Source: Podarcis erhardii
Taxonomy: Eukaryota
Direction: 5' to 3' (one strand)
Length of the DNA stretch: 64,000 nt
NCBI GenBank assembly: GCA_964252035.1
Contig: OZ176200.1
Position numbers and translations under genes: made by a program. The first letter of the stretch is position 1, and each line of letters begins with the position of its first letter. This document shows, one piece after another, positions 1 through 64,000 of the stretch. Under the pieces are notes generated by a model. That model was not told the origin of the DNA, ran no database searches, and saw only the letters and a program-made list of their open reading frames with translations.

Positions 1-3000
1 GCACCCCAGAAAATGGTTCCCATAAAAACATCACCATATCCTAGCCTATACCAACCTAGTGGCCTCCTGATGTTCTGGACTACAACTCCCATCAGCCTCA
101 GCCAGCACAGGTTGCCCAAGACTGCCATGTTATCAGCTTTGCTAGTCTAACCTAGCATAAAGATCTGAGTATTCGTTCTTTAAAGCTGCCCCCCCCCCAA
201 GTCCCTATACACCGTGATGATGTGTGCTGCTGCAGCATACAGGGTGAGAAGGAAAGAAAGGGTAGCAAACCCAGTCCCTCCTCACCTTCACCGTTGCCAC
301 CAAACCAATCTTCTAATTCCCAGACGGCCACCACCAGGCAGTGCTTTAACCTCTACAACTTCTAAACTGGTCCACCCAACCATCCATATACCAGGAAGCG
401 TGGTAAGGCAATTAGAGATTAACTTTTACTGAAGGTTTTTGCAGGGTAACAATAAGGTAACAAATGTTTGTGAAAATGAGTTTTTTTGTCTTTTAAAAAA
501 GCACAATCCTTATTTTAAAAGCATTTGGAGAGCACAGATGGAGCCCCTGTAGAAAAAGAAGAGAAGGGTGCAAATGGAATCAGAAGAACTCTTGAGATGG
601 CTGGAAACTGTTAAGTGTTGACAGGAAACAGGGAAAGAGGCTACTCTCAGTTTAGCTGGATGAAATTTCCTGTGTTCTTTCTATTTGCTCTCATGAAACT
701 TGTCAAAATGTTTTTATAATTTTTTAAAAAACTTGCAGTGTTTCTGCTGCCTCTCCCCCCCACCTCTCTTTCTCTCTCCGATTGTCCAGATGTGAAGAAA
801 TGGAACTGTTTTACCATTTTATGCTTTGTTCTTTGTTATAAAATGGTTGTGTGGTTTTTAGAGGCGGTAGGGCCCAAGGCTTGATTTGGTAGTGAAGGAG
901 AAAATGAAACTTAAGGACAAAAGTTGGGTAGAGGAGAAAAATCTAATAAATTAGGGGAACTGGAAACTTTGCATGACTCTACTCTTCTGACTGGCCATGA
1001 AGCAGGGAGGGAGAATTGAAATAGTCTATGTAGGTGATAAACTAGAATACTGCAAGGACAGAACCAGTACAACAGAGACAAACTAGCTAAGGCTGCATAC
1101 ATGCCATAAAGCACATGACTTCCTTCAGAGAGTTTGGGGAACTGTAATTTACCCCACACAGCGCTACAATTTCCTGCACCCTTAACATACTACAGTTTCC
1201 ATGATTCTGTGGGGAAGTCATGTGCCCATGGGCTCTCCTTCCAATGGGAGGCCAAGGATCTACAGAACATAGCACAATTGTAACATGTTCCACAGGTCAA
1301 CCCAGCAGGTTGCAAACAGTATACAGAAGAATGGAGATCTACCCTACAACAAAGAGTTGGGAGATACTGGCTGGCACCCAATCTTGTCTATGCTCAGGAC
1401 GTGTGTCACAATAATCATTTCTGATCTGCCAGCCACACACACCCTGGCACCTTTTCATCAGTAGAAGCTGATCCGTTTGGGCAAATGGGGCACTGTCCCA
1501 CCAACTTCAGTCTGCCCTCAGCCAGCCTCTACCTGCCTGCTTTCTTACTTACAAGCATTTTAGGAAGTGATGCTCCCTGTCCGCTTCCTCCCCATAGTCT
1601 TAAGTGTTGCTGCTGTAGAACTCAGCAGGGAGAAGAATGGGAACAAAACCAGAATGAGCTGGCTCTGTCTCTCCTTGGCTCGGGCACCACCTCCTATTGG
1701 TCTCCCTGCTTTCTGGCCTGCCAGTCTCAATGGACACCAGCCACCACTGTTTTCATCATCCAATCTAAACTCAACTCTTATCCTTTAAGAGGGTTATCTT
1801 TTCCCAAACCCATTATTCCCCATCAGCAGCCTCCTTGGCACCTCAACGTTTCCAGGCTCAAGCTCTCATTCTCCAAGCACCAGTAGCCAAGTTGTTTAAC
1901 AAACCTGCTGCTGTAGTTCCCTGTACACATCCCCCCCACCCCTGTCTGGCATGATATATAGCCACTTTCCTAGGCCAGCTGCCAGCCCCTGTGGAGCAGG
2001 GAGAACATGTTTCCTAGAGGCAGTAAGCCCAAAGGGATCGGCCCTGTTGCCTCATCTACATTGATACACTCCAGGCCCCAAAGAGAAATCACACTAGAAA
2101 AGATGGATGAGACATTCCCTCCTGCCCAACACGCACCTTTATACCACTTTGTAGCCTTTTCCTGCTGGGTACAGTGTCTCAGAGGGCAAGGGCAGAAGAA
2201 CCCCCTACAGGGTTTGTCCTTACTATGCTGGAATGGGAAGCTACATTGCTATACATTCTTTCTTAACCCTCTTTTAAAAGGTGAGACATGGATCTCCTCC
2301 TCTCCAGGAGTCCAGAGAACCTGTTCAACACAATAAGAGCATAACAAACTATTGCAGTGATCTCATAGGCATGGCCAGCTTCCATATTTTGCCATGCATG
2401 TCTCCTCTGTGCTCTCAGTTGCTTGTTGCATGGAATGTTTCTTTCTTCCAGGAGTGACAGCTAGCTCCGCGATTCTGGAGCTTTAGATGCCCTTGTTCTG
2501 CCATGAAGTGGCAGCCCAGATCCAGGAACGAGAAATCATTCCCATATTTCTTCATCCGCACCCATTCTGAGAGGACCAATGACATCATTAGTGCTGTCTC
2601 CATCTTAAGGCAGCTTTGTATCAATCAACCAACCCATCAATCATTTTATTTGTATGCCACCTTTCCAAAGTTAAAACCATCCTCAAGGCGTCTTACAAGA
2701 TATAAAAACCACATAATTGCAAATGTAACAAAACAGACATAAACAATAAACAAAACATCAAAAAGAACACAACCAGATAGAACATTTTCAGCATAAATCA
2801 CGAGATCACAAAATAATATCAAGAACAGCAACTATCCCACTCCCGCTATAAAAAACCCTAAAAATACCCTAGCCCAAGAGTCATTCAGAGCCCTGCCCTT
2901 CTCCCAGGCCAGGTGGAAAAGGCCTGCAAGGCAGGGAGCAGGTCTTTCAGGACTCAAAGTCAATATGATTGTATGCCTGCAAGACCCCTTGTCCCCTATG

Positions 3001-3940
3001 TGCCTTGGATCAAACAGAATACCCATGTTGTCCAGAGCTGCTAGATCAAATGGTTTTGCATTCTGCCCACAGCAAAATCCCCTTGTGCGTGGCTGCTTCT
3101 CTGAGCTTACCTCTGATGTAGGAAAGAGGGAATATCAGCAGAAAGGACCTCTCTTTTTCCTGGTGTTCCTTTTATCTGTGCGGCTGTCACTGCCTCCATA
3201 GCTGCTCCTCCCACACTAGTCTGAGAGCGTGTGCAGGCTTCTGCTCACGGCTTGGGAGGCCACACATTGCAGAAACGGGCATGTTGGGAGCAACCACTTG
3301 AGCAGAACTTGTCTGTATGCATCCCTCGACCACTGCAGACCAGCCACCAGATGCAGCCGTAAGTGTTCTGATAACGCAATGTGCAATGGGTATCCCAGGT
3401 TCAATATTCACTGGTGGAAGGGTACCGGACTATATGGAAGCGGTTTCCACATCAAAGTGAGTGCATGTCAAGCCAATGACAGTGGGGGAGGGACAGATTC
3501 AGATTTACTGCCCCACCAAAAAACTTGGTTGCTTTAGTCACACACACATTCCCACAATAACAGATCACCCCCAGCATTCAAAACTCCAGTTGTTCTAGGT
3601 GCATTTTGTGACAGGGAATTTCATTAGTGTGAGCAGTTTCTGAGCTCGGGGCGCAGTACTGCGCCTAAAATTTCAGTTTAAACCTGCGGAATGGAAGGAA
3701 AGGAGGACCCTTTTCTGCCTCCCCACTTCCAGCTACTCTCTGAAGACTGGAGAAGAGACCCCCTTAAGAATACTTGGGGAAATATTGGGGAAACAGCACC
3801 AAGTTTATCTGAAAATGTTTCAATGCTTTGTCGCACATAGATGCTTTGTGGCTCTAACATCCATCAGAGTGCGCTAGGAGGTCTGAGGCAGGTCCTGAGG
3901 AAAAATATTCTCCTATCCATGAGCATAAGGAATAAGGAAG

Positions 3941-4120
3941 GACCATAGCTCAGTGACAGAGCATTTGCCTTGCATCCCAGGTTCAATCCCCAGCACTTCC
4001 AGGAAGGGAGGGAAAGACCCCTTTTGAAACCCTGGAGAGCAGCTGCCAGTCAGTGTAGGCCATACTGAGCTAGAGGAACCAATGGTCTTACTCCAAATAT
4101 GGCAGCATCATATGTTCCTA
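3941..4120 (+). mobile_element. tRNA-derived SINE, Squam3/MIR-related (family name tentative)
   Basis: A/B-box-like head (tagctcagtg...ggttcaatccc) followed by gaaaccctggagagc...ccagtcagtgtag...ggcagc..atgttcct; related copies at about 28840-29010 (-), 45010-45140 (-), 49385-49490 (-), 56775-56935 (+). Confidence 0.7.
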
Positions 4121-6667
4121 AGAGGCAGCTGGGTAAAGTGGGGTGACTGGCCTCTCCTATGCAGTTCTGTTTTTGACCCTGGGGAAGCGGTTTCCTCGAC
4201 ACGGCTATTACGTGTGAAAGGGGCTCTAGTCATGCAAGCGCGAGGGAGCATGTGACGTGTGGCAACAAGCAAGGAGCTCCCACATCTCATTCTCTTCCTC
4301 CCCTCCCCTCCCCGCCTCTGGCTGCCACTCCATTAACTCCGCTGGGATCAGTCGATAGCAGCGGTAATTGTTCCCTGCTAAAACGCATTCCCGCTGTTTA
4401 GAAAGGCTAATCCAGAAGCTGCAAAGGTCAAGTGCTGACATTTCCCAGCGCGGTTCCTGATGCAGAGACAGAGCCACAGGGGCCGGGGGGGGGGAGCCCC
4501 AAAGGAACCAACCTCAGGGATGGGTGTCGTATTCACGCAGGGAACACTTGCCGTTCCACCCTTCTACAAAGGTGGATAGGTCTCCCTGCCACAGGTTCTG
4601 GCTGAAAGTGCTCTGCAGACAAGGAGACTTCAGGAAAGCTTGGTGTGGAGTCCTGGTCCTCAGCCCTCTCTGCTTTATCCAGCCGATGTGTCCAAAGGAC
4701 TGGGGATCTGCCTAAGTCACTATGAACACACTCAGCTGTCAGCAAATCACTCGTATGCCTGAAGTTACATCATTCTCCCCATCCCACGCTCCCTGAAAGC
4801 ATGTTATCTCTGCTAAGGTGGTCTGTTATATAGCTGAAGGGACATTCAATAGGCAACTCTGTCCCAAAAGGGTACAAAACGGCTCTCCTATGCTCCTTGG
4901 GAGGCCTAGGCCACACCACAATGAGCAGTTCCAGCTGTGGCACTGGAAAGGTTTTCCTTTTGGAAACGTTTGCCTTTCAAATGGTTTCATCACAGTCTCA
5001 GGTGCCACATCAAAAAGGCAGACCAGAAAACCCCAAGAAACCTGTCTGTTAAGCAATGAGAAGAAACGGCAGGAGCTAAAATCCTTCAGCAGACACACTG
5101 ATGTCTTAATCCACTTCCCTCTCCCTCACTGTTGCCACCAGTGGCTCCTCAGGCTCTGGCTTTGTGGATGCCTCTCTTTCTTGATCCCCCACCCGCCTAG
5201 CCCTGCCATGCCCAGCTCTTCACCAATAACACCACAATCCACACCTAGTTTTGGGCTCTTATATCTCAACAAGGCATTAGGGATGGGGACTAGCGCCTCT
5301 TCTGGTTGGCAGGCAAGGAAAGTGCATAACTGAGCTCCTCTCTTTGCCTCTGGATAGTTTATGACTCAGTTCACAAAGTATACCCATTTTAAAAGGCATT
5401 TAATTTCCCTCTCAGTACCTGCCTCTCATGCTTTCATGCAGCGGGGAAGATGGTGCCTCAGGCTTGGGACCAAATGTGGCCCTCCGTATCTCACCATCTG
5501 GCCCTCTGGATTCTTTGCACCTTTCTTGGGTGTGTTTCTCTGACTGGGATAGGTCTTCGAACTTTGCTAATGCTTATTGCTTGCCTGGAAAGAGGATTGA
5601 GAGTGAGGTATGAATGTGTGTGAAGAAAATAGTCTACTGTACAATGATAAATTGCCAATTTATTGCTCTGCCTTCTTTTGTCCCTGACCCTGTCCACCGC
5701 CGGCATGTGGCCCACGGAAGGGAATGTGGCCCTTGAGCTGAAAACCCCCCCCCCCCGCTTTAACCAATCCCACTCGTAATCCCTCTTTTGCTACAAATTT
5801 GCAACCCTCTGTCCTAAGAATAGCCAACATGGTGCCCTTCAGGTGTTGCTGGGTTCCAAGTCCCATCAGCCCCAGCCAGTATGGCCAGTGATGGGGAATG
5901 ACAAGAGTTGGAGCCCAACAATAACTGGAGAGCCATAAATCCTCCATCCCTGCTTCACAGCCAATTCCCAAGAGCAGAAGAAACAAGCAGCATATAGGCA
6001 CAAACCTTAAATATGGCTCAGAAGGCTTTGCACAAGGGAACAGAATCTCTCTTATGAATTCCTTTACCCACAAATAATTTCTGGTGAGGACTTGGTCTAC
6101 ATTCCACCTAGCCTGGAAGGGAAACTTGGAGAATACAGAGCAGGGCCTTCTAGATTGTGGTGCCTGCTATGGGAACTCCATTCCCTTAGAAAGCCTGTCT
6201 GTGCAAAGTGTTGCAAATCTTCAGCAAAAAGATTTTAAAAACATTTTTATCTCAGGAGACTTTAATTACATTTACGTAAATGGAGGATGTTGCATTTTAA
6301 TTTGATGCTGGTCTTAAATCACTGCAGGTACGGTATTAGCAGTTGTGTGTGCTAATGGAATTGTATATTTAGGCTTTCTAAGCTGCTAAAGGGCCTTGCA
6401 TAAAAAAGGGGGGCAGAATGGGATATATTTCAAGCTTACCCTTCCTTAATTCCTGGTGTGACCTTTATGAGGAGCTGCAGGCAAGGATGGCTTAACTAAC
6501 CTGTACAGTATGCTACGCCTTTCCCCACCTTTAATCCTGCATGGTCCAAGTAGCTGGAAACAAATTGGGATAATCAAATGCTGTGGGGGACAGCGTTTTT
6601 TGTTGGCTGCAGGTAGCAAAAGCTTGTAAGGATTGTTCTTTTGTTTCTACAACCACCCTAAGAGCCC

Positions 6668-6750
6668 TTGGTAATGTAGTTTGTTAAGGGTGCTGGGAAC
6701 TGTAGCTCTGTGACGGGTAGACTACAATTCCCAGGATTATTGAGGGAGGA
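6668..6750. mobile_element. Second hairpin MITE-like family (gggaactgtagt...actacaattccc)
   Basis: Related copies at about 1133-1225, 35805-35850 and 58090-58155. Confidence 0.6.
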
Positions 6751-6949
6751 TGGTGCTTTTAATATTATGTATCTTCTAGCTCTTACACCAGACTCTGGGT
6801 CTCCTGTTCCTTTTCTCTTACCCCTTAAAATAGAACAATTTTCCTTTGCTTTGCTTGCAGGGTGGCTTTTTGCATCTACTGTATACATATTGTAAATAGG
6901 CACGTGCAAATTTCACGCTGTGCCCTTAGTCTTTTTAAGGGTCTAGCAA

Positions 6950-8850
6950 CGCCCCTGCTCCTTAGCTCGCTCTCCCTCAGGAGCGACTGATTTCAGTCTC
7001 TGCCTGTTGAAAGTCCTCAGCAATCGCAGCAGCAGCAGCAGCGCCGGCCTCGAATAAGAGGCGCGCGCCGAGGGGGGAGCCGTCCCTCCCTTCCAGCGAG
7101 GCTTCGCGTGTCCCCCCCCCCCCCGCTTTTAATCCTGCCCCTTCATCACCGTCCCCCTCATTTGCCTTCCAGCTGCGCGGCCCAGCCCTGGCAACGGCCG
7201 TTGCCTAGTCTCGGCGCGGAGGAAGGCAGGCACCAGGCGGGCGAGCATTAAACGAGAGCTCTTCACTTAACGACTTCGGCCGAGCGGCGAGCACGGGCCA
7301 CGCGGGCGCATTGGCGCGGCGAGAGGCGGGCTGGCGCGCAGCTGGGCGACGAGAACTTTTTGGAGAGCCCGCGCTGATCCACTGATTAAGCGCTCCGGGA
7401 ACCTCCCGGGATCAGGCTCTCTGCGGGCGCCGCCTTTCCAGTCTCTGCTAAGCGCCTCTCCTCCTTCCTACCCCGAGCCGTGGCGCCTTCGCTCTTTTCG
7501 CCTGCACCTCCAGTCGTTCGGCTTCCTTCCTAGATCGCTCCCCTTCCCAGGTCTCCTCGAGGTCATGGCCTCAGCGCAACTCCAGAAACACGTGTCAATT
7601 CCCTGGATGGATTCTCGTTTCACACCAACCTACCCCCGCCCCCCGCCTTTGTCAAGGGTGTTTTTTTTTGGGGGGGGAGGGTGCTTGTCACTTCCGGTCT
7701 CTCATTAATTGGGCTCCTTGACCTGGCACCTAAATTGGCGGCTGCAACTCGCGCTAAATCACCTGGTGAGCACAGCTCGTCCAGGCAGAGACGGATGCCC
7801 CCGGCCTGCTGTCATGGCAACGGGCCTCTGCCAGCAAATGGGGTCAACACAGGACCATCGATCAGGGGGCGCCATGGCGAGCATCTCCTCCCGTAAACCA
7901 GTTTTGGGTGATCTTCCACCGCAGGGCCCGTTGTTTCATCAGCACCGAGAGACATCTGTAAATCTCTCGTCTTGCTGATGGTGGGGGAGCCGAAGGGAGG
8001 AAAGCCCACGCGAGTTTCTTCTCCACGGAGAGGCCTGGTAACTCCAGAGCCATGGGGCCTCTGCAACGCCCCCGACCCCTCACGCACCCACCCCCTCGGT
8101 GTGTCAAGGGAGCTCTCAGGGCAGGGATTCCGGTTGCTCCCTGCCCGGCCCCAAAGGGTTAAACTCATTTGCATTCTGTGCCGCGCGCCAGCCGGGAATT
8201 GCACTTTTATCGGCCTGCGGTGGCGGCAGTGCTGAATTGGGCTTGGGAACTCTATTTGTGAGCGAGCGCGAGCGCCCCAATTATTCCTGGGGAGATAAAC
8301 GCAGTGGCTGGTGCCTCATTAACATTCCCCAGCCCAGGCAGCCTTAGACGGAGCTCGCTGGTGCGGCGTATTGATAAAAGCAAGCAGCTGGGAAACGCAG
8401 CATTCGCTACACCCGGTGCTATGTAAACACACGCGCGCAAGCAACATGCCCGCACGGATTGAGCCGGGCACACACGCGCGCGCCCACTGCCCGGCCGCAT
8501 CGGGTTCACACGAGCAGGGCGGGCACGCATATGTACACGCCCAAGGGCGGGTCAGCCAAAGAGGTGCACGAGTGCCTGGAGGCGCGCGCGCCTATCTTGA
8601 TCCGGACTCGATCCGGTCTGTAGTGATGGTAAAACAAGTGCAGTTTAACAACGGCCCCCACTTCAACTACTTACCTCGTGCCTGCTGCCTCCTTGTTTAA
8701 CAGGCCGCGGCCCCGCCATTTTTCCTGGCCCAGATGGTGGAGGGGAATCGGAACAAGCAAGGAGCGCTCTCTCCTCTCCACCCCAGTAGGCGGAAGTTTG
8801 GTTTGCTATTGTTACCGGCCTGCAGATATACCCATTGGTGGGAGGCACTC
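6950..8850. promoter_or_regulatory. CpG island, candidate promoter region (possibly for ASIC4, whose coding exons are not seen in this window)
   Basis: High CpG/GC content; ETS ACTTCCGG at 7690-7697, X-box-like GCTGTCATGGCAAC at 7808-7821, TTGGCGCG at 7311-7318; gene assignment rests on recalled synteny only. Confidence 0.6.
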
Positions 8851-8949
8851 AGGACTCTGTTTTGGACATGGGCCCGCTATCGATAGGGTTCCTACTATCA
8901 CTGATGAAATTAGGCTAAAATAATAACCTGGTCTACTCAGAAGTTAAAA

Positions 8950-9202
8950 AAAGGTAAAGGTAAAGGACCCCTGACAGTTAAGTCCAGTTGCAGACGACTG
9001 GGATTGCGGCGCTCATCTCACTTTACAGGCCGAGAGTTTTTCCAGGTCATGTGGCCAGCATGACTAAGCTGCTTCTGGTGAAACCAGAGCAGCACACAAA
9101 AACACCGTTTACCTTCCCCCTATTTATCTACTGGCATTTTTGGCGTGCTTTCGAACTGCTAGGTTGGCAGGAGCTGGGACCGAGCAACGGGCGCTCACCC
9201 CA
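8950..9202 (-). mobile_element. Sauria-type SINE (partial)
   Basis: (ACCTTT)n-type tail (aaaggtaaaggtaaagg on +) and the characteristic body caggtcatgtggccagcatgac...tatttatctac...gtgctttcgaactgctagg. Confidence 0.8.
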
Positions 9203-10222
9203 ACACCTTTGTCAGTAATGGAATGGAAGGCCAAGGCTTCTAGCAATTTTTTTTCTGCCTTCACTTTCCATTACCCCCACTACAGCAAACCTGTGAGATA
9301 GGGTAGGCTGAGAGATGGTGACTGACCCATTCTCACCCATTTGAGGTTCATGGCCAAGTGTGGGGTTTGGAGCTGGCTCTCCCCAGCCCATTTCTAACAC
9401 TAACCACTGTACCACACTGCCTTCTCGCCACTGCAGCAGATGAAGGAAGAAGTATTAGAGGCATTGGGGAATCACTCAGAACACTGGGCCGTGCTGTTAC
9501 ATTTTAGTCCTGACCATGAGCACATTTGTCTGTGGGTGCAGTAAACGGGGCTGAGGGGCGATTCTGTCCCTCCTCCTGGGAGCCCTTGCGAGGGCCTGTC
9601 GCTTGGCATGAGCGGCCACTGCAGGGCCTGTGCCGTGGGGAGGGACGGCCCCCCTTGGCTCCCCAGAGCCTTCAACTCCAGTTAGCGGCAGCCTCGGCAA
9701 CCCTCTGGGGCTGCCTATTGGATTCTGCTTTGCTGAGCAGAGCCTATCGATCGGGCAGTAATTAAAGTCGCTCCAAACTCCTACTCAAATTCAAGCTTGC
9801 AGAGTTTGGTGTGTGTGAGAAACACCCTGGGCCTGCAGGCAGGGAGGCCGTGTGCCAGGGCCTGGGCTTCTCTGGAGCTGCAACGGGCGAGCTCCTGACC
9901 ATGTTCAGTTCTTGCATCTCTTTGGGATTTGATGGCAGTTTCTAGGACTCAGGACACACACTGTTTGTTGTGATTTGAGACAGAAGGCTGGGGGTTTGGG
10001 GTCCTTTTCCTGCTGTTGGGGGAAACCCTAGTATGGCACAGGTGGGCAGGCTGCTGGGTATGATTCCTGTTGCTACTTGAATCCTGTGGGCTGGAAGAAG
10101 TGTTTCATCTCCCTGTCCTCCTGGACTGAAGTTTTCTCTGCCTATGTACTCCATAGATTCTGTGTAGGAAATAGCATGCAATCCAGATGCATGGCAGTTG
10201 CAGACTTCTGTTTCACTGTCTG

Positions 10223-10620
10223 TAAAGAACAAAAGGAGAGCCTGCTGGATCAGGCCAAGGGCCCATCTAATACAGCATCCCGTTTTCATAGTGACCACCC
10301 AAATGTCTATGTAGCAGGATCCGAGCACAAGAGCACTCTCCACTCCTGTCCTTCCTAGCAACTGGTATTCAGACTGCGGAGGCAGAGCATAGCCGTTATG
10401 GCTGGTAACCATCAATCGCTTTCTCTACAAATTTGTCTGATCCTCTTTTAAAGCCATGCAAGCTGATGGCTGTCATTGCCTCCTGTGGGAGTGAGTTCCG
10501 TAGTTTAACAATGCACTGTGTGAAGTACTTTCTTTTGTCTGGCCCAAATCTTCCAACATTAAGCTGCATTGGATGTCCACAAGTTCTAGTGTTATGAGAG
10601 AGGAAATTTTGGTGGTGGTA
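10223..10620 (-). mobile_element. CR1 LINE 3' end
   Basis: Reverse complement of the same tail (gagcctgctggatcaggccaagggcccatc) and ORF2 end (gtgaagtactttcttttgtctg). Confidence 0.7.
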
Positions 10621-12474
10621 TTTAGCCTAGAGAAATGGCACCTACGACATGTTGTGCTTAGCAAATCTGCTTCAAGTCTGTGTATGGCATTTGCACCCTC
10701 TGCAGAAGTCAAGGTTGAAAACCTAGAATCATTCCCAGTTTTATGTTCACGACAGCCCTGTAAGGTAGGCGAGACTGATTTGCCCAAGGTCATGGCCAGT
10801 TTTGAAATCATGCCTCCTGGCTCAAGGTCAACATTATCACATCATCTACTTACCGGTAACTGTAACATGTGTGCCAGGATGCGCCTACCAGCTGCAAAGT
10901 GGTGAGAAAGCAGCATGTCACGGTGCCTGGTCACCGTAACCCGATGTTCTCTTACGTCATTCCTCAGCAGCGCCTATGAAAAGGATGTTCTACATCTGTA
11001 GGGATTGTGTAGCATGTGAAATAGCTCTGAGAAGCAGCAACAAGGAACGCCAGCCCAGGAAAGATATTTTGCCAGGGGGGACAGAGTCATAATGAATTCC
11101 TCTCTCTCCCAATATTAAGGAGGATATTATTAGAGTACTCCTGGAGCCGAAGTGAGCTGATGGAAAGGAGGGAGATGAGGAAAGGGATATAGTGGTTTTC
11201 AAGTCCCATCTTCTGAAATCCCACTTTTGAGCAAGTTCTCACATTCTGAAGACCCCCCGACCGACAAGAGCTTTTATCCTGAGCAGAGATACCTCTGCCC
11301 CCAGCCTGTGTCATATTGCTACAGTCCGTTCCCTTGCCTGTAGGCCCCACTCTGACCACATCCCATAAGGGAGCCAGGACTCCTCCTGGCAATGGGAGGC
11401 ATCAGAGCCCTCCTCAAGTTCAGACAACCCCAACTGGAGCACCAGTCTCTAGATTGTTGCCTCGGGCTCACTCCAGAAGTCTCCACCCGGTGATACGTTA
11501 TTTATAGCTTGGGCTATCATTTTTTGTCACTGTGCAGTGTGTGCTTTGTGATCTTTCAGATCATTCATCTCGTTCATACTGATGGCATCCCTAGGAGGTG
11601 GGCTATTAATAGCCTTGCTTTACAAATTGGGGAACTGAGGCCAAGAGGCAGCCGATGAGCCCATCACTGAGAAGGGGCTTGAACAGAGGGGGTTGGCTGG
11701 GTTCATCCCTTGAAGAGAAACCAAAGAAGGGGAAAGAAAGAGAGAAACAGGAAGGTGCATTTGAAGCTGGAGTTGGGTGGGGGAATTGAAGCCTGCTGTC
11801 TGATTGCAGAGACAGAGAACTGGCATGCAAGATCTGAAAGGAGGGCAGAATCACTTATATCTCAGAGGAGCGGGGATCATGATTACTGCCCCCAGGAATG
11901 CCTGCTAATAGTATATAACCTACGTGGCTAGTTGGGGTCAAAGATTGTCATCCAGGAGACAGTATAGACCTGCACAACTTATATCCCCAAGTGGTGTAGT
12001 GGGGGGGGGGGGAATGCTGGGCAGTACGGGGCATTTTGAGAGCATGATCAGTGATGTCATATGCTGGCGTGTCAGGATAACCAACGGTGTTTCCTTGCTC
12101 TGGCAAATGAATGAGGCGATAACAAGGCTTTCAATTTTATGACGCTTTAGCATAAAGGGAGCATAAGGAAAATAAGCAGAGGCTGGGATATTTCTTTTCT
12201 TTGTTGGGGCTCCTATTTCAGGCTATCGGTTTTAAATGGTAAATTTCCTTGCAGTATTGTTTTGCATTTCGAGTTAAAAGCTGAAGGTTGCATTTCTGCT
12301 TGCTGATGCCTTTTGTTAAAGCTCGGTGTTTTATAAATTGAACCTAGGCAGACAGAAATAAGCACCACCATGTTCAATGGAGCTTGCACCCTGGAAACTG
12401 TGCATAAAATTGCAGTCACCTTGATCCTAGTAAATTGTGTATGATGCTGTGTACAACTCCTCTTTCCTCTTTTG

Positions 12475-12477
<3 letters not shown>

Positions 12478-12506
<29 letters not shown>

Positions 12507-12507
12507 G
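12478..12507. repeat. (CT)n microsatellite
   Basis: Direct read. Confidence 0.95.
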
Positions 12508-13615
12508 GACCCACACAGCTGCCTTAACTTTTGGACTGTAGCTATGGGAGCTGTCGTGATGACCTCTTGCACTTCTAAATTTCCCACAAAGCCTGCAAGC
12601 CTACGCATGTGGCCTTCTATTTGCTTGACAACACCGCCTCCTAAATTCTGGTGCAAGTACTTATCAGTCCTCAGCGGGATGAGGTTTTGGCAGAGAAGTG
12701 AAAGGGGAACCTGCAATGTGCAGAATGAAGTAGGGATCTGATGGAAGGGTCCTTGCTGAGCTCCCCCCAATCACCACTGCTACAGCTATTATACTTGTCC
12801 TGCCATCCTTTCACGCAACCTGCCCACTTAGCATGCAGAGGGGTGCCTGTCCCAGAGACACCAGCCTCACACGGGACATCACGCACTGTCTTTGTGCAGC
12901 AGCCAAGGCAGCACTCAGCTCCAAGGACATCATCTCCTCCAGACACTAGGCAAGGGCATTTGTCTCTACATTGCACCCAGGTGGGGGAAGAAACACCCCT
13001 ACACACTGCAATGCCCTCTGCTGGGAGATTCTGGGGTTGGCGTCATGCTTCTTCCCTCCCGGCTCAACATGTGCCCCTCACTGCCCCTGCAGCCTCTGCT
13101 GGGCATCCCCAGGCTACGCTGAACCTTGATGCTTTCCCCTGCAAACAATCACAGTGTGGAAAGAGTTTGCAAAGAAGCAAAGCAACAAATTGCTCTGGAC
13201 AGCTCCCTGTACATTGTCCCCAAATCCTAGCACAATACACGTAAAGTGGCAGGTTTTTTCCTCCATGATAATTAATCCAGAATAACTTCCACCCCCTGGT
13301 TTTATACTCCCAATCACTCACATGAGTTTGAAATCTCCAATTTTACTGAAAAGCATATGCTCAAAGGATGGGAAAATCCTTTAGCACTCTTTTACTCACC
13401 TCGATTGTGGGTATGACGGGCTGGTTAAAGTGTGTAAAGGGGTGACTAATCTGTATTGAGATTTGGGGCTATGTCCCTGAGGAAGGATGTGTGTCCTTGT
13501 CTCTCATTCTGGACAGCATGTTCCAGTGGCGGCCCTGGCCAGAAAATTGTCACACAGAGGATGACCAGGGGGAGGGTCAAGAAGCAGCAAGGTTGTCTGC
13601 AGGTGTGCTCTATGC

Positions 13616-13616
<1 letters not shown>

Positions 13617-13658
<42 letters not shown>
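13617..13658. repeat. Compound (TG)n(AG)n microsatellite
   Basis: Direct read. Confidence 0.95.
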
Positions 13659-13661
<3 letters not shown>

Positions 13662-13757
13662 CAGGGCGGTTGTGCCAGGTGAGTGTGTAAGTAAAATTCA
13701 ATACTCAACAGGAAATCCAATGTTTAGCAAATTGGCAGCGAAAAAGCTTGCTATGGT

Positions 13758-13777
13758 GGCAGCGCCCTCTGCTGGTG
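13758..13777 (-). promoter_or_regulatory. CTCF core motif CACCAGCAGAGGGCGCTGCC
   Basis: Essentially consensus CCASYAGRKGGCRS on the minus strand. Confidence 0.65.
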
Positions 13778-13874
13778 TGCAGAGCAGTCCTGGAAGCCCA
13801 AATCCAGCCCAGAGCTAGCACTGAGCCTAAGGGGGCAAGGAGCAGATAGCTAGGAACAAGCTAACCATAAAGTA

Positions 13875-13985
13875 AGGTTACCAGATGTTCCCGGGGACAG
13901 TCCCCGGATTTACAAATCAGTCCCCATACAAAATCAATTGAAGTACAAAAGTGTCCCCAGATTCATTGAAAAAAATCTGGTAACC
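13875..13985. mobile_element. Short non-autonomous DNA transposon (hAT-like MITE)
   Basis: Terminal inverted repeats GGTTACCAGA / TCTGGTAACC. Confidence 0.6.
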
Positions 13986-15881
13986 AAGCCATAAAGGCAA
14001 AGCCTGTTGGGGCTTGTGTTGCTTAAGCCCTAATTTTGCCTGGAGCTCTTTGCCAGAGGTCATGAAAACAACCCCTCTGAGCAAAGGCACGTGATCTGGG
14101 AACAAGATCAGGCTTAAATCAGGCTGGTTGAAGGGGCAGCAATAATTTTATCAGGATTCACAGGTTGAGGAGCATCTTAGGCCGAAGGGCCTTCTTTCTT
14201 CTTGTTCCCATACACCCCTTGCTGAGAGCCGCATTCCTTCCTGGAAAATCGTTTAAGGGCAACTTGCCACAGGTGGGCAGAGGCAAAAAGCAGGTGAAGC
14301 AACACATTTAGACATTACCTTTGCACTCTAAGCTAGTTTCCTCTTCACGTGCTTTTTTCTGTCCTCCATCCAGGCATTCTCAGTCTCGGGCCAGAAAAAA
14401 ACCCACAGGATGCAAAGCAGGTCCAGGGAACAGCGTGGCCCGAAGAGAGTTTCAAGCACCAGACTGAGAGGGCTGGAGGGCAGCCGTGGGCTCCTGCGCC
14501 TGAGGTTCCCCACTCCTGTGCCATTAGCACATGGCGATGGCAGTGGTGCCTAGCAGCCAGCGAAGGCTTTAACTGATTGAATAAGACCCCATAAGGATCT
14601 GTTAAAGCCTAAGTTGGGAGGAAATCTGTTTTTCATTAACAAATAATGTTATTTATTTATTTATTCTCAATTTATTTTTTTAAGGCCACCTTTCACCCTA
14701 AAGTCCCAGGATGGGTTATGACAATTTAGGAGACAATAATTTAAGAGTTTTTTAAACTTACAATTAGAAAAATTAGGGTGGCTCTTGAAACTTGGTGTGT
14801 TTGGCAAGTGTGACATGATACCCTTCCTTGCTTTCTCTTGAAGCTGGAGGAAAGTGAATGAAATGAAGAAGCACCATCTCACAGTCCAGCTCCCCAGTTC
14901 TGATGGGATAAAGCGAAACTGAAGTCGTGAGAAACCCATGCAATCATGCCTCTTCCACTTTGATCTTTTCTGCTAGAAGTATTTAAACCATGTCTATGCA
15001 CTCCTCTAAGTGAGACTGACACCACCGGAAGGTACTGGTGAGGTCCACCATTCAACTCTCCCATTTTGTGGCAGGGAGAAATTCACAAACAAAACCCAGT
15101 TCACATGAAAGGTCATTGCAGTTTTCTGAGCATGACTCCTGCAGCCTCTTTACCGAGAGCGCTCAGTGCTTTTAACAGTTGCACAAGAGACAGGAATTCA
15201 AGAGCGCAATCTTTGCTGGCACAGAGAAGTAGCAACGAGGAAAGCTTTACCTATTGAATTTCTGCCTGCAAACCATCTCCAGCAGCTTCTCAGGCCACAG
15301 CAAGGCAATTCAGTCACGCACCAGCAAATCATGTTACGGCACTCAGCTCCCAGCATGACGATGGTACCAGGAGCCAGGCACAGACTCAGAGCTGGACTAA
15401 TGGATTCTTGCACATCTAATGCGATTTCCGGGCTGCATTTCTCCTCCACTGCTCCCACCCTCAGCTCCACCCTTTGCACAAGCGGAAAACCAATACTGTA
15501 TCTTAAGTTCAGCAAAGGAGGAAATAAATGGCTCAGCCTGCTGGGCACTGCAGCTCCTATTCCATGCAGACCCAAATCAAGAGCCCGGTCTACCTTCCCC
15601 AAGCAATGCCTCTGTACTCATCCATATAGTGCCCCCTACTGGAAGACTCTGGTCTTGCCCTTTAGTCCTAATCCTTCCCCAACACAGCCACCCTCTTTCC
15701 AAATCTTGCAATTTTCACCATATTATCTTCCCAAGAGGCAGGATTCTTAAAAGTTGCTTTGAATTTGACATGGAAAAAACATCCCCTTTGCTATGGGAAT
15801 CCCACCTCCAGCTTTTAATTTAGATTTACTTAAACATGACAACAAGTCACGAGACACTATTGGAGCAACTCCAGCCTCTGA

Positions 15882-16286
15882 GAGCTGGACCATAAAGAAG
15901 GCTGATCGCTGAAGAATTGATGCTTTTGAATTATGGTGCTGGAGGAGACTCTTGAGAGTCCCATGGACTGCAAGAAGATCAAACCGATCCATTCTTAAGG
16001 AAATCAGCCCTGAGTGCTCACTGGAAGGACAGATCCTGAAGCTGAGGCTCCAATACTTTGGCCACCTCATGAGAAGAGAAGACTCCCTGGAAAAGACCCT
16101 GATGTTGGGAAAGATGGGGGGCACAAGGAGAAGGGGACGACAGAGGATGAGATGGTTGGATAGTGTTCTTGAAGCGACAAACATGAGTCTGACCAAGCTG
16201 CGGGAGGCAGTGGAAGACAGGGGTGCCTGGCATGCTCTGGTCCATGGGGTCACGAAGAGTCGGACATGACTAAACAACAACAACAA
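15882..16286 (+). mobile_element. 5'-truncated BovB (RTE-clade LINE) 3' end with target-site duplication
   Basis: Peptide VPWTARRSN...LRLQYFGHLMRREDSLEKTLMLGK...WHALVHGVTKSRT; (AAC)n tail; 10-bp direct repeat CAGCCTCTGA at 15872-15881 and 16287-16296. Confidence 0.93.
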
Positions 16287-17559
16287 CAGCCTCTGAATAG
16301 GCATAGAAACACTGACAAAACTGGCTTGACAAGGTCAGATACGCACACACAAATAACTTGGCAGCCCACAAAAAGGGGGACTGTGAATGCGGCAGGAAGT
16401 TAAAAATGTATTTGAAGCCTGTGGTTCAAAGCCACACCTTACCCACAACCATGATTAACTACTGACTTTTTAAAAATTGCACCCGGTTCCTCTCATTATA
16501 AAGTTCAGAGCAGTTTACAAGATGAAGCTCTCACCCAGGACAGGCAGGTCCCATCTCAAAGCACAGTCATTACTGGAAAGCGGTGGCAGGCAGGCATTTT
16601 TGGAAATCGTGCCAGAAATCAAAGCCACATCTTTGGCGTAGTTTTGATGCTAGTCCAGTCCTGTGCAACTTGTGACCCACCAAGCTGAACATCTACCAGA
16701 GGCTCACGGCATTTCCTGTTTTGGTTGCCTGCCTGAGTCTGCAAGAGCAAAGCTGGTTGTTGAGCACCTGATTTCAGAATCAAAGCATTTGAGTTGGAAG
16801 GGGGATTAGATCAACCCTCTGAGCAGATCATGAATCTTGGAACTATAGCAGCCCTGAAAGATGGCCATCCTGCCTCTCCTTAAAATTCTGCGTGTGCCAC
16901 AGTACAATGCCAGATGGGCTAAGTTTGCCTTGGTTGGTCACAAGCAGAACAGGCCTACTCTAGTCAACACAGCATTGGGGCAGGATGGCAGGGGAGGTGG
17001 ACAGACAGCAGGCCTCTGTGCCACATATTATCTGTGCTGTGGAAGCTGTGACTCTCTCAGACATTGTTGGACTACAACTTTCCTCAGCCCCAACCACTAT
17101 GGCTAATAGTCAGGAAAGATGGGAGATGGGGGGGTGGGTCATGGGTTAGCTATCCCTGGTATGTATTTTGACTTCCATAATTCACACAGGACCCACACGG
17201 TTGCTTTTTCTGTACCTTTGTAATGTTAAAATAGTGAGCTGACCAGCTCCAGGATTCTGGAGGGCCTGTGTCCCTTTCCCCAGCCCAGCTTGGGGTGGAT
17301 ACTCTTCATCATGACCAGAGGTGGCAGAAACGCCAGCCAAGAGATCAGCAGCTGCTGTTGTCCACTCCGTCACCTGCTTGCCCTCTCCTTATGGAGAGCA
17401 AAAACTGAGCAGTGCTTTTGTTTGAAGGGTCTGTCCAGCTTTCTCAGTGGCCTCCTGTTGGTCTTGGGGCCCTGGCAAAAATCCTCCCTTGCTGCCTTCT
17501 GGAGCCAGCCACAGACTTGCCAGTTGGCATGCCTAGTGCCAGTCTGCTTGACTGTTGTC

Positions 17560-18010
17560 TTTAAATGGAATTCTGTACTCTTAGCGAGTCAAGTATGTAA
17601 AGCTGAGGCTATTTTCTCCCAAATGTACTTTGTTGCACTTATCAACACTGCATTTCATTACCCAACTCTCCCACTGCTATAAGATCCCCGTGGAACTCCT
17701 TACAATCTGCTTTAGATTTAACTACCTTGAATAATTTATCATCTGCAAATTTTGCTGCTTCCCCGTTCAATCCCTTTTCCAGCTCATTAATGAATATGTT
17801 AAAAAGCACCGGCCCCATTATAGATCCTTGAGGCTCTCTGCGGTTTCTCTCTTTCCACTGTGCAAATTGACCATTTATGCCTACCTGCTATTTCCTATCA
17901 CTCAGCCACTTGCTAATCTACAAAAGGATGTCTCTGCTTATGCCACGACTACTTAACCTTTTGCAGGAGCCTTTGATTGGGGACTTTACAACCTGTGTTA
18001 TAAAAAGGTC
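17560..18010 (-). mobile_element. Degenerate CR1 reverse-transcriptase fragment
   Basis: Reverse strand shows tttgcagatgataa (FADD-like) and ttttaacatattcattaatgagctgg segments typical of CR1 RT. Confidence 0.6.
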
Positions 18011-18444
18011 TAATTACACAAATCTTTACTCCGTTTACTTACTGACATTCTCTCTCTCGATTTTTTTGCAGAGTTGGGAGGTAGGCTAGCATTTCTCTTG
18101 CATGTCTGATTCTGTTCCTGAAATAGTATCTGCTGCATGTATATATAAAAGCAACCAACTTTCCATTTCTCTCTAGCATTACCAAGAAACAGAAGCCAGG
18201 GTGGTTCCGTTGGACAGAACAAGCTGCCTGACATGCAGGACACATCTCAGAGAAAGGGGGGCCTGGATCCGTCCCTCAGCCCAGCCAAGGATGGTGTTTT
18301 TGAACAACACCTGCACTTTGAATCCTAGCAGTATGCAACGCATTTTACAATCCTCCTCCTCTTCTTCATCCTCACAACCCACCCATCCTACTTTACAGAA
18401 AGCTGCAGCTCAAGAATAATTAATATATATTTAAATATGATCTC

Positions 18445-18450
18445 TTTATT
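18445..18450 (-). terminator. Candidate distal GMPPA poly(A) signal AATAAA
   Basis: tttatt in an AT-rich block about 2.3 kb past the stop; alternative proximal ATTAAA at 20443-20448. Confidence 0.35.
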
Positions 18451-19815
18451 TCATTTTTTTAATGGAAGAAGCTGCAAGTAAAAAACAAGCAGATAAAATA
18501 GGCACACCAATGCAGCCAGCCCCCCTCCCAGACAGCAACAAAATGCTGAATTGCTAATGCCTTTATTAGTATGAATTTTACCCAGGTCACAATCTGATGG
18601 GGGCAGGAGAAATACAAATTAGAAAGGGATCTGCAGCCACAGAATATGTCCTTTGCAATGTTAAGATGCAGAGAGGCAATAGATCCTGTTTCAAATAACC
18701 CTCACCCCTACCCCACTACCTGCTGGAGTTGGGTCAGCTGTTTCCTCTGATGCTTTTACCAGTTCACTGTAGGGTCCTAATTCCTGAACTTGGCAAGGGA
18801 GAGTGGCAGCAGACCTTAGCCAGTCTTTAGACCTTGGAAAGGAAACTTGCTGTGAGTTGCTTTGGAAACTGAACATCCTCTATAGCTGTTTACATTGATA
18901 CGTCCATGTTCCAACATGTTCTCAAAGTGCTTCACAAACAGCAAGAATGTAAACACATAACCCTCCTCTCTGGTGCTGAATTATACCAGGAGCAGGGATT
19001 TCACCTCCCTTAGGTGCAGCTTAGTGCATCCCCCAACACCCAGGCCCCGAGTTGGAATCCTGCCATTAAGGCAAGGAAAACAGGTTAGCAGAACCTAATC
19101 AGATCAGGGCACTTTGTATCAATAGAGGAACATTTGACCCTCCAACTGTTGTTGGATTCCAGCTTCCATTACTCCTAGCAAGCAAGACCCAGGGTCAGAG
19201 GTGATGAGAGATCAAGTCCAGCATCACCCAGAGGGCTGCCAGTTCTTCACCTCTGCAAGAGACAACCCCTCTCCTTGCAACCTCAGCCCTTGTACATGGA
19301 AAGGTAAAGCCTGAGGGCAAATGAACCGCAACAGCAGTGTGGGAGTTTGCATGTGCCAGAGTCCCTGTTGCATCTCATCTCCAGAGCTCCTTGCTCAATG
19401 CAGGCTCCTGTTCCAGCCCTTGTGGAAAGCTGTTCCCATTAGCTTAAAAACTAACAGACTCAAGCACTTTCCTCAACATGCACTCACTCTAACAAGCTGC
19501 AGTTGATCCCTCAACCAATATCTACTCATTCGTCTTGGAGCTTTAAAATCAAAGCTCCAGTTTGCAACAGAGGTTAAGCTATGCAGTAAGTTTGTCCTCC
19601 CGGCCCCCCGCCCCCACCACGCTGCTGCCCACTCAAATTGCTTCTAGGCTCCACCACCCAGTTTCTGGAAGAAACATGAGGCTGCGTGCACATACTATGG
19701 GGCAGCTGCTTGGCAAATAGATTAGAGCATGTCTCCGTGGCAGATCCCCACAATCCCAGTTTGGTGCCTTTGTGCACAAGCAGGAAAATGATACACACAG
19801 ACACACACTGCCATA

Positions 19816-20049
19816 CAGTGGTACCTCAGGTTAAGTACTTAATTCATTCCGGAGGTCCGTACTTAACCTGAAACTGTTCTTAACCTGAAGCACCACTTTA
19901 GTTAATGGGGCCTCCTGCTGCCGCCAGAGCACAATTTCTGTTCTCATCCTGAAGCAAAGTTCTTAACCTGAAGCCCTATTTCTGGGTTAGCAGAGTCTGT
20001 AACCTCAAGTGTATATAACCTGAAGTGTATGTAACTCAAGGTACCACTG
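19816..20049. mobile_element. Tc1/mariner (Tigger-like) MITE
   Basis: TIRs CAGTGGTACCT / AGGTACCACTG, TA on both flanks (19814-15, 20050-51), internal ttaacctgaa repeats. Confidence 0.85.
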
Positions 20050-20786
20050 TACTAAGGGGAATCAGGAAAAATGCACTGCAGCTGGTGGAAATGTGGGGTG
20101 CTGAACGAATGCATCCGAGGCCCAAATGGCATGCAGATGTACCCCTGGGTCCTTCAGTGGCCTAGGCCAGGGGTCGGGAACCCTCCAGGTATCTCTATCC
20201 CTTGGGGCTCTTCCCACAGCACACCAGCCCTGCTCTGCTCTCTCCACCAGCACATTTCCCCAGCTGGATTGGTCCTTTGCCTAGATAAAGGCAGGTGTGT
20301 GTGCTGTATATGAAAACCTCTTACTGCGTGGCTGGATTACAAAAGGCAAGACTCTGTTGCCCCACCCACTTTGGGCTCCAGCACCCCACCCATTGGCATA
20401 CGGCCTCCGTAAGACTGCGCATGAGAGAATGCAGCCCTTGGGTTTAATAAAGGCTCCCCAGCATATCCACACATCCTTTCCTTGCCACGTGCCTTTGGCT
20501 GGTAGCAAGGCAGCACTGCGGCCTCGGGATGAGGCGGCCTCCTGCTTCCAGGAAAGGTTCTGCGGCAGCTGAAGAAGGAGTAGGCAAGCCACCTGACATA
20601 GCAGCAGCCCAAGAGGGAAGCTCGCATCCCCCATCCTGCCGCTTCCATGAACAGACCTGGAGGGAAGTCTGTAGTGACCCATGCTAGGTCCAAAGAGGCC
20701 ATGGCTTGAGGGTGGGGGCAACGTCCGGGGCTTCCTTCTGTTCCGCCACCTGGGGGCAACTGGAGGTTCCCCTCCTGCCTGCCCCT

Positions 20787-20887
20787 TCAGAGAATGATTT
20801 GATTCTTGAAGCTGCGGCTCAGTTCCTTGTGGGGCAGAACGATGGAGTTGAGGATGACAACTTCGGCAGGGATGGTCACGTTGCAGC
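20787..20887 (-). CDS. GMPPA: GMPPA last coding exon ([32 protein letters not shown])
   Basis: Acceptor ctcctcgacag, TGA at 20787-20789; 12 exons total 1269 nt = 422 aa plus stop. Confidence 0.97.
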
Positions 20888-21035
20888 CTGTCGAGGAGGG
20901 AGCAGCAAGAGGCATCAGCAAGTGGGTGGGTGAGAGGGAAAATGCAGCCAACACAAAAGAGAGAAGCGAAGGAGAGTATTCTTCTTTTGCTGGGAGGTAC
21001 AGGGGAAAGAGAGTTTAAAGTGGGCAGACGCTTAC

Positions 21036-21204
21036 CCAGAATGGTGATGGATGGGGTGAGGCGGCCATCCCGAAAGAGAGTCTCGCTGTCAATCTTTGCG
21101 TAGGGATCATTAGGGTTGGGGTCGCTGGGAGTACCCTCTACGCGAGCCCAGCGTCCAATGGTGCTATCCCAGCCCACAATGCTGTTGAGCACACATGTAT
21201 GGTC
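21036..21204 (-). CDS. GMPPA: GMPPA exon ([24 protein letters not shown]...PSITILG), 169 nt
   Basis: Acceptor ccttttcccag, donor TGG|GTAAGC. Confidence 0.97.
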
Positions 21205-22655
21205 CTGGGAAAAGGGGACAGGAAAGAAAAAACAGGCACTAACATTGGGGGGAGGAACCACCAGCCCTTGGGCCAATCCTGGCCTGCCAAGGGTTCCCAT
21301 TTGGCCCACAAGGCCATTGTCCTCCAAACCACACCCACCCGTGATGTCAGATGAAGGAGGGCAGGACCTTCTCCTTTAAGTGAGAGGACAAAGGAGCCTG
21401 TACAATTCTGGCTTTTTCTTCCTCTCCCCCACCATTTCCTACTTAAAGGAGAAGCCAGCTGCTCTAATACAGTTCCTGCATTCCTCGTATACTGCAGGTG
21501 GCATCACCCTGGGATTCAGCAATCTTGCCATGGATGCTACTAAGACTGGTGTTAATCCTTCAGACAGGCCAGGACGTAAATGGTGCTTATAAAAGACTTA
21601 AAATGGAAGTGGAGATCACTGTGGGGAAATCTAAAGTGTAGCTTTTCCCAGACACTCATCAAACTTTCTTTTCCGCTTTTAACAACCCCAACTACTGACT
21701 CAATTGATTTTCTACAGGAACAAACAACTCCTCTATTTATTCAGGAACTTTGTAGAGCTGTTAAACAAGGATTACTAGAGGCATGTGTGGAGGAGCACTT
21801 TCAGCGTTTAAAAGCCGTACCATAAAAATATCAAAACTGCCCTCCGAAACACAAGGCCAAATTAGAAGCGGTGTTAAATGCATCTCTGCATTTAATGTGC
21901 ACTTTTTTAAAACGGAGTTTATTGAGACAGAAGGGAGAGTTTGACCTTCTCCATCCCCTGCTGTGGTCATGATGGAAATGGCACCTCCCAAACTGCCCTG
22001 CTTTCCCTCCCAGTGCAAAGAGCAGCTGTGGAAGAGTGGGTTTTTTCATCATGGCCACAGCAGGGGGGGAAATATCTCCACTTCCCTGCCTGCCACAATG
22101 CCAATAACCATTATTACACCCCCTTCCCATGGATATTTTCATTTCCTTTTTTTTAAGCACATGATAAATGCAAACACACACTTAACTTCTCATCTACTCT
22201 GGCCCTTAACGAAGGAGTAAATCCAATTCAATTCAGCAGGACCTATTTCATGCTTAGGATTGTACTGCACATTTAATGGAAAATGTATGGAAGAAGCTGC
22301 CTTGTACCACATCAGGCCACTGATCCAGCTATTGTCTGACTAGCAACCCCTCTTCAGAATTTCAGTCAGGACTTCTGCAGCCCTCAAGATGCTGGGTGCT
22401 TTTAGAGATGGGACATACCAAGAAAATAAAGGGGGAGGATATAGGGCATCAATAATTCCCCCTCCTAAATTCTTAATAGCCCCGCTAAATTTTTTTATAA
22501 ATGATGCAGAACCACAGATTTTTACAAATCTTTTACATTTCTTGTGAATCCACAGCTTCAGCTGCATTTGTATGTCTTCGTTGATAATACATAAAATAAT
22601 TACCTCCGTAAGTGGGGGCCAGACCGGGCAGGGGAATACCAGACTTTGCAGTGCA

Positions 22656-22674
22656 CTAGTGCCACCTGCAGGGC
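22656..22674 (-). promoter_or_regulatory. CTCF-like motif GCCCTGCAGGTGGCACTAG in a GMPPA intron
   Basis: Strong match to the CTCF core on the minus strand. Confidence 0.5.
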
Positions 22675-23430
22675 ATTAGCAAAACAACGAGAAGCAAAGC
22701 AAGAGCTGTCCTAAGCCAAAAACAGCCTCCTGCCTCTGATCAGAGATGTAACTTCTGAGGCCCTCCAGATGTTCTCTGATGACAACTCCCACCATCCCTG
22801 ACCACTGACCATGATGGCCACAGATTCCACATCCCTGGATTAGAGCTACAAAGTGCCAACCCCAATCCGGCAGCAGTAGTACAATGATCCTACCATTGTG
22901 TAAAACATGGGTGATGGTGGGCTGAGCCTACACGCAGTGCCAAAATAATTAAGTAAAAAGTGCAGTTTGCCGAGGGGTGGGGAGAAAATAATGAAAATGT
23001 TTCTAAAATTGCTAGGCATCGCTGCAGGGACCTTGTTGCTGGCTGTCACTTTTAAGCAAGCATTTTAAATGGTTTCATGCAGACTCCTACATTTAGTGGA
23101 GGGATAGTGGGTCTCTAAAATTGGGGAGGGAGGAATCAAATCAAAATGGCACAACTGGACAATGGGGAGGAAGCCCTATCAAAGTGATGTCACAGACAAC
23201 ATCCAATGGGTTGGCTGCAAAAGTCATACAACTACAGTCATGGGTGCAACAGGCAGTGATGAAACACCACTGTTTGATTTCTGCTTTGTGGAAAAGGTGT
23301 CTCGATCCCAAGCAACAAATGAGCAATAAAAGCACACATTTGTTATACTAAGAACAATAGTCTGTGTAGTCCCCTAAGGTGATGCAAGACATTAGAACTT
23401 GACCCATTGGCTCTTGGGAGCAATACCTAC

Positions 23431-23523
23431 CTGGAGAGAAGCCCCATGCAGAATAATAGACTCACGAACACGCACACCAGCGCCAATCGTCACCCCCTTC
23501 CCGATGGACACATTGGGACCTAG
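23431..23523 (-). CDS. GMPPA: GMPPA exon ([31 protein letters not shown]), 93 nt
   Basis: Acceptor tttccctgtag, donor CAG|GTAGGT; hexapeptide repeats. Confidence 0.96.
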
Positions 23524-23711
23524 CTACAGGGAAAAGGCACAGGGTGGTCAGTGGCCCAACGCATGCCAATAGCCCTCTTCATCTGTATGCTCTCTTATGT
23601 TCAGGGTATGTTCAGGAGCCCAGAGATTAAACCAAAAGTGCACAGCTCTTTAAAATCTATCCCACACATGCTGGAGCCAGGTACAGAGTACACCTTGCCC
23701 ATTACACTTAC

Positions 23712-23758
23712 CACAGCGCTGGCATCCACCGAGGCTGCAGGATGGATATAAACATTCC
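23712..23758 (-). CDS. GMPPA: GMPPA exon (NVYIHPAASVDASAV), 47 nt
   Basis: Acceptor ttttctatgcag, donor GTG|GTAAGT; start of the hexapeptide-repeat left-handed beta helix. Confidence 0.95.
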
Positions 23759-24024
23759 CTGCATAGAAAATAAGCAGCAACAGAGTTAGTTCTTCTCCTT
23801 ACTCCACAATGGAGAAGATTCATTGCCACCCCTCTGAAAGCATCACTGCAGAGATTCTGCTTTTCTACAACAATGCGGGTTTCCAACAGCAATGCTGAAT
23901 ACCTCTGTGCACATCAGACTCTGTAAAGCAAATAACCCAAACACACACTGCTGCCTAGATGGGTAGAGACTCCTTTCAAAGACAGATAGCTGCCTTGCCA
24001 TAGTAGCTCGGGACAAACTAAAGA

Positions 24025-24350
24025 GAGAGCATATAATGTATATAATTTTCTGTTTTACAATTTAGAATACTCATTTAAACATCCTTAAAATATCATTGAC
24101 TTCCCTTCTTCTCTTTCCAAGGTTCATTTTGCATATAATAAATCCCTGCATATTTTACAAAAACTAAACCATTCAGTATTCCATTATTACATCCATCAAA
24201 ACTTATTTACACAGTTGAATTTATCTTAATGCTGCCAACGTTTTCAAGTGTACACAATTTCCCCATATATTCAATGAACGTTTTCCAGTTTTCTCTAAAT
24301 GTATGTTCTTCTTGTTCTCTTATTCTATATGTTAAGTCTGCAAGCTGCGC
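24025..24350 (-). mobile_element. L1-like 3' end in a GMPPA intron
   Basis: Minus strand AQLADLTYRIREQEEHTFRENWKTFIEYM followed by an AT-rich 3' UTR. Confidence 0.6.
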
Positions 24351-25340
24351 AGCTTGAAAACTAAAGAAGACTCTCACCAAGCACAATTATGGGGAGAGAA
24401 GGAATGTTCTTGCTAAAACTGATGGTTTTCTAATAATTCCAGTGTAAAGCACAAAGGAGCGAGATAGATAAAATTGCTGTGGAGATACAGATGTTTAATT
24501 TGTATTCAAGCCCCTTCCTTTGTACTCTTGCAATCTCCTCTTTTCTTACTAATTTTTACTGATTTGTCATAACATATAACTATATGAACAATAAAATAAC
24601 CATACACATAGCACATTTAGTACAAAAACAACAACATAAAATTTGAGATGTGGTTCTACATAGCAACTTTTTTTAGATGGGTCTATATAACCCAATGGGG
24701 GGGGGTGAGTCATTGGAGGAGTACTTATATGTCTCTCTATCTATCTATCTATCTTTCTATGTATTGATGCAGGATTTGGAATTTTAGCTTTGTATTACTG
24801 CACTGATTTGCTGTTCTTTGTATTTGTCACAGCCTTCAATGTGAATGATGTGACATTGTTTTATCAAGTATAATTCTGGCAGGCTCTGAAACCAGGTTTA
24901 AGAGCTCCAAGTCAGCCACCAGAAGATGATGGCTGAAGACGGTTGCATGAAGTACATAGAAAACAGGCAAACGTTTCCCAATTTAGTAAACCTTTTCAAA
25001 AGCAATGCAAAAAGGATAAACACTGAAAGGAGGCACATCACACACTTTGGAGCAGCCTTCCTGAACCTGGTGCCATCTAGAAGCTGTTGGATTACAACTT
25101 CCATCATTTCTGACCAGTAGCCATGCTGGCTGTGGCTGATGGTAGCTGGAGTCCAGCAATGCGCAGGCATGACCCAAGCCCCTTGGAAACTGTACCACCG
25201 ATATGGCCCCCACCCAGCAAACCTGTTTTCAGATGCTACGGCCCCTTTATGTTGTGGAACAAAAGCAGAATTATCTCATCCTACCAACATCATGCATTTG
25301 TGGTTTTCGTCTCCCATATGTGGAAAGAGGGAGCCAGTAC

Positions 25341-25438
25341 CTCGGATGGTGGGTCCACCAGGTTGGTTCTGGGCAAGTCTTTCTGGGTGGCACTGGCTGT
25401 AGCAACTCAGATACAGGCGACTGGCATAGATTGCAGAC
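25341..25438 (-). CDS. GMPPA: GMPPA exon ([22 protein letters not shown]...PTIRG), 98 nt
   Basis: Acceptor tctctttgccag, donor GAG|GTACTG. Confidence 0.95.
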
Positions 25439-25924
25439 CTGGCAAAGAGAACAAGCCAGAAATTACACCTGGCACCTGCCTCCAAATGTAGCATCAAGCC
25501 TGTGAATGCCTTTGTCCTCTTGAGGACAAAGGAAAATGACTGAGTGCCTCACCAAAAAAATAAAGCCTATGATCAAAAGAAGAAGAATCCTTTCTTCCTG
25601 GGATGGAGCACAGGACATTTTTATCCTGCCTCATTCAGCTGGCAGTATCTCCTGTAAACCCAATTCTGCAACTTCCCAGGGAGTTCAAATTTTCTTGCCT
25701 TTCTTTTGAAAAATTGGACTCTGGCCACCCATGCGACAGAAACACAAATTCTAAGCTCAAAAGCTAAATTGTGGGAAATTAGAATTGCACTTGTTCTGCT
25801 TCAGGGATCTACATATTTATTAGTTTGGATCCCTGCCCCCTGCCAATTTTGGGACAACACTTGAGAAAAGAGAAAGAGGGAGAAATATAGAGTCTGGATC
25901 CACACATACAAGAGCAAGGGTGGA

Positions 25925-26065
25925 GGACTTGTGCTCCCGACCCAATGTTGTTTGATTCAAACGCCCATCAGCCTCAGCCAGCATGGCCAATGCTCAGGGA
26001 TGATGGGAGCTGGAATCCAGCAACCTCTGGAAGGCCACAAATTCCTCATGCCTGGGCTCGGGGCT
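25925..26065. mobile_element. Representative of an abundant about 130-bp hairpin MITE-like repeat (ctacaactcccatca...tgatgggagttgtagtcc)
   Basis: Related copies at about 70-120, 5860-5950, 17055-17135, 19130-19250, 22745-22830, 25065-25190, 26610-26755, 27290-27425, 45450-45520, 50340-50465, 54630-54760. Confidence 0.75.
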
Positions 26066-26347
26066 ACAGAACAACAGTCATGGAGGAAGAAAGAGGGTGT
26101 GATCAGGGTCCATGGTCAGCCCCCCCCCCAACCCATCCATTTCCCAATATAAGAAATAACTCTCAGGAGTTTCTCTTTGGCTTTGGCTATTCTTACGGTC
26201 CCCCGCCTCCAAAAAAAGCATGCAGGTATCTGCTTAAGGTAAGAAAAGCTCAGATCCACAGAGAAAAATTTGATTCAGTGTTTGGTTATCTCATAGGCAG
26301 GCTTACAACCACTTCCCAGGCTTGTACCTCCCTCTACTTCCCCTTAC

Positions 26348-26482
26348 CCAGCGGATTTGATCTGGCTCCAGAACCCCTCCGTCTTGTAGGCAAAGAGGCG
26401 TCCTTGCCCGGCAAGGGCTGTGAAGACATCCTGCTCCAGCCTGATGGCTTCAGCTCGTTGCCAGCCATTGGTGCTCTCCTCC
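26348..26482 (-). CDS. GMPPA: GMPPA exon (EESTNGW...IRLEQDVF...FWSQIKSAG), 135 nt
   Basis: Acceptor ttgttcgcacag, donor TGG|GTAAGG. Confidence 0.96.
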
Positions 26483-27017
26483 CTGTGCGAACAAGGCATA
26501 CAAAGGGTTAGGGGCCACATGACTCACTGGAAAGATGATGTGTGGCCAGAAAGAAAAGGGATTTCTCTAGGTCAGGGAAAATAACCACTCAAGTACAGCA
26601 ACAGCTACTGAGGATGAGGAACCTGAAGCACTCTGGAGGTGGCTGGACTACAGCTCCCATCATCTCTGGCCCTTGGCCATGCTGATTGGACCTGTTGGGA
26701 ATTGGAGTCCATCCAACAACATCCTGAGGGCCACAGAGGTTTGCCCATCCCTGGGAAGCCAAAAAGCCAGTTCTAAGCCTAAGTGCCCAAGTCCCATGGA
26801 GCAGAGAAGCACAAAAGCACTCGGGAGACGAGGAATGCAGGAGGAAGGAGGAGATGGACACTTACCCAAGGCATGTGCCCCTAAATGTGGGCAAGGGGTG
26901 GCATGAGGAGGAGATGGAAGAGACAGAGAGAGAGGGAAGAGAAACAGAAAGAGAGATGATAAGTGACCAGATGTTGCTCCCAGGAAGCAGGAAGGAACAG
27001 CTAAGAAAGAGACTCAC

Positions 27018-27148
27018 AGAAGCAGCTCCTGCTGGTTCCGTTGGAAGACAGTGCCAATGTGATGGAAGATGGCTGGCGTGAACAAGTAGATGCCACAGTT
27101 GATGAGCTCGCTGACGAAAGTGCTGGGCTTCTCCACGTAGTGCAGGAC
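27018..27148 (-). CDS. GMPPA: GMPPA exon ([23 protein letters not shown]...QQELLL), 131 nt
   Basis: Acceptor ttccttctccag, donor TCT|GTGAGT; EKP and INCGIY motifs. Confidence 0.96.
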
Positions 27149-27477
27149 CTGGAGAAGGAAGGGGACATGTAGGTGGGGCAGAGAAGGAAGAGTCTTGGGA
27201 ATTGCACCATCCAGTGCTGGGGATTGCTCTGCTTGAGCCAGGCTCCAGAGAACAGCAGGCAGGAAGGTTGTGCTGGACGGGGTACAGGGATAGGGGAGAC
27301 TGTGGACAGTCTTGGCTCTTCAACTCCCATCAGCCTCAGCCAGCATGGCCAACACTCAAGGCTGATGGGAGTTGTAGTCGGACAGCCTCTGGAAGGCACA
27401 GGTTCCTCAACCCAGGTGGAGCAGCTCTCTACTGGGGCATGCCTGCTACTCAGTCTTCCCTCCAGTCTTCCACATAC

Positions 27478-27537
27478 CTCATGCGTCTCAGTGTTCGCCA
27501 CAATGCAGCCATAGTTCAGAGACTGCTTTCTGTTGGC
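27478..27537 (-). CDS. GMPPA: GMPPA exon (ANRKQSLNYGCIVANTETHE), 60 nt
   Basis: Acceptor tttttgtccctag, donor GAG|GTATGT, phase 0/0. Confidence 0.95.
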
Positions 27538-28530
27538 CTAGGGACAAAAAAGAAAAGTGGTCACAGGAACATTACCAGGGGGTGAGAGGGATTAGAGAAG
27601 AATTTGCAGGACAGGGTTGCCAGGAGCACTGGGACTGGGATCCTAGCAAGGCAACCATTTTGCCCCACAAAGGCTAGGAACCTGCAGCTAGCCCTCAAAC
27701 TGCGTTCCCAAAGCTGGGGAGGGGGGACCTCTCCATCAGCGACCAAACTCCAGCTCCCACCAGCAAAATCAGTGTGGTCAGGGATGATACGAATGGTAGC
27801 CCAGCAAGTATCAAGAGAGCCAAAGGTCCCACAATCCTGTGCCAAGCAGCGCCCTCCTTCCAAGCCCACAGCGCTGTCAGCATGAGAGGCCAGGGCTATG
27901 CCATTTGTAGGATGTGAAACACAAGAGCAGTCAAGTACAACATTCCTAGAGTGAACATGTTTACACATGGGGAAGGATGTTTGTCCAGCCAGCAGGTAAA
28001 CTTCCTGTTTCCTTCTGGGCTGGGACAGACTTCCTCTGCATGTGACTAGAGGTGGGTGTAGCCTCATCTGTGAAGGTAATGACAAAAGCACAGGGCAGGG
28101 CAGCCATCTCTCTCTCTTTTACCACATGCATTGAAGACACAACATCTACTGAGCGAAATATGCCCTCTTGGCTTCCAGCCAAGAGAGGACAAAGGGACTG
28201 TCTTCTTAAGAGATAGATTCAAAGTGTATGTTACTTCATTAAGCTAAGTCTGCCTTCTGGGATCTGATTGTGAACAGAATGTGAGTAAACTCTTTTTATA
28301 CTTTTGTAAAAGACTGTGTCGTCTCTTCTATTTTATGAGGGAATAAGGGGAAAATACCAGAACAGTTATTATAGAGGCTTTAGCGAGCCTGAGCAAACGC
28401 AGCCGCTGCAAATTTAAAAGAAGGGAATGTTACTCTGCTGAAATTGTGGAACCTGTTAACACAAGTTGGATAAGGATATAATCAGACAATATATCCTCTC
28501 CTGCATCCCTGAACATTCCCACACCATTAC

Positions 28531-28723
28531 CGTGGTGCCCAGCATGAGGAAGCTGTCTGGATTGCCAAGCTGCCGGTGGAAGCTGAGCATCTCGCCCAGA
28601 GGGAATTCGGAGCAGACGTCAGCGTTCAGCACAAAGAAGGCTTCAGGGTTACCCGAGAGGATCTGGTCCCGGAAGTGGTAGATGCCGCCACCTGTGCCAA
28701 GCGCAGCATATTCCTGCAGATAC
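28531..28723 (-). CDS. GMPPA: GMPPA exon ([22 protein letters not shown]...LMLGTT), 193 nt
   Basis: Acceptor tttgtgtag, donor ACG|GTAATG; LGTGGG and VLNADV motifs. Confidence 0.96.
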
Positions 28724-28839
28724 CTACACAAAATGGGAGGCTGCTAAGGCCCTTCACTGCAGGGGGAAGAATTGCTTGTGCCAAGGTCTACTAGGCCAAA
28801 TGTGCTTGGCTGTTTCAACAGGTGCATAGGGACCCAGGA

Positions 28840-29010
28840 AGTTGGCTTAGGCAGAGTCAGGCCATTAGTCCATCAATCGTAATACTGCCTACACTGGCTG
28901 GCAGCAAGTGCCCAGGGTTTCAGACAAGAGTTTCTCCCCGCCCTATCTAGAGGTACCAGAGACTGAACCTGGGATCTTCCACATGCAAAGCAGATGCTCT
29001 ACCAGAGTTA
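28840..29010 (-). mobile_element. Squam3-like SINE in a GMPPA intron
   Basis: Reverse complement of the 3941-4120 family. Confidence 0.65.
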
Positions 29011-29420
29011 CACCCCCCTTTTCCAAAGTCTCTGCAGAATCAGGACCTGAATGGCAGATTGTAAAGATGGAGCCCTTTCCTCTCTCTTTAGCAGTGCTGA
29101 CTGACTACCCAGGACCAGCCCAAGGCATCTTGCTGTCTAAGACGGAGGACCGAATGGCTCTATCTCACTTCCTCTTCCTCAGTCCTGTTGCACAGCAGCC
29201 AAGGATGAGCAAATTATTTTGGTACCTGAGGCAGAAAACCCCCACAAGCACCACCCCTCCTCAACAAAAGCCTCTCCATCACTGCATTTATTATGAAAAA
29301 AGTAATGAATGCATTTAAATACCCAAACAATTTGCTGCCCTTTCATGCAACCCAACATCAGCTGCCTGAAGTGGCCGCCTCATTATGTCCAGCGGTTGAG
29401 CCAGCACTGTGACCACCCAC

Positions 29421-29524
29421 CTGATGGGTATTTTGAACTCTTGCTGGGCTGACACCAGGAATCGGCTGAGGGCCTCATTGGGCTGATAGAACCCAATCAG
29501 GAGAATCTCCTTCATGTTGGGCAC
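29421..29524 (-). CDS. GMPPA: GMPPA exon ([14 protein letters not shown]...QQEFKIPIR), 104 nt
   Basis: Acceptor ctctctgcag, donor CAG|GTGGGT. Confidence 0.96.
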
Positions 29525-29671
29525 CTGCAGAGAAGGGAAAGGAAGATGGAGCAACCACTGGCTGGCATATGAAGCCAAGAGCAGGAGAGCTCTTACTTGC
29601 TCAATTTATTGCATGTAAGAGCACAAGGCAACATGCTGGACTGAAAATAACCCTGTCAGTTTCACATTGCC

Positions 29672-30320
29672 ACTATACAAATCTATTGGTGCAAGCACAG
29701 TTGGAATGCTGTGTACAGTTCTGGTCAGCTCACCTCAAAAGCAATATTTTAAAGTGAGAAAAGGTTCAGAAAAGGACGACCCAAATTACCAAGGGGGTGG
29801 AACAACTCCCCTATGAAGAACGGTTGCAGCATTACGGACCTTTTTTTTTTCTTTTAGAGGAAAGGCGAATAAGAGGTGAATTGAAATAAGTTTAGAAAAT
29901 TTTGCACAGCATGGAGAAAGTGGACAGAGAAACATTTTGTAACGTATCTTAACACTAAAACTTGTAGACTGGAAGATTCAAGACAGACAAAAGTCCTTCA
30001 TGCATCACAAAGTTAAAACAACGGTGCTCGCTCCCACAGGAAGCAGTAATAGCCACCAACTTTAAGGCAGGATTAGTCAAATTCATGGAAAAGACATCAA
30101 GGACTCCCAGCCACAATGGCTGCTGTGTTCTGCCTCTCCTGTCAAGAGACATTATGCCTCTGAATACCAGTTTCTGGGAACCACAGGTGGGCAGAGTGCT
30201 GTTGTGCTCATGTCCATCTTGCAGGCTTGTCACAGGCATCTGGTCAGCCACTGGGAGAAGAGGACAGAGGCCCAGATGGGCCACTGGCCTGATCCAGCGG
30301 GCTCCTCTGGTGTTTTTATG
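29672..30320 (+). mobile_element. CR1 LINE 3' fragment in a GMPPA intron (antisense to the gene)
   Basis: ttggaatgctgtgtacagttctggtc...gaaaaggttcagaaaagg...tatgaagaacggttg, plus a 3' UTR ending gggccactggcctgatccagcgggctc. Confidence 0.75.
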
Positions 30321-30359
30321 AACTCCCCTCATGGTGTCAGCTTAATTCCCCTTCCATAC

Positions 30360-30457
30360 CTTAGTGCACGCCTCAATGTGGTGCTGTATCATAGGCACTC
30401 CTGCCACAGGGAACAAGGGCTTGGGCACCTCAAAGGACAACGGCCGGAAGCGGGTCC
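30360..30457 (-). CDS. GMPPA: GMPPA exon ([33 protein letters not shown]), 98 nt
   Basis: Acceptor ttttctcttgcag, donor AAG|GTATGG; nucleotidyltransferase signature GTRFRPL...PKPL. Confidence 0.97.
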
Positions 30458-30989
30458 CTGCAAGAGAAAAGGTTACCACAGAATTGCAGGCTGTCGCTCA
30501 CCAAATTCACAAACGAGACAGGAGACACACAAATCATGGGCTGCCTTGAGAGGAATGGCTGCCACCAGAAGAGGAACAAGGGAAGCCACTGTCACTCTGA
30601 GGCTCCTGAAGAGCAGCAGACGACTGAAGCCAAGGCTGAGGAATGGGAGGGACACCAGGTGGGCCAGAGGAGGGGCAGAGAAGGCATATTCATGTGAGAG
30701 CAGGGCAGAATTCACCCTTCACATACAGAAAGGGATAAGGAACAAGCAGGCTTCTGAACACACACAGGGCGTCAGTCCCTCACCAAGTTACTACCCCACC
30801 TTTCCTCCAGGGAAATCAAGGCGGCATACATGGTTCCCTCCCTCTCCATTTTGTCCTCACAACAACCCTGTGGGGTAGGTTAGCAAGTGACTGGACCAAG
30901 GTCACCCAGTGAGCTGCATGGAAATTCGAAAACAGGTCTCCCAGGCCTGACGACATAGTCAACTCCCTCTCGCACACCCACAGCATGTG

Positions 30990-31700
30990 GGGAACCGGCT
31001 TCCAGGAGGAAAGCCTGCCCCCCCCCCGCTTCTCCTCTCCCTGACCTTAGGACCTTAGACTCAGCTCCTCCGCCCCTCGAGACAGAGGCTCAGGCCACGT
31101 CCCTCCGTCTGACCCCGCAAGCCCCATGGGCGCCGCAAGTGGGGCAAGCGAGGGGCGGCGGGTCTGCTCTGATGGGCAGGTGCACCGGGCGGGAAGGAAG
31201 CAAAGCTCGGCCGGCCGCTTTAGGGTTGCTGGCGGCCCTCACCTTTTTGGGGGCCGCCGATGAGGACCACGGCTTTCAGCATCGCCCTCTTCGTCTGGGG
31301 GGCGCGCGGACAGGAAGGCAGGGCGTGCCGCGAAGGATCCGGGCGAGAGAGGCAGCCGTGCGCAGCGCCGATCCTGGCCCCCTCCTCGACGAGTTCTGCT
31401 TCCGAGCACGTGAGAATGCCACGTCACCGCTGGCCGGGTCCGCGCAGGGCGGGCCTTGAGCGATCCAGGCGGCGCGTCGCCGCGACAGAAGCCGGCCGGC
31501 CGCGCTGACGCGGATCCTCCCGGATTGGCTGTTTTCGCTGTCCGGGACGGCTAGGGCGTTTGGGGTGGGGAGGAAGTTGCAAGCCGTGGGGCGGTTTTGG
31601 TCCCTTCCTCGCTGCCCTAAGAGTAGTCCTGCTTTCGGGCTTCTTCCCACAGGTTGAGAGCAGATGGGCCACTGGGCTGCTCCAACAGGACTCGTACGCT
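30990..31700 (-). promoter_or_regulatory. GMPPA: GMPPA CpG-island promoter / 5' region
   Basis: Dense CpG; CACGTG at 31407-31412, TGACGTGGCA (minus) at 31417-31426, CCAAT (minus) at about 31525-31529. Confidence 0.8.
31243..31282 (-). CDS. GMPPA: GMPPA first coding exon (MLKAVVLIGGPQKG), 40 nt
   Basis: ATG at 31282, donor AAG|GTGAGG; a pyrimidine-rich acceptor ccccccag 12 nt upstream suggests a prior non-coding exon. Confidence 0.96.
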
Positions 31701-31711
31701 GCTTCACTGCC

Positions 31712-31888
31712 CATAGCTGTCAACTTTCAGATTTGAAAATAAGGGATCGGCAGCCTCGAAAATAAGGGATCAGCAGCCTCACCTGTCCCGGGGACAGTCT
31801 ACGGGTTATCTAATAATCCGGGATAGCAGCGGGAAACGGCGCTGAAATAAGGGAATTTCCCGCAAAAAAGGGAAGGTTCACAGCTATG
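31712..31888. mobile_element. MITE immediately upstream of the GMPPA CpG island
   Basis: TIRs CATAGCTGTCAAC / GTTCACAGCTATG (1 mismatch); internal 23-bp tandem gaaaataagggatcrgcagcctc; no TSD seen. Confidence 0.65.
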
Positions 31889-33749
31889 CGCCAGCCTGCC
31901 CCAAGCCTGTTTTTGCAAAGCAGGGCAGGAATTGCTGCTCTGCCTGCCCAGGCTAAAAGGGATGGCGCTTCGAGGGCGGAACCAAGAATCATTTCTCAGA
32001 TTGCAGGCTTGAACCATGCGAAGTGATTCTAGAGAGAATGCAGATTACTGAGCATGTGCAGACGGCTTCCTCTCTCCATTTGAGTAAGTGCAGTCAGCCC
32101 TCACCATTAATGTAGTGCAAGGATTAGCCACCAATCGGCAGAGCCTGCAAAAACCCCTTTTCGGAAGAGAGCGGCTCCACTTGGGAGCTCTAATGGCAGC
32201 CAACCCTATTGGAGCGTGTGTAAATTCCTGCCTTGCTTGCAAAGTACAAGCACATTTTAAGCCAGGTCTGGCATACACTGTGGGTGTGGGGCAGGTGAGT
32301 GTGGCTTCTTACTTGCAGGATGATTTGCACTTCTAATTAAAAGAAGGGCTGCTGATTGAGGATCTTTTCTTAAAGCTTTCTGTGGTTTTACAAGCTGAAC
32401 CTGTGCAGTTACAAGCAAGCACTACTGAATCCAATGACGCTTAGTCCCAGGAAACTGCATCGAATTGCATCCTAATCCTAATAACTTTTTGCATTATGTT
32501 CTATATTGGTGTTTGTTTGTGTTACGATAATCCATCAAGACCAACACATTTGTCTGCCATTTTTTGACTCTTCCTGGGATGTCTTGCTATCGGGGCTGTT
32601 GTGATGAGCTGATGTACTTCAAAATTTACCATACACTTGCTGGACTGTGATCCACTACAAGATGCTCATTTGTAGAAAGCACTCTGCACATACCCAGAAG
32701 CACTCTTCATTACTATTCCCTAGTACATGCTTTAGTGTTGAGTCCTTCCAGGCATGGCATCATTTGTGAGAGACAGACATACAGCGTTGTGTGCTGTTGT
32801 AATGTGAATAAGATGAGCAGCTGTGCAGCCCAAACAATCCCTGATATGGTCAGGAAGGACTATTTATATCTCCAGAACAGCTTGCTTGTGGGGCAGGGGA
32901 AAGGGGTCCTGCAGTGCTGTTTAGTCCCTGCAGGAGGCAGCATTGCCAAGGGAATAAGGGTAAAATCCTGGTTCCAGAACTTACTGAGAAGAACTACATT
33001 TCAGGAAACACAATGTGAGAGGAGAAGAGACCAAACTGTGTTCAGTTCAGCCAGGTACCCAGAATGAAGACGCCTGAGCTAATGTTCTCTGCAGGGAAAG
33101 GTTGAAAAGATTGCTGGATGCCATCCGAGTACCGATACAAATATGGAACAGGAACACAAATAGTCTTTTGTACCTGAAGCTGGGTGATTACATGGTCCTG
33201 GGAGAGAGGAAGGACTTTGTGGGATAAGATTATTATTTCTTTTTTTAGCAGGACCCATTAGGGGACCAGATAGACTCACGGGGCCTTCTAGTCTGCAGCA
33301 ATCCTAGGAATCATCTGCACTTCCATTTGTGCTAAAGCATAGGCCTGTGATTTCTAGGCCTGTGTCGGAGCAGGGGTTTTTTGTCTGGCCCCTCTGTTTA
33401 CCACTGAACTGGAACAAACTGCATGGATTGCTGTTTGTTCGGATTTAGCAGTAAACATGGTTTTCCTGGGGAAAGTGGCGGGACAAACTAAAACCCCTTT
33501 CAGACCCAGACCTAGAAATTACAAACCAGTGCCTAGATAACGTGGGACAGACGAAAGTTTGTATGAGCCCCTATTCTCTGAACCAACAGAACCCTCTTGT
33601 TGACTTTAGGTTTTATCTGAGAAAGAAAAAAAGCTAGAAACTCTTCCCACACTCCACCTTTGCAGCACACAAATGAGATTTCCAGGATTTTAATTTCCTG
33701 CTGATAAATTGCATGTAGCACACACAAGTCCTCTGTACAACCAGCTGGT

Positions 33750-33755
33750 TTTATT
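33750..33755 (-). terminator. Candidate SPEGNB poly(A) signal AATAAA
   Basis: First canonical hexamer I found downstream of the stop (about 470 nt), followed by cttgtgtg. Confidence 0.5.
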
Positions 33756-34225
33756 TAGTTCAAATAGCAAGAAAACAGGTCAGGAAGAATCTGGAGGCTT
33801 CTGGGATGGTTCACAATCTCTGAAGTGCTGGGGGAAAGCGGGTGCTGCCGATGGGAGGACTGCACAGGCCCTTCTGCGTCCTTGGAGTGGAGGTATTTCA
33901 GCGATGGCTGCACAAAGTGATTAGCCTGCAAGGAGATGGGACCCACCTGCCCAAGAAATGGATTCAGCCCTGGGGCACAGTGGGGAACTCTTGCCAGGAA
34001 AGGTATGGCAGAATGACATTGGTGAGAGCCAAAGGGGCAATGAGAGAAGGACTCCCTATTGCATCTTAGGGGGGACAGGACAGGATATCCCTACAGCGCA
34101 TTTGCAGGGCTTAATTTGCTTTCCCCAGCCTTCTCTCCAGGACAATGGCCCTGGACCATACTTTGCAATGACAGAGAGTTTCTTTTTGGGGGGAACTGTA
34201 CAGGAGGCAGGGGGGAGGCAGGAGC

Positions 34226-34364
34226 TCAGATCACATCAAGGCGTGCAAAAGACTGGTCCATGCCCAGGCTGTTCTCCACAAAGACCTCGTACTTCCCAGC
34301 ATCCGCCGGCGACACCTTTTTGATGGTGAGAGTTGTTGAGTCACTGCCGATGTTATAGTATACG
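34226..34364 (-). CDS. SPEGNB: SPEGNB last coding exon (VYYNIGSD...DAGKYEVFVENSLGMDQSFARLDVI*), 139 nt
   Basis: Acceptor ttcccttccctgcag, TGA at 34226-34228; four exons total 723 nt = 240 aa plus stop. Confidence 0.95.
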
Positions 34365-35298
34365 CTGCAGGGAAGGGAAAGGTGGAAATCTCAAGTCAGG
34401 GCCCTTAGAGACAGCTGGTGTTGGGACACAAAGCAGAAGCTGCTAGACTGACCCATGGAACGCTGGCAGTCCATCAGTTCCATTTGGGTGAGGCTGACTA
34501 ACTGAGCTGCAGAACCAGCAAACATACGGCCTTGCACTTGATTTATTTTATTTTATTTTTGACAATGGAGGTCAAGGCTGTTTTAACTTGGGCTGGAATT
34601 ATCAAAAAGAAGACTCTGGCCCAGGGCCCATGATTTTTATATTATGGCACTGCAACAGTCTACTAATTCCGTCCCCATAACAAAATACTAATTAAAAGCA
34701 CCTTTCTTGATGGCCTGACCTAAAGTCTGTTTTTAAAATGCAGTGCTGGCTTTGAGAATGGTACCAATGCTGCAGGGGGAGGGGGGGGGAGTTGCTGAGG
34801 GGCTGCAAAACTGAAGAATTTCAGAATGACTGCAATTACAGATGCTGATCTTTCTCTCACTTCCTCCCCATTAACTACTAGGCAAGGAAGCCCCTGATCT
34901 TGATGCTTTTAGCTCTGCCAGGTCAGTTCCATCCTGGTCCAATACAAATGAGAACACAGGAATCAACAGGACTTGTGTTAAAAGAAGAAATCACACTTAT
35001 CCTGACTCAACACACGTGTCCTTTGATTCTTACACATTAAGGTCCTCTGTAATAACCAGAAGAACTATGTGCTTCCTTCTTCTTTCTTTCAAAAAGGAAA
35101 GCTTATGTTATCGCGTTCCCCATGCGAGAATTCAAGCTATTGCATCAGCCCTGTTGATTTGAACATGAACTAGTAGTGCTTATGGAATCAGGAAAGAAAG
35201 GGGTGGGGGACCTGGTTCTCGGGCTCCCCTTGCTGCCCACATGCCCAAGCAGTGTTGGTGCTATGAAGCTCATTACACCAGTGGTGAATTTCACTCAC

Positions 35299-35440
35299 CG
35301 ATCGTCCTCTTCAATATCCTCGCCATCCTTGGCCCAGCCAACATCAGGTGCGGGCTCCCCACTGATGTGGGCTGTCAGGTTGACTGTGCTGCCTTTCTTG
35401 GCTTTTGTGCTGTCTGGGCCCTTTTGAATCTTGGCAGGCA
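35299..35440 (-). CDS. SPEGNB: SPEGNB coding exon 3, Ig domain 2 N-half (VPAKIQKGPD...PDVGWAKDGEDIEEDDR), 142 nt
   Basis: Acceptor ccctctgcag, donor TCG|GTGAGT, phase 1/2. Confidence 0.95.
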
Positions 35441-36432
35441 CTGCAGAGGGAGAGAGCAGGTGAGATCAGAACAAGGGCCCTTGCTTAGCCATCTTTTGCC
35501 AAGGGGACGGGCAGCAGAATCCTCTGCTAGGGCATGAGGACCTAATGCTGGGGCTACGAGTTTTGTTATGGTGCTGTGTCCTGTTCCAGGTGTTCTAGAA
35601 TTTCTGTCTGATGACCACGGAATATCTTCCAGTTATTTACTTGGTAAACCCTGTTGCACCATAGGTATACTTTGGCAAACGAGGTAAATAAATAAATTCC
35701 TACAAAGGAGCTCTCCAGGTACCAGGTTCACTGTAGAACAGAATTTGAGAGTCAGAACAATTTCTTGTTATGCAGGTTTTTGTATACTGTGCAGGGATAT
35801 AGACTTTGCAGTTTCCCCAGCTGCTGCGTAGGGGTTTAGGGATTGCGGGGGGGGGGGGGGACAGTACACGTTTGTTTGCAGGGATTAGATTAATTGAATA
35901 ATCACACACAAAAAGCAACCCCTATTTCTGACTAACGCATCTTCTTCCAACCCATGCCTAGAGGCGGTAGGTGTTGTGAAAGGAGACTGCCCTCTTGGGC
36001 CCAAGTCTCAGGGATTAGCCTCCTTTCCTGATGACTGACTAAACTATCCTGAGTTCCCATCAGAGGGTTCCCCCTGCCTTTCTTCTCTTCCTTCAGGTCT
36101 GGCATCATAGCTAGGTAGGGCCACGATGAGATCTAGAAGGGAGGAAGAAGGCTACGTCTTGGCAGAGGCATGGCTAAAGTTAGAAGGGGCTTGGCTTTCT
36201 CTACGCAAGATACAAGGCTATGAATAGAAATGGGCAGGGAATGGGGGGGGGGGCGATGACTTGAAGGAGCAGAGCAGAGAGTGCTATTACCTTCCCCTCC
36301 TGAGATGTGCCAAATTGAGATCTCCCCGTAATGAGGAACTTTGCAAGAATGGCTTGGCTTCCCAGGGGATGTGCGTGGCTAAGTTTAGAAGGGGTGTGTG
36401 GCTATGTAAGGAAGGTAGGCAGGCCATATTAC

Positions 36433-36740
36433 CTTCCACGAGGAGACGTGCCGAGTCAAAGCACTCTCCGAAGGGGTTCTTCACGGAGATGGTGTACTTG
36501 CCCAGGTCAGGAAGGCCAGCATCACGGACCACCAAGGCGACAATGTCTGGGTCCTCAAAGACATAGCGGTACTTGGGCCCGTCCTTGAGTTCCGCACCAT
36601 CTTTGGACCAGCGGATGAAGGGGTCGGGAAAGGCACTGATGCGACACTCCAGCTTGGCTGCGCTCCCCTCGATCAGCATCACGTCGGTGAGGTTCTTCAG
36701 CACCCGTGGGGGCCCCTTCTCCTTCATTTCCTTGCGGGAC
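36433..36740 (-). CDS. SPEGNB: SPEGNB coding exon 2, Ig domain 1 (SRKEMKEKGPPRVL...WSKDG...DLGKYTISVKNPFG), 308 nt
   Basis: Acceptor ctacaag, donor AAG|GTAATA; complete I-set Ig. Confidence 0.95.
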
Positions 36741-38366
36741 CTTGTAGTGGAGAGGAGGGGGTTAAGCAGCAGGCCTTTAAGGCTCCTCTTGGAGCTCCTC
36801 TCCCCCATGAATGAGGGTGGCAAAGTGCTCTGCCTCTAATGGTACCCAGGGCCAAAACAGACAGAGATCAGAAGAACAGCAGGAGATAGCAGCAGCAGCA
36901 GCCAGCTGTGACACAACTGGGCAGCCTGGAAGGAGCAGCCAACCCCCGACCAGCCTGCCAACCACTCAGAACCACGTTATCAAGCTGCAGCTAATTAATC
37001 AACAATATTATGATAGTAAATGCTCTGTGGCTAAATGGGTAGAATCTGATTGACTGGGGAAACGGGACATTCTGCAGAATTCTTCTTACTCAATCCCTCT
37101 TCTCCTCAGCTCCACAGAATTGATAAAAACAAGTAAAATCAGGGATGAAAACATAGTCATTGGCTTATATTTTGATGCTGGAGTTACCTCCTTAAACTGA
37201 ATAGCTGCTGCACCCTTTTTTGTGTGCCAATAGTTCCAAGGCAAATGAGAGTGATGAGCAAGAGTGGTGGGAGTTTTGGGTGCTTCCAAGGCTGTCACTA
37301 TTTTGCATACAAGAGTCAACTGCGTTCCAGAAAATTCAGATTGTGCAATTGATGTGGATTTAGCTCTCTGGTGCAACAAACCCGCTTCCAATAAAATAAA
37401 ACCAGGTTATTATTATTATTGTTAGGGAAGTGACAAGAAAACGTACTAGAAAGCATGGGATAACAATTCCTTGACATGGCATCATGTAACCTCCCTGCAA
37501 ACAACTCAAAATGAATGCTAAATAACCAATGCCATATAAGCTGCTCACAAACTTTGTGCAACCAAATCCGAATGAATCCTCAATGAAGAGGTTGCTAGTA
37601 GTTCAGAAACTGGATTGAATGGAGGAGCTGAGGTGTGAACCTGATTTTCTTGCACAAAGTTCACCTGGTGGTTAGACTATGGCTGTGTACTCATTACCAT
37701 TTACTCTGGCTCCAGTGCGCTCCCACTGCTGGTGTTTGAAGCCCTCAGCACATGATGTTAGCCACAATTCATGTCTATCCTGTAGTTTCTGGAGAAATTC
37801 TGCTGTTGGATGCATTTTCCCTCAAACCATTTTCCATCCGATTTGCAAGCATAAGCCAAGGTTAAGATGAGGTACCAACATGCGAGACACATATTGGCAT
37901 GCACAGACGACTGTTTTGTTGAATTGGAGTTTGGTGGTGAAGGATGGGTGTGTTGCAGATGCAGGAAAACCAAAGAGGTAATGCACATCAGGTGAAGGCA
38001 TCCCTGCACACTCTCTGGTGTGTACAGCAATGTGCCAAAGTGGCTTGAAACGCAGCAAGGGGAAATGACTTCACTGCATTTGAAGGTGCTAATGCTTATG
38101 CCTGATCTTTATTGAGGTGACTTGTTTGTGGCGGTAGCTATATGGCAATGGGCATTCATCCTGATTTACTTTGAAGGGGTGTGTGCATCTTTCTGTTAAC
38201 AATACATTAAGCCCACACTTTACAGTGTACTTCCTAACCAAAAAAGAGTTATTTTAAAAAGTGGATATGTTGTGCTACAGCAACATAGCACTGTCACTGT
38301 ACAAACTTCTGTATGTGCCTCAGTCCTTCCTGCAAGATGCTGACTGTCCTGAGGCCACCTGAGTCA

Positions 38367-38674
38367 GGGCTCATCCAGACTTCCTTTTGTGCTATGTTTC
38401 TAGTCACATGTATGTGCTTTCAACCTCCATATCTGAGCCCCCCCCCCTTTTTTGCTGTGGTTCTTCCCCTGTGAAAACCTGCTCTTTAGCACTAAATTGG
38501 AGCAAACAGCAATCCACAGAAACTCTGAATTGCTGTTTGTTCCGATTCAGCATTAAAGAGTGAAAGCAGGTGAAAGCAGGGGGTGGGACCCCACAACAAC
38601 TCTCGCATGCGGAGTTTTAAAATGTGGACATTTGCCTAGAAAGCCGAGGGCAAAAGATAAGTGTGGATGAGCCT
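38367..38674. mobile_element. MITE in a SPEGNB intron
   Basis: TIRs GGGCTCATCCAGACTT / AAGTGTGGATGAGCCT (14/16); internal hairpin segment shared with about 33400-33460. Confidence 0.55.
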
Positions 38675-40040
38675 TAAGTGTGCTGCCAGGAGTGTTACAT
38701 TTTAAGTATTTTAGTTAAATGGAGCAAAGGAGAAACTATCCCAGTGAAGCAAGGCATCCGTCCACCTTCTTTCCATCTCCAAAGTTCACATTTCCCATGA
38801 AAGTTTTGGAATCTTTATGCAGCCAAACTTCCCAATTCCAGACAACATTTTGGGCTGTAATAAGAATGGCAGAGTCCAAACCTGCAGTTCTCACATGTGC
38901 TGGAGTTTTGTTTCCCCCCTCTTTGCTACATGCCTAAAGCCAGTCCTCTGTTGCCTTGTCTTCCAGATCACCTGCTGCCTCCCCAAAGTCCCTGGCTGCT
39001 TCTCTCACCTCCTCCTTGGTTTTCGCCCTTCTCGCTCATCCATTTCATGACTGCCGTCTCTTGCACCCTCTTCCACTGCACAACTATATTCTGGAACCAC
39101 CACAGCTTCTCAAAATACTGCTCAGGTTGCCCTTTGTCTTCATGAGCACACTCTAACCCTTATTTATTTGCTTTATTACCCAGCGCCCAGGGAGGAGCCA
39201 CAAAAAAATCAATATTGAAAGCAGTTTAAAACAAGTTAGAGTCACAAAAATAGGGTGGGTAGTCAGAAGCACAGAGAGACAGATAAATATTCAAAGGTCA
39301 AGGTAAAGAGGTGTATTTTCAGAATGCGATGGGAAGTATAAAATTATGCGGGGCACACCTCTGCAGAGAGGGAACCCCAAAATTTAAGGATGCCCCACAT
39401 AGAAAGTGTCCTCTTCCAGGCTACCACCCCTTGAACTTCTGAGGACAGTGGAACAACCAAGGGAGCTCCCTCTGATGATTTTACCACCAAACAAGGTCAG
39501 GGCTCTTTTACCCTTCCACTTGTGCTGTGCCAAGTTTTCTGCTTGCCTTGCTCCTTTTTGAGGGAAAAGCTGCTCTTAAGTGATATATTGGGACACATGG
39601 CAATCTGGGGGAAACCCAGCAGCGGGGGGGGGGCGGGGGGCGGGGCGAGCAGCAGAACAGAGGAAGTGTGAATAGTGTATGCAGATGGGGTGGAGATATT
39701 ATGGGTCTGAGCCCCTCTGCACAGCCATACCCCATACTACTGGAGACATAATCAGTCTTGATGTTCAGTTCTACAAGCTCTCCTGCTCTCAACACTACTG
39801 GACACCATCACCACCACTACTACTACAACTACTACTAATAATACTTGGATTTTTACCCATCCTTTACCATAGGGTGGGTTGCAACAATATGAACATGCAA
39901 GATGAAAACCAGTTAAAACGATTTACCACCAGAAGAGCAGGGTGGACCCATTCTTGGGTGTCAAAAGCAGGGACAAAAGAGTTGCATTTTCAGCCCAGCC
40001 CTGATAACAGTCCCATCCTCCCACCTGCCATCCCCCTCAC

Positions 40041-40174
40041 CTGTGCCCACGATAGGAAGCCTGGATGCGGATGGCAGCATTCTGCACCTGAGGGTCATTT
40101 ATGTCCAGGGAAAATCCTGCAGGGGGAGGGGCTGCAGCACCTGCTGCTGGTTTCTTGGGTGCAGCTTTTGACAT
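40041..40174 (-). CDS. SPEGNB: SPEGNB coding exon 1 (MSKAAPKKP...DINDPQVQNAAIRIQASYRGHR), IQ motif, 134 nt
   Basis: Not in the ORF track; read manually. Acceptor ctccccacag sits directly before ATG; donor CAG|GTGAGG, phase 2; IQxxxRG motif. Confidence 0.93.
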
Positions 40175-40509
40175 CTGTGGGGAGATGGAGGAGTAGCAGG
40201 TTCAATATTGGGGGTGGGGGAGAGAGGGAGAGAAACAGGCTCCTACATAGCACAGAGTCCAACCCTCTTCCTTCCTGCTTCCACCCAACGCCATGGGTGG
40301 AACGCCATGAGGCTCACATCAACCATCTCAAGAGGACCCATGCTGTCTTGCTCCATGTATACAACTGCAAAGACACCTCAGTGAGTGTCATCTTCACTCT
40401 TCTGGGGCAAATCAGTCCACACCCACTGAAGTGGGATGAGAATAAAGTTGTGCTTTTGCCCACACCCTCATTATTATATCTCCAGTTTTAGACACACCCT
40501 GGTGAGGGT

Positions 40510-40653
40510 CATAGCATCACAGAGCTGTAGAGTTGGAAGAGACCATGACAGTCATTTAGTCCAACCCCCTGCAATGAAGGGATCTTTTGCCCAATGTAGG
40601 GCTCAAACCCATGACCCTGAGATTAAGAGTCCCATGCTCTACCAACTGAGCCA
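40510..40653 (-). mobile_element. Second copy of the tRNA-Lys-headed SINE, in the SPEGNB 5' intron
   Basis: Reverse complement of the 43303-43434 element. Confidence 0.78.
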
Positions 40654-40875
40654 TGGAAGAGGTTGTCCAGTTGGTGAGCAGCTGAGCCGTTCTGTTTTGA
40701 TCCATGTCTTTCATGGAAGGCTGAGGCACCTCAGATAAGGAGAGTTAAGAGGCAGCTCTCCCATTCCCCAAGGCATGTCCCGAGGTAGGGTGTTCTTGGA
40801 GCATGTGGTAGGGCTGGGACAGGGCATGAGTTCTCAGGGGCCCCCTTCTCTGCTGATGAGGTTGAGCTCTCTTAC

Positions 40876-41190
40876 CGTAGACAGCACCAATGCAGCTCCG
40901 CTGTGTTGGAAAAGGCCACAGGCCCCTCATCCCACCCAAATTTATATCTCTGCAGGGGAGAAGCCAGGTCTGCCCATGCCCACAGCTGCATTCCTGCCCT
41001 GACGTCTCCTTCTTTGGCTGGGGGGGCGCGTCCCCCCTGCCCAGACGGGAATCCTGGGCGCTCCCTTATATAGCCTGTTGCCAGCTACCTGTGAGAATTG
41101 GGGCTGCACTGATTGCAGCCCAGTGCTGTGTAATCATATTGACCAGCCCAGAGGGACCCAGATGGAGCAGCTGCAACCATTCCTGCCCTC
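40876..41190 (-). promoter_or_regulatory. SPEGNB: Candidate SPEGNB promoter and short 5' UTR exon
   Basis: TATAAA at 40941-40946; E-box CAGCTG plus MCAT CATTCCT at 40983-40995 and 41168-41184; CArG-like CCTTATATAG at 41064-41073; strong donor ACG|GTAAGA at 40875. Confidence 0.55.
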
Positions 41191-42564
41191 TGGCTGAGAG
41201 ACAGAGTGGCAGGGCGAGGCTCCGCTGTCTGGGCTGTTCCCAATGCACACGCTGCCTTAGGAGGACTGGAAGGGATGAGAACAGTTTGGAGTAGCAAGCA
41301 ACAGGATCAGAGGATATCCCAAGAGTTGGGAAGAGCTGGAGCTTTGCTCGGATGAGCGGATATTGTATTGTCAGGACAAGCCGCTCCAGTGGATCATCCA
41401 CAGTCGTCACAATGAACCCCTTTGGTATACTCAAAATACCCTCATCCAGGGAGGAACAAATCTATCCGTTTTAATTTCCTCAGTTCCTCATTTCCACCAT
41501 CTTAAATTCAGTTTGCCACGTTTTCTGTATCAGTTCGTGAATTTGCCCTCGCAAAAAAATCCAACGGCATTTTAACGCCTGATTCATTTCCAATTTTGGC
41601 TAACATACAATTTTTCGCTATTGTGTTTTATATGTCATTTTTCACTAATATGTGCATTTTTCTTTACACTATCCCTGAGTATATGCATATTTATACTTTC
41701 TCCTAATTGGTGGCATTTTTGTACATCACTTTTGGGTGGAGAACCTCACCACAAAGCTCAGGGAAAGATGGCTGTGTTTTGTTTTGTACGTTGTAACAGG
41801 AAATGCAAATTAAATAGGTTTGTCTTAAAATGCAAACAGAAGCAAAATTCTCCCCTATCCCTATGACACCAGCCAGTAGTTCACCTAATGCTGCACACAT
41901 CTCCTAATCATATAATAAGGAGTGAAATTAAGCAGACTACATATGGATTCACACAGAAAAGTAGGAGTTTCCACCAAAAGCAGTTATGTCCGTTGTTGGT
42001 GAACACACTCCCCAATATCTCCTGTGGAATTCTCCAGCAAAACATTTTACCTCAGGCATGACTATCACTTTTTGATGCAATGGACTATAGTCCATGAATA
42101 CTTATGCCAAAATAAAGCTCTTAATCCTTAAAATGCCCCTGGATTCGGTTGCTTTTTGCTGAGATGGATGTACCTATTTATGTATACCTCTGACACACAG
42201 TTGTCCTACATAGTATGGAAGATATTTAGCACTTTTTTAAAGAGAAGAAAAGGGGGCCAGTGAAAAGAGAATAACGGGGGGAAGTCACCTGCTTGATTTC
42301 TCCATTTCCGGTGGTAGTTACTGGCATAGGATCAAGGCCAAGGACAACTTGGAAGCCCTGGTTGTGCTGAAGCAGTTATGTGACTACAGTACAGCAGGAG
42401 ATTCCAGTGTGGTGCTTGCCAATGCACAGGTGCCCACAGAGGCCTTCCGTGGCACTGCAGGATCCTCCTCCCCACTGAAATTACCGTAGGTTAGGAAGAA
42501 GCTTTCCATTGTCTTGGTGGTGGTGTGTGTGCGTGTGGTGCCCAAGACACTTCCTTTTCTTCTT

Positions 42565-43100
42565 TTATATAAATATTTTTAAATTAAGTTTTACATAGTA
42601 CATTTCAATTTAAACATACCATTCACCTTCTCCAGCTTGCAAATGTGTCCACAGGCCCCAGAATGCCGGCCGACTCTACTGTACAGAAATCTTTATGGAT
42701 TTATTCAATCCACATTCCAAATAGACCCATTTGACCATGAGGTCCTGAAGCAGTTTAACTGCACTGACATGCTCAGGAGTAGAGAGAATGCTGATTAGCC
42801 TTGTTATCCATCTTTGTTTCATTTCTGAATGGAAAGGTAGGATATGCTATTAATTTAAATTAAAAGGTGGCACTGGTTATTATTTTTTCAACCAATAAAA
42901 TAATAACGTCCCCAGAAATTGCTGCCCACTTGTTTTGCAGCAGGGACAATGATGGCATCTCCTGGGGCTCTAATCCATACCCAGGCTCTATTTGCCAATC
43001 CTCTGTGTGCCAAATAAATAAGCTTTTCCCATTCCGAGAAAAACCCACCAAATGAGCTGAGCGGAGAAAGAGGTGGGTCACACTGATTAGCATACATGAC
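42565..43100 (-). mobile_element. Possible L1 ORF2 C-terminus and 3' UTR (old)
   Basis: Weak peptide similarity (HLFLRSAHLVGFSRNGKS...TEDW...QNKW) to L1 C-terminal motifs; A-rich tail on minus. Confidence 0.4.
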
Positions 43101-43302
43101 TGAGGGTTAAAAGGCCATTTCAATTTGGGGGGGGGGGGAATAGATTCCCTTTATTATGCTATCAAAAGGACACAAAATAGTGAGCTAGCTTTTGAGTCCA
43201 CCGGAAGAACTCATCTTCAAGCTAGACGCTGAGCAAAAGTTTTTTTTTGTGGGGGGGGGGGGAATAGGAGGAGAAAAGGCAGACTTGGTATTGCAACCAT
43301 AA

Positions 43303-43434
43303 TCAGTTGGTAGAGCATGAGACTCTTAATCTCAGGGTCGCGTGTTTAAGCCCCACGTTGGGCAAAAGATTCCTGCATTGCAGGGGGGTGAACTAGATGA
43401 CCCTCATGGTCCCTTCCAACTCTATGATTCTATG
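43303..43434 (+). mobile_element. SINE with tRNA-Lys(CTT)-derived head and CR1-like 3' tail
   Basis: tcagttggtagagcatgagactcttaatctcagggtc...gccccacgttgggc, then attcctgcattgcagggg...cccttccaactctatgattctatg. Confidence 0.8.
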
Positions 43435-44886
43435 TCTGCTTTGGCCAATTATTCATTTTTGTTGTATAATCTTGAAGAGATGTGGCTATGGTGGTTATCA
43501 TGAAGAGCTCCTGTAGTTCAGAATTTATCACTACACCACGGAAAGTCTCAATGCTATTAAAATGTTAGTTTATTAAAATTTTAGTTTATTAAAATACAAG
43601 TTTGACGTGCAAGACAGGAAATCTGTTTCCCTTGTTGTAGATATTGATCCTCCCTGTAGCTTCTTTTTAAAATGTTTAATTTCCTTTTAACATGGGTTAT
43701 ATTATGTCCTGATTAGATCTGATCTTTAATTAAATGTTGTTTTTTAAAAAAACCACAAAACCCTGTTTATTTCAAGATTCTTATAAAGGGTTCCATCATC
43801 ATAGCATGTTTTCCACATTGCCTTTTTCTGAACACTGCTGCCTTGCTTTGGAGTTTAGGATTTATTTAACTTCTGCTATAGAGCTGCAGCAATAGCAGAT
43901 CTCCTCTGTGCCTGGTTTCAAGCCTGGGAGAGCTTCTTCCATACCACTTCTGTGCAGCTACTTCTGTTTATTTCAATTGTACAATTGGCTGCCAAAGGCG
44001 GATGTGCTTTGAACCACAGCCTAGTTGTCCCTACAGCCCAGTTGTCCTGATAGGGAAAGTAGGTTGAATGTGGATTCTCCAGAGCAGGAGCACAGTTGTA
44101 TAAACCCAAATATTCTGCTGTTATTATTACTATTATTGTTGTTGTTGATGTTGCCACATTTCTTATTTACGTAGCGCCATCAATAAGTGGGGTACAGAGT
44201 CCAGGTCAGGGCCCCAACTATGATCTGTGCATAACTCAAGCACTGCTAGGAGTTGTTTCTTTTTGCTTTCCAATGTATTTCTTATCAGTAAAATGATAAA
44301 ATGGAGGATGAGTAACCAGGGAAAGACCATCCATTGTCAAGAGGCATGGTCAGAGTTTAAGGACACATTCCAGCCAGACAAGAAAGATGAGGTGAGTGGC
44401 CTAAGGGGAGTGGCCTGAGGAGGAGCAGATAGGGAGACCTGAAGGATTGCATTCAATCCCCAGATACGAGGTTCTCCACAGCTGGCCAATGCCATAAAGA
44501 AAGTGATAGTCTTTAAGGTGCCACAAGACTGCAACAGACTCGCATGGCCACGTCTTTGGACTGCCGATTGGCTACAATATCTGATTGATTATGCATTTTC
44601 CTTCATGTTTAACCTGATAAAAGAATTTGGATTATGCTTTAGGACTTGTATTCTAGCCTCACAGCTTCTGCATAGCTTCTTTGGTACTCACTAGTATGAT
44701 GTCTGGTTTAAAAGAGAAACCTGAAGGACGTACAGTAGTAGCTCAAGCGTCCCTGAGGAGTTAGTGAGGTGTCAAGTGCACTACAGTTTCCAGAATGGCA
44801 TCCATCCTGGAATGTGAGAGAACGTTCTAACAGCAGCAACCTGGGCTTGGGAGAAGTATCTCCAATTTCTTATCCCAGTAGTTTGG

Positions 44887-44888
<2 letters not shown>

Positions 44889-44952
<64 letters not shown>
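44889..44952. repeat. Compound (CT)n(CA)n microsatellite
   Basis: Direct read. Confidence 0.95.
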
Positions 44953-44955
<3 letters not shown>

Positions 44956-45520
44956 GTTGCGAGGAAACGAACAAGCAGTTCTGACCTCAGTACTGCAACA
45001 TAAATTACAACAGAACCCAGGAAGCTGCCTTAAACAGAGTCAGACCACTGGTCAGCCTATGTAACTCAGGATTCTCTGTGCTGACCAGCAGCGGTTATGG
45101 CTCTCCAGGGTTTCAGGCAGGAGTCTTTTCCAGCCCTATACCTCCCTGCTTCCCTGGCAGTAAAAAATAAATAAATGCAATAATGAATTAAAGAACTTAC
45201 AAATGTGCTGCCCTTTCAGCAAACTCTGAATCAGCTGCCTGAGAGGAAGTTTCGCTCGGCCTACTAGTACAGCCATCCCTGACTCTAGCACTGGTGAGTG
45301 AGTCAGTGAAAACTGAAGGCTTCGATCCCCCTCCCCCTTTGCCAGGGAGGGGACTTTATCTATCTTTTAGGGCAGTGCCTATTCAGGAAGAGTAGAAGCT
45401 GCAGACAGATGTATCAGGGATAGGTGGGGAAAATGGCGCCCCTCATATTGTTGTTGTTGGATGTGGGAGCTGGAGACCAATTGGTCAGGAGTGATGGGAG
45501 TTGTAGTCCAGCAATATCTG

Positions 45521-45551
45521 GGAGGGAGGGAGGGAGGGAGGGAGGGAGGGG

Positions 45552-45592
<41 letters not shown>
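45521..45592. repeat. Compound (GGGA)n(GA)n purine tract
   Basis: Direct read. Confidence 0.95.
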
Positions 45593-45595
<3 letters not shown>

Positions 45596-45899
45596 CTTCT
45601 CCTTTTCTTTAGAGAAAGGAGTGGAGCTAATTAACTGGATGAGGGTTGAGGTTTTTTATATATTTACACACACACACTCCTTTCTCCAAAGAAAAGGAGA
45701 AGGGGCTCTTTATCTACTCCCACTCCCTTGTGAACAGCTAAGAAGGAAGGCTTTGGAAAAGCCCCTTACAAAGCTGAGCACTGCTGAAGTGCTTCAGGAG
45801 AGAATTGTCAATGCTTCTTTTGCTGCCCATGCTGGGGAGGAGGGCGTTAAGGTTAAGCAGTGCTTTGCTGATGCTTCATCTCGGATGATTGATATCCCT

Positions 45900-47020
45900 T
45901 CACTCCTTGTTTATTTTAAAATATGGCTTCTGGTAAGTACTAGATCAGATGCAAAGTGTGTGTTTTGTGTGGCAGGCTTGAAGCTTGTCTGCTCAGCGCC
46001 AGACATTAAAATATAAATTGTAACGTGGAACAAGGCATGTCTTAGGATGTGTACACCCTCCCACAACCTTAGTGGCCGCAAGGTTGCCTCTCACTTTGAG
46101 TGAAAGATGTGACTGGCAGTGAGACAAGACTGCCCAGGGGGTTGTAGGATGGATGTCTTTTAGGAAGGTGCCTCTCATATTTAGGTTGAGGTCACCTCCT
46201 CAGATTGCTTCCCCTTCGGAGAAGGAGAGGAATTTGTTTAGTGTTTTCTGTTTGAACTCCAGTTGTTTTGTGTTTGGGGCATATATGGAGCCAATTGTCA
46301 GTTTAGTTTTGCCATCTAGTACCCCTTTAGCAAAAATGAATCTGCCTTTTTTGTCTTTTAGCACTGTTGTGTCTTGGAAATTTAGGTCTCTACTAAGTAT
46401 TATGGCTATTCTGCTGGCCTTTCCTGAGCGAGGTGCCACCCATGACTGAAGTGGGATTTGCTCAGGAGTTTGCTTCCTTTGGGTGGGGGTTGTGTATTTC
46501 CTGTAGGAAGGTATTGCGTGGTTTCATGGTGTTTACATACGAGGTGATGCATTTTCTTTTAAGAGGGTTTCCCAATCCCCTCACATTTAGTGCAATTGCT
46601 TTTAAGCTAGCCATTTGGTATGTTTATTTTTTAGGATGGTTTCCTGCCAACCCGTCTGGGTTGTCCTGTGTCTCTCACCTTATATTGTCTATCAAGCCTA
46701 GTGTGTTGTGGTGACATATAGTGTGGTGGGTGGGGTTAGAGTTAGGGGTGGGCTGAAGACTGGGGGGTAGGTTATAGAAAGTAGCCTACATGCAGCTATA
46801 TAGGTGTTTGGGGTTGCTTGGACCATTTGGCTCCCAGCCAGTTGGTCCTGCGTCTCAGCTGGCATGGAGGTCCTTCTTTGAAAACAGGCCGTCTTCCCTT
46901 TCGTTTGCAATAGGGGTGGGTCAGTGAGACAGTGTCAAGTGCCTTTGTGGCGCTTGTGGTGGGCATATGGTTTTTAAACAATGTTGTCAGTATTGTTAAC
47001 AACATTATTGATTTGTTGGG
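45900..47020 (-). mobile_element. L1/Tx1 LINE fragment: ORF2 AP-endonuclease start plus upstream spacer (pseudogenised)
   Basis: ATG at 46614: MASLKAIALNVRGLGNPLKRK...FLQEIH; then KDKKGRFIFAKG...LTIGSIYAPN...EAI*GGDLN. Confidence 0.85.
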
Positions 47021-48722
47021 GTATTAGGATAGGGATGTGAATATTGGCATGCTTCTTAAAGAGTGCTACAGTGCTATAAAACTAATTTTAAAAATAAAAG
47101 GGGGGAAATATTTCTAGTCACCTCCATTTTAGCAATGTGCTTTCCCCCCTAATTATACACTTCCAATCTTCACTTCTGGTCTAAAACAAACATGAAACAC
47201 TTTCATAGCAATCATGGGCGATCACACTTTAATGAAGAAGTGCTTAGCGCTAAATAAATAACTGATTTTTATTTTTATTTTTTTAAGAATCACTCAGGTT
47301 TCTTCTTCAAATGGCCACTTAGGTGAATTAGATCTTTCCTCCCCCTCCCCCACCCAGCAGCTCTGTCACACCCACTGGTGTGGATGGAACATAGCAGGAT
47401 GAACATACAGAAAAGTGCAATATCCCTGATAGTGTGCAAAGTTCAACTGCAATTCCTCTTGTACCTTACAGTGGAAGAGCAATGATTTATTAGCGCTAGG
47501 AAGCCACCCATCTGGAAGCAGTCCTGGTTTGCTTTGCTTCCTCCATGCCACAGGGAAACGAGCATCTTCACAATCAAAACACACTGGGGCATGGGGTGAA
47601 AAGACTGAGATGGGGAACCATGGTCATGGATTCATACAGCCAAGGTGGGGGTGGTTAGGTAGGTCTGCTTCATTTGGTAGGTCTGCTTTCAACTCTGCGC
47701 CAGTGGTACATTCTCTTCATTCCCTACGCATACGAAATCCAGGTTTGTCCTTCCTGGGTTGCCCTAAGGAGCAGCTGTGAAAACTTGTAGACTCTCAGTT
47801 TCAAAATGGCCTCCACCCTTCTCAGTGGGGTATGTCAGGTCTGGTTTGCTATGGACACTACACAGGTCAAGAGCAGAGAAACAAACGGCCACTACCCCCA
47901 CCCCAAGACTTAGAACCCACCCTGTTGTCCTCTTCAACCCACCCACCACCAGAGGCCATGTAAGGTCACATGTGCCTGACTGCAAAAGGAGAAGGTGCCT
48001 ATGTTTGGAGGACCTCTGCTTGTCTCTGTGCCATCGTGAGTGATCTGTAGGTGCCAGAAGGGGCTATGGCAAAAAGCACTGAAAGAGAGGAGGGTTCATG
48101 TAGGCAAATGTATGAGGGGGTGGTGTATCTGAAGCATATCCTTGATTCAGAAAGGCATGCAGGGAGAGAAGGCATCTATCTTCTGCACTCGTTCTGAAGC
48201 TTAAGGTAGGACTGGGCTGCATGTATCCGTGTCAGAAAAACACAAGGAAGGCAGCAGCAAAGAAGAGGCATTGTGGGATGGTAGGTATGTAAACAGGGAA
48301 AAACTGGTGGGTGCCTCACATGATTGGATTCTTCTGGATACCCAAGCAGAGGTGAGTGGAGAGGAACCCCAGGGAAAGTACCATCAACACCTCCACTCCC
48401 AGCCCCTGCCTTGGGACCAGAAACATCCATTATACTCCCTATGCGGGATATGTTGGCTATACAGGTGGGGGATTGGAGTTTTCCATTGCTGAAATGCCTT
48501 CTCTGCAATACTTCGGGGTTGATCCTTCTTTGTCTTCTTCCCAGCTCAGCTTGGCATGTAAGGAAGAGATGCCCCATTGCTCAGTGGCTGCAGCCGGCAT
48601 GTTTTGCATCTGCTGTTAAGTCAATGGGAGCACTTGGTTGCGCCTGACCTACGCAGGGTACAGACGCAGCCCTTGAGGCACAATACAGGAAGGGCCCTTT
48701 GCATCCCCACGGGGAGGAGGAG

Positions 48723-48728
48723 TTTATT
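48723..48728 (-). terminator. Candidate SPEG poly(A) signal AATAAA
   Basis: tttatt on + about 330 nt past the stop, with a GT-rich stretch further downstream; other AATAAA candidates at 47268-47279. Confidence 0.4.
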
Positions 48729-49060
48729 TAGACAAGGAAACGTCAAGGCTTTCTCCTCCCCCCTTGACCTTGGCCTGGGAACAGCATGGCTTCATGGCCC
48801 ACTGCGCTTCATACCTCCCTGAACCCAACCCCATGGCAGCGAATCTTGTCAATCTGCCATTTTCGGCCCCCAGACTCCCTCTCTCTGGGCCAGGCTACCT
48901 CCAGGGCTGGTAGGTAGAGCGAAGAACAGCGGCCAGTGCTGACGACTCTTCTTGATCCATGAGGTATATCAACAAGTCCCACCCTGGCTGGCTGGGTGGG
49001 TGCTTGGCCCATCACGCCCCCTGCTGGAATGTTCTGTGGCTCCTCCGGCAGGGCAGGCGG

Positions 49061-49265
49061 CTAGGGCATGTGGCTGCTGGCGCCATGGTAGGAGCGCAGT
49101 AAGACCTTGTGCTTGGTGGCCACCTCGTTGCGCTGCCGCTGGTGCTCCACCAAGAACTCTTTCAGGCGGCTGGTGGTGAAGGTGAGGGTCTGCCGACGCA
49201 GCTTCATCAGGTAGGCGTCCTGGAGCCAAGGGTTGGCAAAGCAGTCCTTGAGAGCTGGGCGGCTC
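49061..49265 (-). CDS. SPEG: SPEG last coding exon ([37 protein letters not shown]...HMP*)
   Basis: Acceptor ccttgcag; ends in TAG at 49061; near-identical to the recalled SPEG C-terminus. Confidence 0.97.
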
Positions 49266-50842
49266 CTGCAAGGCCAAGGGATATTAGGATGAGGCTGCCT
49301 TTTCCCTCCCCAGCCCTCCCCAGACCCAGAAGAACAAGGAGGAAGTAGGAACATGACTGGAGGAATGAGCTGTGGACAACATATAGGAAGCTGCCTTATC
49401 CTGAGCTGGGCCATTGCTTCATCTAGCTCAGGAGCAGCAGCCCTTCCCAGCCCTACCTGGACACTCAGGTGACTGAACCTGGGAGTTTTTGCGGGCTAAC
49501 CAGCCTCATATAGGCAATGTGCTTAGGTCTAATTAATGCCTTAAGGGGTTAAGATCATAGAGTAAGCTGTTCTGCCAGGTTTAGCTCACCTTGGGAGGAA
49601 CTGGGCATTCAAGCCTTTGTTCTCCTTCAGTCCACCTGAGAAGAGGCTAACCTGGTTGCTCCAGCTTAGCTGAATCGCTCGCACAAGCCACTCTTGACTT
49701 CTACCTATACCAATAATTTAGGAACCATCACCACTATAATGAAGCCAAGTTTTACTGCCTGTGCAGTTTTCTGAAGCACATGAATCTGACCATTGAAGAG
49801 TTTATATGTAAACCATTTTTAACATACCAAATGTGGTCTTTTTCTATGTTAGGGGAAGAGGGAAACTTTGGAACTCTCTTTAAAGGATGCACATTTTAAA
49901 GGTCTAACAGCCTATCTTGGCACGCCTTAATTTGCTGCGTGTTTTGTGAATTTAAATCTCTGCTGGGGTTCTCTTACTTGCCTCAAACCTGGATCTTGAC
50001 AACCAGGAATTCTCCCTTTTGTACCTATATTTCCTTAAGCCAATGGTTTTTGCATGCAGAACATAAGCACGAGCTCCATCACTGGGCAACAGTCCTTCCC
50101 CAAACATGGCCACACCCAGACTTTGTAGCAGAAAAGTTGGGGACTGAGGACATAGCTCAGGACTCTCATCTCCTAGAACAGCCCATTCTCACTCCCCAGG
50201 AGTCCTGCATACTTGGGAGTATGCCATGTTGAGCACAGTGGAATTTACTTCCAGGCACACAAGCCTAGGGTTGCATGGTCAGTTTGCTTTAGAGACTGAG
50301 CACAGTCCTATCTAGCTTCCTCTGGTTTGGAATTACAGGTCCTAGTATTGTTAGTCCAGAGGGACTGCAACTCCCACCATCCCTGACCACTGGCCATTTA
50401 GGCTAGGGCTGATGGGAGTTGAAGTCAAAGGACATTTATAAGGCCAGATGTTCCCCATCCCTGGTACAAACGCTTTAAACATCAAGGGTGATGGTGATCT
50501 CAGGGATGCTGGACTCAGACTGCATTCTGCTACTGCTGAAAAGATCTACTCTGGAATTTCTCAACCTCAGCAGCTCATTGAGCTCTCAGGACTTTATTTC
50601 TGAACTCCAGACTAATCCAAGACTAAGCAGTACCTGCTTTTTTGACACAGGGGCTATGGCCATAGCACCATTCCCATGGCTCAAATGCCACCAGAGAGAG
50701 AAACCTCCGTAATCTGAGTCTTGCCTTGACGCTCCCCCAGATTCTAGGTCTGTCTGTTCCACTGCTCTTTACGAAGGCAACTTTTCCTCGCCACCCACCC
50801 CATGGCGTTGCCTCCAAGGCCTTTCACCCTTCTTTCACTCAC

Positions 50843-50992
50843 CATGGATGGGCAGAGAGAACCTTGCGGATGAAGAGTGCAGCACTCTGGGAGACGTTGG
50901 GGTACAACTTGAAGGCATCATAACGCCCTGCCAGGATCCTGCTCTCTACTTCCAAGGGATCCGTCTCAAAGAATGGGGAGCGTCCGCTGAGC
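50843..50992 (-). CDS. SPEG: SPEG kinase 2 exon ([12 protein letters not shown]...[11 protein letters not shown]), 150 nt
   Basis: Acceptor cttgtcag, donor ATG|GTGAGT, phase 2/2. Confidence 0.96.
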
Positions 50993-51274
50993 CTGACAAG
51001 CAAAATAGAAGATAAAAGTTCAGGGCACACACATGCACAATATCACTCGTCCGTCAAACCAGCACTCCCAGCTTCAAGGGAGGAACAGCACCTCCACGGG
51101 GAACAGAGGTACCGATCTGAAGTTTTTATGGAGAAGTTTTTATGGTGCATCCTGTCCTTTAAGTGAATCTGGTCAGGTGAGTCAGAAAAGAAGGCTCTGG
51201 ACATCCATTTCTAATTCCACCTCTTCTCTCCTGCTTGTCAGATTCCCACATTCGCCCTCTTCAGCCATACTTAC

Positions 51275-51350
51275 ATGATGTATATGAGGACCCCCAAGCC
51301 CCAGATGTCAGCTGCCGAACCAATGGGATCCCCCTTCACCATTTCTGGAG
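51275..51350 (-). CDS. SPEG: SPEG kinase 2 exon ([26 protein letters not shown]), 76 nt
   Basis: Not in the ORF track; read manually. Acceptor tcctttgcag, donor CAT|GTAAGT, phase 1/2; APE and DIW motifs. Confidence 0.96.
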
Positions 51351-52012
51351 CTGCAAAGGAAACAGTGAAGGATCATCTCTTTCCCTGCACAGAAGCTGCA
51401 CCACTTTACCCTGGCCTTTGACAGTTAAAGGTTTTTTTGTTTAACCTATACTGTGCTGCTTTTATTTGGAACTCTTTTACTCAGGGGTGGACAGTAGGGT
51501 GGGGAGAAGTGTTTACCTGACCTCTTGATAGGTCAGTAACTACTGCTTATTTGGAGAGGTGAGCTGGCTGCAAATTTGGGAGTTGGTGTGTTTGCACCAC
51601 GCCAGTGTCCCTCCCATCCCCCTTTTCTCTCCTGGTAAACGACAGTGGATCACATACCAGAAAGTCAGGTAGGTGTCTGCCCCTCCATGCCACCTCACTG
51701 CTGGTTTTACTTGTGTTTTTTTAATAGTCGTATAAACTGCCTTACTTACTTTTATAATTGTATGATTATATTTTTATAAGCTTTCCTGGGTCCTTGTGGT
51801 GAATGGTGGGCAATAAATCTTATACAAAAATAAAGAAATAAATTGCCATAATGAGCCCAGAGGGGCTTCTGTTTGTTGTGCTAGTGAGACCCACTGGATT
51901 AAGCTGATTGATCCTCTGCCCCTCTATGGTTAAGATGCAAGTGAATCATCTGTGGTCTAGCCTGGGAGGTGAACAAAACTGTGTAAAGTAAACAGCTCTA
52001 AGCCTGGAGCAG

Positions 52013-52017
<5 letters not shown>

Positions 52018-52086
<69 letters not shown>
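52018..52086. repeat. Compound (CT)n(CA)n microsatellite
   Basis: Direct read. Confidence 0.95.
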
Positions 52087-52091
<5 letters not shown>

Positions 52092-52117
52092 AACAACCCT
52101 AGCAGTAAAGTGTCTGG

Positions 52118-52255
52118 GGAAAGCTCAGTTGCTTAGAGCATGGTGCTGATAATACCAAGGTTGCAGGTGCAATTCCTGTATAGGAGAGCTACATATTCCT
52201 GCATTGCAGGGGGTTGGACCAGATGATACTTAGGGTTCCTTCCAACTCTATGATT
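52118..52255 (+). mobile_element. SINE with tRNA-Ile-derived head and the same body/tail as the Lys-headed SINE
   Basis: agctcagttgcttagagcatggtgctgataataccaaggttgcagg, then attcctgcattgcagggggttggac...ccttccaactctatgatt. Confidence 0.75.
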
Positions 52256-52565
52256 TAAAGTTCTGTCCTCATCTCCTAGTGTGAGTCCTGCAAAAGAGTA
52301 GCCTACGAAACCAAGAACTTAACATTCTGGGAAGGGAGGAATTCCCCCATTTCTGCCATCTCCACTCTTTGGTGCTAGTCCCTTTGTCAATTAAATAGTA
52401 TGCAACTCCAACCCATTAGCCACATGCGTAGCTCAGCCTATAGGTACCATGTATATTCATTCCATGGCATACTTACTCCACAAGCAGTTTGCCTTGCCCA
52501 CAAAATCTCACGCACATCCTCCCCTACCCAATCTTCTGGTATGCCAATTCCATAAAGATACTCAC

Positions 52566-52789
52566 CCATGTACTCCAGTGTGCCAACACGACGCCCCAGC
52601 TGGCGCAACACCAGTGGGTTGTAGGTCTGGGCACTGCCGAAGTCAATAATTTTTAATGTGTTTGTGGGGCTGACAATGATGTTATCAGGCTTCAGGTCGA
52701 GATGAATGATGCGCCGTCCATGCAGATATTCTAGTCCTTGGAGGATTTGTGTTACATACCCCACCACATCATCCTCTGAGTAACGGAAC
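52566..52789 (-). CDS. SPEG: SPEG kinase 2 catalytic exon ([17 protein letters not shown]), 224 nt
   Basis: Acceptor ttactctacag, donor TGG|GTGAGT; intact HLD-K-N and DFG motifs. Confidence 0.97.
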
Positions 52790-53569
52790 CTGTAGAGTAA
52801 AGCATGTCACCGAGAGGATAGAGCGAAGGACACAAGAACCCTTCCCTTGCACTTGTACTGGTACTGGTGCAATTAAACAACAATATGGTACCATTACTCC
52901 TAAATAAGCACACTGGTGACTTTAAGTTATACACAATGAAGACCCATGATTATATTTTCTATTTTTTTAAACAAGTTATACATCTATTTTTGTTTTGGTT
53001 TCATGCATTTGTTGAACTGATCTTTTCTTTTAAAACTTTCCCCTGTCTGTACAACCCCATTCAAGGCCCACCTATGATGTTTTTTGCTGACAGTGGTCAG
53101 AAGTTAAAATTTTAACCCCACCCCAACCTCATCCTTGTGTGTTGCTGTGTGACAACGGGGGACATTAAATGATCAAGGGCTGATCAATATGTTATTTTCT
53201 TACTTTCATTTTTACTTTCAGTCACTTCACCACCACCCTGTTTCTGTTCTACATTACTTTGCAATTTCCTTTGTTCCTGCTGCTTAAGCTTTGCACGTGC
53301 AATCAAAATAGCACTGCTCCACACAGGAAGGAGGACAGGGACAGGACAGGGTGCCCCAAAGGACATCCCAATGAGGATTAAGCAGACTTAGCAGCCATGG
53401 AATTTTGACGGCTGGAGGAACATCAGAGAAATGGGTGGAATGGAAAATGGAACAAAGGCACGAGGGGCTGACTGAACAGAAGCACTCCACACTGCAACAT
53501 GTTGCTGTAGATTCCACTTTTCGTAACTAAATACCACCACCATATTCCTTTTCTTATAATGCTAGAGAC

Positions 53570-53760
53570 CGTCAACATCTGCTGAAGCTGAATGTTGGAA
53601 CATTCAGGACAGACAAAACCAAGTACTTCTTCACGCAGCACCAGCCAAGCTATGGTGCTTGCTCTCACAGGAGGCAGTGAAGGCCACCAAGTTGGATGGC
53701 TTGAAAAGAGGATGAGACAAATTCATGGGGAAGGAGAGGGCTATCAGGTTGCTGGAACCA
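53570..53760 (+). mobile_element. CR1 LINE 3' fragment
   Basis: ttcaggacagacaaaaccaagtacttcttcacgcagc...ggcttgaaaagagg...aaattcatgg. Confidence 0.65.
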
Positions 53761-53999
53761 CAGGAGGGTTTGAAGAATCACATGGAGTCTGAAACATAGG
53801 GGCAAGGCAGCCCCTCAACCCTTTAGGGAAGTAGGCAGCAGTTACCTCTAGTTGTCTTGTGTCCACTTGGGGTTTTCTGTCCTGTCTTTTATCCATTTGT
53901 TGGGTTTGGTTGTTTTACCCCCAGCCCACCCAGTGCTCCAACTGATTGTGATCTTTCTGATTTGAATCATAGCCTAAACATTTTGCAGTTCCTTCCCCC

Positions 54000-54240
54000 A
54001 CCTACTCTGGTTCTGTATCATCAGCAAAATCTAATGTTTTACTGAAGTCATTAATCATAATATTGAACAGTGCTAGATCCAGGACAGAGACATAGACATT
54101 TTGGCTGCCAAATGCATTAAAATTAAAATAAGAGGCTCTGGAAACCTGTGCTCTATACAGACTCATCTGAAAAAAGAAATTCCACTTAAAAGTGTTGCAA
54201 GGAGTATCAGTTGCACAACAGAAAGCCATTTATGATCCAA
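54000..54240 (-). mobile_element. Degenerate CR1 RT fragment
   Basis: Reverse strand reads FNIMINDF...DFADDT. Confidence 0.55.
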
Positions 54241-54244
54241 TGAC

Positions 54245-54245
<1 letters not shown>

Positions 54246-54288
<43 letters not shown>
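54246..54288. repeat. (AAT)n microsatellite
   Basis: Direct read. Confidence 0.95.
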
Positions 54289-54998
54289 TTGTTATTATCA
54301 TTATTATCATGATATACTACTAATTAGTATACTATTATTTATACATGTGGGACGTGACAAAATACAGTATCTCCTGTCAGGATACTACATTCCATTTCTA
54401 CCCATCGGTCTGCATTCTATGCCCACTGAGCACGTTCAGTTCTTATTGGGCTGTTAGGTCTCCCCACCCCCACAAATGTTTTGTACTTTTGCAAACCTTG
54501 GGGCTTCCCTGAGCCTTTTGTTCATGAGTGGCACTGTTTTGGCTACATGAGGACTGGCACTCAGAGATCTGAAGTTGCTGCCAGTATATGATCGTGTTGG
54601 CAGTGCCATCAATTGACATGGTGCTTTGTAGCAGGGGTGGGGAATCAGTGGCCCTCTAGATGTTTTTGGGACTCCCAACTCTCACCAACTCAGCCATTGG
54701 CTGTGCTGATGAGAGGCAGAATTCAACAGCATCTGGAGGACCATGAATCCCTCACCCCTTTTCTTATGCAAAGCAACAACAAAAAAGGTCTTTGCCTCAA
54801 GGAACATATACTATGCATTTCAGCCACAAGAGGAATAGGAGAGGCAAGGGTTAACAACTAATGACTGTAAGCCCATCAAGTTGCACATTCACAGGAATCC
54901 GCTCATGTCAATCTCATGAACATCAAAGCGCAGGAAAGGTTTATATCCATTTATCTTTAACATATTCACAGAAGTAAGATTGCAGAAAAAAATTCCTC

Positions 54999-55058
54999 TG
55001 TATAATGTGGTCCTCAGTCACTAACTATAATGTGTATAATATGGTCCTCAGTCACTAA
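54999..55058. repeat. Near-perfect tandem duplication (period 34)
   Basis: tgtataatrtggtcctcagtcactaa twice. Confidence 0.85.
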
Positions 55059-55585
55059 GTACTCTTCATTCAAGCCAGGCCCTTCCTTGAACCATCTAGA
55101 TGAATTTTACTAAAGGTGTCCTGCAGTGTCTTAAAGCATAGCATAATTTACTTGCCTCTTGCTGTTCCAGATTATAAAGCAGAAGATGACAAGGAATAGG
55201 TTCAAATGTTTGGGTCGAGTGGAGGTATCTGCACTGTGTTACTTTTATTTCCCTTCAGCTCTACTATTCTGACTCAGTGGCACAGTTTGCCCTCTTCAAT
55301 TGCCCTGTTGTGAATAGGTCCAGTTATCACCTCTGCCATGGATTTTCTGGTCAACTAAAACTGATTCAGGCCCACAAACTGATTCATGCCCCCATTGCAT
55401 GTGACTAGACCAACACTACTGTCTCATCCTGGTTTTTATGTTTGCAACTCTCTGTTACCTTGCTAGTTAGCCAAACCCCTCTGTGGCCCAATGCTTGGCC
55501 CTCTCAGACACAGAGCTTCTCCTCTTAACATCCTGGAGTCCCACCCCTAACCCCCTCCTGCCTCCCAACCTACCCCACAACAAAC

Positions 55586-55825
55586 CTGTCAACAAAGTGG
55601 TAGAGGATCTCCTTCCCAGGGCAGTGTTCAGCTATCAGCACCAGATAGCGGGGGGTGATGTAGGCCTCGTGCAGAGTCATGATGCGATCGTGGTGTAGGC
55701 CCTTTAGGATCTCATATTCCTGCAGGACGCTCTGCTTGCCTTCCGTTTCATAGGGCACAATCTTAGCCATGAATCGCTTGCCCGTGGCATTCTCCTTACA
55801 TTCCCGAATCACTCCAAACCGGCCC
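55586..55825 (-). CDS. SPEG: SPEG kinase 2 N-lobe exon ([12 protein letters not shown]...FMAKIV...[13 protein letters not shown]), 240 nt
   Basis: Acceptor atgcgcag, donor CAG|GTTTGT, phase 2/2; Gly-loop, AK lysine, helix C. Confidence 0.96.
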
Positions 55826-56949
55826 CTGCGCATATATACATGGAGCATGCTAAGTGCATGTCTGGACGCTTGCTAGGCCTGCCTAACAAAAGCTAAGGCA
55901 CAGTGTACATAGCTTCTGTTACACAGCACTGCACATGCAACCACAGAGTTCAATGGATATGACAACAGTTTTCATATAGTTAAATCACCCAGGATTGGCT
56001 GAGACAGAGTGGGCCAAGATGCACTTGTGGGCTGGAGGTTCCCCATCTGCTTTACAGAGTGAGACTATAAGACTGTGATAGTACAGTTTTGGACAGTACC
56101 ACTCCAGATCACAGCTGCGAAGGGGTCACATTTTTGAATGCTCCATCTTGTAACAAGTTCATTGCATGTAGTAAGCAAGCACATTAAGAAGAGGGTTTAT
56201 AACTAAATGTTTCTGACAAGCTAGTTTAGTACATATAAGGTTTTTTAAAAGCACTGGAGGGAACATTCAAAGGTATGTGTTTCCCAGGCACAGCAGTACG
56301 AAGTAGCGCAATCCAGAATTCTACCACTTTGGTTTACTACTTTAAACTGCATAATGCATAGAAAGAGCTCTTGAATTTGTGTGACAAGTTTAATCTCCGT
56401 CGGCTTAGCTGAAATGAAACACCTGCCATATGATTCCTGCCATTTTCATGCAATAAACATGGTTGTGTGATTGGGCCTGTGGAGATGAGAGTCAGAGAGT
56501 CAAGTACATGACTGAAATGTACCATAATGGAATGGAAGGGGGTTTAGCATTGCTTGGGCACAGAGGAGAAGGAGGGCTTCTGGCGTGGGGTCTAAATCTC
56601 TGAAGATACATAGGAGGCAGTGGACGGGGGCAAGGGAGGCTGCTAATGCTATGGTCACAACATGAGAGGCCTTGGTTACATCCAGGATGAGAGAAGGTTG
56701 GTTGCTGCACCCAATGCTGAGAAATTCCTGGTCCAGAAATAGACTAGAGGGAGGCATCATTCTGTGCTGCTTTGCATGCTATCTAGGAGAAGGTCTCAGG
56801 TTCAGACCCTGACATATCCAGGTGCAGGGCAGGGAACAAGGTTTTCTCCTTTGAACCTGGAGCACCAACAGCCAGATAATAGTGGACCAGAATGACCACT
56901 TCCTGCACCGGGCTTTCAGCTTCCTATGTCCCTATGAAAGATCTCTTAC

Positions 56950-57739
56950 CTTGCTTTCTCATCCAAGAAGGTGTAGGGTTTTTGAGGGACCACTTGGCGC
57001 AACGACGACTCATCCTTGGAAGTTGAAGTGAGCCTGCCCTGAGCCCCACTCCCAGCGTCCCGGCCAGGGGTACTGCTGCGGCTCAGGAAGCGAGTGTGAG
57101 AAGGCCCCTCTTCTGGGCTGGGGGTAACTGGCTGGCTGTGTGCACCTTCCGTTGTGCTGGGCGCCCTTGGTGGGATGGAGATGAAAGAGGTGGCCATGTA
57201 GGGAACAGCTTTTGGTGAGACGGTCACTGGCGAGTCTGCCGCGGGGGTTGGTAAGGCAGGAGAGATGGGCAAAAACTTGGAGACGGAAGACCCAGGGGAG
57301 GATGCCGCAGCAGGCGAGACCCTGGTGGGCACTGAGGCACTGTGGGTGCTGAGAGAAGATGCTGTTCTGGAAGGCTTCGAGTCTGGCTCTGGAGAGGTGG
57401 ACGGCGCAACAGCTGGAGGTTCGGAAGACGAGGCCTCCTTGGAGGATGGAATCAGGGCCGCAATCGGGAGCTTGGCCTTCACCGTGGCCAGAGGCTTTTC
57501 CTCAGGTTGAGTCACTTTGGGGGCAGCAGGAGCCTTGCCCCCTTGCGCCGGCACTGCCCCCTTGTGCTTCCTGGGAGGGGAGGACGGCAGGGGACCTGTA
57601 TTTCTGCGCATGGGTTGGGGAGACTGGTCAGTGAGGGTCTGGGTGGATCTGGTGAAAGCGGCTTTCTCCGGGGCAGTTGTACTCTTTTTGGCAGTGAGAG
57701 CTGAGAAGGCAGTCTTGGGTTCTGGGAGAGGAGAAGAGG
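56950..57739 (-). CDS. SPEG: SPEG Pro/Ser-rich exon before kinase 2 (ASSPLPEPK...PQKPYTFLDEKAR), 790 nt
   Basis: Ends in KPYTFLDEKAR with donor AAG|GTAAGA (phase 2). Acceptor chosen as aaatcag (57740-57742), the only nearby CAG giving the required phase 1; this boundary is less certain. Confidence 0.82.
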
Positions 57740-57790
57740 CTGATTTAGGCTCAAAAGGGGAGGGCCTGCCTCTTTTCAAAAGGCAAGGGA

Positions 57791-57886
57791 AAATCTATAG
57801 AGGGAACCCCTCTCAGCTACCAAATCTATAGAGGGAACCCCTCTCAGCTACCAAATCTATAGAGGGAACCCCTCTCAGCTACCAAA
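57791..57886. repeat. Perfect 31-bp tandem repeat x3
   Basis: aaatctatagagggaacccctctcagctacc at 57791, 57822 and 57853. Confidence 0.97.
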
Positions 57887-58258
57887 CAGTGGGAATCCCA
57901 ACTATAGCAGAGCCAGCTCAATAAAAGAAATATCCTGCCTACCGAGGGCAGCTGCACCTTGACACCATGAGGTGGGCTTGCAGCCAGAATTTAGGACATG
58001 GCTTGTGGAGTACTTGCAAGCACAATGGCTGCATACACACCATTCAGTTTTTGAAGCATACCATATATCTGAAACAAATCCCCCCCTCAATAATCTTGGG
58101 AACTGTAATTTGTTAAAGGACCTGGAGGGGTAAACAACAGCTCCTAGGTTTCCTGGTAGTGGTGGGAATGTATTTTCAATGTATGGTGTGTACACAGCCA
58201 CGGCAACCTATTGGTTGGTTCAGACTGTCAGGACTAAGAGCACCTCCCTTGTCCTCAC

Positions 58259-58423
58259 CTGCACCCTCAATGAAGACCTTCCCCGAGGGGTTGCTGTAGG
58301 GGCCTTGTCCGGCCTTGTTAGCACAGGCAACACGAAACTTGACCATGCTCGCAACGGGGAGATCTGTCACGTTGAAGTAGCAGTCAGCGATGCCTGAGCT
58401 GACCAACTTCCACTCATGTTCTC
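58259..58423 (-). CDS. SPEG: SPEG Fn3 exon 2 (GEHEWKLVSSGIADCYFNV...FRVACANKAGQGPYS), 165 nt
   Basis: Acceptor cccatcccag, donor CAG|GTGAGG, phase 1/1. Confidence 0.95.
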
Positions 58424-58739
58424 CTGGGATGGGGGAAGGAAAACATCAAAGCTATCTGCAGTAAATATAACACATTAAAGACCAAACAAAACCAATGCTG
58501 AAAACCAGAAACAAACAAAAAAAACCAACCACAGAATGCAGGGGAAAAATCAAAATGAAAACATGGTGCAAGAAAAAAAGATTTGGCATCAGACTGAAAC
58601 GCAGGTAAAGAGAGGGTTGATTAGGGCAGGGCAGGGAGCTCCACAAAGCATGGGGAAGAATGCAAATGAGACAGGACTGTTGATAGCTTGGTCCCAAACT
58701 GTTTTGGGGCTTTGTAGTCATAACCAGGATTTTGAATTA

Positions 58740-58990
58740 GGAACAGTTAGCCAATGAACAATATCGGAGTCATATGCTCTGATAAGCACCATCCTAGCTA
58801 CTGAATTCTGCACCAGCTGAGGTTTCTGAACCTTTTCTGGAATCAGCTCCACGTAGGGTGTGTACCATATCTGCCTAATCTGGATCATGTTACCAAAACA
58901 TGTGTGACAGTGGCTGGATATTGCCTCGGGGAGGGGGGGGCTCACTGGAAGAGGCTGTGCCTTGCCTTGCATGAAGATTGAACCTAGTCT
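58740..58990 (-). mobile_element. Old L2 LINE ORF2 fragment
   Basis: Minus strand KVQKPQLVQNSVARMV resembles the L2 motif LQLVQNAAARL. Confidence 0.5.
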
Positions 58991-59365
58991 TGAAAACACC
59001 CATCTGTACAGAAAGGTGATGAACTCCGTATCTTGTCCTCAGATTTGGGCTGAATCTGTAACTGAACTGCATATAATGCAAGAGGATGGGGAAGGGAAAC
59101 TACTAGGAAGCAATACTTCTTGTACCTCCAGCTGTTTGGGAATGGGCAAGCAACTAAAGGAGTAGGAATGAGAAGATGACTGCGAGTTGCACTGTAACCT
59201 TATTAGAAGAATAAAAAATTCTGCACATGCGAACATGGAGGTGGTGGATATGGAGCCCCAGAAGGTCCACAAAGAACCAGGGGAATGCACGTGACGACTA
59301 GAGCCTCTGCAAAGGAAAGGGCAGAAAGCAGCTGGCAATATTTTCCACATCCCACCAGTTCATAC

Positions 59366-59488
59366 CATCCATCTTCCGTTCCAGCGTGTATGTGCAGGGT
59401 GCCTGAGTATCCGCTGGCCTCCATAGCACCAGGACTGTGTTCCTGTACTTCTGGGGGATTTCTGGGGTGCCTGGTCTCCCAGGAATCT
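59366..59488 (-). CDS. SPEG: SPEG Fn3 exon 1 (KIPGRPGTPEIPQKY...YTLERKMD), 123 nt
   Basis: Acceptor tcctaacag, donor ATG|GTATGA, phase 1/1; Fn3 W and Y motifs. Confidence 0.94.
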
Positions 59489-59559
59489 CTGTTAGGAACA
59501 GGTTTGAGAAAAGAGAAATAAATGGAAGAGCATGAGATAGTAACCTATGAGATATGGGA

Positions 59560-59860
59560 TGGAAGGATCTGTTGATTTCGTTTCTCACAGTTTCTATTTT
59601 TTTCCAGTCTTAAATTCAGTTCTCCACATTTTGCAGGAATTTGTGGATTAAAAAACAAAAACAAAAACTCATGTACCATCATTTCAGTACAAATTTCTCG
59701 ATAAATTTCTGCATGCATTTTTTAAAAAACTAAGGTAGACGTATTTACACAAATATCTTCATTTTTATGCATATATTCCTATAATACATGCATTTTTGTA
59801 AAGATTATTTGGTTGGAGAACTGCACTTCAGAATTCAGATGAGTGTGAATGTAAAGGGAG
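59560..59860. repeat. Interspersed repeat shared with about 41450-41770
   Basis: Both contain cttaaattcagtt...cac, tatgcatat and tttggtggagaac segments. Confidence 0.5.
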
Positions 59861-60018
59861 AGCTGTTTCAGAATAGGTGAATTTTATAGATTCGGTTGTC
59901 AATGCACACTGAATCATATTTCTCTTCCATTGCTACATGAGATATATTGCCGCAACAAGCTCACAGATGTTTGGTTGGGGTGGTGGGGAACCACAGCGCA
60001 CTCTTTTTCTATCCTTAC

Positions 60019-60186
60019 TTGCTACAGCCAGGGTGCAGGAACTGGTGGCAGTGCCCAGCGCATTGGTAGCGTTGCATTCATACAAGCCTGCATCCTTCTT
60101 GGAGACTTTGGAGATGGTGAGCAGCTGGCGGCCATCTTTACATGCCACAATGTTGAGAACACCCTCTGATACCAGGGTGTTCTTAT
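60019..60186 (-). CDS. SPEG: SPEG Ig domain exon 2 (DKNTLVSE...[14 protein letters not shown]...TLAVA), 168 nt
   Basis: Acceptor cctctgcag, donor CAA|GTAAGG; DxGxYxC Ig motif. Confidence 0.96.
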
Positions 60187-60739
60187 CTGCAGAGGACAAG
60201 AAAACCGATCCGTACAACCACTCTTAGGTATATCAATATTGCACACTGCCTTACATCCTCCTCCTGTAGCTTGTGCTCTAATGCATCTTTGCCACAGAGT
60301 TCATACTCAGTTACTCAAACATGTGAGCTCCATCAGAAGTCGGAGCACCTCTTTGCCTGGCTGAACCCAAGGGGTCCCTATCCCAACAGAGTTCGGCACT
60401 TCTGAGTTCCAAGAGAATGTAACCATTTGGATGGCAACCAGTGCAAGGATACGCAATTTGCATCATGTTGATGCAGGGGTATACAGCTAGGTCTGTCTGC
60501 ATGGATGCCCAAATGGCAGCTCAGTTCTGGGTTTGACCTCTCCTGGCTCTGTGGCTGGACCTGCCTTGGGTGGCATTGCATCATGGCTGTCTGGTAAGAT
60601 AACTGTTAGGAATCACACACTGGGAAACAACTCGGCAGGTATCAGGCTCCACCTTTCTGATCTTGAGAGTCAAGAAGCTATATTGCTTCTTCCAGCCCCA
60701 ACATGCAGACACACACGCTCCTTGTGACACAATGCTTAC

Positions 60740-60856
60740 CTTTCATCCAAAGTATGCGAGGGGCAGGGCTGGCTGCAGGAAGGCAGCAGAGCTGCACTGC
60801 CTCTCCCTCCAGCAGTACCTGGTCCTTCAATTTTATGTGGAAAACTGGAGGGAAGT
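60740..60856 (-). CDS. SPEG: SPEG Ig domain exon 1 ([19 protein letters not shown]...ILWMK), 117 nt
   Basis: Acceptor aatgcag, donor AAG|GTAAGC, phase 1/1; I-set Ig N-terminal half. Confidence 0.96.
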
Positions 60857-60863
60857 CTGCATT

Positions 60864-60941
60864 GGACAAAGAATAAAAGGGGTAAATCCGAGGCTGCTTC
60901 CAGGACAAAGAATAAAAGGGGTAAATCCGAGGCTGCTTCCA
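60864..60941. repeat. Perfect 39-bp tandem duplication
   Basis: ggacaaagaataaaaggggtaaatccgaggctgcttcca at 60864 and 60903. Confidence 0.97.
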
Positions 60942-61488
60942 AGTACCACATAGATGGTGCTAAGAGGCTTGGCAGGAATTGCATCCCCAGCATAGAAATG
61001 ATCCCCTGTAACAGGGTTGGGGAAACCCCAGGTCTGGGGGCCAATTGCAGCTCCCCAGGACTCTCTGCCTGGCCCTCAGAATTCTACACAGCCAATGCCT
61101 CTCTCCATAGGCCCCACCCCCTTTTCCCATGCTCCACCCCTCACTGGTCCTGCTCCATGGTTTCCTTGAGTGTTTTTGCCTAGCTAGAATGTGTCCCTGA
61201 ATGGTAATAATGCCTCTTGCTTGCCTGGTCATTTAGAGGTGTGAGGAGTAACCTCTGACTTTTGCATGACTGGAATTTGGCCTGCTCTAAGGAGTCCCAC
61301 CACTTCCACTCCGTTTTGCCCCTGGCTGTGCCCACCACTGACAAGCAGCCCACGTGGGAATGTGGCCCTCCGACTGAAAAAGGTTTTCCCCCCCCCTGCC
61401 CTATAGAGTGGAGTGGAGAAGATACAAGTTCAGACCTTCGCCATCACGTTTCCCTAGAACGGCCCGCTCTAATTGCCCCAGCGGCTGG

Positions 61489-61573
61489 AACTTTCTAGCA
61501 CAGCTGAATAGGTGAGAGCAACTTTCTAGCACAGCTGAATAGGTGAGAGCAACTGAATAGGTGAGAGCAACTG
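61489..61573. repeat. 31-bp tandem duplication plus 18-bp partial third copy
   Basis: aactttctagcacagctgaataggtgagagc x2, then aactgaataggtgagagc. Confidence 0.95.
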
Positions 61574-61633
61574 GCCAGCCACACCAGGCTGAATTTATCT
61601 CAATAGCAGCCCCACACTTCTTCATGGGCATAC

Positions 61634-61789
61634 CTGACTCGCTGAGCACATAGGGTTGGCTCATAATGACAACACCGTCCCCTCTCAGGCTGGCAGGAAT
61701 GTTGGGCTGTGAAGCAACCTTGTCTTTCTTGGATCTGGACAAGCTCCAGCGTTCCCAGCGAGAACCGCGCCGCTGGCTTTCACCAGGAC
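61634..61789 (-). CDS. SPEG: SPEG coding exon (GPGESQRR...YVLSES), 156 nt
   Basis: Acceptor ttttcacag, donor CAG|GTATGC, phase 1/1; similar to the recalled SPEG APGESRSR...YVRSES exon. Confidence 0.9.
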
Positions 61790-62598
61790 CTGTGAAAATG
61801 ACAGATATGGGTGGGCTCTTTCTTGCGCAAGCCAAGAGAATCCTGGGAAATTGTTGGGGGGCCTGATTGACGCAGTGCTTGCTTTAAAGACTGTCTCAAG
61901 GCAAATCTTTAAAAATGTAGTATAAACACTGGCAACTGGGAAACACTGGCTTGCGAGCGCTCCAGTTGGAGAACAGCCTTTACCAAAGGTGTCACGGGCT
62001 TTGTAGACACTCAAACTCAGGACGCAAGGGAGAAACATGCTAGGAGGAAGGCACGCTTGGCAAATCCACACCGTGATCAACTCCCACCTGGAAACCAATG
62101 TCCTCACTGTGAAAGGATGTGTGGGTCCAGAATTGGCCTCCACAGTCACTTACAGACTCATTGTTAAAACTGTGTTTATGGAAGACAATCTTACTCGGCT
62201 ATGAGTGATCGCCAAAGAAGAAGAAGCTTCTACTGGATGTGTGGTGTGCTCAGAGCAGGATTAGTCACTCTCAGATCACACATACTCTTCCACCTCAGCT
62301 GTGTTAGCATCCTCTAAAATATCCAACTTATTCTTCTCCCTTTTTTCTCTCTTCCTTGATCCCTAGTTCCTCCAGCATTTTCCTGGAACTTGTACCACAA
62401 CCAAAAAAGTGGCCAACAAGTTGGTGGAACTACAATTTGTAAGCCTCCCTCCCTCCCCCACATTAAAAGTCATACAGCACTTATAAAGGATGCCTTTAAA
62501 CATGCACAGGGGAGCCATGCTCCCTCAATGGAGAAACATCAACCATAACACACACACCCGCTTTCCCAGGTGGGAAATAGTTGTAGACCATTGCTCAC

Positions 62599-64000
62599 CG
62601 CTGCCTGTGGATGTGTCAGACTGGAAGGACTCTGTGGAAGGGACACTTGCAGACTGGGCTGCCAGCTGGTTCTGCGGGATACCCACTTGACGCAGGTTTT
62701 CCCCCTCTGAAGTTGCACGGCGCAGGTGAGAGAGGAAAGGAGCTTTCTTCTCAGGCTGCCTGATACGGTCGCTACCAGCAGCAGCTGCCTGGTCTTCTTC
62801 GCCACGTTGTGAGTGGCTGCGCAGATGCGTGGAGAGGCGCCCCATGGTGGTCCCAATCTTCCTGCGCACAGCCATGACGGGCGACTCACTGGAGCCAGGC
62901 TCCGACTGCTGGCTGCCCGAGTCCTTTTTGTCCTTGGAAGCCAGGCTCCCAGACAGCCTCGCCCCCCCTCCTTCCTCCTCCTTGGCCTTCCTCCTCTCGA
63001 CAGGAGGCGTGCGTCGGAGTCGCATTGACATCCTGCGGATGAAGCCGCCCTCCTTCTCCACTTCATGCAGGTCCTGCACAGAACGAGAGCGCTCGCCCAG
63101 GTGTCGAGAGACCCCAGACTTGGACAGCTCCAATGGGGCACCCACAGGGCCTGGCCGGTAGATGCCCTCTTCCCGCGGCCCGGCCAGCTGCCGCTCCTCA
63201 GACCTGGAGAGCAGCTTGCGGCCCCTGCTGAGGGAGCCTTCCCTGCCTCTCTTGAATTTGGCCTCAAAGACCTCTTCAGAGTCAATGTCCAGGATGTGCT
63301 CAGCACTGGAGGAGCGAACTTGGGGGGAGGGTTCCTTGCTGGGGGTCTGCGCAGCCTTCTTGGCAAAGGCAGCAGTGGGGTGGGACTGTGTTGCAGCTGG
63401 AAAGGTTTGAGGTATACCTTCTGAGGCAGCCACAGAAGGTTCTGCGGCCTCCCTGTGAGGGACCTGGGATGACTCGCCAGCCAGGGTTTGCATGACATCA
63501 GCGTAGGCCGAACGCTTGGGGGCCGAGCTGCCTGGGGTGGGTGAGATGGGTGTGCGAGTTGTTGACTCCCTTGGAGAGCCTATGGCTTTCACAGCTTCTG
63601 GAGCGTCAGGTTTAGACAATCTCGCCAACGCCTTTTCCTCAGGTCCCCTGGCAGTTGGTCTCCTCAAGCTAGCCCTGCCGATGGGCTTTGTTCCCGCCTC
63701 TGCCTCAGGGGTAGGCGGCTTGGAGGGAACCTCGTGTGGCGTGTGGGGCCTGGATTCATTCAGAGCGGAGAGGGACGGCGTCTCTTTCAGCCTCTGGACT
63801 TCGGCCTGGGCTAAGGGGATTTCCAGCGGTGCTCCGGAGCGGCGGTGCAGGGTGACAGGCTCCCCGTCGCCTTGGCTGAAGGAGCTGCTCTTTTGGAGGA
63901 GGCGCCCCTCAGGGGGCATGTGCTGCGGAGCCGTCTCGATGGAGGCTGCGCGCACCATCTTGTGCCCGGGGGACAGCTGCTTCTCCAGCCTGGGAGGCCT
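62599..64000 (-). CDS. SPEG: SPEG large inter-kinase linker exon (runs off the right edge of the window)
   Basis: Open frame from the window edge through MVRAASIETAPQH, LQKSSSFSQG, HRRSGAPLEIP, VFEAKFKR, RSRSVQDL, LRRATSEGENL, matching the recalled SPEG linker; donor GCG|GTGAGC at 62598, phase 1. Confidence 0.95.

What the first reader, a model, noticed from the sequence alone, without database searches (positions are those of the whole stretch)
34226..40174. SPEGNB looks like a free-standing copy of the obscurin IQ-Ig module
Seen: the assembled 240-aa protein is IQ + Ig + Ig, and its IQ/Ig junction reads LDINDPQVQNAAIRIQASYRGHRSRKEMKEKGPP...LECRIS...RWSKDGAELKDG...DLGKYTISVKNPFG. Recalled, not searched: human obscurin has DLGDPSMDKAAVKIQAAFKGYKVRKEMKQQEGP...LECVV...RWLKDGVELTDG...DAGCYTCQVSNKFG. 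The match spans the pre-IQ D-x-x-D-P, the IQ, the RKEMK linker and the Ig. Established: SPEG resembles the obscurin kinase C-terminus, and OBSL1, in the same human neighbourhood, resembles its N-terminal Ig array. Inference: this poorly characterised gene may be a third piece of a split obscurin paralogue, acting as a small calmodulin-binding sarcomeric adaptor. It lies 3' of the SPEG kinases, whereas the obscurin IQ lies N-terminal to them, which implies a rearrangement or duplication.
Basis: partly seen in the sequence, partly recalled or inferred. Interest (0 to 1): 0.7.

Follow-up and report, generated by a model that had tools for sequence, protein, structure and literature searches.

The report
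Lizard SPEGNB, the vertebrate CAVP-target protein
This is the already annotated lizard gene SPEGNB, a small muscle protein with a calmodulin-type IQ motif and two Ig domains; it is the vertebrate counterpart of the amphioxus CAVP-target protein, and its Ig pair is closer to myosin light-chain kinase than to obscurin.

Summary
Four minus-strand exons with canonical AG/GT sites (40174-34226) splice into a 240-aa protein of IQ + I-set Ig + I-set Ig. It is 100% identical over exon 2 to 'SPEG neighbor protein [Podarcis raffonei]'. The recalled obscurin string is real: I verified it in fox obscurin.

The evolutionary reading is mostly not supported.
- The best IQ-Ig1 matches are echinoderm MLCK-like proteins (93-106 bits), not obscurin (53-78 bits).
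- Both Igs align without gaps, linker included, to the Ig pair before Fn3-kinase in echinoderm MLCK (139-155 bits). ML trees place the pair with the MYLK pair (96/87, 92/92).
- The IQ similarity is generic. Unrelated IQ proteins score 18-20 bits, against 14-22 bits for obscurin.
- The IQ intron is absent from a fish obscurin gene, from amphioxus and from tunicates.

The protein is a gapless full-length homologue (43% identity, E 5e-65) of amphioxus CAVPT (Swiss-Prot P05548). Free-standing orthologues also exist in tunicates. The gene therefore predates the 1R duplication that produced OBSCN versus OBSL1+SPEG, so it is not a fragment of a split obscurin paralogue. For Ig1 alone, kinship with the obscurin post-IQ Ig cannot be rejected (AU p = 0.52).

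The idea of a small adaptor that binds a calmodulin-type protein fits CAVPT. Known gene; modest interest.

The parts
40041..40174 (-). SPEGNB coding exon 1: ATG at 40174, disordered Ala/Pro-rich N-terminus, first half of the IQ motif. It ends in phase 2 (GH-R). An AG acceptor sits directly before the ATG, so an upstream 5'UTR exon is likely.
36433..36740 (-). SPEGNB coding exon 2: second half of the IQ motif, the RKEMKEKGPP linker and the whole of Ig1. It ends in phase 1.
   Evidence: (I-set 65.5 bits)
35299..35440 (-). SPEGNB coding exon 3: the VPAKIQKGP inter-domain linker and the first half of Ig2. It ends in phase 2.
34226..34364 (-). SPEGNB coding exon 4: second half of Ig2 and the TGA stop (34228-34226).
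40041..40081 (-). IQ motif, 5' part (aa 32-45). The complete consensus IQxxxRGxxxR is invariant in 12 gnathostome orthologues.
36722..36740 (-). IQ motif, 3' part (aa 45-51).
36434..36712 (-). Ig1 (aa 55-147), I-set.
34229..35438 (-). Ig2 (aa 149-240), I-set, split by a phase-2 intron (35298-34365).
49061..49414 (-). Context: ORF holding the last coding exon of SPEG (regulatory tail after kinase 2; stop at 49061-49063), 8.9 kb upstream of the SPEGNB ATG.
   Evidence: the SPEG name rests on the neighbour's name and on the Ig8 placement
52438..55848 (-). Context: SPEG kinase-2 exons (ORFs 52438-52767, with HLDLKPDN and DFG, and 55570-55848).
60023..60848 (-). Context: the SPEG Ig before Fn3-kinase 2, in two exons (about 60848-60716 and 60187-60023; phase-1 intron after WMK). 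It groups with the obscurin Ig that occupies the same position (98/85).

Best explanation
The locus is the lizard (Podarcis) orthologue of SPEGNB, which is the vertebrate member of the chordate CAVP-target protein (CAVPT) family. It encodes a free-standing protein of about 240 aa: a disordered N-terminus, one complete IQ motif on a helix, and two tightly linked I-set Ig domains. The gene is old. It exists as a separate small gene in amphioxus, tunicates and all jawed vertebrates sampled, and it is under strong constraint. Its Ig1-Ig2 pair is the closest known relative of the Ig pair that precedes Fn3-kinase in MYLK-type kinases, best preserved in echinoderm MLCK-like proteins. The IQ-Ig junction recurs in a sea-star MLCK-like protein, in a hemichordate obscurin-like protein and in vertebrate obscurin. 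So it belongs to the MLCK/obscurin/titin group of muscle Ig proteins, but it is not a fragment of the OBSL1+SPEG obscurin ohnologue. Its position next to SPEG is a vertebrate arrangement. Likely mechanism (inferred, not shown here): the IQ helix holds calmodulin or a calmodulin-like EF-hand protein, as the CAVPT IQ holds CaVP, while the rigid Ig tandem docks on a myofilament or cytoskeletal partner. This would place a Ca2+ sensor at a fixed site in striated muscle. The nearly invariant Ser46 inside the IQ (RGHRSRK) is a candidate regulatory phosphosite.
For: Gene model and domains. Identity: 100% over exon 2 to the Podarcis raffonei SPEG neighbor protein, and many orthologues are named 'CAVP-target protein' by NCBI. 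BLASTP against Swiss-Prot CAVPT P05548 gives 43% identity over 217 aa with no gaps, E 5e-65; against the amphioxus tandem paralogue, 41% over 234 aa. Free-standing orthologues in Ciona (229 aa) and Styela (230 aa). cDNA contigs of a teleost and of amphioxus carry the whole ORF with in-frame stops upstream of the ATG. Constraint: 75% mean column identity across gnathostomes, with the IQ consensus invariant. MYLK link: full-length SPEGNB aligns collinearly with Antedon MLCK 1133-1322 (139 bits) and Patiria 2355-2579 (123 bits), sharing the VPAKI.KGP-type linker. In reverse, the Antedon pair scores 151-155 bits on SPEGNBs, as much as on its sea-star orthologue (157). Trees: Ig2 with the MYLK pre-Fn3 Ig 98/93, the pair 96/87, and 92/92 once CAVPT is added; the chordate free-standing clade has 99/97. 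Telokin is the best single-domain PDB hit (51.9 bits). Model: helix 28-53 plus two Ig domains, pLDDT 81.7; best fold match is the titin A168-A169 tandem, TM 0.71/0.87. Dating: OBSCN versus OBSL1+SPEG are 1R ohnologues (PMC12198301). That CAVPT binds CaVP through its IQ, and that phosphorylation regulates this, is my recollection of Takagi & Cox 1990 and Petrova et al. 1996; I could not read those papers here.
Against: No binding data exist for any vertebrate SPEGNB. Human expression is very low, limited to tongue and skeletal muscle (PMC9846087), and a loss-of-function allele segregates in humans (PMC11576641), so the function may be dispensable in some lineages. The placement of Ig1 is only moderately supported (95/75), and a clade with the obscurin post-IQ Ig is not rejected. 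The SPEG N-terminal Igs, OBSL1 and titin were not in the trees. The representative search returned only giant proteins, so closer mid-sized relatives may have been missed.
Confidence: 0.8

Rival explanations
1. One reading: SPEGNB is the IQ-Ig piece of the obscurin ohnologue that broke into OBSL1, SPEGNB and SPEG in early vertebrates, later rearranged to lie 3' of SPEG.
For: The IQ-Ig1 region aligns end to end with the obscurin IQ-Ig (70 bits), and the reverse search puts SPEGNBs first after obscurins (74-78 bits). The gene sits next to SPEG. A clade of Ig1 with the obscurin post-IQ Ig is not rejected (p-AU 0.52).
Against: Free-standing full-length orthologues in amphioxus (CAVPT, sequenced as a protein) and in tunicates predate the 1R duplication (PMC12198301). 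No kinase or obscurin-like gene lies within 10 kb in Ciona, Styela or amphioxus. Echinoderm MLCK-like proteins give better matches. Ig2 has no collinear partner in obscurin. Holding the pair together with the obscurin pair costs 24.5 lnL units (p-AU 0.04 and 0.025). The IQ intron is absent from the tarpon obscurin gene.
Confidence: 0.05
2. Mosaic origin: IQ plus Ig1 share a specific pre-chordate ancestor with the obscurin IQ-Ig module (also seen in the hemichordate obscurin-like protein), while Ig2 came from a MYLK-type gene, the two being joined by exon shuffling across the phase-1 intron.
For: The IQ-then-Ig arrangement with similar spacing occurs in vertebrate obscurin, Saccoglossus P0128 and Patiria P0042. 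The phase-1 intron between Ig1 and Ig2 is the only intron shared by lizard, tunicates, amphioxus and Antedon MLCK. The Ig1 + obscurin post-IQ Ig clade is not rejected and even has a slightly higher likelihood (+0.8 lnL).
Against: Ig1 alone scores 83 bits on Antedon IgX, against about 40 or less on the obscurin post-IQ Ig. In echinoderm MLCK the two Igs are already adjacent with the same linker. The IQ similarity to obscurin is at the level of unrelated IQ proteins. Phase-1 introns between Ig domains are commonplace.
Confidence: 0.12
3. Telokin-like unit: SPEGNB is the detached C-terminal 'CaM-binding segment + Ig' tail of SPEG kinase 2 (as telokin is of MYLK), expressed from an internal or downstream promoter or by read-through.
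For: It lies 3' of SPEG kinase 2 on the same strand. The ATG directly follows a splice acceptor. Telokin is the best single-domain PDB hit. Telokin-type Igs fall near Ig1 in the FastTree tree.
Against: The SPEG stop codon is 8.9 kb upstream. Longer predicted isoforms in other species carry unrelated N-terminal extensions, never SPEG sequence. cDNA contigs show in-frame stops before the ATG. The gene is unlinked to any kinase within 10 kb in amphioxus and tunicates. Obscurin kinase 2 has no such tail.
Confidence: 0.03

Closest known systems
CAVP-target protein (CAVPT, Swiss-Prot P05548) of amphioxus Branchiostoma lanceolatum
   Same: Same architecture and length (243 vs 240 aa): N-terminal Ala/Pro-rich tail, IQ motif, two I-set Igs with a VPAK linker. 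43% identity over 217 aa without a single gap. Both are free-standing small genes. NCBI already names many vertebrate orthologues 'CAVP-target protein'.
   Different: The amphioxus IQ is incomplete (IQASFRMHKNR, lacking the Gly), whereas vertebrates keep the full IQxxxRGxxxR. Its partner CaVP has, to my knowledge, no described vertebrate orthologue, so the vertebrate partner is unknown. The intron positions differ except for the phase-1 intron between the Igs. Amphioxus has a tandem duplicate and no SPEG neighbour within 10 kb.
Ig pair preceding Fn3-kinase in MYLK-type kinases (echinoderm 'myosin light chain kinase, smooth muscle-like': Antedon XP_071942496, Patiria XP_038047057)
   Same: Collinear gapless alignment of both Igs and the linker, at 123-155 bits. 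Sister groups in ML trees. Shared phase-1 intron between the two Igs.
   Different: SPEGNB has no Fn3, kinase or telokin Ig. The echinoderm pair has no IQ directly in front of it; Patiria carries a separate IQ-Ig near its N-terminus. Lizard MYLK (Varanus) keeps only the Ig2-like domain (its Ig8). It lacks the Ig1-like 'IgX', and its positional pair scores only 22 + 23 bits.
Obscurin IQ motif plus the following Ig (fox XP_072620065 aa 5505-5632; also opossum, coelacanth, frog and tarpon obscurins)
   Same: An IQ motif directly followed by an I-set Ig with similar spacing, and a pre-IQ acidic D-P. The end-to-end alignment gives 53-78 bits.
   Different: In obscurin the post-IQ Ig is followed by about 140 non-Ig residues, not by a second Ig. 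The Ig alone scores only about 40 bits or less, an ordinary I-set level. The RKEMK linker is not conserved in fish obscurin. In tarpon the region lies on one uninterrupted exon with no IQ intron. It is embedded in a giant protein with RhoGEF and kinase domains.
Telokin / kinase-related protein (the C-terminal Ig of MYLK, expressed on its own)
   Same: A small independent muscle Ig protein related to MLCK. It is the best single-domain PDB match to Ig1 (51.9 bits).
   Different: Telokin is transcribed from inside MYLK and has one Ig and no IQ. SPEGNB is a separate gene with two Igs and an IQ.

Membership tests
CAVPT / SPEGNB family | N-terminal IQ motif | tested here: met
   Pfam IQ 23.3 bits (cut-off 20.3) at aa 32-51 of P0160. 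IQxxxRGxxxR is invariant in 12 gnathostomes.
CAVPT / SPEGNB family | Two tandem I-set Ig domains joined by a short VPAK-type linker, total length about 225-245 aa | tested here: met
   Two I-set domains, 139 bits. Alignment with tunicate and amphioxus members. AF2 model with two Igs, pLDDT 81.7.
CAVPT / SPEGNB family | Full-length collinear similarity to the protein-sequenced amphioxus CAVPT (P05548) | tested here: met
   43% identity over 217 aa, 0 gaps, E 5e-65. P05548 lies in the same 90% cluster as P0330. The chordate free-standing clade has 99/97 support.
CAVPT / SPEGNB family | Free-standing transcript and protein | tested here: inconclusive
   The lizard gene model has its own ATG and stop. 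Teleost and amphioxus cDNA contigs have in-frame stops upstream of the ATG. Lizard RNA could not be examined.
CAVPT / SPEGNB family | The IQ binds an EF-hand protein (CaVP or calmodulin) | not testable with these tools
   Needs a binding assay. Only the motif's conservation is shown.
Fragment of the obscurin ohnologue (OBSL1 + SPEG) | The best hits of IQ-Ig1 are obscurin | tested here: not met
   Patiria and Antedon MLCK-like 92.8 and 88.1 bits, against obscurins 53-64.5. In reverse, the Patiria IQ-Ig scores 106 bits on SPEGNBs, against 74-78 for the fox obscurin IQ-Ig.
Fragment of the obscurin ohnologue (OBSL1 + SPEG) | Ig1 groups with the obscurin post-IQ Ig | tested here: inconclusive
   The free ML tree places Ig1 with echinoderm IgX and a tick Unc-89 Ig (95/75), and the obscurin post-IQ Igs apart (100/99). 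The constrained clade is not rejected (p-AU 0.52).
Fragment of the obscurin ohnologue (OBSL1 + SPEG) | Collinearity beyond Ig1 (Ig2 matches the next obscurin domain) | tested here: not met
   Non-Ig sequence follows the obscurin post-IQ Ig. The pair constraint costs 24.5 lnL units, p-AU 0.04 and 0.025.
Fragment of the obscurin ohnologue (OBSL1 + SPEG) | Shared phase-2 intron inside the IQ | tested here: not met
   The tarpon obscurin IQ-Ig (aa 1280-1520) is one uninterrupted exon, L004:34832-35554. The intron is also absent from amphioxus and tunicate orthologues. Only one obscurin gene was examined.
Fragment of the obscurin ohnologue (OBSL1 + SPEG) | Origin at or after the vertebrate duplication that produced OBSL1+SPEG | tested here: not met
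   Orthologues in Ciona, Styela and Branchiostoma. The duplication is dated to 1R-WGD in PMC12198301.
MYLK (smooth-muscle MLCK) family | Ig pair homologous to the pair before Fn3-kinase | tested here: met
   139 and 123 bits, collinear; 151-155 bits in reverse; trees 98/93 (Ig2), 96/87 and 92/92 (pair).
MYLK (smooth-muscle MLCK) family | Fn3, kinase domain, RRKWQK-type CaM-binding segment and telokin Ig | tested here: not met
   None of these is present in the 240-aa protein. So it is a relative of one MYLK segment, not an MLCK.

The most novel reading that the evidence does not exclude
SPEGNB/CAVPT arose before the chordate radiation by partial duplication of an ancestral MYLK-type gene. That ancestor carried both an IQ-Ig module and an 'IgX-Ig8' pair in front of Fn3-kinase, as echinoderm MLCK-like genes still do. 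Vertebrate MYLK later lost IgX. The free-standing gene is therefore the only vertebrate carrier of that domain, and an overlooked member of the titin/obscurin/MYLK 'connectin-family' group of linked genes. The obscurin IQ-Ig would be a more distant cousin of the same module.
Probability: 0.4. Interest if true: 0.45.

Novelty: already known. Interest (0 to 1): 0.3.

Why it matters
SPEGNB is an annotated but essentially unstudied vertebrate gene: only five papers in the library mention it, and none addresses its function. Linking it explicitly to amphioxus CAVPT, whose IQ-mediated binding to an EF-hand Ca2+ sensor was worked out biochemically, gives a concrete and testable function for a protein that is 70-80% conserved from sharks to mammals. 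It sits beside SPEG, a gene mutated in myopathy and cardiomyopathy. The analysis also corrects a tempting story. The gene is not debris from the break-up of an obscurin duplicate. It is an older, independent gene whose Ig pair is MYLK-like. That matters for anyone reconstructing the evolution of the titin/obscurin/MLCK family, or interpreting variants that hit both the SPEG 3' region and SPEGNB.

Tried and rejected
SPEGNB orthologues, SPEG and OBSL1 could not appear. I re-ranked by single-domain score locally.
2. The word search cannot see 240-aa proteins from a 102-aa exon query. I used the stop-free 178-aa ORF around exon 2, with the region restricted to the exon.
3. RNA evidence failed. 
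4. Look-ups failed for Patiria P0042 (not on record) and fox obscurin (too long). Exact spliced mapping of tarpon P0109 failed, so I used tblastn.
5. The ESM Atlas search gave only generic Ig clusters. A PDB search with a SPEG kinase exon gave only generic kinases. Paper searches for the CAVPT peptide and accession found nothing relevant, and the original CAVPT papers are not in the library.
6. Single-domain AU tests lack power, so I do not claim that Ig1 is excluded from kinship with the obscurin post-IQ Ig.
7. I considered conserved adjacency to a kinase gene in tunicates and amphioxus and rejected it: there is none within 10 kb.
8. No contig that I took for human was fetched, saved or compared.

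Full report
1. WHAT IS THERE

On the minus strand, four ORF pieces with canonical AG/GT borders join into one frame.
- Exon 1: 40174-40041.
- Exon 2: 36740-36433.
- Exon 3: 35440-35299.
- Exon 4: 34364-34226.

Together they give 723 nt = 240 codons plus TGA, with intron phases 2, 1 and 2. All quoted strings are present.

Pfam finds an IQ motif (23.3 bits, cut-off 20.3, aa 32-51) and two I-set domains in the orthologue P0160 (exon pieces). An AlphaFold2 model built on 12 orthologues (mean pLDDT 81.7) shows a disordered N-terminus, a helix over aa 28-53 and two Ig sandwiches joined by about 3 residues. The best fold matches are rigid titin tandems such as A168-A169 (TM 0.71/0.87).

Upstream on the same strand lie SPEG exons: kinase ORFs at 52438-52767 and 55570-55848, an Ig at about 60.0-60.8 kb, and the last coding exon with its stop at 49061. 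A GMPPA-like exon lies downstream.

2. IDENTITY

The word search used the stop-free ORF around exon 2. It returns 'SPEG neighbor protein [Podarcis raffonei]' at 100% identity over the exon (E 1.4e-70), so the window comes from a Podarcis lizard or a very close relative. More than 100 orthologue clusters follow, from sharks to mammals. Many of them are named 'CAVP-target protein' by NCBI.

Twelve gnathostome orthologues share 75% mean column identity. I37, Q38, R42, G43, H44 and R47 of the IQ are invariant, and S46 nearly so. The gene is therefore already annotated and strongly constrained. The library holds only five papers that mention SPEGNB. They report very low human expression limited to tongue and skeletal muscle (PMC9846087) and a segregating human frameshift allele (PMC11576641).

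3. THE OBSCURIN CLAIM, TESTED

The recalled obscurin string is genuine. Fox obscurin P0005 carries it at aa 5505-5632. Full-length SPEGNB aligns to P0005 5494-5632 over query aa 7-146 at 70 bits. In the reverse direction, the best non-obscurin hits of the fox IQ-Ig among the 373 proteins I held are SPEGNBs (74-78 bits). So the resemblance is real.

It is not the closest resemblance, and its parts are not specific.
- Ranked by single-domain score, IQ-Ig1 hits a sea-star 'MLCK, smooth muscle-like' protein (P0042: IQ at 219-237, then an Ig) at 92.8 bits and a crinoid MLCK-like protein (P0082) at 88.1 bits. Obscurins score 53-64.5 bits. In reverse, the Patiria IQ-Ig scores 106 bits on SPEGNBs.
- Ig1 alone scores 83.3 bits on P0082 and 67.8 on P0042. 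The obscurin post-IQ Ig is not among the 25 best domains (all of those at 40.5 bits or more), and the best score on any Ig of fox obscurin is 38.8. That is the ordinary level for any pair of I-set domains.
- The N-terminal IQ region alone (aa 12-60) scores 18.8, 19.6 and 18.1 bits on radial-spoke protein RSP23, Sp17 and CFAP91. The pre-IQ 'DDP' and the trailing 'RKEV' align in RSP23, and CFAP91 also ends in 'RKEV'. Obscurin IQs score 21.6, 18.8, 15.9 and 13.9 bits. The pre-IQ D-P, the IQ and the RKEMK-type tail are thus features of a common IQ subtype.
- The RKEMK linker is not conserved in tarpon obscurin (RKDLRPVF).
- In tarpon obscurin the whole IQ-Ig region (aa 1280-1520) lies on one uninterrupted exon. 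The IQ intron is also absent from amphioxus and tunicate orthologues.

4. THE MYLK LINK

Full-length SPEGNB aligns collinearly and without gaps across both Igs and the linker to the Ig pair that directly precedes Fn3-kinase in the echinoderm proteins. The scores are 139.1 bits for P0082 1133-1322 and 123.2 bits for P0042 2355-2579. The linkers are APPKIEKYP and VPAKIESGP, against VPAKIQKGP in SPEGNB.

P0082 is a true MLCK. It has Fn3, a kinase, an RRRWQKTANAVRA calmodulin-binding segment and a terminal Ig.

The relation holds in reverse. The Antedon pair scores 151-155 bits on shark and teleost SPEGNBs and 150 bits on amphioxus CAVPT. That is as much as on its sea-star orthologue (157 bits).

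Lizard MYLK (Varanus) scores only 22 + 23 bits at the equivalent position. Its best domain is the telokin Ig at 45.5 bits, in line with telokin being the best single-domain PDB hit (51.9 bits).

5. TREES

A careful ML tree of 78 Ig domains gave these placements.
- Ig2 (99/98) is sister to the pre-Fn3 Ig of Antedon, Patiria and Varanus MYLK (98/93).
- Ig1 (98/98) is sister to the echinoderm 'IgX' plus one tick Unc-89 Ig (95/75).
- The obscurin post-IQ Igs form a separate clade (100/99).
- Varanus MYLK Ig7 groups with a different echinoderm Ig (97/87). Vertebrate MYLK therefore lacks IgX.
- The tree recovers the expected SPEG Ig8 + obscurin pre-Fn3 Ig pairing (98/85), which validates the method.

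Single domains are short, and the AU tests reflect that. Holding Ig1 together with the obscurin post-IQ Igs is not rejected and even gives a slightly higher likelihood (+0.8 lnL, p 0.52). Holding Ig2 with the next obscurin Ig costs 17 lnL units (p 0.16).

Concatenated pairs (182 columns) carry more signal. SPEGNB joins the MYLK pre-Fn3 pair at 96/87. With CAVPT added, the support is 92/92, and the chordate free-standing clade has 99/97. Forcing SPEGNB together with the obscurin pair costs 24.5 lnL units (p-AU 0.04; 0.025 with the hemichordate protein added). That rejection is borderline and is driven largely by Ig2.

6. AGE AND INDEPENDENCE OF THE GENE

Profile searches found free-standing orthologues in Ciona (229 aa) and Styela (230 aa), several marine metatranscriptome sequences, and P0330. 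The 90% cluster of P0330 contains Swiss-Prot P05548, the amphioxus CAVP-target protein.

Lizard SPEGNB and P05548 are 43% identical over 217 residues with no gap (E 5e-65).

Neighbouring genes differ between lineages.
- Amphioxus has CAVPT and a CAVPT-like paralogue in tandem, followed by an arylesterase gene.
- Ciona has ABHD18 and wnt neighbours.
- Styela has a GPCR neighbour.
- None of them has a kinase or giant Ig gene within 10 kb.

Teleost and amphioxus cDNA contigs of about 1 kb carry the whole ORF with in-frame stops before the ATG. Longer predicted isoforms in other vertebrates carry unrelated N-terminal extensions, not SPEG sequence.

The only intron shared by lizard, tunicates, amphioxus and Antedon MLCK is the phase-1 intron between the two Igs, which is commonplace between Ig domains.

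PMC12198301 treats OBSCN and OBSL1+SPEG as ohnologues from the 1R whole-genome duplication, with OBSL1 and SPEG splitting before the gnathostomes. A recent obscurin review likewise places the three-gene expansion in vertebrates (PMC12812942). A gene already free-standing in amphioxus and tunicates cannot be a product of that split.

7. HOW IT PROBABLY WORKS (INFERRED)

The complete and invariant IQxxxRGxxxR motif on an exposed helix should hold apo-calmodulin or a CaM-like EF-hand protein. The short-linked Ig tandem should bind a filament or cytoskeletal partner. This is the CAVPT-CaVP arrangement. My knowledge of that biochemistry is from memory of Takagi & Cox 1990 and Petrova et al. 1996, which are not in the library. 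Nothing here shows binding, localisation or even transcription in the lizard.

8. LIMITS

- The SPEG N-terminal Igs, OBSL1 and titin Igs were not in the trees.
- The representative search was truncated to giant proteins.
- Only one obscurin gene structure was read.
- No human contig was fetched or compared.

VERDICT

The functional guess is reasonable. The evolutionary interpretation as a split-obscurin fragment is not supported. This is a known, annotated gene of the CAVPT family, and its Ig pair is MYLK-like.

Noticed in passing
L007:14595-17618, L008:14428-17750, L011:14326-17894: Amphioxus carries a tandem paralogue ('CAVP-target protein-like', 236-237 aa) 3-5 kb downstream of CAVPT. Its IQ (IQAAFRSHKSRKELMEK) is closer to the vertebrate motif than that of CAVPT itself. 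One hybrid-genome model fuses the two genes into a 571-aa 'Obscurin-like' protein, and the B. lanceolatum annotation labels CAVPT 'MYLK'.
   Followed up: partly
L008 (GCA_000003815.2 CM022903.1, 16.56 Mb of 18.55 Mb): [quoted passage not shown] If so, CAVPT belongs to the same linked gene family cluster. I could not verify the chromosome number with the tools.
   Followed up: no
L001:12678-17836: In Ciona the SPEGNB-like gene lies next to a wnt gene. From my memory only, vertebrate SPEG/SPEGNB lies near the WNT6-WNT10A cluster, which would suggest conserved macro-synteny. The Wnt subfamily was not determined.
   Followed up: no
L003:1-3339, 10001-23652, 32479-33652: In the crinoid Antedon, three muscle-type genes lie head to tail: a kinase + Ig gene (520 aa, cut at the locus end), the 2000-aa MLCK-like gene, and a 3684-aa multi-Ig gene.
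   Followed up: no
P0042 aa 205-333 (Patiria miniata MLCK-like): The sea-star MLCK-like protein carries an N-terminal IQ-Ig module that is the best IQ-Ig match to SPEGNB (93-106 bits). About 800 non-Ig residues follow it. Whether this is a true part of the MLCK transcript or a merged gene model could not be checked, because the look-up failed.
   Followed up: partly
window 40175: The SPEGNB ATG is immediately preceded by a strong polypyrimidine tract and AG acceptor (ccccacag|ATG). The 5'UTR must therefore come from at least one unidentified upstream exon, somewhere between the SPEG stop (49061) and 40175.
   Followed up: no
window 60716-60187: The SPEG Ig before Fn3-kinase 2 is split by a phase-1 intron right after the conserved Trp (ILWMK|D). 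This differs from the phase-2 intron that splits SPEGNB Ig2 (EEDDR|V).
   Followed up: yes
window 20281-21327 (-): A long ORF contains a GMPPA-like exon (a GDP-mannose pyrophosphorylase A C-terminal motif, recognised from memory). This matches the mammalian order SPEG - SPEGNB - GMPPA.
   Followed up: no
window about 44.8-45.6 kb and about 52.0 kb: Dinucleotide microsatellites, seen as (RE)n / (CV)n ORF translations, lie in the SPEG-SPEGNB intergenic region and in a SPEG intron.
   Followed up: no
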